Assembly (NCBI GenBank): GCA_943704425.1
Contig: CALSCP010002083.1
Span: 1-40,560 of the forward strand
DNA: 40,560 nt
Direction of reading: 5' to 3'
Source: Ministeria vibrans ATCC 50519
Taxonomy: Eukaryota > Protista > Filasterea
The translations under genes and the position numbers were made by a program. Positions 1 through 40,560 of this stretch are shown here, piece by piece. Each line of letters begins with the position of its first letter. The first letter of the stretch is position 1. A model generated the notes under the pieces. It was given only the letters and a program-made list of their open reading frames with translations. It was not told where the DNA came from and did no database searches.

Positions 1-6
1 TGGTGG

Positions 7-49
<43 letters not shown>

Positions 50-153
50 TGTGTGAGAGAGAGAGAGAGAGAAAGAGAGAGAGTGTGTGTGTGTGTGTGT
101 TGTAATTATGGTGGTTGTGTGTGTGTGTGTGTGTGTGCGAGAGAGAGAGAGAG

Positions 154-207
<54 letters not shown>

Positions 208-365
208 AGAGAGATAGAGTGTGTGTGTGTGTGTGTGTGTGTGTTGTAATTATGGTGGTTGTGTGTGTGTTGTAATTATGGTGGTTGTGTGTGTGGTTGT
301 GTGTTTGTTTTGTGTCTGTTATGGTGGTTGTGTGTTTTTTTTTGTGTGTGTTGTCTCTGTGTGTC
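1..365. repeat. Compound (GT)n/(GA)n microsatellite with repeated TTGTAATTATGGTGGTT units (probably intronic in PRPF31)
   Basis: Direct reading of the sequence. Confidence 0.95.
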
Positions 366-389
366 CCACTCACGTTTGTCGCTCTGTAG

Positions 390-1232
390 TCTCGTGATGG
401 CAAGTGCGGCCTTGAGTTTAGAAACGTATCGCTGCCGAGGGTGTAATTTCGTAAGAGACGTGCTTACCATGCGGTTGTGCGTAGGACATCATTGGCAAGT
501 TGGACAAACTGCAAGAGGCAGCGCCACAGCGGACGCAGAAGGTATGCGTACGCCATGGCGTGTCTCGGGTGTGCTTACTCGGGTGTTGTTGTTGTGTGTA
601 GGCCCTGCCAGCACCCGACGAGATCAAGCCGAAAAAGCGCGCCGGTCGCAAGATCCGAAAGCAGAAGGAGAAGTATCAGGAGACTGAACTCAGGAAACAG
701 GTGAGAACAGACGCGCTGTGGGCTGTTGGTTTGACTCTGTGTTGTGTTTGGGTGTGCGTAGCAAAACCGACTAACGTTTGGGCCGAGCGAGGCGGGTGAT
801 GACAGTGACATTCTCGGGGAGACGATGGGTCCTGGCCGGGGCGGAGGGGTGCGCGGAGTGCAGGTCGAGGCGCGCACCAAGGTCAAACTCACGGCGAAGC
901 AGCAAAGGCAATTGCAGGTGCACCCCCATTGCGACGCACGTCTGTGCAGCACACGCTCTTAATCCTTGTTGCTTGTGTATGTAGAAACAACAACTGACTC
1001 AGGGCATCTTTGGCTCAGCCGTGTCGGGCACCGCCAGCAGTGTGGCCTTTACTCCGATGCAGGTCACACACAGACACCCCCACCTTTGGCTTTCTTCACC
1101 TTCTTGTTTTATCTGTAGGGTCTTGAGATTTACAATCCGGCTGTGGCGCAGGCCGAGAAGAAGGAGACGACAGACAAGTACTTTGGGGCCCAGTCGAGCT
1201 TTATGAAAGTCAAGACCCCAATGCCCAAATAA
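390..1232 (+). CDS. PRPF31: U4/U6.U5 tri-snRNP protein Prp31, 3' part (exons 390-425, 485-541, 602-700, 762-917, 985-1062, 1119-1232)
   Basis: Splicing at GT-AG phase-0 introns gives ...KLQEAAPQRTQKALPAPDEIKPKKRAGRKIRKQKEKYQETELRKQQNRLTFG...SGTASSVAFTPMQGLEIYNP...KYFG, the typical Prp31 C-terminal motifs. The 5' exons lie outside the window. Confidence 0.92.
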
Positions 1233-1496
1233 AAATAAACTCTTTTCATACTTGATCGGTCGATTGTATGTTACCAGATATATTAATAATTCAGTGTGAA
1301 TCCGACCAAGTTTCACCTGCTGAATTGTGTGTCGGACGTGACTACCTTTATACTTTTTATTATTATTTCGAATTCAGTCAGTCTTCATTTTGAATGCTCT
1401 TTCTCATTTCACAATTCACAGTTTCACACTTTTTTCTCGGTCTCAATCACACACACCCTCACGTTCTGTCGGATACTACCTATACACTTGCTTGAC

Positions 1497-2027
1497 ATGT
1501 CCTGGGTCCCGAATGTGCCGGCCGAAGCCGCCTACACCGACGCGGACGAGTATTACCATGCCATTTCGTCGCGCAGCGCCATCGGCCCTCCACCCTGCAA
1601 CGTCCCCTTGCGGATGCCTCCGCCTCCGCTGCCCGCTCAGTTCCACCGTGTGCAGTACATTCTCGACGGCGACTATGCGCGTGCATGCGATGCGGCCATC
1701 CACGACATGCGAAACGACATCAAGCAGTTCCTCCACGACCCCAATGCGCCGCTCCCCAAGCGCCCCGACACAATCACCGTTCTCCCTCCCTCTCAGATGC
1801 GTTCTCGTGGCTTCTCTTCGTCGTCTGCCGTCGCGTCGCAGGAACCCGCGACCCCTGCGACGCCCACAAACGCCCACCGGTCGGGCAGTCAGGGTGCGCC
1901 GTCGACGCCCCTCGACTCCCATTCACCAGCGACCCCCGCTTCGCTCAAGACCAAGCGAGGCACTTCGGTGTCGCTTGAGGCGTTCCTTGCGGCGCGCAAG
2001 AGACGTGCAGCCGAAATGGGCAAGTGA
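1497..2027 (+). CDS. Hypothetical Pro/Ser/Thr-rich protein
   Basis: GC-rich single-exon ORF from ATG 1497 (MSWVPNVP...), with an upstream TCAGTC initiator-like motif at 1374. Confidence 0.65.
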   Translation: MSWVPNVPAEAAYTDADEYYHAISSRSAIGPPPCNVPLRMPPPPLPAQFHRVQYILDGDYARACDAAIHDMRNDIKQFLHDPNAPLPKRPDTITVLPPSQMRSRGFSSSSAVASQEPATPATPTNAHRSGSQGAPSTPLDSHSPATPASLKTKRGTSVSLEAFLAARKRRAAEMGK

Positions 2028-2133
2028 GACAAACCCACCAAAATGTAAGAAGTGTACTTTATTTTCTTGTGAGAAGACCGTCTGTGGATAACTTCAGTAG
2101 ATATGTGTGCAGGTGTGACTGTATGCGTAAAAG

Positions 2134-2146
2134 ATATATATGTATG

Positions 2147-2201
<55 letters not shown>
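2134..2201. repeat. (TA)n(GA)n microsatellite
   Basis: Direct reading. Confidence 0.9.
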
Positions 2202-2204
<3 letters not shown>

Positions 2205-4567
2205 GGGGTGGGGTGAGTGAGGGTGAGGGGCTTCAATGCTCATGAGTGGGGTGTTTTGGTGTCACTTTGGTGTACCCAATCGTTCCTTGAGATGCAAATT
2301 AAACCACGACTCCCAGTCTCTCGCCCATGTCTCTCGCAACTCCGCTGGTTGAGAAGACCCGTACACCGACGAACACTTTTGCTCTCTATCTCCTTCGTGG
2401 GAGTCAGAGGGAAATCTACAACAGTACTCTGTTGGTCTTTTCCTCCTCTCTACGCGTCTTCTTCTATTGTCACTGTCTCACTCTTTGGTCCCTCACTTCT
2501 CTATGTTGAATCTGATTCTAGCGCCGAGGGGCGTCACAATGTGCCGTGACGCGCGTAGTGGTGTTGAATGCTCTGCGATCGTCGCTTTCATCTTCCGGCG
2601 GTGACTTAGTTGCACACTCGTATCCCATCTGCTCCTCTTTAGCATCTGCTCGCTTCCGTGGTTCGATCACAGCGAGTCGTTAACCCGACTTGGTGCAATT
2701 CGTTTGCGTCCAGGCGTTCACTCTTTCCTCTTCAATCATCTTCTCGTTTCCCTATAGCAGCAGGATCGTTCTTTCGTCTCCTTCTGCGCCCATAGCCTTT
2801 CGCTGCCCGCTGCCTTGACGTCTTTATCAGCTCTCAAAACCGCCCTTGCCGTCGGTTCGACTCGTAGCTGCAGACGCCTCCGCATACACGACTCGTAGCA
2901 GTAGCCAATCAGCGACTCGACTTACTGGGCGACGGGAGTCAAACAGAAGTGCCCTTGGAGCAAGTGGAAGAGGCTGAAGAAGGCGACGACTAAAGCGGTT
3001 AAAGGTGCGCAGAAGTGGTACCAGAACCGCGCCAAGACGAGTAACAGTGGGAGAAACGACGCTCATGTTAATGACAACAACTGAGAGTGAGAGTGAGTGA
3101 TAGAGAACCACTACGCGTTACGGCACTTCGTGACGCCCATGCGGGGGTGAAGCAGCCGCTTCGGATGGCTATATTGTCTTGTACAATGAAGCTCAAGCTT
3201 GCCCTAGGACTTCCAAAAAAAACCCCCCCCTTCGTGACGCCCCTCCGCAGCTGGATTAGTTTCCGCATGAGGAGTGATGATGATTGTTTTGTTTTTGGGT
3301 TGTTTTTTCGTTTTCCTAAAGAGTGTGTTCCAAAAAAAAAAAGTGTTGCAGAGAGAGAAAAAATAACTTATAACTCTTACCCAACAGCCCAAGTGTGGGC
3401 TGTTGGGTGAGAGGGATGGGTGCCCCAATTGGGTCTTTTGGGCGTGCAGGGTTGCTATTGACACACGCAGGTCTGTATTATCATCGTCTGAGAGTCTTAA
3501 GAATGTTGGCTTGTATATGAAAGGTTACCTGAAAGTTTAATTAAAAAAAAACACGACTCGTAGCTGCAGACGCCTTCACATGCACACGTTCCTGTTTCCG
3601 TCCTGACCAAAAAAATACTATCACGCGACGTGTGTAACGTCAAATCGAGCTGTAAAAAACTCGGTTTCGGCCGAACGGTGAAAAAACGTAAGCGCTTGAA
3701 ATTAAGCCGTGTACAAAAATAGTCCGGTTATTTTGGTGACATTTGTAATCATCTTTCGCCGCACATACGCTGTTAAAGTGATATGTGTTTGTCAAAACAT
3801 ATGTACGCCGAATCACTGACATAATTTTGATAAGTACTGAAATATCTAATGCGCGAAATATTAATCAAATCAATCAGATTTGAAATTGTAAACCGTACAA
3901 GACTAGCGCATTTAATAAAAAACGTGTTTATAGAACCAACCCGAGTGCGGATGGTGTCTTGAGTCTTTTCATCAGCAAGGCTGCAAGTGATAGACAGTGT
4001 TGCAATCACGACTACTCTTTCGAGTTAAGCTTATGAACGCGATTGTATTCAGACGTTTTACACATACTCGACTCAAGCATCTTATGAGGCCCGCTCGGAA
4101 TACATCGCGATCCTTATGAGTCGCACACATCAAAAATAGAGGATACTATAAGAACAATCTTGGTAGCAAGACAAAACAGGAAGTAACAAAGACAAAAACG
4201 GTCCACCAAAAGTAAAAGAGAACCCCTACTACTCTTTCAGTGAGAAGAGCAACGAATGCTCCGCCAACAATGTGTTGCTAGCTATTGATACACATTGTCG
4301 CAGTTATACATTGAATTGCTTCAATGAAAAATCCTGAAAATTGTAAAGTTGAGGAGAATATTTAGTATACAACTAAATAACAACCTTGAAAAACATGTCG
4401 TCACTGCCTCGTTGCTATGGTCGTTGTCAACTTAGTCGCGTTTAATATACACATTAAACACACTCGCAGATAACAATGTAATAATTATAATGATGAATCT
4501 GATAAATCACAACGCTTTGTACTTATACTGAGCTTTTTCCAGCTGCGTCAAGTCACAATGGACTCTG

Positions 4568-5467
4568 TCAACATCGTATTCGGCGTACCACTAAAAAGAA
4601 GAACAGCCAAGCAAGAAGATTCAGCACGATTGAAGGTGCACCAGCGGAGTATACCCAGAACACAGTGATGAACGAAGCTGAGAAGGTGATCCATGCGCCT
4701 GAGAAGAACAGCTCCATGGAGCTCAAGAGAGGCCATGTTGTATACATAATGGGAATGCTGAGCAAACCGGCGAAAATCTGACCAATTTTGGTGCTAGGAA
4801 CAAGAAGGAGAGAGAAATGCAAAATGATAGAAACAAGTGATAGAGAGAACAACGTAAGGAGAGAGTGTGTGTGTGTGTGTGAGAGGTGAGATGAGCACAA
4901 CGCACGGATCATTCTGTTTGGGGTGTACTGGCGTGCGTGAGAGGAAGGAGTCAGCCCCGAGAGAGTAGAATTGCGAAGTGCAAGCGCAGCGGTGATGATG
5001 CAGCCAGTCATGGCGAGCATTTCGGCGAGCACTGTTGGGGCGAAACACATCAGAGAACTGAACCGGAAAATACGTCTTACAGATGCGCTCGATTCCCTCG
5101 CCATTCTCGTCAGTGAGTACGCGATGGGAGTCAATCTGACCAGGAGAGGTGCGCTCGTACACGGCGAGTCCAGCATAGGCAATGGCGGCGCACTTGAAAC
5201 GACCGATCATCACAACGCAATCTCATCTACCGCACTGCATACCAATCCCATCAGAGCGACGATTCTCCTGGTTCTTCTGTTCAACTGTTCGTTCTCGATA
5301 CGCAGCTCGTCCAGCAGTTTCTTTTGATCTGGGACAAACAGAGAGGAGACGCAATGAGAAAGCGACAAGTTCAGCTCAGCAACACGTGCTGGCGTACCTG
5401 CTTCGTCCATGAAGACGTCACCATCCACAGGCACCGTATTTCCACGTCGAGAGCGCGTTTTGCTCAT
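4568..5467 (-). CDS. Hypothetical multi-exon membrane protein (exon structure unresolved)
   Basis: ATG 5467 (MSKTRSRRGN...), a coiled segment DQKKLLDELRIENEQLN, and a hydrophobic last exon ending at 4568. Confidence 0.35.
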
Positions 5468-5567
5468 GTATTCAGATTGAGGTGAATAAAATTGTGTGTG
5501 TTGAAAATCCAAATTATTTTTGATTTTGTCAAGTCAAGAATCAGTCTTTTACATCTCTCGTCCATTC

Positions 5568-6218
5568 ATGGAGCAGCTTCTGCTCGAACTCGCGCTTCGC
5601 AACAGCAGACAGATCCTTGATGCCAAACCCAGCGGAGGAGCAGCAGCGACAGGGGCGACAGGCGGGGCTCCAAAGAGAGCGGAGACGCGGGCGGTGGCGG
5701 CGCAAGCAACACGGAATGTGTATGTGACGCCTGCGATGGTCCCTGTGGTGCAGCAGTCGGTGACGGCGCACCGCGAGAAGCTGCACGAAGAGCACCTGCT
5801 GTCACGCGCCGCACAGTTCTTTGAATCGACGAGCCGACGGCAGCAGCAGCAACTGCAGGAGCAGCAGCACTTGCAGCAGCAGGAGCAGCACTTGCAGGGC
5901 CAGCAGCAGGGGCAGCAACAACAGCCATTGCAGCCACCTCAGGCGTCGTCGTCGTTTCCAACGTCGTCAAGTGCACCAAGCACACGGACAGGTTCCGAGT
6001 CGACAGGCCAAGGGAGTGCCGACATCGGCAGTGCGGCGTCGCGTCCGCTTGCTTCGAGCAGTGGCGAGCGAATGCGCCAGCAACGCAAACAGAAGCTGGC
6101 CGACCTCGCCATTTTGCATGCAAACAAGACCCGGCGCGTGGAGAAACTACGAAGAACACAGCAGCGCCTTGAAAAGCAAATTGTGCTTCTTCAGCAGCTG
6201 TTAGGAGAGGAGAGCTGA
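5568..6218 (+). CDS. Hypothetical polyQ/coiled-coil protein
   Basis: ORF from ATG 5568 with GC-rich codon usage and a Q-rich tract; TCAGTC motif at 5541. Confidence 0.65.
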   Translation: MEQLLLELALRNSRQILDAKPSGGAAATGATGGAPKRAETRAVAAQATRNVYVTPAMVPVVQQSVTAHREKLHEEHLLSRAAQFFESTSRRQQQQLQEQQHLQQQEQHLQGQQQGQQQQPLQPPQASSSFPTSSSAPSTRTGSESTGQGSADIGSAASRPLASSSGERMRQQRKQKLADLAILHANKTRRVEKLRRTQQRLEKQIVLLQQLLGEES

Positions 6219-6767
6219 AAGCGCGGTCGCCCCTCGTTTGTGTGCATGTTTGTTCCTCTTGAGATCAGCACAGCAGCAAGACGACCGCCTACCGCACATC
6301 AATGGTAGTGTACCGTGCGGAGTCTAACCGAATGTAAAAGCATGGCTTTGAAGGGCCTTTGAAGGTTGATTTTGATGTCTAGTCCACTACACTCTGTAGT
6401 CGCAGCATAGTCATCTGTCGTGAGTTTGTTTTTCAAATTCGTAGAGGGGGTGCTTAAACACACTACCACGGCTACTTCCAGACACTTTATGGCCATCGAC
6501 TCAACCATTGCGAAACGTACGTCTGAAGTGGGAATCGTCTTTCAGCACAAAAAGACGTTTAGTACTGCTCGACCAGACAACGAGAAGCGCTTTGTGTTTT
6601 TGCGCTCACCCTCCCCTCTCATACACAAGCAATCCCCAGGCCAGCCGCACACACACAGTCATCCCCCCTTTCTGGAGATACACTTCGCACACTTGCCTTG
6701 CCGGTTTCACTATGAGCAATGCGGAGGGAGAGCGATGATGAAAGATTACTCAACCCGCATTCGCGAG

Positions 6768-6804
6768 TATAAAAGCGCGAATTGAAATTGGAATTGAATC
6801 AGTC
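6768..6804 (+). promoter_or_regulatory. Putative TATA box plus initiator upstream of the tRNA cluster
   Basis: TATAAAAG at 6768-6775 and TCAGTC at 6799-6804 (~30 nt spacing). TCAGTC also precedes host CDSs at 1374 and 5541. Confidence 0.35.
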
Positions 6805-6863
6805 GAGTTCGTCTCTTCTCACCGCTTCACTCAACCATCAGCATTTACCCACACACAAAACAC

Positions 6864-6936
6864 GTCCTTTTGGTCTATTGGAAAAGACGCCGTCTTCACG
6901 AAGACGGAGAATCGAGATCGAAACTCGACGAGGATA
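6864..6936 (+). tRNA. Atypical tRNA (Val-CAC-like) with 8-nt anticodon loop TTCACGAA, T-loop ATCGAAA, followed by CCA
   Basis: Cloverleaf GTCCTTT-TG-GTCT ATTGGAAA AGAC-G-CCGTC TTCACGAA GACGG-AGAA-TCGAG ATCGAAA CTCGA-CGAGGAT-A-CCA. Confidence 0.65.
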
Positions 6937-6944
6937 CCAACCGC

Positions 6945-7015
6945 GTCCCTGTCGTCCACTGGAAGGACATCGCCTCGACTCGGCGAAGAAGCAAGATCAA
7001 AACTTGCCAGGGACA
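6945..7015 (+). tRNA. trnV: tRNA-Val(GAC), atypical (C33, U37, A54/A60)
   Basis: GTCCCTG-TC-GTCC ACTGGAA GGAC-A-TCGCC TCGACTC GGCGA-AGAA-GCAAG ATCAAAA CTTGC-CAGGGAC-A; all stems pair perfectly. Confidence 0.75.
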
Positions 7016-7039
7016 TTGACCACACATACACCACACCAC

Positions 7040-7110
7040 ACACTCGTCGTCCAATGGAAGGACATTGCTTTTACACAGCAAATACGGGAGATCAATACTC
7101 TCCGAGTGTA
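7040..7110 (+). tRNA. trnV: tRNA-Val(TAC), copy 1 (A1:U72, T-loop ATCAATA)
   Basis: ACACTCG-TC-GTCC AATGGAA GGAC-A-TTGCT TTTACAC AGCAA-ATAC-GGGAG ATCAATA CTCTC-CGAGTGT-A. Confidence 0.8.
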
Positions 7111-7139
7111 TTGTATTGGGCTTGTTTGTTTGTATTTAT

Positions 7140-7211
7140 GGGCGTATCGTCTAATGGATAGGATGCGGCGCTTCGAACGCTTCGATGGGGGTTCGAATCC
7201 CTCTATGCCCT
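7140..7211 (+). tRNA. trnR: tRNA-Arg(TCG)
   Basis: GGGCGTA/TATGCCC acceptor stem, D-loop AATGGATA, anticodon loop CTTCGAA, T-loop TTCGAAT. Confidence 0.85.
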
Positions 7212-7309
7212 ATTGGCGCAAGCCAAAACAAACAAGACCCACACAAAATTGAAACGCGGAGAAATCAATGACATACAGCTGGCTCGCTGGTTGGTTTCTT
7301 TTTGATTTT

Positions 7310-7381
7310 GGGCGTATGGTCTAATGGATAGGACGCGGTGTTGCGGACGCCGAGATGAGGGTTCGATTCCCTCTATGCCCT
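7310..7381 (+). tRNA. trnR: tRNA-Arg(GCG)
   Basis: Paralog of 7140-7211; anticodon arm CGGTG TTGCGGA CGCCG. Confidence 0.85.
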
Positions 7382-7463
7382 ATTGGCACATTATTGTGCC
7401 AAAAAAAGAAACCGCGCCACGAAATTGTCGGAGGTTTCCGTCGAAGAGGAACCATAAAAAATT

Positions 7464-7502
7464 GTCCCTGTGTCGCAGCAAGATCAAATTTTGCCGGGGA
7501 CA
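7464..7502 (+). pseudogene. Internally deleted copy of tRNA-Val(GAC)
   Basis: GTCCCTG...GCAAGATCAAATTTTGCCGGGGACA keeps the acceptor and T arms but lacks the D and anticodon arms. It has nearly the same downstream spacer (TTGACCACACA...) as 6945-7015. Confidence 0.7.
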
Positions 7503-7519
7503 TTGACCACACACACCAC

Positions 7520-7590
7520 ACACTCGTCGTCCAATGGAAGGACATTGCTTTTACACAGCAAATACGGGGGATCAATACTCTCCGAGTGTA
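7520..7590 (+). tRNA. trnV: tRNA-Val(TAC), copy 2
   Basis: Identical to 7040-7110 except one T-stem base. Confidence 0.8.
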
Positions 7591-7601
7591 CTATTTTATG
7601 T

Positions 7602-7675
7602 GGGACATTAGCACAAGTAAGTGGAAGTGCACCGGCGACGAGCCGAAGATGGGAGTTCGAATCTCCCGTGTTCCA
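7602..7675 (+). pseudogene. tRNA-like sequence with 5-nt anticodon loop (GACGA) and enlarged D-loop
   Basis: GGGACAT/GTGTTCC acceptor, GCAC/GTGC D-stem, CGGC GACGA GCCG, GGGAG TTCGAAT CTCCC. Confidence 0.6.
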
Positions 7676-7691
7676 TCTTTTTACTATTTAC

Positions 7692-7746
7692 GGGCAGACT
7701 GGTGTGTTGTAGTGTACAATTGAGGGTTCAAATCCCTTAGTGTCCA
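7692..7746 (+). pseudogene. Degenerate tRNA remnant
   Basis: T-arm GAGGG TTCAAAT CCCTT and GGGCA/TGTCC ends; D arm missing. Confidence 0.45.
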
Positions 7747-7787
7747 AACAGTCCAGGATACGGACTACAAAAAGTGCACTTTTCTTT

Positions 7788-7858
7788 GGGGCAGCAGTTC
7801 AATGGTAGAACAACTGGTTTGGAACCAGTCGACGGGAGTTCGATTCTCCTCTGCTCCA
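7788..7858 (+). tRNA. tRNA with Ala body (G3:U70) and Pro anticodon TGG (C at position 8)
   Basis: Differs from the adjacent tRNA-Ala(TGC) only at position 8 (T>C) and the anticodon (TGC>TGG). Confidence 0.7.
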
Positions 7859-7886
7859 AAACAAAGCAAACTATTTATTATTACAT

Positions 7887-7957
7887 GGGGCAGTAGTTCA
7901 ATGGTAGAACAACTGGTTTGCAACCAGTCGACGGGAGTTCGATTCTCCTCTGCTCCA
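7887..7957 (+). tRNA. trnA: tRNA-Ala(TGC)
   Basis: GGGGCAG/CTGCTCC-A with G3:U70; anticodon loop TTTGCAA; T-loop TTCGATT. Confidence 0.9.
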
Positions 7958-7998
7958 AACATCTGCTCCAAAACAAAGCAAACTATTTATTATTACAT

Positions 7999-8069
7999 GG
8001 GGCAGTAGTTCAATGGTAGAACAACTGGTTTGCAACCAGTCGACGGGAGTTCGATTCTCCTCTCCTCCA
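7999..8069 (+). tRNA. trnA: tRNA-Ala(TGC), copy with one acceptor-stem mismatch
   Basis: Tandem duplicate including its leader; 3' strand reads CTCCTCC instead of CTGCTCC. Confidence 0.8.
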
Positions 8070-8130
8070 AACAATCAATAATCAAAATAAAATTCGTTAC
8101 TAGTTTTTGTTTACAAAGACAATAATAGAA

Positions 8131-8367
8131 TTAGTGTGGTGCCGTAAGACGCTTCCAGGCATCGCTTTCACGACGAATAAACGCAAATTGGCGCGTGCAG
8201 CTGAGGAGCGTTTCGGAAGCTTTTGATACTTTGTCTGCACCGCAATGATCCAGAGGAACAAGCTAATTATTTAAGAGAAGAATTAAGCAAACTCATAGTC
8301 AACAACAAACATAATAAAAACAATAATTAATTTTATAATAAAAATAATAATAATAATAATTATTATT

Positions 8368-8405
<38 letters not shown>

Positions 8406-9664
8406 TATTTGTATATGGAAAAATTAAACAACAAAAATTTGTTCTACCTGAAACCGTTTTGACGCATCCTGTCCAAAGACAGAAGGCTTCCAGTCATTGT
8501 TGTCAAACATGTCCTCGTAAATGGCCCAACCTAAGCGGGCCGCAGCAAGTGCGATACGGCGCTGGTGCACCTCCTGGCAGGTGGGCTCTGCATCGAACAT
8601 TGGATCAATCCGTCTCAAAGCAATGTTGATGCTCTCAACGTCGCTTAGACTTTCCCAAATAGCAAAACCTTGAAACCCCTCATCGCACAGCCTCCGTGCA
8701 ATGCTAAGTTTGCCACTGCGACCTATTTCTTGATCCACCATTTCTATCTAAAACCGACAATTCTTATTAGTATTATAATAATATTATTATTAAAAGTTAT
8801 TAATTATCTTTTTGTTAGGTTTACCTGAATAATAGATGTCCTTGGTAGAATACCTTGAGCTGCGTCAATCACCAACAACTCTTTGCCGTCCACATCGATT
8901 TTCAAGACACCAATGTGCTCCTCGTTGGAAAGGACGCTGTCCAGCCGCTCACTGGCCGGTTGAGTCTGAACTGTGTCATGCAGTGCCACACGGGACTCCC
9001 AACCATTCAGTCTAATGTTTGTCATGGCAAGCAGACGCCCGTATCCCATCACAATGCCGGTCTCAAACAGATGCACGAAGTGGCCGTGCGCCAGCAAGAG
9101 CCAGGCAGAGACGCCGTCGCTCGCTCCCACATCAACCGCAACTCCCGTGTTATTTTTGCCCACCGCCAGTTCCTGCAGGTATGGCAGCGCGTCACAGTCG
9201 TGCTCGCTGCCATCATTGTGCGCTGATGTGTGATCGGTGACGAATGCAACGTGATTGTCCATTGAAATGCCAATCATGCAGAGCTTGAATGCTTCCTTGT
9301 ATGCGACGGTCATCGGCGCGAAAGGCAGCCCAAAGAGCCTCTTCTCAAGCCCGTCAATCTCATCGAGGCCGAAAAGATCCGACAAGTCCGCGGGTACGAA
9401 ATGACCGGCTCTGATATGCAGTTGGCATGTCTCCGGCGTCGTGCTGAGATCGGACGACGGCTGAAACACCCGAAGCTTCTCTGCGCCTGGAACCGGAACC
9501 CACTCACCCAGATGGTCAGGTGCCGGAGGCAATCGTGCAGGGAACGGTGCCCGGCCCGACGGATTTGACACAACGTCTGAGTACAGGAGCAGTAGGACTG
9601 CTACAACGCACAGTGCGATTTTGCTCTGCAACTTCAGTCGACAACATCTTTGCCAGCATCCCAT
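8131..9664 (-). CDS. FkbM-family SAM-dependent methyltransferase with N-terminal anchor (exons approx. 9664-8825, 8747-8448, ~8262-8131)
   Basis: VAVDVGASDG SAM-binding motif, VHLFE, RLDSVL...IGVLKIDVDGKELLVI; N-terminal hydrophobic segment; GT-AG introns. Confidence 0.8.
8344..8405. repeat. (TAA)n microsatellite (intronic)
   Basis: Direct reading. Confidence 0.9.
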
Positions 9665-9685
9665 CGTGTTGCGAGGCAAACCAGC

Positions 9686-10010
9686 NNNNNNNNNNNNNNN
9701 NNNNNNNNNNNNNNNNNNNNNNNNNNNNNNNNNNNNNNNNNNNNNNNNNNNNNNNNNNNNNNNNNNNNNNNNNNNNNNNNNNNNNNNNNNNNNNNNNNNN
9801 NNNNNNNNNNNNNNNNNNNNNNNNNNNNNNNNNNNNNNNNNNNNNNNNNNNNNNNNNNNNNNNNNNNNNNNNNNNNNNNNNNNNNNNNNNNNNNNNNNNN
9901 NNNNNNNNNNNNNNNNNNNNNNNNNNNNNNNNNNNNNNNNNNNNNNNNNNNNNNNNNNNNNNNNNNNNNNNNNNNNNNNNNNNNNNNNNNNNNNNNNNNN
10001 NNNNNNNNNN
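9686..10010. other. Assembly gap
   Basis: Run of N. Confidence 1.
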
Positions 10011-10267
10011 CAAAAGAGTGTACTGTACTTCTTCTGACTTGGTCGTTCTTGCAATCCCCGTGTGAAAGAATGTAATTACAAACGTTGTTGTTCGTTCAAA
10101 AATTCGTCTGCTTCGCCTCCTTGCAAAAAAAAAGCGCTCGTGAGCTCCAAGAACCTGCCATGCAAGGCGAGACGCGGTCGAGGAGAAGACGAAGAGAATT
10201 TCGCATTTCTTGCGAACCATCCCTTTGTTCAGACGCACTGCCAGCGTCTCTCGTATGCATCGGCACC

Positions 10268-11045
10268 TTAGCCACTCACTGCCAACACAGCCTTGAGCTC
10301 ACCCAGCACACGCAGTGCCGCGTGTGCTGCCTCTCTCCGTGCCTGTCTCTCCTGCTCCCCCTCCCTAGTCTCTTCCACCCTCGGCTGCTGTTGCCTCCGT
10401 CGCCATCCACCCCCCTTCTCCTCCTTTCCAGTGTATGCTCGGTACTCGCCGCTCTCCACTTCTCGCACCTCCTCTTCAACCGATTCCTTTACGAGCTCCC
10501 TCTCTTCCACATTCGTTTCAGTTTCCTCTAAAATAATAATAATAATAATAAAAATAATTGATTATAATATTTTTTTTCTAATCTTCCTTCAATTTTTTTT
10601 AATTACCCTTATCCGAATAGACTTGAAAAAACGACGCTTGAACCAATTCCCATTCTGCCAGCGCACTTCGTAGCGAACACTCCCCGACTAAAAAGATTTT
10701 TGTTTGTAAAAACAAAATTAATTAGTAATATTGTTCTTGGGTTTTTACGCGTGAGATGAGCCGATATGGAACGGAGAGAAGACGGAGAGTCAAGAAAAGA
10801 AAGCGAGTGGTCTAATTGAGACTGCTGAATGGCATTGAGTCGCGCAAGAGACGACAGAACAAGCGAACGTAAACGAACGAGAGCAGCTTGCGGCGGTACA
10901 AGAGGCACTAGTGACTCGGAGTGCGTGTGGGTCTGCGGGTGTACTGTGCCGGTGCTGCTCACAGCCCACTCAATGTGTGTCTGCATGCGCTCCGCTTCGC
11001 GAGCAATTCTCTCCAGTGACTCACTGTACTCAATTTCACTTGTCT

Positions 11046-11082
<37 letters not shown>

Positions 11083-12207
11083 GACAGACAAGAAGACCCA
11101 TAAGAATTCTCCAATTTGTTTCGGGTCGTACTAAATCGTCACAATTCAAAGGAAAATGCGAATGGGCCAATGCAACCAATGACCACACTCGAGTTAGTGT
11201 TCGTCTCCTACCAAGCAAAAAACACACACGAAAACAACCTTAATTACAAAATAATAATAATTATATCTATTCTATGAATTTTTGTACCAAGTCTTAAGAA
11301 GAGTAAGAGTGATTCGTGTTTGAGGGGGGTCCCAATCATAGAGCGCAAGTGCCGCTGAAATATGAGCAGAAACACGACAGGACGGGTTGTAGTGTGTGTG
11401 ACGAGCAACGAGACGGTTGAGTTGCGACACACACAGCGCACAAAGCGACTGTGCGCCACGGTGCAGAATCAGACGCAGTGTCGTTGCATGCAGCTCTAAT
11501 AAAACAAAAAAGCTGCTGTTGGAGGAGTATATTCCGTCTCCCTGTATGACGTACCAGACTCCTCGCGTTGGTCCATTCGCGAGACAGGTGGGAGAGTAGG
11601 GGCGATGTCGAATCCGCGCGAAACCACTTCGATTTCTTGGACAATGCGAAGGGCGCGCGAGAATCTACGCGACCCGAGAGGGTGATCAATGCATGTACAC
11701 ACACCATGATCAACAAAAAAAGAAACCCAAGAAGATACCTTTTGAGCAGACAACTGCACTGCAGGTGGAAGGCACGACGCGACACACGGAGGTGTCGTCG
11801 ATGGGCACTGCGTTGCAAGTGTGCCCGACCATAGTCCAGTGCCAGCGCCAACACGCTCCCTGGAGGCCACACAGCAACGCTAAAGAGTGCAGCTACAGCT
11901 GTGTAAGGCGAGGGAGTCCAACGCCAGGCGCTTGGGGCCGTGGCGGAGTCAAGAGACTGCCCCAACAGCACGGAGGCATCAACATGGTCCAGAAGCACAG
12001 AATTACGCATCGCTTGCGCGTGTTCGTGGCACACGTCCTCATCCACAGGCTGTACTACATCAAGGGTGGTCTTGGGCGCGGGCGTCTTGGGCAGTATCGG
12101 GCTTGGTGGGTCGGCAGTGTCGACGCAAAAGCCGGCACTTCTACAGATCGACCTTTTCAATCATTGTCCGAAACTTTTTCGTCCACAAACCTGAGGTACT
12201 CGTCCAT
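10268..12207 (-). CDS. Vezatin-like multi-exon protein
   Basis: One exon reads RALRIVQEIEVVSRGFDIAPTLPPVSRMDQ, matching the vezatin-family IQExExxSRG...PPxSR motif. There is an upstream hydrophobic segment and a C-terminal VLGELKAVL. Exon boundaries are approximate. Confidence 0.55.
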
Positions 12208-12529
12208 TGGCGAGCCTTTCCACACTACCGCATCGGCAGACATAAAAAAGGGTCAAAAGAGCAAAACGCACGATAATAATTGATATTTACTAAAAACTTG
12301 GAATTATTCCTCGGCACACAACACGGGAAAAAGTCATGCAGAAAGCGACGAGGACACTCGCTCACACACATACAAGCGACAAAAGCCAGAAGTGACTAAG
12401 TGAACGATGCGACAACTCTATCTCTGATCTCATCACAGACTCAGTGGCATTTCCTCTCCTTGATTAAAATCATGGGTTGTTTGAAAGTTGTTTGTTTCGT
12501 AATTATTTTTATTAATCAAGGTTGGTTTG

Positions 12530-13171
12530 CTAGTTCACATAGGCGAGAATGAGCTTGGGGTTGTAGAGAGCGGCGTACATGTAGGCAAACATGATTGGAA
12601 TGGCCCACATTGGCGCCATTTCAATGAGCGGGAGTGAGCGGTTGGGACGCCAGGTGTTGAGACGCGCCCATTTCTCCCAGAGCGACGTAGTGCGCAGGCT
12701 CGTGTAGAAGCTGGTGCGATAGTTAAAGAGCGTGTGAAGCATGTTGAAGACGGTGCTAAAGGGTGTCCAGACAAAGGCCTCGATGGGAATGATGGGGTGG
12801 GCACGGTGCTCGAACAGCTGGTGCGACCCAATCTGCAGAGTCTGTGTCACAAAGAGCGTAAAGCCAAGGGGAAGGTACACGAGGAGCAGACGGTCCTTGT
12901 ACATGTTGTATGTGGCCTCCGTAATAACCAGTTCGCCTGCAAGGATCACGCCCCAGACCAGAGCGGTAAATTGGTCGAGACGCAAAAAGGTCACCACCAG
13001 GAGAAGACTTGAGATGAGCGGCAGGTGAAGCCAGAAGGGCGGTGACTCCATGAGAACAATGGGAAGACCACGCAGCATCATGAGAATACCCTGGTAGCAG
13101 GTAATGGTGGTCACAATGTGGATGAGGCTGTTGATAAACGTGTTGTGGTAGTAGCTGGAGTACGAGGACAT
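12530..13171 (-). CDS. Mpo1/DUF962-like membrane protein, paralog 1 (5' exons unresolved)
   Basis: YSSYYHNTFINSLIH ... QIGSHQLFEHRAHP ... AFVWTPF motifs and several TM segments. Confidence 0.75.
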   Translation of the reverse strand: MSSYSSYYHNTFINSLIHIVTTITCYQGILMMLRGLPIVLMESPPFWLHLPLISSLLLVVTFLRLDQFTALVWGVILAGELVITEATYNMYKDRLLLVYLPLGFTLFVTQTLQIGSHQLFEHRAHPIIPIEAFVWTPFSTVFNMLHTLFNYRTSFYTSLRTTSLWEKWARLNTWRPNRSLPLIEMAPMWAIPIMFAYMYAALYNPKLILAYVN

Positions 13172-14157
13172 TTCAACCTACAAACAGTTTTTGGGTTGTT
13201 GTTTTAGTCACATGGTGGCCATTATTAGATTTAAACTTGAAAACACGGTGTTGTAATTGACACACTGATTGTTTGGGGTAAAAACGGACGTTTTCAAATG
13301 TTTGCACAAATTTCTCCACTTCCTTTTCTTCGACAAACACTGCAAAACTAAGGCGCAATCTCCTTCCCGCATTACTAAATACTTAATGCCACTACTAGTA
13401 TTTTGATATGAAATGATATATTTATTGAAGTACGAAGCACCCTTTAAAGTTAGTCAAACGAAAATATGATACGAAATTTAGACGAACGCACGAAAAATAA
13501 TAGCGCTATGTGGTACTGTTGCTCATGTAGTGTCTATACATTGAACAAGAGCGGCAGGGACAAGCGGCAACAAGCGAGAGACGGGCTAGACGCTGTTGAT
13601 CTTCACGGTCGAACGAACAATAACAACTCCATGTCGAAAAAAGGGAGTTGGTCGAAGTGACGGTCGACAAAGGACGAGGAACATTTTGGGACGAAGCGTA
13701 CACGGGGGGCCTTGGGGGTTGGCCAACAACATTCCAATAGACACGGGGTGGTAAGCAAAGCAGCGGAATAGCATGAACAGGGCATGCGGCGGTGCGAGGT
13801 GCGTTTCATTTGCGTTGTGGTCGACAAGCATAAGCGAATGGGCGCGAAACCTCAATCCTGGGCATTCTTACTCCTCCTTTAGGCTCTTGTGGGGACGGCA
13901 TGACTGTGTGTAATGTGTTTGCTGTATTCAGTGCAGGAAGGTGAAGTAAGGAAAGAGAGATAAAAAAAAGTGAATACTAAAATTTTAGGACATGATCGGA
14001 GTCTGGAAACTCTGGATCACTTGACTGGAATTTATTTGGAAAACCTCCACTGAGTCATCCAGATGATTTCCTTATATTGCAGGAAAGAACACACCAATTA
14101 TCATACTCATGTTCTATTCATTCTTCTTATTGTGATGTTTTCAATTTTTACTGATGA

Positions 14158-14781
14158 TCACCAAATGGGCCAGTAGATGGCAAGGTAGGAGTAGATTGCA
14201 AAGGCGGTGAAGAGGTAGACGGGAAAGAAGTAGCCGAGGCCTGGGTGCGGGGTGTACTCGTCCCAGGCTTTCCATTCGGCCCAGAGGCCGGGGGCGCGAA
14301 GCTCCTTGAAGAACTTGGCGCGGTAGTCGAAGAGGTAGAAGAGCGTCGAAAAGACAGTGCCAAAGGGGGTCCAGATGAACGCCTCGGCCATGTTGACGGG
14401 GTGCACGCGACGCTCAATGTACAGATGGGTGACTGCCTGGAAGCCCGACGTGAAGAAGATGGTCGCACCCACTGGCATGAGCAGCTTGACCGGATGCGCC
14501 CCAAAGATTTCGGTGAGTGCCTCGTTGACAATGAGAGCGCCTGCGAGCGCCACCGCCCACATGATGGCCACGAAAAAGTCGAGACTCAGGTGCTTGAAGA
14601 CAATGTAGAAGTAGAAGAAGACGGCGAGGTTGAGCCACCAGGGGACCTCGTCGAGGATGAGGGCGGGGATGGGCCGGATCATCGTCATGATCCCCAGGTA
14701 GGCGGTGAACGACGTAGCAATGTGAAACAACAAGTTGATCGGGTTCTGGTGGAAGTAGCTTGAGTACGAGGTCGTCTCCCA
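14158..14781 (-). CDS. Mpo1/DUF962-like membrane protein, paralog 2 (5' exons unresolved)
   Basis: YSSYFHQNPINLLFH ... QAVTHLYIERRVHP ... AFIWTPF; clearly paralogous to 12530-13171. Confidence 0.75.
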   Translation of the reverse strand, partial: WETTSYSSYFHQNPINLLFHIATSFTAYLGIMTMIRPIPALILDEVPWWLNLAVFFYFYIVFKHLSLDFFVAIMWAVALAGALIVNEALTEIFGAHPVKLLMPVGATIFFTSGFQAVTHLYIERRVHPVNMAEAFIWTPFGTVFSTLFYLFDYRAKFFKELRAPGLWAEWKAWDEYTPHPGLGYFFPVYLFTAFAIYSYLAIYWPIW

Positions 14782-15535
14782 CTGCACAAACAACGAAGAA
14801 GCGTATGAGCTGGTTCTATCCAATTTACACCACCCACTCGATTGCAGCCACACAAACACCCTGTATACTTTGCACTCTATCAAATGAATCAGGCCCCAAC
14901 GCAGCGAGAGCCGCAATGGGCGTTTGCTAAAAGCGACATAATTATTTCAAAAACGGTTTTCAAACTCCAATGAGAGAATCAGCGGAGGAAACGCGCAGAT
15001 TGCTGCGGGATCCCGGGCAACGCATACCAATGCACACACAAGGCTGATGGGTGCAAAGGACAGCATAACATCCTGCGCGAACTGACATTTCACGATTCTT
15101 TTCTTATTATCCGTTGCCCTCTCGCATCTGCTCCCCCCGGTTGCACTTGCAAGCTGCCACACACTCAACAATGGTAACGTGCGCGTGCTGCCGCTCAAGA
15201 GAGGTTGGCACATGCGCGGTGCTTCGGGAGAAGCCATAACTATTTGTTTTGATGCGCAAAGCCCAGTTTGCCCCTCGTACCGCTCCCTCTGGGTGTACTT
15301 TCGACATGGTCCTACAATCCAAAGAAGAAGAACACAAAAAAAGATGAATAGGTAAAAAAATTCATTATTGCTCTGATATAATATAATATTATTATAATAA
15401 TTATAGTTGTTTATGTTTCTTTTCTTCCCCTCGCTGGGAACACCAAAGATTAGGGTGCCTGCAATTACTCATCACTAATCACTGCAGTGCACGTTGACTA
15501 GTCTCGACAATCGAAAAACAAACACACGAGGTAGT

Positions 15536-16571
15536 TTATTTGATGGGGGCGGAAGGGAGGGAGGGAGCAAAACACTTCTCGCCATTGATGGTGAAGGGAG
15601 TGTCTCTGTACATGGCAATGCGATCGGCATTGGTGTGCAGCTCGGGCGCCACTGCCTCCCAAATCTTCTTAACCTTCTTGAGATTGGTCTCAGGCGCAGC
15701 AGGATACCCTTCAAAGAGAACCTTGTCGCCAGGCTTGGCGCTGGCCGGCACCTCGATGAGCTCGACCTTGTCGGGCGTCGACGCACACATGACCATGCCG
15801 GACGACGTCACGCCACGCATCTTAGCTGGTTGCAAGTTGCACATCACAATCAGCTTGCGTCCTGACATCTCCTCTTCCGTCACCCATTTCACAAGGCCCG
15901 ACACTACCTGACGCGGTGCCTCCTCACCCACATCAATCTGCCAAACGTGTGTGAGAACGTTGGCCCACATTTTGTGTTCCTACCTCTTCAATGTACAGCG
16001 AATCGGCATCGGGATGGCGCTTGACCGAGAGGATCACACCAACACGCATGTCCAAGCGGCGCACGTCCACTTCAACAGGTGCTGCGGGCGTCGCCGGCTC
16101 CTTCGCCTTCTTCTCCTTCTTCTCCTTCTTCGGCTTGCTCGCCGCTGCTGCAGGGGCAGCCACAGCAGCCGCCGGCTCCTTCTGCGCCGCATTCTTGCCC
16201 TTGCCCTTGCCCTGCGCTGGCGCGTCCGTCATCGTGGGCTGAGGACCTGCGTCGTCGGTTGAGCAGTGCACTCTCTCTCCTCCTCTCTTTCCCTTTGCGC
16301 GTTGTGTACCTTTTCCGCTACGAAGATCCGCAGCAAACACCTTCTGTTTGAGCTCGGCAATCTCGCGACGAAGCTCTTCGTTCTCCTTGCACAGCAGTAC
16401 GATTTCATCAGTCTGCACAAAAAAAGAAAACGAGGCAGCGCATGACAATCACATCCGCATTGGCATCGCTCGTCGGCTCACCTCCTCCGCAGTGGCATTG
16501 CCAGCAAGGCTTTCAATAAACACTACTTGGGCCTCGAGAGCGGCCAAGGCGTTGGTTACAGCAGCAGACAT
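15536..16571 (-). CDS. AIMP1: AIMP1/p43/Arc1p-like tRNA-binding (EMAPII OB-fold) protein, about 4 exons
   Basis: N-terminal coiled coil (LCKENEELRREIAELKQK), Lys/Ala linker, then LDMRVGVILSVKRHPDADSLYIEE/IDVGEEAPRQVVSGL...NLQPAKMRGVTSSGMVMCAS. Confidence 0.85.
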
Positions 16572-16655
16572 TGGCGTTAGAGCAAAACTTAAAACTGAGT
16601 AGTTGAGCTGATCTCTTTGATCAAATAACGAAAAAAAATTTACATTGCTTTTTCT

Positions 16656-17474
16656 ATGCTGCTGACTACAGCTGTGTACGGGGCCGTGGCCCTGACAGGT
16701 GTAGTCATGCCGTATGCCTACGCGCGCGACGACTGGTCGATGCTTCGACTGTTTCACGGACTCACACTTGACGATGAACTCCAGCGTTTCCGTCTTGCGG
16801 CTGCGACCGTGCAAGTTCACGCCATGGCCAAGGAAGTGTGTCCGTCTGTCGCACAGGAAGATATTGCAGTGATGATGAGCAGCGACCTGTCTGCATTTTC
16901 GTCGCGAGCGCTTTTCTCGTCGCAGTCCCTTCTGGCAGTGCCCCGCTCGCATCTCTGGTCCAGCACCGACGACGTCGTTGCCTCGGGGCTCACATTCAAC
17001 GGAGACACGCCCATTGAAGAGCTGGCACCGCTGTTGCTCCCGTCGCGCGAGCGTCAGCGCTTCACCATTGCCCACGAACTGGAGCACATCCACCAGCACG
17101 ACCAGTCCTTCCTCTGCGCCGTCTACATTGCCACTTCACTCACATCCTACCATCTCGCTCGACGCATCTGGCGCTCGCCAGGCCTCTCTACACTCTCGCG
17201 CACAGGGCGCGCCGCCATTGCAGCCATTGCAGCGACCTTCATCATGACTGGCAATGTCGTCTGTGCGCATCGCAGTGAGCTTCAGGCGGATCTGGCGGGG
17301 GCGCGTGTGTCTGCAGCGGGTGCCTACGAGTCTCTCCGTTCCCGCCAGAGCCTCGACCGTCTCTCAAACTGCCACGATACCCCTACTCGCTCTCATCCCT
17401 CCATCGTGCGTCGACTGCGCAACCTTCAAGAACACGGGTTCACCAACAACGAAGAATCAAAGCACTGTATATAG
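16656..17474 (+). CDS. M48-family zinc metallopeptidase-like protein
   Basis: IAHELEHI (HExxH), a TM segment, ELQAD and SHPSIVRR motifs. Confidence 0.75.
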   Translation: MLLTTAVYGAVALTGVVMPYAYARDDWSMLRLFHGLTLDDELQRFRLAAATVQVHAMAKEVCPSVAQEDIAVMMSSDLSAFSSRALFSSQSLLAVPRSHLWSSTDDVVASGLTFNGDTPIEELAPLLLPSRERQRFTIAHELEHIHQHDQSFLCAVYIATSLTSYHLARRIWRSPGLSTLSRTGRAAIAAIAATFIMTGNVVCAHRSELQADLAGARVSAAGAYESLRSRQSLDRLSNCHDTPTRSHPSIVRRLRNLQEHGFTNNEESKHCI

Positions 17475-17546
17475 CAAAAGTGTAACACAAAAAAAACAAA
17501 AGTATTGTGTATATAGTCCAATCGACACCGTCACCCCATGTTGGAT

Positions 17547-17759
17547 CTACGCCTCTTCAGCAACAACCTTCTTGAGCCAAGGCGGGAAGTAGTCGAAGAG
17601 GGTCTCACGCACCGACGGAAGACGGTAGTCGTCGGTGGCGACTTTTTTGCGACAGTTCTCTGCGCCACATTCACATTCAAACGACTCCACCGACTCCATG
17701 ATAGCCTTGGACGCTACCGTTGCGTAGTCAATGGTGACGGGTGTAAGGGGAGAAAGATC
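17547..17759 (-). CDS. Last exon of a SET/post-SET domain protein (upstream part in the gap or beyond the element)
   Basis: Minus frame DLSPLTPVTIDYATV...FECECGAENCRKKVATDD...* (SET C-terminal TIDY plus post-SET CxCGxxxCR), preceded by a TTTAG acceptor. Not in the ORF track. Confidence 0.75.
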   Translation of the reverse strand, partial: DLSPLTPVTIDYATVASKAIMESVESFECECGAENCRKKVATDDYRLPSVRETLFDYFPPWLKKVVAEEA

Positions 17760-17835
17760 CTAAACAGTGCACATCAGGTTGAGTCTGTGCGTCTCTCTCT
17801 ATCGCTTTGTTTCTCTCTCCCCCTCCTTTCTTTTC

Positions 17836-17836
<1 letters not shown>

Positions 17837-17882
<46 letters not shown>
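17837..17882. repeat. (CT)n microsatellite running into the gap
   Basis: Direct reading. Confidence 0.95.
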
Positions 17883-18621
17883 NNNNNNNNNNNNNNNNNN
17901 NNNNNNNNNNNNNNNNNNNNNNNNNNNNNNNNNNNNNNNNNNNNNNNNNNNNNNNNNNNNNNNNNNNNNNNNNNNNNNNNNNNNNNNNNNNNNNNNNNNN
18001 NNNNNNNNNNNNNNNNNNNNNNNNNNNNNNNNNNNNNNNNNNNNNNNNNNNNNNNNNNNNNNNNNNNNNNNNNNNNNNNNNNNNNNNNNNNNNNNNNNNN
18101 NNNNNNNNNNNNNNNNNNNNNNNNNNNNNNNNNNNNNNNNNNNNNNNNNNNNNNNNNNNNNNNNNNNNNNNNNNNNNNNNNNNNNNNNNNNNNNNNNNNN
18201 NNNNNNNNNNNNNNNNNNNNNNNNNNNNNNNNNNNNNNNNNNNNNNNNNNNNNNNNNNNNNNNNNNNNNNNNNNNNNNNNNNNNNNNNNNNNNNNNNNNN
18301 NNNNNNNNNNNNNNNNNNNNNNNNNNNNNNNNNNNNNNNNNNNNNNNNNNNNNNNNNNNNNNNNNNNNNNNNNNNNNNNNNNNNNNNNNNNNNNNNNNNN
18401 NNNNNNNNNNNNNNNNNNNNNNNNNNNNNNNNNNNNNNNNNNNNNNNNNNNNNNNNNNNNNNNNNNNNNNNNNNNNNNNNNNNNNNNNNNNNNNNNNNNN
18501 NNNNNNNNNNNNNNNNNNNNNNNNNNNNNNNNNNNNNNNNNNNNNNNNNNNNNNNNNNNNNNNNNNNNNNNNNNNNNNNNNNNNNNNNNNNNNNNNNNNN
18601 NNNNNNNNNNNNNNNNNNNNN
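17883..18621. other. Assembly gap between host DNA and the left TIR
   Basis: Run of N. Confidence 1.
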
Positions 18622-18623
18622 GT

Positions 18624-19247
18624 AAAAACTGTGCCATACCGAATTTGCGGAATAACTTTTTCCATTATTTGATTATATTAGTTGAATAATTAACTGATAT
18701 AATTTGTGGCTATTAAAATGTGGTGAGCAGGGCTGGAAAAACAAAAATTTATGCAGAATATTCTTTGATAAGATCAGCCTGCTTAGCACACATATAGGCG
18801 TATCCGGCATCATAACCACACTTGCTATATCGCTTCCTAATACACTTCTTTACACCATCATTATCCCTGTACTGAAGAGTCAACTCGCATTTATCTTCGT
18901 TATGTCTTATGTTAAACTCCTTGAAGCATCCCCTATTAGCCCAACGTTTGTGACCATCTCCGCGTAAATGGGACAACATACAATGACGGCCAATTAACTG
19001 ACCACATTCGCAAGTAATTTTCTCCTTAATATGGTCACTATTAAGCTCATAGTATTCCTTTCTTTTAGCCAACATTTCATCTCTATTAGCAAGATACCTT
19101 TTCTGGTCATATTCGCGTCTTGATTGTTTGTGTTCCATATTGTATAGTTCATATACAATACAAATCTTTAAGTGTGTTTCCAAAAAAATGTTTTCATAGC
19201 AGTAGAAGAGGAGTAGCAGAGCCCGAACACACACTTATTCACACACT
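18624..19247 (+). repeat. Left terminal inverted repeat (624 bp)
   Basis: Reverse complement of 39935-40558 (AAAAACTGTGCCATACC...TTATTCACACACT); both copies encode identical ORFs. Confidence 0.97.
18749..19138 (-). CDS. TIR-encoded Zn-finger + AP2-like DNA-binding protein (left copy, 129 aa)
   Basis: ATG of MEHKQS...; CECGx9Hx5H finger; C-terminal domain similar to the end of the pPolB fusion. Confidence 0.8.
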   Translation of the reverse strand: MEHKQSRREYDQKRYLANRDEMLAKRKEYYELNSDHIKEKITCECGQLIGRHCMLSHLRGDGHKRWANRGCFKEFNIRHNEDKCELTLQYRDNDGVKKCIRKRYSKCGYDAGYAYMCAKQADLIKEYSA

Positions 19248-19253
19248 ATTTTC

Positions 19254-19589
19254 TCACTCTCCGTCTGAATCACTGTCTTCATCATCAGTAAAAAACTCAC
19301 CAAGCTCTTCGTATCCAGTATTAAAACATTCACACTCATCAAGTGGACATTTTGCATAGTGTTCTAAGCGTGGTACACATCCATCACAAACCGATACATC
19401 ATTAGACTTAATTATGATATGACATTCACTTTTTAAATGGAACTGATGTTTATCACTTGACCAGTATTCTTCAATTTCCTCATCTGTTTTAAGATCATAT
19501 TTTACTCCTAATGGTTGGAAACAATCTGTGCAGAACACGTATTCACATGCCCTACATTTTTCAAGAGCATAATCACAATTTGCACACAT
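19254..19589 (-). CDS. Cys-rich hypothetical protein with acidic tail
   Basis: Several CxxC pairs; sits behind a promoter duplicated at the right arm. Confidence 0.7.
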   Translation of the reverse strand: MCANCDYALEKCRACEYVFCTDCFQPLGVKYDLKTDEEIEEYWSSDKHQFHLKSECHIIIKSNDVSVCDGCVPRLEHYAKCPLDECECFNTGYEELGEFFTDDEDSDSDGE

Positions 19590-19594
19590 TATAT

Positions 19595-19642
19595 TATTAA
19601 GCTATTAAATAAGCATGTCTTTAAGCCCTTTTTTATTCGTTT
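19595..19642 (-). promoter_or_regulatory. 48-bp promoter block (contains GGCTTAAAGAC), identical inverted copy at 39510-39557
   Basis: Exact reverse-complement match; immediately 5' of an ATG in both places. Confidence 0.8.
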
Positions 19643-19658
19643 ATTTCTTAATAAACAC

Positions 19659-20396
19659 TTATTGCCCTGGAGAATAACTCAGACAATACTCCATCTGTGC
19701 ATGCAATGTTACACCACTAGATAGTGTTTTAGCTTGAACCCAGACATCTGTCATTTCAGCGACCTTAAAATGATCAAATTTCACATCAACAGAACCATAA
19801 AACATAGAACTGAACATAATCTTAGCAGGCTCACCATTCTTCTGTGACCAGATAGTTACTTGCCCGTCATCAGATCCGTCTACACGAGCCCTTAATACGT
19901 AAGCATTGTACGCCTTAGGAACACTGAAATAGCAATCCATATCTCTGTTAACAAAGGATGAATCGATCAACGGAATAGTCCGGTACACGACTGCTGGTAC
20001 ACCTGCTGTTACAGTTCCACTACCGACTCTAACATAGCCTTCATTACCACTACTAGACCCTACAACTGAAGCTTCCACCGAGTTAACACGGATAAAGTCG
20101 GCCACCATATTAACCCCTGTTTGTCCGTTGAGTACGACTGTTTCTTGAACTCTATCCCAGTTACTATTAAGACCTTTAACAATGACCTCTTCACATCCGG
20201 TTCCAGCACTGGCATCATTTGCGTCAGTGCTTGCTAACAGCATAGTTAAGGCAGAACCTGGAAACACGATAGGATCATTAGAGATATCACCATACGAAGT
20301 ATCACCATTCTCTGTGTATCCTCGTGTTACCGCAAGTTCTCGTCTGTAATCTTCGCCGAACATAATGTTGCTTATCACACCTGATTTTGATGTCAT
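19659..20396 (-). CDS. Putative virion protein, paralog of 30467-31192
   Basis: STDANDASAGTGCEEVIVKGL...ETVVLNGQT...RVNS...GSSSGNEG; beta-rich. Confidence 0.75.
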   Translation of the reverse strand: MTSKSGVISNIMFGEDYRRELAVTRGYTENGDTSYGDISNDPIVFPGSALTMLLASTDANDASAGTGCEEVIVKGLNSNWDRVQETVVLNGQTGVNMVADFIRVNSVEASVVGSSSGNEGYVRVGSGTVTAGVPAVVYRTIPLIDSSFVNRDMDCYFSVPKAYNAYVLRARVDGSDDGQVTIWSQKNGEPAKIMFSSMFYGSVDVKFDHFKVAEMTDVWVQAKTLSSGVTLHAQMEYCLSYSPGQ

Positions 20397-20427
20397 ATTA
20401 CTTTTATATTAATGGAACAGAATTTAT

Positions 20428-20934
20428 TTAACAGCGTGTTAGTTCACTGGCTAAGAATTGTTTTCCACGAATAGGTTTTCCTGTTTTAAAGTTCTTAATA
20501 GAGTGCATACCAAGCTTTTCCCTAACAACCTTGTATAAACCCTTAGCGTCACCATTAATACGGACTAAAGTGCCAGTTGCAATGAGGTGTTTCTCATTTC
20601 CTACCATTCGCTCTATGTTAATGTCTACTTCATGTCTTACAGGTTTAACCACTTTAGATAACATTGATTCAATAAATGCAAGCTCTTCCTCGTCTCCGCA
20701 ACCAGTTCTTCTTGCATGTTCTACGTACATGTTCATTAACGCTTCTATTTGATGCTTAGGTTCTTCAGAGTTAATAGCTTCGGTAATCTCATTCTGTAAC
20801 CGTTCTGATTCTACCTTATCAGGATTTAACGTTTGTTGTTGTGTGTTCTCCTTATGGAACTGTGATCGAGCGTGTTGTTTGCGGTTCTTGAACGTGTACT
20901 TCTTTCCACATTCACAATCTAAATATTCAGGCAT
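20428..20934 (-). CDS. Zn-finger (CxCG...H...H) protein
   Basis: N-terminal CECGKKYTFKNRKQHARSQFH. Confidence 0.75.
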   Translation of the reverse strand: MPEYLDCECGKKYTFKNRKQHARSQFHKENTQQQTLNPDKVESERLQNEITEAINSEEPKHQIEALMNMYVEHARRTGCGDEEELAFIESMLSKVVKPVRHEVDINIERMVGNEKHLIATGTLVRINGDAKGLYKVVREKLGMHSIKNFKTGKPIRGKQFLASELTRC

Positions 20935-20989
20935 TGTATAACTATACTTAAGATATTTCTTAATACCTTAACTACTGCTTAATACGCAC

Positions 20990-21232
20990 TCATTCCTTCA
21001 CCTCTAGGTAGTCAAAATAAGGACTTTTTAAGTCAAAATTCTTTCTATACCGTTTTTCACATACTTTTTTTGTATAGGCAACTTGTGAGATGCTATCATT
21101 TATTTCTTCGATAAGAACTTTACTATGACGAGTATCTACGACAAGATTATGAATTTCTTGAAGGGTGATACACATTTCACTTAATTTGTTAGCAATTGCT
21201 TTATGTTCTGCCTGTGTAAGCTCTTGTTTCAT
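20990..21232 (-). CDS. Hypothetical protein (80 aa)
   Basis: ATG preceded by GTATA, like most viral ORFs here. Confidence 0.65.
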   Translation of the reverse strand: MKQELTQAEHKAIANKLSEMCITLQEIHNLVVDTRHSKVLIEEINDSISQVAYTKKVCEKRYRKNFDLKSPYFDYLEVKE

Positions 21233-21259
21233 TATACTCTTAAAGAATATTTTATTTAT

Positions 21260-21583
21260 TTACTTTCTACCCTTCCTCTTGCCACCACCGCGTTTTCTTC
21301 CAGCACCAGATGATCCGAGCTTTCCTTTTACTTTAGTAATGCCTTTGTTAAGACCCTTATTAAGCGTATCATGTGAGGCTGTTAAGATCTGTTTTCTATT
21401 ATCTGCGACCTGTTTACGAAGAAATGATTTGAATTTGCTGTCTCCTACCCTTCCTGTTGTGACGTTAGCAATAGCGTGATTAAGACCACTGTTAAGCTGT
21501 TTATTTGCGAAAGATATCAATTTTCCTTGGTGTTGTTGTAACTGTTTGCTAGCGAATGATTTGACTGAATCAAAGAAACCCAT
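21260..21583 (-). CDS. Small basic protein with N-terminal amphipathic helix (putative internal virion or membrane-active protein)
   Basis: MGFFDSVKSFASKQL...GSSGAGRKRGGGKRKGRK; directly downstream of the MCP block. Confidence 0.7.
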   Translation of the reverse strand: MGFFDSVKSFASKQLQQHQGKLISFANKQLNSGLNHAIANVTTGRVGDSKFKSFLRKQVADNRKQILTASHDTLNKGLNKGITKVKGKLGSSGAGRKRGGGKRKGRK

Positions 21584-21607
21584 TATACTACCTATTTAGA
21601 TAATAAA

Positions 21608-22924
21608 TTAGAGTGATTCAATGAGATCAACATTTCCATTAGCAACATCAATCTGGAGCATCTGTTGGCATACAATCCACATGTACGCAACCGGTGTAAT
21701 AGTATCTATACCAGCGTTATGATTAAGAGTCACTTCAAGGGGAGATGAGTCGATACGAGTGGAGTTCACGAATGAATCAGGCTGGGTAGCATCTGGCTGG
21801 AATGAGAAGGAAAGATAAGTGTATGCTCCTTCATATATTGCTTCACTGCTATTTCCCCAAGCCTGTACTGTATCGTCTAATAGCACACCTGACGAACCGA
21901 CTGACTCTTTAATGAAAGTGCCTAGTGGGGCCCATAGTTCGCGCTCTGGACTGGCATCTTTAGCAATAGTGTAAAGCTGTCTAGTAGCCTTCTGAGCCTT
22001 CTCAAAGTACTGTTTACCGTTGTATTTGATGTTAACAGTCAAATTGTCAGCTCCATCAACATACGAGTTTTCACTTCCTAAGATAGTAGCTCCGAGCCTT
22101 GGAAGCGCGATGTGAACAGTCTTCACATACATGTTTGCAGGCAACATAGTTATTGTTGTTGTTGTGGAGCTACTAACAGCCTTACTAGTGCACATAACAT
22201 GATCAATAGGTAGAACTAATGGCATCTCACGCATAGCATTCATAACAGGGTCAGGATACTTCAATAGATTGAGTACGAGTTGTGAGGCAGAAATAGCATA
22301 CCCAGTTTCTCCTCCATTTGGAACCATAATATCAGAGTACGCAGATGACGGTTTGAAGTCTATTTCGATCGTAATAGGGTCATTCATAGCAAACAACGGG
22401 ACCTCAAGTTTAAACAGGTTAGAGAATGCCTTAAGTGGCAATATAGTAGTGTATGTAGTAGATGGCAGTTGTGTGTATGTAACAGACTGTTCAGGTTCCC
22501 AGTTAGCGACATCAAAACCGTTGGAATTAGCTACGGGTTCAAATCGTAGTTGACGACCCTGTTGATACAATGCTTTCTCTGGATTGTCCATCAACTCACG
22601 TTCTTGATTAGCTTTTATTATAAGGAAGGCTGAGGCGTTAATAGGCACTGAAGCGATCTGTGTTCCTCCGTTGTAAACAGTGAACTGAGCAATGATTGAA
22701 TAAGCTCCTGATACGGTGCTAGAAAAGGCATCAGCGCCAACACTGACTATGTCAAAAGTAATGTAACTTGAATCACCATCTAAGATATCTGTTTTAGGGA
22801 ACTTATACCTACATCTATCTGCTGTCAAGTCATCTGGGTTTATAACCTGTGTGCTATACGATGTAGTAGCTTTACGTGATTCTGACAACATGTGAAATTT
22901 TCTTTCGAATGAACTGTTAGACAT
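21608..22924 (-). CDS. Major capsid protein-like (double jelly-roll), copy A
   Basis: 438 aa beta-rich; PLV-MCP-like pattern (INP...RYKFPKTDILDGDSSYITF...GAYSII...PLFAMNDPITIEIDF). Confidence 0.75.
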   Translation of the reverse strand: MSNSSFERKFHMLSESRKATTSYSTQVINPDDLTADRCRYKFPKTDILDGDSSYITFDIVSVGADAFSSTVSGAYSIIAQFTVYNGGTQIASVPINASAFLIIKANQERELMDNPEKALYQQGRQLRFEPVANSNGFDVANWEPEQSVTYTQLPSTTYTTILPLKAFSNLFKLEVPLFAMNDPITIEIDFKPSSAYSDIMVPNGGETGYAISASQLVLNLLKYPDPVMNAMREMPLVLPIDHVMCTSKAVSSSTTTTITMLPANMYVKTVHIALPRLGATILGSENSYVDGADNLTVNIKYNGKQYFEKAQKATRQLYTIAKDASPERELWAPLGTFIKESVGSSGVLLDDTVQAWGNSSEAIYEGAYTYLSFSFQPDATQPDSFVNSTRIDSSPLEVTLNHNAGIDTITPVAYMWIVCQQMLQIDVANGNVDLIESL

Positions 22925-22985
22925 TTGTTATATACTTAACCAATGAAAAAAATCATCGGTTAAATCAAACCTATTAAGGAACTGT

Positions 22986-24209
22986 TTAAGAGCTAACGGA
23001 TAGACTGTTAGGGGTTATTGTTAGGGTCTTAATTACATCAAAGAATGTGTACACATTAGTCGGGTTGCTAACGTCTGATTCAATAGCCATGTTAAGGTTA
23101 CTATTGATCATTCTCACACCATCATCATTTAAGAGGTAGCCGACTGCAAAATTCTGGACTGGATTTGAGCTATCTGAGTACGTTAATGGATCAAGGTTGT
23201 TTAGTACGCGGTCTTGATCAGGCTTAGCACTATGCGTCACAGCCTCTACATAGTTGCGACATAGGGCACTTTTATTTGTGTTAGTAGCACCTGTAACAGC
23301 GTACTTAAGTGGGTCTAACCGGCCGTTCACTGAGAGACTAGTTGACAATACATCAATGACACTATTCTGGAAACTATCAGCTTCTTGGTTTGACTCCTCT
23401 GAACTCAACATAAATCCATAGTATACTGATTTGAGTGCACTGTAATTAACAACTGAATACACCTGATCTTGCTGTGATTGAATCTGGCTTGGTAAGCAAT
23501 CTACGGATGGATATTGGAATTGCATAATACCATTGTTCGCAACCCATTCAAGTGCACGTTTTGCTTTCCATTCGTTTGTCGGTTCTAATGAAACATATGA
23601 AAGTTCACAGTCTGACAAAGTGTAGTATGTTGTTCCCAGTGCTCCACCAGACTGATCAAATGAAAAAGATGCTCCATCGACTAATCTGATTTCAATTCTT
23701 AGCCCACCAAATTCTTCTAATGTAACCTGTTCTGAGAGTGCTAGTATAGGTGACATAAGCTCCATACTAAAGGATGAATCAACCTCGGAAAGAATCTTAC
23801 AAGTGTCATGTGAAACAGAGTTAAGACACTCATTAGTAAGTCCTGCCATGAGTTTCTGTGGACCGTGAAGTGAGGACATTCTAGTGGATACATATCTGGC
23901 ATAGCATTGAGTGGTCTCAGCTGTGTTATTAGACTTCAAACCTTTGATTGTTATTGTGTCAATAAGCGACTGTACACCAGCGTAATTACTGTATGACAGA
24001 TCCTCCGATGGTGAAGGAGCCACATCACTACCAGTTCTCATTTTTAAAACTCCATTAAAATGAAGACTGCCACGCTTAATAAACTCAGTTTCGTTGGCAA
24101 TTACAATATTCATTTGATTGGAAGAATTCTGTGAACTAAATGTACTTCCATTCTGTACTGTAACGTTTCTGTTTGATCTTCTTGCGATATCGCCTACTTG
24201 CAAAGACAT
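22986..24209 (-). CDS. Major capsid protein-like (double jelly-roll), copy B
   Basis: 407 aa; QNGSTFS...GVQSLIDTITIKG...GGLRIEIRL...YTLSDCELSY...LSVNGRLDPLKY pattern. Confidence 0.78.
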   Translation of the reverse strand: MSLQVGDIARRSNRNVTVQNGSTFSSQNSSNQMNIVIANETEFIKRGSLHFNGVLKMRTGSDVAPSPSEDLSYSNYAGVQSLIDTITIKGLKSNNTAETTQCYARYVSTRMSSLHGPQKLMAGLTNECLNSVSHDTCKILSEVDSSFSMELMSPILALSEQVTLEEFGGLRIEIRLVDGASFSFDQSGGALGTTYYTLSDCELSYVSLEPTNEWKAKRALEWVANNGIMQFQYPSVDCLPSQIQSQQDQVYSVVNYSALKSVYYGFMLSSEESNQEADSFQNSVIDVLSTSLSVNGRLDPLKYAVTGATNTNKSALCRNYVEAVTHSAKPDQDRVLNNLDPLTYSDSSNPVQNFAVGYLLNDDGVRMINSNLNMAIESDVSNPTNVYTFFDVIKTLTITPNSLSVSS

Positions 24210-24293
24210 TCTTATATTAGAAGGATAGATTTTAAATATTGCCCTTAGGCAACATTTAAAACGTCATTTATAACAACTGTATTAGCCGATTGT

Positions 24294-25457
24294 TTAATCC
24301 ATTACCTCGACGCTACCAGGACGTAACATAATTGTTCTTACGAAGTAAGTCCATGTGTAGTATGTCTTTGTCACAGCTGGTGAAGATAAGTTCAGAAGCA
24401 AGGTAAATTCTTTGTTTAACAGATCAAGAGCTCTATTAGCTCCGGCGAACGAACGAGCATAAATTATGGTGTCACTGTTATCAAGAGATTCCCAGTTAGT
24501 GACTGGAACACCAATTGAAGCATAAGCATTAGCAAGTTCGTTGTTAGCAATCTGGTTATACGCTTTTGATGTTGATACTTTACTATTAGGGGTGTTAACA
24601 CCTCCGATTCTGAACTGATAAGAAGAGTTTCCACCTGGAGAATCCTTGATAGGTAAGAACTTTGTTCTGTCATCTATGTCATTAAACTTACTTGTGTCAA
24701 AGGCCATAGTGAATGATGCGACGCAATCGTGGTGATTAGATGAGGGACTGAGCTGGAACACAGGGTTAACAAGAGCACTAGTAGCATTGTTAATAGTCTG
24801 TGAACAGGTGATAAAGTTCAACATAACACCATCCTTATTGTATCTATCCATGATATATGCACTGTATTCTTCTCTCGTAGCGTCAGGTATGTTCTTTTCA
24901 CTAACAGTAAGGAACACATTGGACACAGTGAATGCTCCATCAGTGATAGGAGTAGGATCAGTTGAAGCCTGTGAAATAGCGAGCGTGTTAGATGCTAATT
25001 TAATACGTATGGTTAATCCTTGTTTCATGATCTTTAATGGCCAGCATGTGGCTTTGGCGAACACTCCTGAGAAAGCACTTAGAGGAAGAACCCATGTTTG
25101 CGTTACATTTCCTTCATCATCAACACCTTGAGATATCATCCTGTACCCATTGATACCATTATGTGATGCACTAACACGTTGCTTATTAGCCACTTCAAGA
25201 CCAATGTTGTTAAGATTCTCGATGTCGGTGTTATCGGCCCTTGTCACCATCTCATCTAACACTCCAAATGCTCCAGCATCTTCATCAAACGCTGGTGTTC
25301 CTGCTGTGCTAGTTAAAGCTATATCAAGAGTAAAATACGACTCAGTTAGGCAGACAAAATCACGCGGTGGAATAGCGAGATCAATAAGCTGATTTTCAGT
25401 AAATGATGCACCATTAGATGGGCCATAGCGTGTCACGATTTCACTTTGTTTACTCAT
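24294..25457 (-). CDS. Major capsid protein-like (double jelly-roll), copy C
   Basis: 387 aa; PSNGASFTENQLIDLAIP...SYFTLDI...GAFGVL...IENLNN...GLTIRIKLA...YQFRIGG pattern. Confidence 0.8.
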   Translation of the reverse strand: MSKQSEIVTRYGPSNGASFTENQLIDLAIPPRDFVCLTESYFTLDIALTSTAGTPAFDEDAGAFGVLDEMVTRADNTDIENLNNIGLEVANKQRVSASHNGINGYRMISQGVDDEGNVTQTWVLPLSAFSGVFAKATCWPLKIMKQGLTIRIKLASNTLAISQASTDPTPITDGAFTVSNVFLTVSEKNIPDATREEYSAYIMDRYNKDGVMLNFITCSQTINNATSALVNPVFQLSPSSNHHDCVASFTMAFDTSKFNDIDDRTKFLPIKDSPGGNSSYQFRIGGVNTPNSKVSTSKAYNQIANNELANAYASIGVPVTNWESLDNSDTIIYARSFAGANRALDLLNKEFTLLLNLSSPAVTKTYYTWTYFVRTIMLRPGSVEVMD

Positions 25458-25484
25458 AGTTTATATACCTTAGCGAGAATTTAA

Positions 25485-26222
25485 TTACAGTTTGTCATCT
25501 TCATCTATTAACCGGTAATTATACCGCTTATACATTTTGTTCTTCTCCTTGTTAAAGTGTAGAAATGGCCTTCCTTCTTCTTCTTCATCATCATCCTTCC
25601 ATGCTTCATTCAGGATTTGCTTGCCATTTTTAGTGTTCAGAAACTCCTCTAATAGGACATCTACTTCCTTCTTGTTAGACATCTTAAAGGCTATTAAACT
25701 GGTTAGGTTAGTACGGATAGTACTAGGAATCATTCTAATACGCTGACATGTGATAATGACGGAAACACCAAAATGTCTTGCCATAATGATCATACGACTC
25801 ATAATACCCCTATTCCCACTAGCTTGAAGCTCACCAGCGCAATCATCCAAGATAAGTAATGTACGATCCTTTCTACCTGTAACTGAAGCCTTTTGAAAGA
25901 TCTCATAAATTGTGCCCTCATTGTACTCTTCAAACACCTTATCATCGTCTAGATTCATCAGATCAAATGGGTTAGCCTGGGCTGTGTTTTTTGCATTGAC
26001 AGATATTAAGTAGACGTTATCAAAGTAGTTCTTGTACCAATTTAACAAAGTGCTTACTAAGAGGAAACTTTTACCACTTCCTGAAGGGCCACACACCAAT
26101 AATCTACACGGATGTTGAATAGGCAGGTTATCAGGGTGATCCGGGAGTCTAGCAGGTAAGTCAAGATGCTTAACTCTAAAGTCTTTATCAAGATCATTAA
26201 TAGGTTTCTTATTTCGAGTCAT
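25485..26222 (-). CDS. A32-like (FtsK/HerA superfamily) genome-packaging ATPase
   Basis: Walker A GPSGSGKS, Walker B LLILDD, and ARHFGVSVIITCQ...IPSTIRTN. Confidence 0.95.
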   Translation of the reverse strand: MTRNKKPINDLDKDFRVKHLDLPARLPDHPDNLPIQHPCRLLVCGPSGSGKSFLLVSTLLNWYKNYFDNVYLISVNAKNTAQANPFDLMNLDDDKVFEEYNEGTIYEIFQKASVTGRKDRTLLILDDCAGELQASGNRGIMSRMIIMARHFGVSVIITCQRIRMIPSTIRTNLTSLIAFKMSNKKEVDVLLEEFLNTKNGKQILNEAWKDDDEEEEGRPFLHFNKEKNKMYKRYNYRLIDEDDKL

Positions 26223-26256
26223 AACAGATATATAATTATATCACATAATAATATAA

Positions 26257-26727
26257 ATGCCAATCACTAAGCACCTCGTATCGTACGCAAATGACGTCGA
26301 AACTGAACAAACCCAATCACCGCCTGCAAAGAAAGTGAAAAAACCTAGATCAGCTAAACAATTGGCGAATGACCAGCGATTGAGAGACAAACATGCATCT
26401 CTAAAAGCGAGTAAACAGACTGCGAAACAAGATGCCAAACCAGTCGTATCACAAGTGAAAGAGAAAGTTGTAGAGAAGACTGTTATGCCATCTGAGTCAG
26501 ACCTTGATAGGATATTTAACAGTTACCTTGAGAAGAACAAACACCGTTTCACACCTCAGCAAGCAAAGCAAAAAGTTGCAGAACCAGTTATTAGGAAAGA
26601 GGAAGTGATAATAACTGATGAACCGAAGGAGAAAACACCAGTCAACGTGATCAAGAAGGATAAGAAAGCATTTGAGAAGCCAGAACACATGGGCCCGATT
26701 GATCATAAGTGGCTCAATTGGATGTAA
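26257..26727 (+). CDS. Lys-rich hypothetical protein
   Basis: 156-aa ORF divergent from the ATPase; ATATAA directly before the ATG. Confidence 0.75.
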   Translation: MPITKHLVSYANDVETEQTQSPPAKKVKKPRSAKQLANDQRLRDKHASLKASKQTAKQDAKPVVSQVKEKVVEKTVMPSESDLDRIFNSYLEKNKHRFTPQQAKQKVAEPVIRKEEVIITDEPKEKTPVNVIKKDKKAFEKPEHMGPIDHKWLNWM

Positions 26728-26784
26728 TTAGGTCATCTAGTAAGTAACGTATTAGTAGTACAATTATTCTATTGCTAATATATA

Positions 26785-28464
26785 ATGTCCATAGCTAACT
26801 ACAGAAGCAGAATATCGGATTACAATGCCTTATTGGCGCAGATGAAAGGCAACTTAGACACTGAAGTAGGGACTGATTCTAACCAAGAAACAGGCTTAGG
26901 AGTTGCAACTGGTATCGGTTCTATTCCATTGTTAATGAGTGGCAAAAGAAGTATTAAAGAACTGTACGGAATAATGAAAAAGAGCAAGGAAGCACGCAAC
27001 TTTGTAGAGACTGAAGGAATGCAAGCAGGTGAATCATCTAAGGGTCTAATGGACAGATTTAAGAAGTACTTATCAAGAGACAGAACAGCGGATCGTAACA
27101 CGCTTGCTGATGCGTCTGAGGGCCGAATACCTGATGCTCAAATGGACCCAATGGACTTTGGTGAACCAGCTGACTCAATACCACTTAACAGGTTCGGTAG
27201 TAGGAGCAAAAAAGGATACAGATCACTGGATGACGAAGATGATGAGGGGACAATTAACCCAGCATTTGATCGTTCTTACGCTGAACCAGCAGGTGAAAAC
27301 ACACCGCTATTAGGCAATGAAGTAGGTGATGATGAAGATCCATTATCAGGCTTAGGAGACACATACGAGGCTATTAGTGACATATCTCCGCCACCAGGAT
27401 TCAATTATGCTGACGACCTATTAAAGCCTATTGGTAAGGGATCAGAAGGTGCAGATTTCGGCACTGAAACAGAAGCTGTGACACAAGATTTAACACCGCT
27501 TAAAGTACGGTTCAAGAAAAGTCCATTAGAGCACATGCCCGGTGACGATGAATTGGCTAGTATGTCACATGCAGACTTGAGAACATTGGCAAAGAATAAT
27601 GGTATTCGATCGACTGGTAAGGGAGCTTCAAGTGACGAATTAAGAGGCAAATTAGGGAAGTTTAGAGATGGTGCAGAAATGGACGATAACGACTTTAGTT
27701 CAACAAATATGGCATCATACCTTAAGTCCAGATATGGAAGAAGTCCGTATCTGAAGGATAAGTATCCTGATAAGAACCTAATAGATACTAAAGCTGTGTC
27801 TAAAAGAGATCTTATTAGAGACGTTAAGAAGGCACAAAAGGAAGAGTCAGTTGGAAAGGCTGAAAGGAGACCAATAGCTGATGACCCACCTAAGAAAGAA
27901 ATGGGTACAATGGATGACATATTAGGTGACGAAGCTGGTCCTTCTGATGCTGGTAATTTGCTAACTGGAGGAGGTCAATCACAGACTGAAACTATTGAAC
28001 AAGAACAACAGCTTGATAACGCGTCTAATACGGCGGATGCACAGGCTTCACAAGAAACAGCAGAACAGGCTAATACAGCGGAAGATAACATCTTAGAACA
28101 CAACATAGACGCAACAGAGAATGTGGCAGAACATGGAGGTAAAATTGACTCGATAGACGGTGAGGACACAGCTGATGCCACTGCTGATGCAGGCGCTGAT
28201 GCAGGTGCTGAAGCTGGTGCTGTAGGAGCTGACGCTCTTGCGGATGCTGGTGCCTCAGCGTTAACATTAGGAGGTGCATTATCCGGTGTCGGATTAGTTG
28301 CTGGAGTGGGAATGGGAATCTTTTCGTTGGTCGAGCTTATTAAGAGCAAAACAGATGAACACAAACAGGAACAACAGGCGCAAGAGAAACTTCCATACAT
28401 TGCGAAGGCTACTTTTAATGCCACATCTCCTGCTGATAGGAATGTATCAACATCTAACGTGTAA
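26785..28464 (+). CDS. Acidic D/E/G/A-rich protein with HeH/SAP-like motif and C-terminal hydrophobic segment
   Basis: MSHADLRTLAKNNGIRSTGKGASSDELRGKL; ALTLGGALSGVGLVAGVGMGIFSLVELI. Confidence 0.8.
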   Translation: MSIANYRSRISDYNALLAQMKGNLDTEVGTDSNQETGLGVATGIGSIPLLMSGKRSIKELYGIMKKSKEARNFVETEGMQAGESSKGLMDRFKKYLSRDRTADRNTLADASEGRIPDAQMDPMDFGEPADSIPLNRFGSRSKKGYRSLDDEDDEGTINPAFDRSYAEPAGENTPLLGNEVGDDEDPLSGLGDTYEAISDISPPPGFNYADDLLKPIGKGSEGADFGTETEAVTQDLTPLKVRFKKSPLEHMPGDDELASMSHADLRTLAKNNGIRSTGKGASSDELRGKLGKFRDGAEMDDNDFSSTNMASYLKSRYGRSPYLKDKYPDKNLIDTKAVSKRDLIRDVKKAQKEESVGKAERRPIADDPPKKEMGTMDDILGDEAGPSDAGNLLTGGGQSQTETIEQEQQLDNASNTADAQASQETAEQANTAEDNILEHNIDATENVAEHGGKIDSIDGEDTADATADAGADAGAEAGAVGADALADAGASALTLGGALSGVGLVAGVGMGIFSLVELIKSKTDEHKQEQQAQEKLPYIAKATFNATSPADRNVSTSNV

Positions 28465-28505
28465 GCCTATTAAGAGAATTATTATCCTTCATAACAATAT
28501 AATCA

Positions 28506-29693
28506 ATGAGTGGTAACAGAATTATTCAATGTAAACAAGAAGCACTTGGATCTGTAGATCTGGACCCTATTAATCACCATGCATGGATGAACACGTTTGA
28601 TGAGGGCCTGGAGGTACATAAGGGTGATATGTTAAGGATCAATCAAGCCTTTATCAACTCACAAACAGGGGGTACTTTGATGGAGATCAATTCGACTAAT
28701 AACACCTTTAATATGACTGTTAGCTTCTATGTAATGCGTAACGGATCTGGCAACGTTGATTACCCTATTTATGATGTTTATTTCCCGGATGGTTACACGC
28801 TTTACACAGAAAACGTATCAGCAACGATACCAGATGGCTTCTATGACATGAATCAGATCGGATTAATCATTCAAAAATCGCTGACTGATAGTACACAGGC
28901 TGAGATAGCAAATGTAGGTACAACAGGTTGGTGGTTAGCACGTAGTAACACATTTAGAACATTTACAGCAACTGATTCAAGACTCATTAATAGAAATGGT
29001 GATGAAGACTATCCATGGCCTAATACAGGTGGAGAGAATTACGTTATTGCAGGGGCTAATATGCCAGTATTTGAGTGGAATAGAAGTGGTAACAGTCGCT
29101 TCACATGGTCGTTCTTACATCAGCCGTTTTATGGAGCTGATGGACAGCCTGCTTGCCAAATTAATAGATACGGTGATTATGGCTTATATGATCGCTTATC
29201 AGGGGTGGAATTAACGCTTGATTACGCTGTTGCTGGTAGTGGTTGGGCCACATTAGGATTCGATGAAGCAACTCAATCAGGGATAGGAAGCACCCAAGGA
29301 CAGGTCGTATCAAGTGGTTACACAAGCATATTAGCACCCCCTGAAACATTAACTATCCAGTGTGATAGCACAACTATCGAAGCCTTAACACTGCCACTAT
29401 TAACTACTTCCCCATACTGGATTTTGCAATGTGATTTATCTGATGATAGTAACCTTCTTATGCCTGATACAAGGGGTTTCGTAGGGTGCTCAGGTATATT
29501 AAATCAATCAGAGTATGCTCAAGACTACTCATTATCTTACCAGAACTCATTTAACCTTGTAATACAGGAAAATAAGACTGTTAAAACGATTCGTACAAGG
29601 ATACTGACTAGTTCGGGTAATGTGCCTACATCATTGCTTTCTAGGTCTAGTATCATATATGAACTAATACCGGCTCCACCAACCAAAATTTAA
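28506..29693 (+). CDS. Minor capsid (penton)-like protein 1
   Basis: Beta-rich; IPDGFYD and C-terminal PYWILQCD...VKTIRTRILTSSG...SSIIYEL resemble single jelly-roll pentons with an insertion. Confidence 0.6.
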   Translation: MSGNRIIQCKQEALGSVDLDPINHHAWMNTFDEGLEVHKGDMLRINQAFINSQTGGTLMEINSTNNTFNMTVSFYVMRNGSGNVDYPIYDVYFPDGYTLYTENVSATIPDGFYDMNQIGLIIQKSLTDSTQAEIANVGTTGWWLARSNTFRTFTATDSRLINRNGDEDYPWPNTGGENYVIAGANMPVFEWNRSGNSRFTWSFLHQPFYGADGQPACQINRYGDYGLYDRLSGVELTLDYAVAGSGWATLGFDEATQSGIGSTQGQVVSSGYTSILAPPETLTIQCDSTTIEALTLPLLTTSPYWILQCDLSDDSNLLMPDTRGFVGCSGILNQSEYAQDYSLSYQNSFNLVIQENKTVKTIRTRILTSSGNVPTSLLSRSSIIYELIPAPPTKI

Positions 29694-29713
29694 ATGTGTT
29701 GTTGTAATATAAC

Positions 29714-30454
29714 ATGATTGTCACCGTATCGTCAAATAATGAACAAAATCCAGCGCTCTTTAACGCTATCGTAAAGCAGGGATTAACCGTCCCTAAGCGT
29801 GCTAAAATTGGTCTTGTTAATGCCTTATTAAATGTCAAGCGGGAGATTAACATCCCCGCTAGTACGTTCTTTTATGACATTGATAATGGCGCATTTTCTG
29901 GTTCCATACCTGTTGTACAAGCTGATTACACAGATGCTACTGAATTTACTGACTGGCTTACTAATCAATTGAATCAAAACTTGGGCGGAGTGACATTCAC
30001 AGTAGCGTATAACTACACACATTCAGGTTTCCAGATAAGTTGGGTAGCAGGAAGTACACAATTGATTTATGTTTACATGGAGGACGATCTTAACTATGCC
30101 ATGGGATTCGCTAATGCACAGCTGTCGAAATATGCACAATCAGCCAGTTTCTTCAGTCCTCTAACAATTGGCTCAAGTACAAATAAGAATGCACTTATGA
30201 TAGACATTGATAACCTGACTATTACAAGCTACAATACAGTGAGAAATGGTTATGTTAATACACTCGCTACTATTCCACTTAGTAATGAGAACACAAGTGC
30301 CTTAAATTACGATCCTAACACAATACTTTATGTGGAACTTGACAATGATGAACCGTTTCAATTGAAGAACATTAAGGTATCTGTTAGGTACACAGACGGA
30401 TCTATTTGCCCAGATTTAAGTAGCCACACAACACTGGTATTAAATATTATCTAA
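29714..30454 (+). CDS. Minor capsid (penton)-like protein 2
   Basis: LMIDIDNL...LATIP...YDPNTILYVELDN...LKNIKVSVRYTDG...TTLVLNI, a typical PLV penton C-terminal pattern. Confidence 0.75.
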   Translation: MIVTVSSNNEQNPALFNAIVKQGLTVPKRAKIGLVNALLNVKREINIPASTFFYDIDNGAFSGSIPVVQADYTDATEFTDWLTNQLNQNLGGVTFTVAYNYTHSGFQISWVAGSTQLIYVYMEDDLNYAMGFANAQLSKYAQSASFFSPLTIGSSTNKNALMIDIDNLTITSYNTVRNGYVNTLATIPLSNENTSALNYDPNTILYVELDNDEPFQLKNIKVSVRYTDGSICPDLSSHTTLVLNII

Positions 30455-30466
30455 CGCATTAATATA

Positions 30467-31192
30467 ATGACAAAATTCAGAAGCGGTGATGCACTATTCG
30501 ATATTTCAAGAGACTTTGGACCGGGTAGAATTCTTCAATTGTGCCCTTATGAAGACGCTGTTGGAACAACACAGAAGGTATTTTGGAGCAATCCAGCAGA
30601 TCCTAGTTGGAATACAAGTGCTGTGCAGATAGAGATATGGTCAACTAGCGCGTCAGACACTGGAGCAGGAGTTGGAGCAAGAACCGTATTAGTTAACTTC
30701 ATAGACGATAACATGGAGGAACGATTCGAAACTATTGAGCTCAATGGTACTACTATTGTGACCCTTGCATCTTACGGCTACAGAGTCAATAGTCTAGAAG
30801 TCATAACAGCGGGATCTAGTGCAAAAAACGTCGGTGGTATATACGCATCTCACAGCGCTAAGGCACAGACTATGTGTTTGATCAATGTTAATGAGAATAC
30901 TTCAAAGGTTGGAATGTACAGCTGTGCCAATAACCAGACACTGTATTTGAAGAATATGGTCATATCTAATGGAGGCTCTGCAGGATGCTTCTTAGAGGTT
31001 TTAGTAAAAGGCATAGAGGATACGATAGTAAGGCGTTTCGGACGGTTTCATGTAACTGCCGCCCAAACTCAATCAATAGACCTTAATTGGATGGCTATTG
31101 GACCTGGCGAAGACTTTTATTGTGTGATCAACACTGGTGGTAGTGTAACAAATATGAACGGAGTTATAAACTGTGTAATAGAAGAGAATTAA
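30467..31192 (+). CDS. Putative virion protein, paralog of 19659-20396
   Basis: STSASDTGAGVGARTVLVNFID...ETIELNGTT...RVNS...AGSSAKNVG. Confidence 0.78.
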   Translation: MTKFRSGDALFDISRDFGPGRILQLCPYEDAVGTTQKVFWSNPADPSWNTSAVQIEIWSTSASDTGAGVGARTVLVNFIDDNMEERFETIELNGTTIVTLASYGYRVNSLEVITAGSSAKNVGGIYASHSAKAQTMCLINVNENTSKVGMYSCANNQTLYLKNMVISNGGSAGCFLEVLVKGIEDTIVRRFGRFHVTAAQTQSIDLNWMAIGPGEDFYCVINTGGSVTNMNGVINCVIEEN

Positions 31193-31211
31193 TATCTGTT
31201 ACGAGTGTATA

Positions 31212-31415
31212 ATGACGTCGTCAATGCAAGCAATGAGAAAAGCTATTAGCGCTCACAACACCAAGAATCACTATAAAATGTCAAGAGCTCAATTAGAAGA
31301 TGTTGTTCTTCGTAAGATGATTGAGGCTCCTAAGATGAAGAAATCACCACCTAAGAAGAAGGCTAAGAAGCCAGTTGCGCCGAAGCCAAGGAGAAGTAAA
31401 AGAACAAAACGGTAA
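31212..31415 (+). CDS. Small very basic protein (candidate DNA-condensing core protein)
   Basis: 67 aa ending KKSPPKKKAKKPVAPKPRRSKRTKR. Confidence 0.7.
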   Translation: MTSSMQAMRKAISAHNTKNHYKMSRAQLEDVVLRKMIEAPKMKKSPPKKKAKKPVAPKPRRSKRTKR

Positions 31416-31558
31416 TCACGTTCATTTGTAAAATACCTTAACAAACGCATAAAACACAAGAGCGTGGTGAACCAGTTTACCACGATCGTTAATAAGATGC
31501 TCAGCGAAGGAAAATATTGATTTGGCAAGAAAAATCGAACTTGGCAGGAAAAAAGCCC

Positions 31559-31600
31559 TGGCTAGAAAAAAATCTCTCGCGAGACATTTTTCTCTTGCCA
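31559..31600. repeat. 42-bp imperfect palindrome flanked by TGGCA-R-AAAA repeats
   Basis: TGGCTAGAAAAAAATCTCTCG|CGAGACATTTTTCTCTTGCCA; 18 of 21 positions are complementary. Confidence 0.85.
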
Positions 31601-31654
31601 TGACGTGGCACAAAAAAAAACACAAAAAAATAATCATCCTTTTTAGTATACAAT

Positions 31655-31888
31655 ATGGGTCGTTGGGAAATCATTCAAGGTGGCTTTGATAACAATCAGA
31701 TAGAAGGCTTATTTGACCACTTAAATATCGAGTATAAGCCGTACAATTCATTCCGTACTAAGGGTGTAAAAGAACCAGAGGATAGGAAAGAGAGTATTGT
31801 TAAGCTCGATGATTGTTTCTTCACAGGGTATAAACAGGTTGCTGAATACATTCTGTTTGCCACGTTTCAGTTCAACAAAGTAGAGTAA
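31655..31888 (+). CDS. Hypothetical protein (77 aa)
   Basis: ATG preceded by GTATA. Confidence 0.6.
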   Translation: MGRWEIIQGGFDNNQIEGLFDHLNIEYKPYNSFRTKGVKEPEDRKESIVKLDDCFFTGYKQVAEYILFATFQFNKVE

Positions 31889-31908
31889 ATATCTTGACCT
31901 CTATTATA

Positions 31909-32271
31909 ATGTATCCTTATTGCGATTTTTGCAGAAATAACTTCAGCGACACTTGTGAATTAAGTAACTTTCAGCCATATGTTGTGTCAGTTGAAAGATA
32001 CATAGATTTGAGACAGAAACTACTTAAAAACGACGTTAACCAGATCCTTGGGATAGTAAAGAAAACCAAACATCTCAAACTGTTTCCAGTTAAGTATCAG
32101 CTCTGTCTACAGTGCCTTAAACAGTATCTTAAATACCGTGTGAAACATATATATTTAGTCCCAGATACATTCACAATAAAGACATATATTGTCAATACTG
32201 ATACAAATGATTATGAGTACTTTACCGGACCAGAAGACTCTGATAGCGGTTTATGTAATTGTTGTGAGTAG
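31909..32271 (+). CDS. Cys-containing hypothetical protein
   Basis: ATG 31909 after TATA; CDFC and CLQC pairs. Confidence 0.6.
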   Translation: MYPYCDFCRNNFSDTCELSNFQPYVVSVERYIDLRQKLLKNDVNQILGIVKKTKHLKLFPVKYQLCLQCLKQYLKYRVKHIYLVPDTFTIKTYIVNTDTNDYEYFTGPEDSDSGLCNCCE

Positions 32272-32541
32272 CTTCTTAAGTTGCTTAGCAAAGCATTCAT
32301 TCTGTGTTAATAGGTCAACTAACATGCCATTTGTTAACTCATCAGTTGGTTGAGTTGTTCTCGAAAGAAACTCTTTTCTTTCGATATTCTTTTTATGCAA
32401 ATTAGTCTTCAGGTGAGTGTAGTAACGTGATTGAGTCACAATCTTACCACAGTAGCATTCACGCTTTTTCTTGCCATAGGCTCTATGATATGCTCTATGA
32501 GCTTCAATTTTCTCAAGGTTATTAACTGCACTGTTTTCCAT
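32251..32541 (-). CDS. Zn-finger (CxCG...H...H) protein
   Basis: CYCGKIVTQSRYYTHLKTNLH; GGCTTAAAGA motif upstream (32566-32575, minus strand). Confidence 0.75.
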   Translation of the reverse strand: MENSAVNNLEKIEAHRAYHRAYGKKKRECYCGKIVTQSRYYTHLKTNLHKKNIERKEFLSRTTQPTDELTNGMLVDLLTQNECFAKQLKKLLTTIT

Positions 32542-32670
32542 CGTATAATGGTATAACATAATATCTCTTTAAGCCTTTTATTCAGCCCTTATTTATGCGT
32601 TATTAAAAAACGTTTGAAGAATGTGCAAAATGACTTAAAGAAATGACGATTTACATATTTTATATAAATC

Positions 32671-35600
32671 ATGACGGACAAAAAATCCAAGTCTAAATCA
32701 GCTACAAAGCCCTCCCAAACTAAGAAGCAGACGAACAAGGTGCTATCAGATGAACAGCTTTTACGGCTTATTAAATCTGATTCACACCTTTACAAACGTG
32801 CCATATCTTTAAGTGGTATTGAGGCAAGTAAGAAAACTAAACAGTTGAAAAAGGATCACGATGCCATACTCAAAGCAGGTGCAGTTAAACGCAAAGCAAA
32901 GAAGACTGTTGAAGGACAGCAATTGCAGAAGAAACTAAAGAAGTTTGCAAAGCATGAAGACAGCGTTATTAATCCTGTAACTAATAGACCTATTAAGTTA
33001 GCTGGAAAGTCATTTGTCACACACGGAAAGAAGGGGAATGTTAAATTCACTGAGTACAAATCACCAGCAGGGGGATTCAATCTCGTTAAAGAACACCGTG
33101 ATCTCCTGAAATGGTTCAAAACTAGTAAACATGCATTACCTAAAAATAAAGATATTTTGTCATTATTAGACAGAAAAATCCAAATTGAAGACAAGGATAA
33201 TGGCACGAATAAGTTCACAGTCGTTGGTACAATTTCATTCCTTAACAAGCATGGGGTGTTAGATCATACACCGATTAGAGTAGATGACGATAAAATGAAA
33301 CGCAACATAATCACACTGCCAAAGGGAATAGATAGAGACACTGCAACCTTATATATTGCATCCAAGGTAGATAAGTACACTAAATTGTACGGTAATGTGC
33401 AGAAATTAGACGCTCTAGTTTTGGATCCTGTTAACACTAAATTAGCTCAACAAAAGATGAAGGGAGTACGCTTTCAATCTAAACTTCTAACTGATGTAAG
33501 TGCAGGAGTCTCACAGCGAGATGGTTTCTGTACCGTAGACTATCTTTGGCATGAAATGGAGGGTAAACCCAGATTTGCTAAAAGTATGACTTTCAAGAAA
33601 CTTGTTAGTGAGCTATCAGAGTTCTGTGATGTAAACGATGGCGTTAGTACAACAGACATAATCAACTGGAAGTTAAAGTATCATAGAAACATAAGTGTGT
33701 ATGCACTGAACGCAATGAAAGAAGTGTTTATTAGTAGTCCAGCAGGCTTACATGAGAAGCACACTTTAATCTTAACTTTTATGGTCTCCAATGAGCATTT
33801 GTATCCTATAACTAAAGAGAGTTGCAAGCAGTTCATAGCTAAAGGTAAACGCCTACAAGAGTTTGATGTTAAGATGGAGGAATTCAGGTTTGATATTAAG
33901 TTCTCAGGTGAACAGTTTAACATTCTAAATGACGATAATATGGACGAGTTTATTAGAGGAGAAACAGACGGTAAAATATGGATATTAGACGATGAAAATA
34001 AATCAAAATTGAACCCTAAGGATGACAAAAAGAGCATGGTATCGTTGGCAAACGACTGCATGGTACATACTGATTTCCTTATTGAACATTTTGATATGTG
34101 TAGTGCCAGTAAAATTAATGCTTTTGTGCATCCTACGAGTGGTCAAGTTGTCGTATTAGGCACAGAGTTTGAACGCAGAAGAGAGTTGTGTAAAACATTA
34201 TTTGACATTTATCAAGTCGACTGTTTCAGGTTTATTAACCAGAGCATGTGTCAAATTTCAAGAGATCTTTTCAAGATTGTTACAGGGCATACTCGAACCA
34301 GTACTTACACTGAATTGGTTGGCAAAATATTAGATGATTTCAAGCCTAACGCATTGATTCAAACAATCGAAGAAGGTGACATATCAGAAATGAAAATAGA
34401 AGGCTTGGACACAAAGAAAGCGTACAGTTGGGCTCTGCTTTCAAACACGTTTGATATTCCTATCTTTTCAATCAATAGCACGATTGAGGACTACACTGGG
34501 GATAAGATTGTATGTGGACTGTATTACATTGAAGGTACACAGTTGATTAGGTACTCTAATGGCTCTCATGCCTTGGCCCTAAAACCTGCATTTTACTCTT
34601 GGAATTTAGTCCAGTATTTATTGGATAATGGACATATTCAAAAGAGTGCTATTAAGTATTGTATCAAGGCTTCATTTTCATTGAAGGCAGACATGTTCAA
34701 ATCATTTGTAGAATTTTGTTACAAACACCTCAAAATACAAGATGGTAAGGATATCGTTAATCTCCTAGTAGGCTGGTACGGTAAATCTGTTAATAAGACA
34801 TATCACGGATGTGTTACAGATAGCGCAGAGACATTATGTTGTCTAATGAGTGATATTTTAGATGCTGGTGATCAGCCTATTATCAACATGTTTGAGCATC
34901 TATTTGTTGTTAGAAAAGAAATAAGAACCAAGCTTGGAAAGGACAATGTGTCAATATGGAATCATGTAATTAGCGCCGGTATTGCGAACCTATTAGGGCT
35001 TTGTGAACGGGTTAAAACAAACAACGGTACAATCATCGGTGTCAACACAGACTGTGTATTTTACACCGGTTGTGAACAGATTTCTGATGTACTAAAGATG
35101 AAGGAAAAGATGAAGGATGAAGATGAAGAGGAAGAGGATCATGTGAAGAATATTGGAAAAGCTTCGCCTGAAATATCTCCGCAACCAAAATTGTTCCACG
35201 AGTACGAGGCTTGTGACGAACTTGATATCACTAAATACACAGTAAGCCAAGGTAACGGAGTGATATACACAGGTCTTGCTGGAAGTGGTAAAACACAGAA
35301 ATTACTGGACATAATTGCAACGCTAAATGATGGAGAATACATGGTATTATCACCAACTAATAAGGCTTGTGTGAACATTAATATTAGAAATGGTAAAGCA
35401 ATTTGCTCGACACCTAACAGTTTACTGTTCTTGGCGAAGAGTGACTCAGAGAAAATTAGGATGCTCAATAAGACTGTATTAATAGATGAATTTGCCATGG
35501 TGAATGACTACTGGATGAGTCTATTTTACAGAGCATGGTTAGTGAATAAAAATAAGTTCATTATGTTCGGTGATCCTAACCAGTTACAGGCCGTGGAAGA

Positions 35601-36801
35601 GGAAATTGAACCTATAAATCATTTGAATTCGGTAGGCGTAAAACAGATGTGTCCGACTGTCATAGAATTACAGTACTTAGAAGTATCTGGACGTTATGAT
35701 ATTGCTCTTAAAATGGCACTAGATACGTTCCTCGACACCGGGTCTACTTGTGACTTCGTGTTCAAGAAAATAGATATCTCATTGAAAGTCAATATTGTGA
35801 GCACTAATGAGAAAAGAAGAGAGATTACGAAACGGTTATGCAAGACCGGTGACAAGGTGAAATTCTATTATCAAAAAAATTATGAAACTTACAAGGTGGA
35901 TGAGACGACTCCAATCCTATGTACAGTAAATAATAAGAAGCTTAATTTGATCTCTAATATGGTGTATAAGATCAATCACATTGATAACCATTTTGTATGT
36001 ATTAGTGGTAAAATGGTTAAGGAGTTTAAGATGAGGCGTGATATGTTCGCTAAATCATTCATTCCCAGTTATGCATTTACAGTTCATAAGTCTCAAGGTG
36101 ATACAATACGAGAACCCTACAATATTTGGGAAGCTAAGACTATGTCTAAGAGTCAATTTTATACTGCAGTCAGCCGATCATCTCACTCTAATTTGATCCA
36201 CTGTAGTGCCTATAATGATATTTATAAAGTTGAAAAGAGCGGTCTAATGACCTGCAAAAAACTGGATGCATTTAGTAATGAATACAAGAACGGTAAGATC
36301 TACAGAATAGATTTCAGTAATGGTAGTCTGTACATAGGAGAGACAATACTGACAGTAGAAGAACGCCTAAAACAGCACCTTAATGATGTTCATGGTACAG
36401 TGTACAAGTACATTGAAGCTAACCCAGGAATTACATGTACTATTACACAGATAGCTACGACACCTTGTGATGATCATGGAGAGCTCATGAGATATGAAAC
36501 ATATTACATTCAATTACACCAAAAAGAGCATGGCATTAGGCTTATTAATAAGAAACAATTACACAGAGTTGAAAAGATCAAAGAAGATGAAGTGGATATA
36601 TCTATTAAGACATCTATTAGTGACTCACGATTCAACATAAAACATAACGAAGACAAACGTGAATTGGCGATACAGTACAGAGACGAGAATGGTAGTAAGA
36701 AATGTATTAAGAAGCGGTACAAAGTAGGCGGTTTCGAGGATGCTATGACATATATGAAAAACAAAAGAGAAGGCATTTTGATTGATCTGGCAAGTCTCTA
36801 A
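32671..36801 (+). CDS. Fusion of family B (protein-primed-type) DNA polymerase, SF1B (Pif1/RecD-like) helicase, GIY-YIG nuclease and AP2-like domain
   Basis: PolB motifs LDTKKAY, KDIVNLLVGWYGK and GVNTDCV. Helicase motifs GLAGSGKT, SPTNKA, IDEFAM, GDPNQL, TVHKSQGDT and YTAVSR. GIY-YIG pattern GKIYRI...LYIGET...ERLKQH...E. Confidence 0.88.
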   Translation: MTDKKSKSKSATKPSQTKKQTNKVLSDEQLLRLIKSDSHLYKRAISLSGIEASKKTKQLKKDHDAILKAGAVKRKAKKTVEGQQLQKKLKKFAKHEDSVINPVTNRPIKLAGKSFVTHGKKGNVKFTEYKSPAGGFNLVKEHRDLLKWFKTSKHALPKNKDILSLLDRKIQIEDKDNGTNKFTVVGTISFLNKHGVLDHTPIRVDDDKMKRNIITLPKGIDRDTATLYIASKVDKYTKLYGNVQKLDALVLDPVNTKLAQQKMKGVRFQSKLLTDVSAGVSQRDGFCTVDYLWHEMEGKPRFAKSMTFKKLVSELSEFCDVNDGVSTTDIINWKLKYHRNISVYALNAMKEVFISSPAGLHEKHTLILTFMVSNEHLYPITKESCKQFIAKGKRLQEFDVKMEEFRFDIKFSGEQFNILNDDNMDEFIRGETDGKIWILDDENKSKLNPKDDKKSMVSLANDCMVHTDFLIEHFDMCSASKINAFVHPTSGQVVVLGTEFERRRELCKTLFDIYQVDCFRFINQSMCQISRDLFKIVTGHTRTSTYTELVGKILDDFKPNALIQTIEEGDISEMKIEGLDTKKAYSWALLSNTFDIPIFSINSTIEDYTGDKIVCGLYYIEGTQLIRYSNGSHALALKPAFYSWNLVQYLLDNGHIQKSAIKYCIKASFSLKADMFKSFVEFCYKHLKIQDGKDIVNLLVGWYGKSVNKTYHGCVTDSAETLCCLMSDILDAGDQPIINMFEHLFVVRKEIRTKLGKDNVSIWNHVISAGIANLLGLCERVKTNNGTIIGVNTDCVFYTGCEQISDVLKMKEKMKDEDEEEEDHVKNIGKASPEISPQPKLFHEYEACDELDITKYTVSQGNGVIYTGLAGSGKTQKLLDIIATLNDGEYMVLSPTNKACVNINIRNGKAICSTPNSLLFLAKSDSEKIRMLNKTVLIDEFAMVNDYWMSLFYRAWLVNKNKFIMFGDPNQLQAVEEEIEPINHLNSVGVKQMCPTVIELQYLEVSGRYDIALKMALDTFLDTGSTCDFVFKKIDISLKVNIVSTNEKRREITKRLCKTGDKVKFYYQKNYETYKVDETTPILCTVNNKKLNLISNMVYKINHIDNHFVCISGKMVKEFKMRRDMFAKSFIPSYAFTVHKSQGDTIREPYNIWEAKTMSKSQFYTAVSRSSHSNLIHCSAYNDIYKVEKSGLMTCKKLDAFSNEYKNGKIYRIDFSNGSLYIGETILTVEERLKQHLNDVHGTVYKYIEANPGITCTITQIATTPCDDHGELMRYETYYIQLHQKEHGIRLINKKQLHRVEKIKEDEVDISIKTSISDSRFNIKHNEDKRELAIQYRDENGSKKCIKKRYKVGGFEDAMTYMKNKREGILIDLASL

Positions 36802-36832
36802 AGAGACTTAAGGACGTGTGACGTTACTCAAC

Positions 36833-36913
36833 TGTCGGGTGGTGTAAATAACATAATCAGTGGAGATCGCGAGCGAAGCTGGTAGATAGTTGGCGAAATT
36901 CCAACAACCGATT
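36833..36913 (+). ncRNA. tRNA-like ncRNA candidate between polymerase and integrase
   Basis: Cloverleaf geometry: GTCGG/CCGAT partial acceptor, TG, GTGT AAATA ACAT, A, ATCAG [18-nt loop with internal hairpin] CTGGT, AGATA, GTTGG CGAAATT CCAAC. Its upstream promoter closely resembles that of the tRNA array. Confidence 0.55.
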
Positions 36914-36931
36914 CATTAATTAGAGAACAAA

Positions 36932-38038
36932 ATGTTGTCCAATTATATAATGAGTAACGAGCCTAAACTTCGGCAAATTTGGAGAGTCAGTAACTTTCCT
37001 AATAAGCTCAATCTTTACAAACTTCAGAAGGAGGCTAATTTGGGATTCACACAGAAGCAGGTAGGAGCGTGGTTAGAGAAGCAAGAAAGTCATCAAACAA
37101 CTACTGCACCTAAGAAACAGAAGGTTTTTTCATCTGTAATAGCACCAAAAGTAGGGAGTAACCTTATGCTTGATTTGATCGTGTACGATAGGTACAAGAG
37201 CAACGGGTTTCAGTACATATTGAATGGAATCGATATTAAAAGTCGCAAGGCTTTTGGTATTGCCCTAAAAGACAGAAAAGAAGAGACGTTAATAGAGGCT
37301 ATGAAGAAGATGTTCAAGCATTACAAACATGTATTTCCTGAGCTACAGATGGATAATGAAGGGGCGTTTACAGGAGATGAATTCGGCAAGGAAATGGAGA
37401 AATTAGGTGTTAAAACGTTATGGTTCTCAGAGGCCGGAGATATACGCAAACAGTCAGTAGTTGAACGCAATAATAGGACAGTAGCAGAAATGTTACAAAG
37501 ATGGAGACAAGGGTCTGGTAGGACTGATTGGGAGAATGAATTAGATCATGTATACGAGGTCTACAACAGCACACCACATTCAACTATTAAGGCCAAACCA
37601 GATGATGTTTGGAATGGAGATGACGTTAATAAGCAGACTATTACTGTTGTTGAACATGACTTCAAAGATGGTGACAAAGTCAGGCTAAAACAACACAAAC
37701 AGGTGTTTACTAAGGGTGATGCGTTGAAGTTTAGTAAGGAGCTTTACACAATCAAGAAAAAGGTCGGACAAAAATATGTTTTGCATGATGAAGATGACGA
37801 TGAGCTCGCACGCCGATATTCCGGTGATGAAATGCGCAAAGCGAACGAAATTGATGCCAACGAGATAGTAAAGACTAGGTTCAAGGAAAATCAGCAGAAG
37901 GAACACGTGAAGACACAAGATGAAAGAAAGACTAAAAGAGAGACTAATAAGCTTCAAACAAATGGTCACAGTAAATTCTTAGAAGAGGTTAACAAGGGTC
38001 TTGGTAAGAGAGTTCGTAAGCCCAAAAAGAAAGAATGA
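36932..38038 (+). CDS. Retroviral-like (rve, DDE) integrase, Polinton type (alternative start 36950)
   Basis: LMLDLIVY (D), LQMDNEGAF (D), VVERNNRT (E), YNSTPHSTIKAKP, FKDGDKVR. Confidence 0.95.
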   Translation: MLSNYIMSNEPKLRQIWRVSNFPNKLNLYKLQKEANLGFTQKQVGAWLEKQESHQTTTAPKKQKVFSSVIAPKVGSNLMLDLIVYDRYKSNGFQYILNGIDIKSRKAFGIALKDRKEETLIEAMKKMFKHYKHVFPELQMDNEGAFTGDEFGKEMEKLGVKTLWFSEAGDIRKQSVVERNNRTVAEMLQRWRQGSGRTDWENELDHVYEVYNSTPHSTIKAKPDDVWNGDDVNKQTITVVEHDFKDGDKVRLKQHKQVFTKGDALKFSKELYTIKKKVGQKYVLHDEDDDELARRYSGDEMRKANEIDANEIVKTRFKENQQKEHVKTQDERKTKRETNKLQTNGHSKFLEEVNKGLGKRVRKPKKKE

Positions 38039-38047
38039 ATTAACAAT

Positions 38048-38076
38048 GGCTTAAAGACATGACACGTTATATAATT
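38048..38076 (+). promoter_or_regulatory. Promoter of the tRNA array (GGCTTAAAGAC-N5-ACGTTA)
   Basis: Closely similar motif with the same spacing at 36805; the CTTAAAGA core also precedes several viral CDSs. Confidence 0.65.
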
Positions 38077-38149
38077 GGTTTAGTGGTGTAATTGTTATCA
38101 TATTCGAGCCTTCGCTCGTGAGTTCCAGGTTAGATCCCTGGCTAGGCCA
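38077..38149 (+). ncRNA. tRNA-like RNA without a canonical anticodon loop (first unit of the array)
   Basis: GGTTTAG/CTAGGCC-A acceptor; anticodon arm TTCGAGC CTTC GCTCGTG (18 nt); T-arm CCAGG TTAGATC CCTGG; D-loop lacks GG. Confidence 0.65.
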
Positions 38150-38150
38150 A

Positions 38151-38222
38151 ACGCTTGTGGTGCAATGGTTAGCATTCTTGTCTTTCACACATGAGATCGG
38201 GGTTCAATTCCTCGCAAGCGTA
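38151..38222 (+). tRNA. trnE: tRNA-Glu(TTC)
   Basis: ACGCTTG-TG-GTGC AATGGTTA GCAT-T-CTTGT CTTTCAC ACATG-AGAT-CGGGG TTCAATT CCTCG-CAAGCGT-A. Confidence 0.88.
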
Positions 38223-38224
38223 TT

Positions 38225-38295
38225 GATTCGGTAGTGTAATGGTATCATATCTGTTTGCCAAGCAGATGACCCGGGTTCGATTCCCGGTCGGATCA
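38225..38295 (+). tRNA. trnG: tRNA-Gly(GCC)
   Basis: GATTCGG/TCGGATC-A; TCTGT TTGCCAA GCAGA; CCGGG TTCGATT CCCGG. Confidence 0.88.
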
Positions 38296-38296
38296 C

Positions 38297-38368
38297 ACGT
38301 TAATAGTGTAATGGTTAGCATACTTGTTTCTCAAACAAGAGATCAAGGTTCGATTCCTTGTTAGCGTA
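38297..38368 (+). tRNA. trnE: tRNA-Glu(CTC)
   Basis: ACGTTAA/TTAGCGT-A; CTTGT TTCTCAA ACAAG; CAAGG TTCGATT CCTTG. Confidence 0.88.
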
Positions 38369-38394
38369 TTATCATGTGACTTAATAAGTCGTAT

Positions 38395-38466
38395 GATTCG
38401 GTGGTGTAATGGTTAGCATCCTTGTCTGTCTCACAGGGGATCGGGGTTCAATTCCTCGTCGAATCG
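38395..38466 (+). tRNA. trnD: tRNA-Asp(GTC) with U37
   Basis: GATTCGG/TCGAATC-G73; CTTGT CTGTCTC ACAGG; CGGGG TTCAATT CCTCG. Confidence 0.88.
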
Positions 38467-38467
38467 C

Positions 38468-38538
38468 GCGTCAGTGGTGTACTGGTAACATCTCGGATTT
38501 CCAATCAGAGGCACTGGGTTCGATTCCCAGTTGACGTA
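38468..38538 (+). tRNA. trnG: tRNA-Gly(TCC)
   Basis: GCGTCAG/TTGACGT-A; TCGGA TTTCCAA TCAGA; CTGGG TTCGATT CCCAG. Confidence 0.88.
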
Positions 38539-38596
38539 TTAACAAATGCATTAATAAGCGCATGTTAAGGAATTATTATATTGCTTAATAGTATAG

Positions 38597-39052
38597 ATGA
38601 ACAATTATATTGAGATGACAAAAGTATCTCCAGGTATTGACGCCTTAATATTCATAGACTACCCAGACCAGGCATTAACAATAGATGACAACTTTGATAA
38701 AGAGTGTCTTAATGGCATTGTAATAGTTGCTGATGATAGTCGACTTACACAAGACGAAAAAAGTGCATTGGAAGGATGTTTAACCTTAGATAATAGTGTA
38801 GTAGCTGAAAAAGACTCATGTTACATATTTATGGTTCCAATACCAGATGAGACAATGAAAAAATTAAACAAATTATTTGAAGTCAGAGTCAAAAAATCCC
38901 CTGAAATAAAGGAAAAATGGTACAACAGATCACTATCCAACGTTGTAAGTTCGTACATAATACACCACGTAACAAAGGGTATATACATGGATATTTTTTA
39001 TACAGTTTATCCTGATCCTTTTCTACATAATGTATTAATAAGAAGACTGTAA
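38597..39052 (+). CDS. Hypothetical protein (151 aa)
   Basis: ORF behind a promoter duplicated at 39064-39108. Confidence 0.75.
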   Translation: MNNYIEMTKVSPGIDALIFIDYPDQALTIDDNFDKECLNGIVIVADDSRLTQDEKSALEGCLTLDNSVVAEKDSCYIFMVPIPDETMKKLNKLFEVRVKKSPEIKEKWYNRSLSNVVSSYIIHHVTKGIYMDIFYTVYPDPFLHNVLIRRL

Positions 39053-39108
39053 AAGTCTAAAAGAATAAGCGCATTGTTAAGCAATTATTTTGTTGCTTAA
39101 TAGTATAG

Positions 39109-39510
39109 ATGATAACATTTATTTCGGGCCCAATAGACATATCACAAAATATGTTCATTGACATGTACAAAGACCGTATTGACCGAGCTGTAGAACGTGG
39201 TGATAGTTTCATTGTTTGTGATTCAAATGGTGTTGATAATCTAGCTCAAATCTACTTACATAGTGTAGGTCAAGGACATAAAACAACAATCTATCACATA
39301 GGCAAAAAGCCCCGTAATAAGCAAGCAGGAATGAAACTAATAGGAGGATTCAAGGACCATGAATCAAAAGACTCAGCATGTACACTTGCATCTGATTGTG
39401 ACATCCTATGGTACAGATCTGTTAAACAGCAAAAGGAACTATTTGGCAATAAGTATATTGATCGTATTAGCGGAACACAAAAGAATGAATTACGGAGGTT
39501 AAGTATTTAA
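39109..39510 (+). CDS. SLOG-superfamily (YspA/DprA-like Rossmannoid) protein
   Basis: FISG...YKDRIDRAV..GDSFIVCDSNGVDNLAQIYL...KDSACTLASDCDILW...SGTQKNELRR pattern. Confidence 0.6.
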   Translation: MITFISGPIDISQNMFIDMYKDRIDRAVERGDSFIVCDSNGVDNLAQIYLHSVGQGHKTTIYHIGKKPRNKQAGMKLIGGFKDHESKDSACTLASDCDILWYRSVKQQKELFGNKYIDRISGTQKNELRRLSI

Positions 39511-39565
39511 AACGAATAAAAAAGGGCTTAAAGACATGCTTATTTAATAGCTTAATATTATAATA

Positions 39566-39943
39566 ATGAGTGACACAACATTTCACAGCAAGATTTTGAA
39601 CGTAACCGAAAATAACATGAAATACAACAACTGTACAGGAACGGTAACGGTAGTTGGCAACTGTATCGGGATCAATTTAACACGAAATCTTAGCATAGCC
39701 GAGCAACATAAAAGAGACAAAAACGGATGTAAACGTAGATTCGCTCCACCAAAAGAATTGTGTGGAATAATAGGTATGCAGTTGATACTGAAAAAGTCAT
39801 TAACTTTTGATAACTGGATAACCCTTGAATGGGAAGGTTCAGATGACAAACTAAATACAATATCTTTTACATGTGACAGTGTAGAACAAAGTCATAAGTT
39901 GCGTAACCTTTTAGTAGAGATGAAGCCATCTGCGAGTGTGTGA
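39566..39943 (+). CDS. Hypothetical protein, possibly PH-like fold
   Basis: Beta-rich with a terminal helix (ISFTCDSVEQSHKLRNLL); the stop codon lies inside the right TIR. Confidence 0.65.
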   Translation: MSDTTFHSKILNVTENNMKYNNCTGTVTVVGNCIGINLTRNLSIAEQHKRDKNGCKRRFAPPKELCGIIGMQLILKKSLTFDNWITLEWEGSDDKLNTISFTCDSVEQSHKLRNLLVEMKPSASV

Positions 39944-40558
39944 ATAAGTGTGTGTTCGGGCTCTGCTACTCCTCTTCTACTGCTATGAAAACATTTTTTT
40001 GGAAACACACTTAAAGATTTGTATTGTATATGAACTATACAATATGGAACACAAACAATCAAGACGCGAATATGACCAGAAAAGGTATCTTGCTAATAGA
40101 GATGAAATGTTGGCTAAAAGAAAGGAATACTATGAGCTTAATAGTGACCATATTAAGGAGAAAATTACTTGCGAATGTGGTCAGTTAATTGGCCGTCATT
40201 GTATGTTGTCCCATTTACGCGGAGATGGTCACAAACGTTGGGCTAATAGGGGATGCTTCAAGGAGTTTAACATAAGACATAACGAAGATAAATGCGAGTT
40301 GACTCTTCAGTACAGGGATAATGATGGTGTAAAGAAGTGTATTAGGAAGCGATATAGCAAGTGTGGTTATGATGCCGGATACGCCTATATGTGTGCTAAG
40401 CAGGCTGATCTTATCAAAGAATATTCTGCATAAATTTTTGTTTTTCCAGCCCTGCTCACCACATTTTAATAGCCACAAATTATATCAGTTAATTATTCAA
40501 CTAATATAATCAAATAATGGAAAAAGTTATTCCGCAAATTCGGTATGGCACAGTTTTT
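39935..40558 (-). repeat. Right terminal inverted repeat (624 bp)
   Basis: Reverse complement of 18624-19247. Confidence 0.97.
40044..40433 (+). CDS. TIR-encoded Zn-finger + AP2-like DNA-binding protein (right copy)
   Basis: Identical to 18749-19138; CACTTAAAGA motif about 30 nt upstream. Confidence 0.8.
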   Translation: MEHKQSRREYDQKRYLANRDEMLAKRKEYYELNSDHIKEKITCECGQLIGRHCMLSHLRGDGHKRWANRGCFKEFNIRHNEDKCELTLQYRDNDGVKKCIRKRYSKCGYDAGYAYMCAKQADLIKEYSA

Positions 40559-40560
40559 GA

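What the first reader, a model, noticed from the sequence alone, without database searches (positions are those of the whole stretch)
38048..38538. Polinton-like virus carries a compact polycistronic tRNA array that decodes only GAN/GGN codons
Seen: six cloverleafs separated by 1, 2, 1, 26 and 1 nt, with no encoded CCA and no oligo-T Pol III terminator between or right after them, behind one viral-type CTTAAAGA promoter. The anticodons TTC, GCC, CTC, GTC and TCC cover the Asp, Glu and Gly boxes (GGG only by wobble) and nothing else. Known: tRNA arrays are common in giant viruses and phages, but I know of only sporadic tRNAs in ~20 kb PLVs/virophages. Asp-GTC, Gly-GCC and Glu tRNAs are classic Dnmt2 substrates and major sources of stress-induced tRNA halves. 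Inference: the array may replace a tRNA subset destroyed by a host or helper-virus anticodon nuclease, rather than tune codon usage.
Basis: partly seen in the sequence, partly recalled or inferred. Interest (0 to 1): 0.9.

Follow-up and report, generated by a model that had tools for sequence, protein, structure and literature searches.

The report
Small virus carries Asp/Glu/Gly tRNA cassette
A 22-kb Polinton-like virus sitting in a eukaryotic genome carries five intact transfer-RNA genes plus one damaged one, packed head to tail and covering only aspartate, glutamate and glycine; they likely form one transcript that would replace tRNAs running short during infection, but neither expression nor a tRNA-cutting enzyme has been shown.

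Summary
A 21.9-kb element with 624-nt inverted ends, an A32 ATPase, three paralogous capsid-like genes, an SF1 helicase and an rve integrase carries Glu-TTC, Gly-GCC, Glu-CTC, Asp-GTC and Gly-TCC genes. Gaps are 1, 2, 1, 26 and 1 nt, with no CCA and no T4 run. The first 'cloverleaf' is degenerate, so five genes are intact, not six. They look selected: 102 of 105 stem pairs hold, with compensatory changes, and only Asp has G73. The Gly genes group with other viral Gly tRNAs; Asp is a Glu-body/Gly-acceptor chimera. The nuclease idea is untested; 0 of 5 loops match the human DNMT2 motif. None of 13 distantly related loci held a tRNA, and no RNA data were usable. tRNAs in such viruses and tight arrays in chloroviruses are known; the scan also noted tRNA genes in animal Polintons before. 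A tight array limited to three amino acids in a PLV was not found in my searches.

The parts
18624..40558 (.). Polinton-like element, 21.9 kb, 624-nt terminal inverted repeats (18624-19247, 39935-40558)
   Evidence: 100% complementary arms; contig depth about 2x over the repeat and 1x inside
21608..25457 (-). Three tandem paralogous capsid-like genes (438, 407, 387 aa)
   Evidence: Capsid_NCLDV E 6e-4, below the curated cut-off; profile matches E 1.6e-9 and 6.8e-5; the third pairing E 0.33
25485..26222 (-). A32-type packaging ATPase
   Evidence: Pox_A32 E 3e-15
32671..36801 (+). SF1 helicase with GIY-YIG domain, 1376 aa
36932..38038 (+). rve integrase, ending 38 nt before the array
   Evidence: rve E 3.6e-8
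38050..38057 (+). CTTAAAGA, element-wide upstream motif, likely a promoter element
38077..38149 (+). t1: degenerate tRNA-like unit (6-nt loop, G18 and C56 lost); nearest comparator a viral Gln-TTG at 66%
38151..38222 (+). t2: tRNA-Glu(TTC), loop CTTTCAC
38225..38295 (+). t3: tRNA-Gly(GCC); has G1-C72 and A73, lacks C2-G71 and G3-C70
38297..38368 (+). t4: tRNA-Glu(CTC), A38
38369..38394 (+). 26-nt spacer predicted to form a hairpin that can extend into the first bases of t5 (-9.5 kcal/mol)
   Evidence: z about -1.7 in a 70-nt context, so weak
38395..38466 (+). t5: tRNA-Asp(GTC); Glu-like core, Gly-GCC-like acceptor stem, G73, G10.U25, C38, unusual T at 37 (38431)
38468..38538 (+). t6: tRNA-Gly(TCC); C2-G71, G3-C70, A73; one G.A mismatch in the anticodon stem

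Best explanation
The element carries a cassette of five intact tRNA genes for Asp, Glu and Gly that is likely transcribed as one precursor from the element's own CTTAAAGA-type promoter, likely cut and CCA-tailed by host enzymes, and likely kept as a replacement pool for three tRNA families that would run short or be cut during infection. Shown: the genes, their spacing, intact stems with compensatory changes, Asp identity elements, cover of all eight GAN/GGN codons (GGG by wobble, recalled rule), at least two separate origins plus one chimera, and no special Asp/Glu/Gly demand in the element's proteins. Inferred: co-transcription, processing by RNase P/Z, charging, and depletion of host tRNAs as the selective force. 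My odds by step: functional tRNAs about 0.75; one upstream-driven precursor about 0.6; replacement against depletion rather than codon or amino-acid tuning about 0.4 overall.
For: Stems: 85 Watson-Crick, 17 G.U and 3 mismatches in 105 pairs of t2-t6. t2 vs t4 has 3 double and 3 single pair-keeping changes and 1 broken pair; t3 vs t6 has 5, 2 and 2. Only t5 of the 6 has G73, and it also has G10.U25, GUC and C38, the Asp determinants listed in PMC9976931 (passages). The five anticodons are non-redundant and fall in 2 codon boxes; five distinct draws from 122 viral anticodons did so in 0.14% of trials. Glu-CTC reads only GAG, which the element uses less than the host sample (22 vs 34 per 1000). 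The two most skewed codons (TTA 19x, ATA 11x) and Lys/Asn get no tRNA. Relatives L016 and L017, with no tRNA found, have the same Asp+Glu+Gly share. The first unit has lost its A/B-box bases while the upstream motif is intact. Chlorovirus clusters with 1-30-nt spacers and no CCA are co-transcribed and processed (PMC7589089, passages and section 3.3). Phage tRNAs are proposed to evade host nucleases by loop changes (PMC10264068, abstract).
Against: There is no expression, processing or charging evidence, and no nuclease was identified. The array is known from one element only: 0 tRNAs in 13 related loci, all distant (24-41% ATPase identity) and mostly partial. The 0.14% figure treats paralogues as independent draws; there were only two or three origins. 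4 of 5 tRNAs do read a codon enriched 2.5-4x over the host sample, and Asp+Glu+Gly ranks 81 of 1140 amino-acid triplets by excess. A38 in Gly/Glu loops is common in comparator viral tRNAs, so only T37 of Asp is a striking loop change. t3 lacks two Gly determinants and t1 is decayed. Host Asp/Glu/Gly tRNA genes could not be examined (no genome held). The host codon sample is 1569 codons from 7 unannotated ORFs across an N gap.
Confidence: 0.4

Rival explanations
1. Functional tRNAs kept for plain supply: they raise decoding of GAT, GAA, GGT and GGA, which an AT-rich element uses far more than its GC3-rich host, with no nuclease involved.
For: GC3 is 0.35 in the element and 0.70 in the host sample; GAT 4.1x, GGA 3.1x, GGT 2.9x, GAA 2.5x; Asp is third of 20 amino acids by excess. 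Codon compensation is the reading given for PLV tRNAs in PMC12220804 (passage).
Against: 17 of 30 A/T-ending codons are enriched 2x or more, so almost any set would fit. TTA, ATA, GTA, AAA and AAT are unserved, Glu-CTC reads a depleted codon, and relatives with no tRNA found have the same composition.
Confidence: 0.27
2. The units act as non-coding RNA rather than in translation: tRNA-shaped punctuation that releases the 26-nt hairpin or defines neighbouring mRNA ends, a source of tRNA fragments, or a decoy for a host tRNA-binding protein such as Dnmt2.
For: Hairpin spacer; degenerate t1 lies 38 nt after the integrase stop; 4 of 5 anticodons equal the DnmA-bound set.
Against: 0 of 5 loops match the human DNMT2 motif; spacers of 1-2 nt leave no cargo; the hairpin is weak (z about -1.7); non-redundant anticodons and G73 tracking Asp are what translation would select.
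Confidence: 0.13
3. A relic: the cassette was taken as a block from a giant virus or an earlier host and is now neutral or decaying.
For: t1 is decayed; t3 lacks Gly determinants; T37 in t5; Gly bodies group with giant-virus-type Gly tRNAs; no tRNA found in related loci.
Against: 102 of 105 stem pairs are intact; all main ORFs are open and the inverted repeats are 100% identical; no contig with 80% or more identity other than the element's own was laid on the array, which argues against recent capture from this host, though the tool filters some records.
Confidence: 0.2

Closest known systems
Chlorovirus tRNA clusters (PMC7589089; passages and section 3.3 read)
   Same: Head-to-tail tRNA genes with spacers of 1 to about 30 nt, no encoded CCA; one cluster reported as a single processed transcript
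   Different: Those are giant viruses with mixed isotypes (17 tRNAs for 14 amino acids across 41 viruses); this is a 22-kb integrated element with three amino acids only
tRNA genes of PLVs and virophages (PMC12220804 passages and Table S12, all 401 rows read; PMC6905037 and PMC10741620 passages)
   Same: tRNA genes in about 20-kb PLV/virophage genomes; depletion and codon compensation were both already suggested
   Different: Mostly one tRNA per element. No row set combines Asp, Glu and Gly (two elements list one Glu plus one Gly). Of 6 elements with 4 or more tRNAs, I saw coordinates for 4 (2 of them in part), and the listed genes lie over 130 nt apart
Phage tRNAs that offset host anticodon nucleases (PMC10264068 abstract; PMC11464382 and PMC11555353 search listing only)
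   Same: Virus-borne tRNAs with loops differing from the usual cellular pattern, proposed as replacements
   Different: There the nucleases and targets are known; here neither is, and the host is a eukaryote
TRIMCP group of PLVs (bioRxiv 10.1101/2019.12.13.875310, passages)
   Same: Three capsid genes, packaging ATPase, similar size
   Different: The word tRNA occurs 0 times in that main text; this element has an rve integrase; no reference TRIMCP sequence was compared

Membership tests
Polinton-like virus | Major capsid gene(s) of double jelly-roll type | tested here: inconclusive
   Capsid_NCLDV E 6e-4, below the curated cut-off; Capsid_N E 9e-5 in one aligned relative; no fold was run on the capsids
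Polinton-like virus | A32 packaging ATPase | tested here: met
   Pox_A32 E 3e-15
Polinton-like virus | Minor capsid (penton) gene | tested here: inconclusive
   No Pfam hit for the candidates at 28506-30454; 28506 is shared with L016
Polinton-like virus | pPolB and rve integrase do not co-occur | tested here: met
   rve present; no PolB hit in 25 ORFs scanned
TRIMCP PLV group | Three distinct MCP genes | tested here: met
   Three tandem paralogues: 2 of 3 profile pairings significant
TRIMCP PLV group | Clusters with reference TRIMCP genomes | not tested
   No reference sequences fetched
Functional tRNA genes (t2-t6) | Cloverleaf, 7-nt anticodon loop, invariant D/T-loop bases | tested here: met
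   5 of 5
Functional tRNA gene (t1) | 7-nt anticodon loop, G18, C56 | tested here: not met
   6-nt loop; G18 and C56 replaced
Functional tRNA genes (t2-t6) | Synthetase identity elements match the anticodon | tested here: inconclusive
   Asp met; Gly-TCC mostly met (G1.U72); Gly-GCC lacks C2-G71 and G3-C70; no eukaryotic Glu set is listed in the table read
Polycistronic viral tRNA cluster | One precursor processed to charged tRNAs | not testable with these tools
   No usable RNA run
Dnmt2 substrates | C32 U33 (G/I)34 N35 (C/U)36 A37 C38 loop | tested here: not met
   0 of 5 strict, 1 of 5 with position 34 free
Anti-anticodon-nuclease tRNAs | A nuclease cuts the host counterparts and spares the viral ones | not testable with these tools
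   No host genome held; needs experiment

The most novel reading that the evidence does not exclude
This host lineage has a tRNA-cutting antiviral defence, or meets a giant-virus nuclease, that reads the loop shared by Asp, Glu and Gly tRNAs (C36-A37-C38). The PLV has built a resistant, complete replacement set, including a home-made Asp tRNA with U37, the eukaryotic counterpart of phage tRNA counter-defence in a 22-kb virus.
Probability: 0.2. Interest if true: 0.85.

Novelty: new variant of a known kind. Interest (0 to 1): 0.55.

Why it matters
Small eukaryotic DNA viruses ration space, so a selected 460-nt cassette that covers three whole amino-acid families points to a specific pressure on those tRNAs. 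If that pressure is cleavage, the cassette names the targets of an unknown protist anticodon nuclease and makes tRNA-based defence in unicellular eukaryotes directly testable. It also preserves a clear case of a new isotype made by recombination inside an array (Glu core, Gly acceptor stem, anticodon and discriminator both fitting Asp).

Tried and rejected
1) All six units from one ancestor by anticodon shifts: rejected; 0 of 200 bootstrap trees make them one group, and both Gly genes sit with five other viral Gly tRNAs at 98/88 support (73 columns, rough support). 2) Dnmt2 decoy: motif not met. 3) Searches for close relatives: integrase and capsid scans of viral contigs found none, nor did prokaryote genomes. 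DNA patterns gave 0 or 15 loci with mixed or few tRNAs and no protein match to the element. A phage blastn gave only single-tRNA pieces; 0 of 63 records cover 80% of the query. 4) RNA evidence: no RNA holder listed; guessed-RNA run X11 laid 0 contigs on 30000-40560; neither is evidence on expression. 5) Host depth and an RNA control on host genes were not obtained, so copy number relative to the host is open. 6) The two ORFs after the array: single-sequence folds were unusable (pLDDT 45 and 35), so no fold search was run; no curated Pfam or PADLOC hit. 7) Mimivirus-like hairpin rule (recalled): 6 of 26 downstream regions had z below -2 vs 1 of 40 controls, not systematic. 8) Paper searches for the motif and for PLV tRNA arrays gave 0 papers and 1 chlorovirus paper; a search for three-capsid PLVs gave 0, then 2 with other spellings.

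Full report
Observation. Rfam places 6 tRNA matches between 38077 and 38538, and ARAGORN of them: Glu-TTC, Gly-GCC, Glu-CTC, Asp-GTC and Gly-TCC. Gaps are 1, 2, 1, 26 and 1 nt, and none is followed by CCA. No T4 run occurs until 38994. The first unit is the weakest (34.2 bits): its anticodon loop has 6 nt, and G18 and C56 are replaced, so I count five intact genes and one degenerate unit. Contigs from runs X1, X2 and X3 match the array without a differing letter; X1 may be the window's source and X2/X3 are one sample.

The element. Perfect 624-nt inverted repeats bound 18624-40558. Inside are an A32 ATPase, an SF1 helicase with GIY-YIG domain and an rve integrase, with no PolB hit among 25 ORFs. 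Three tandem genes of about 400 aa are paralogues (2 of 3 profile pairings significant) with weak capsid hits. This is the layout described for the TRIMCP group (bioRxiv 10.1101/2019.12.13.875310, passages), though I compared no reference genome. Contig depth is about twice as high over the repeats as inside, which fits one element type. A loose end at the repeat continues into non-element DNA; read as the left junction, it ends in a hexamer whose first two letters match the two bases after the right repeat, consistent with a 6-bp target duplication (inference). The left half of the window looks like a compact eukaryotic genome, probably a protist (inference), separated by an N gap. No genome is held.

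Promoter. CTTAAAGA occurs 9 times in the element against 1.8 expected and never in the left half. Seven copies lie in sense 14-39 nt before an ATG or the array; two pairs are duplicates, leaving 5 of 7. These stand before non-structural genes, not the capsid or ATPase genes. The element encodes no RNA polymerase hit, so host Pol II or a helper virus would read the motif. t2-t6 keep A/B-box-like D and T loops, so Pol III read-through cannot be excluded; t1 has lost these bases.

Signs of selection. In t2-t6, 102 of 105 stem pairs are Watson-Crick or G.U, and paralogue pairs differ by compensatory changes. t5 alone has G73, with G10.U25, GUC and C38, the Asp identity set in PMC9976931 (passages). 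t6 has C2-G71, G3-C70 and A73; t3 lacks the first two. t5 has T at 37; the 3 comparator Asp tRNAs kept after dropping duplicate loci have A37.

Origin. In a tree of 43 tRNAs (37 Glu/Asp/Gly/Gln/His genes from the pattern-found viral loci, duplicates L005 and L010 left out), the six window units never form one group (0 of 200 bootstrap trees). Both Gly genes join five viral Gly tRNAs (98/88), and the two Glu genes pair weakly (87/85). t5 is 90% identical to t2 over a 58-nt core and shares 13 of 14 acceptor-stem bases with t3. Its 72% identity to each exceeds the highest of 90 cross-isotype comparator pairs (68%). I infer at least two captured lineages and an Asp gene made inside the array by recombination.

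Codon test. Against 1569 codons from 7 unannotated host-side ORFs, Asp+Glu+Gly is 18.9% vs 13.4%, rank 81 of 1140 triplets. Four of five tRNAs read a codon enriched 2.5-4x, but so are many A/T-ending codons (17 of 30 at 2x or more). TTA (19x), ATA (11x), Lys and Asn are unserved, and Glu-CTC reads a codon the element under-uses. Relatives L016 and L017 have 18.5% and 18.8% with no tRNA found, though their hosts may differ. Demand does not single out this set.

Relatives. The closest protein hits (71% for one capsid; 24 hits for another) came without DNA context. L016 (14.9 of 20.8 kb) and L017 (whole 12.2-kb contig) share the capsid/ATPase module at 27-38% identity and have 0 tRNAs by ARAGORN and Rfam. 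Eleven further ATPase-bearing loci (24-30%; two from one contig, two from large contigs) have 0 by ARAGORN and 0 tRNA matches in the 9 scanned with Rfam. Conservation is therefore not shown, and these are too distant to refute it.

Nuclease and Dnmt2 link. Dictyostelium DnmA binds Asp-GUC, Glu-UUC/CUC and Gly-GCC (PMC3794594, abstract and discussion), 4 of the 5 anticodons here. Yet 0 of 5 element loops fit the human DNMT2 motif (PMC8682788, abstract). This rules against a decoy and is compatible with escape from a factor reading that loop, but A38 is common in comparator viral Gly/Glu tRNAs, so only T37 is notable. Eukaryotic anticodon nucleases exist, including zymocin on tRNA-Glu(UUC) and SAMD9 on tRNA-Phe (PMC13191261, passages). 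None was identified for this host.

What is known. tRNAs in PLVs and virophages are in print: 558 Rfam hits in 8300 genomes (PMC12220804, passages), 30 virophage sequences (PMC6905037, passages), and single Met tRNAs (PMC10741620, passages). In Table S12 (401 of 401 rows read) no element lists Asp, Glu and Gly together. For 4 of the 6 elements with 4 or more tRNAs, the coordinates I saw show gaps over 130 nt; two were not checked. Tight, CCA-less, co-transcribed clusters are known in chloroviruses (PMC7589089). Searches for a PLV or virophage tRNA array found no such report; bioRxiv supplements were not available and may hold one. Earlier notes of this scan describe tRNA or tRNA-like genes in animal Polintons (unchecked here); no note matched this sequence apart from a 2-word look-alike in a bacterial array.

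Verdict. This is a real, selected-looking and unusually restricted tRNA cassette in a PLV, a new variant of a known kind. It works most plausibly like a chlorovirus cluster, and depletion of host Asp/Glu/Gly tRNAs is the leading but untested reason for it. Interest 0.55.

Noticed in passing
window 6864-8070: A second cluster of about 10 odd tRNA-like genes in the host-like half: Val (CAC-like with 8-nt loop, GAC, TAC x2), Arg (TCG, GCG), Ala (GGC-like, TGC x2) and a TGG anticodon on an Ala body with G3.U70. G34 in four-codon boxes is unusual for eukaryotes (recalled). With the PLV set it would cover all four G-starting codon boxes.
   Followed up: partly
window 39109-39510: A 133-aa ORF after the array has full-length homologues in 15 Lak megaphage records (34-37%, E down to 2e-15). 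The Atlas gives unnamed, largely phage clusters and a weak DNA_processg_A lead (19% of members, score 0.89), suggesting a SLOG-like fold (recalled); unconfirmed.
   Followed up: partly
window 36598-37374 (reads): A second, related integrase-bearing contig (1608 nt, 41 differences over 239 nt) exists in the same runs, so the organism holds another related element.
   Followed up: no
window 18749-19138, 40044-40433 and 36631-36801: The 129-aa ORF inside both terminal repeats shares its C-terminal 55 aa (47%) with the end of the helicase.
   Followed up: no
window 19588-19642 / 39510-39564 and 38563-38611 / 39075-39123: Duplicated upstream regions: a 55-nt inverted copy carrying CTTAAAGA, and a 49-nt direct copy before the two ORFs after the array.
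   Followed up: partly
window 15536-16448 (-): Host gene pieces resembling a tRNA-binding Arc1p/AIMP1-type protein lie about 2 kb from the insertion (read from the translation; family recalled, not tested).
   Followed up: no
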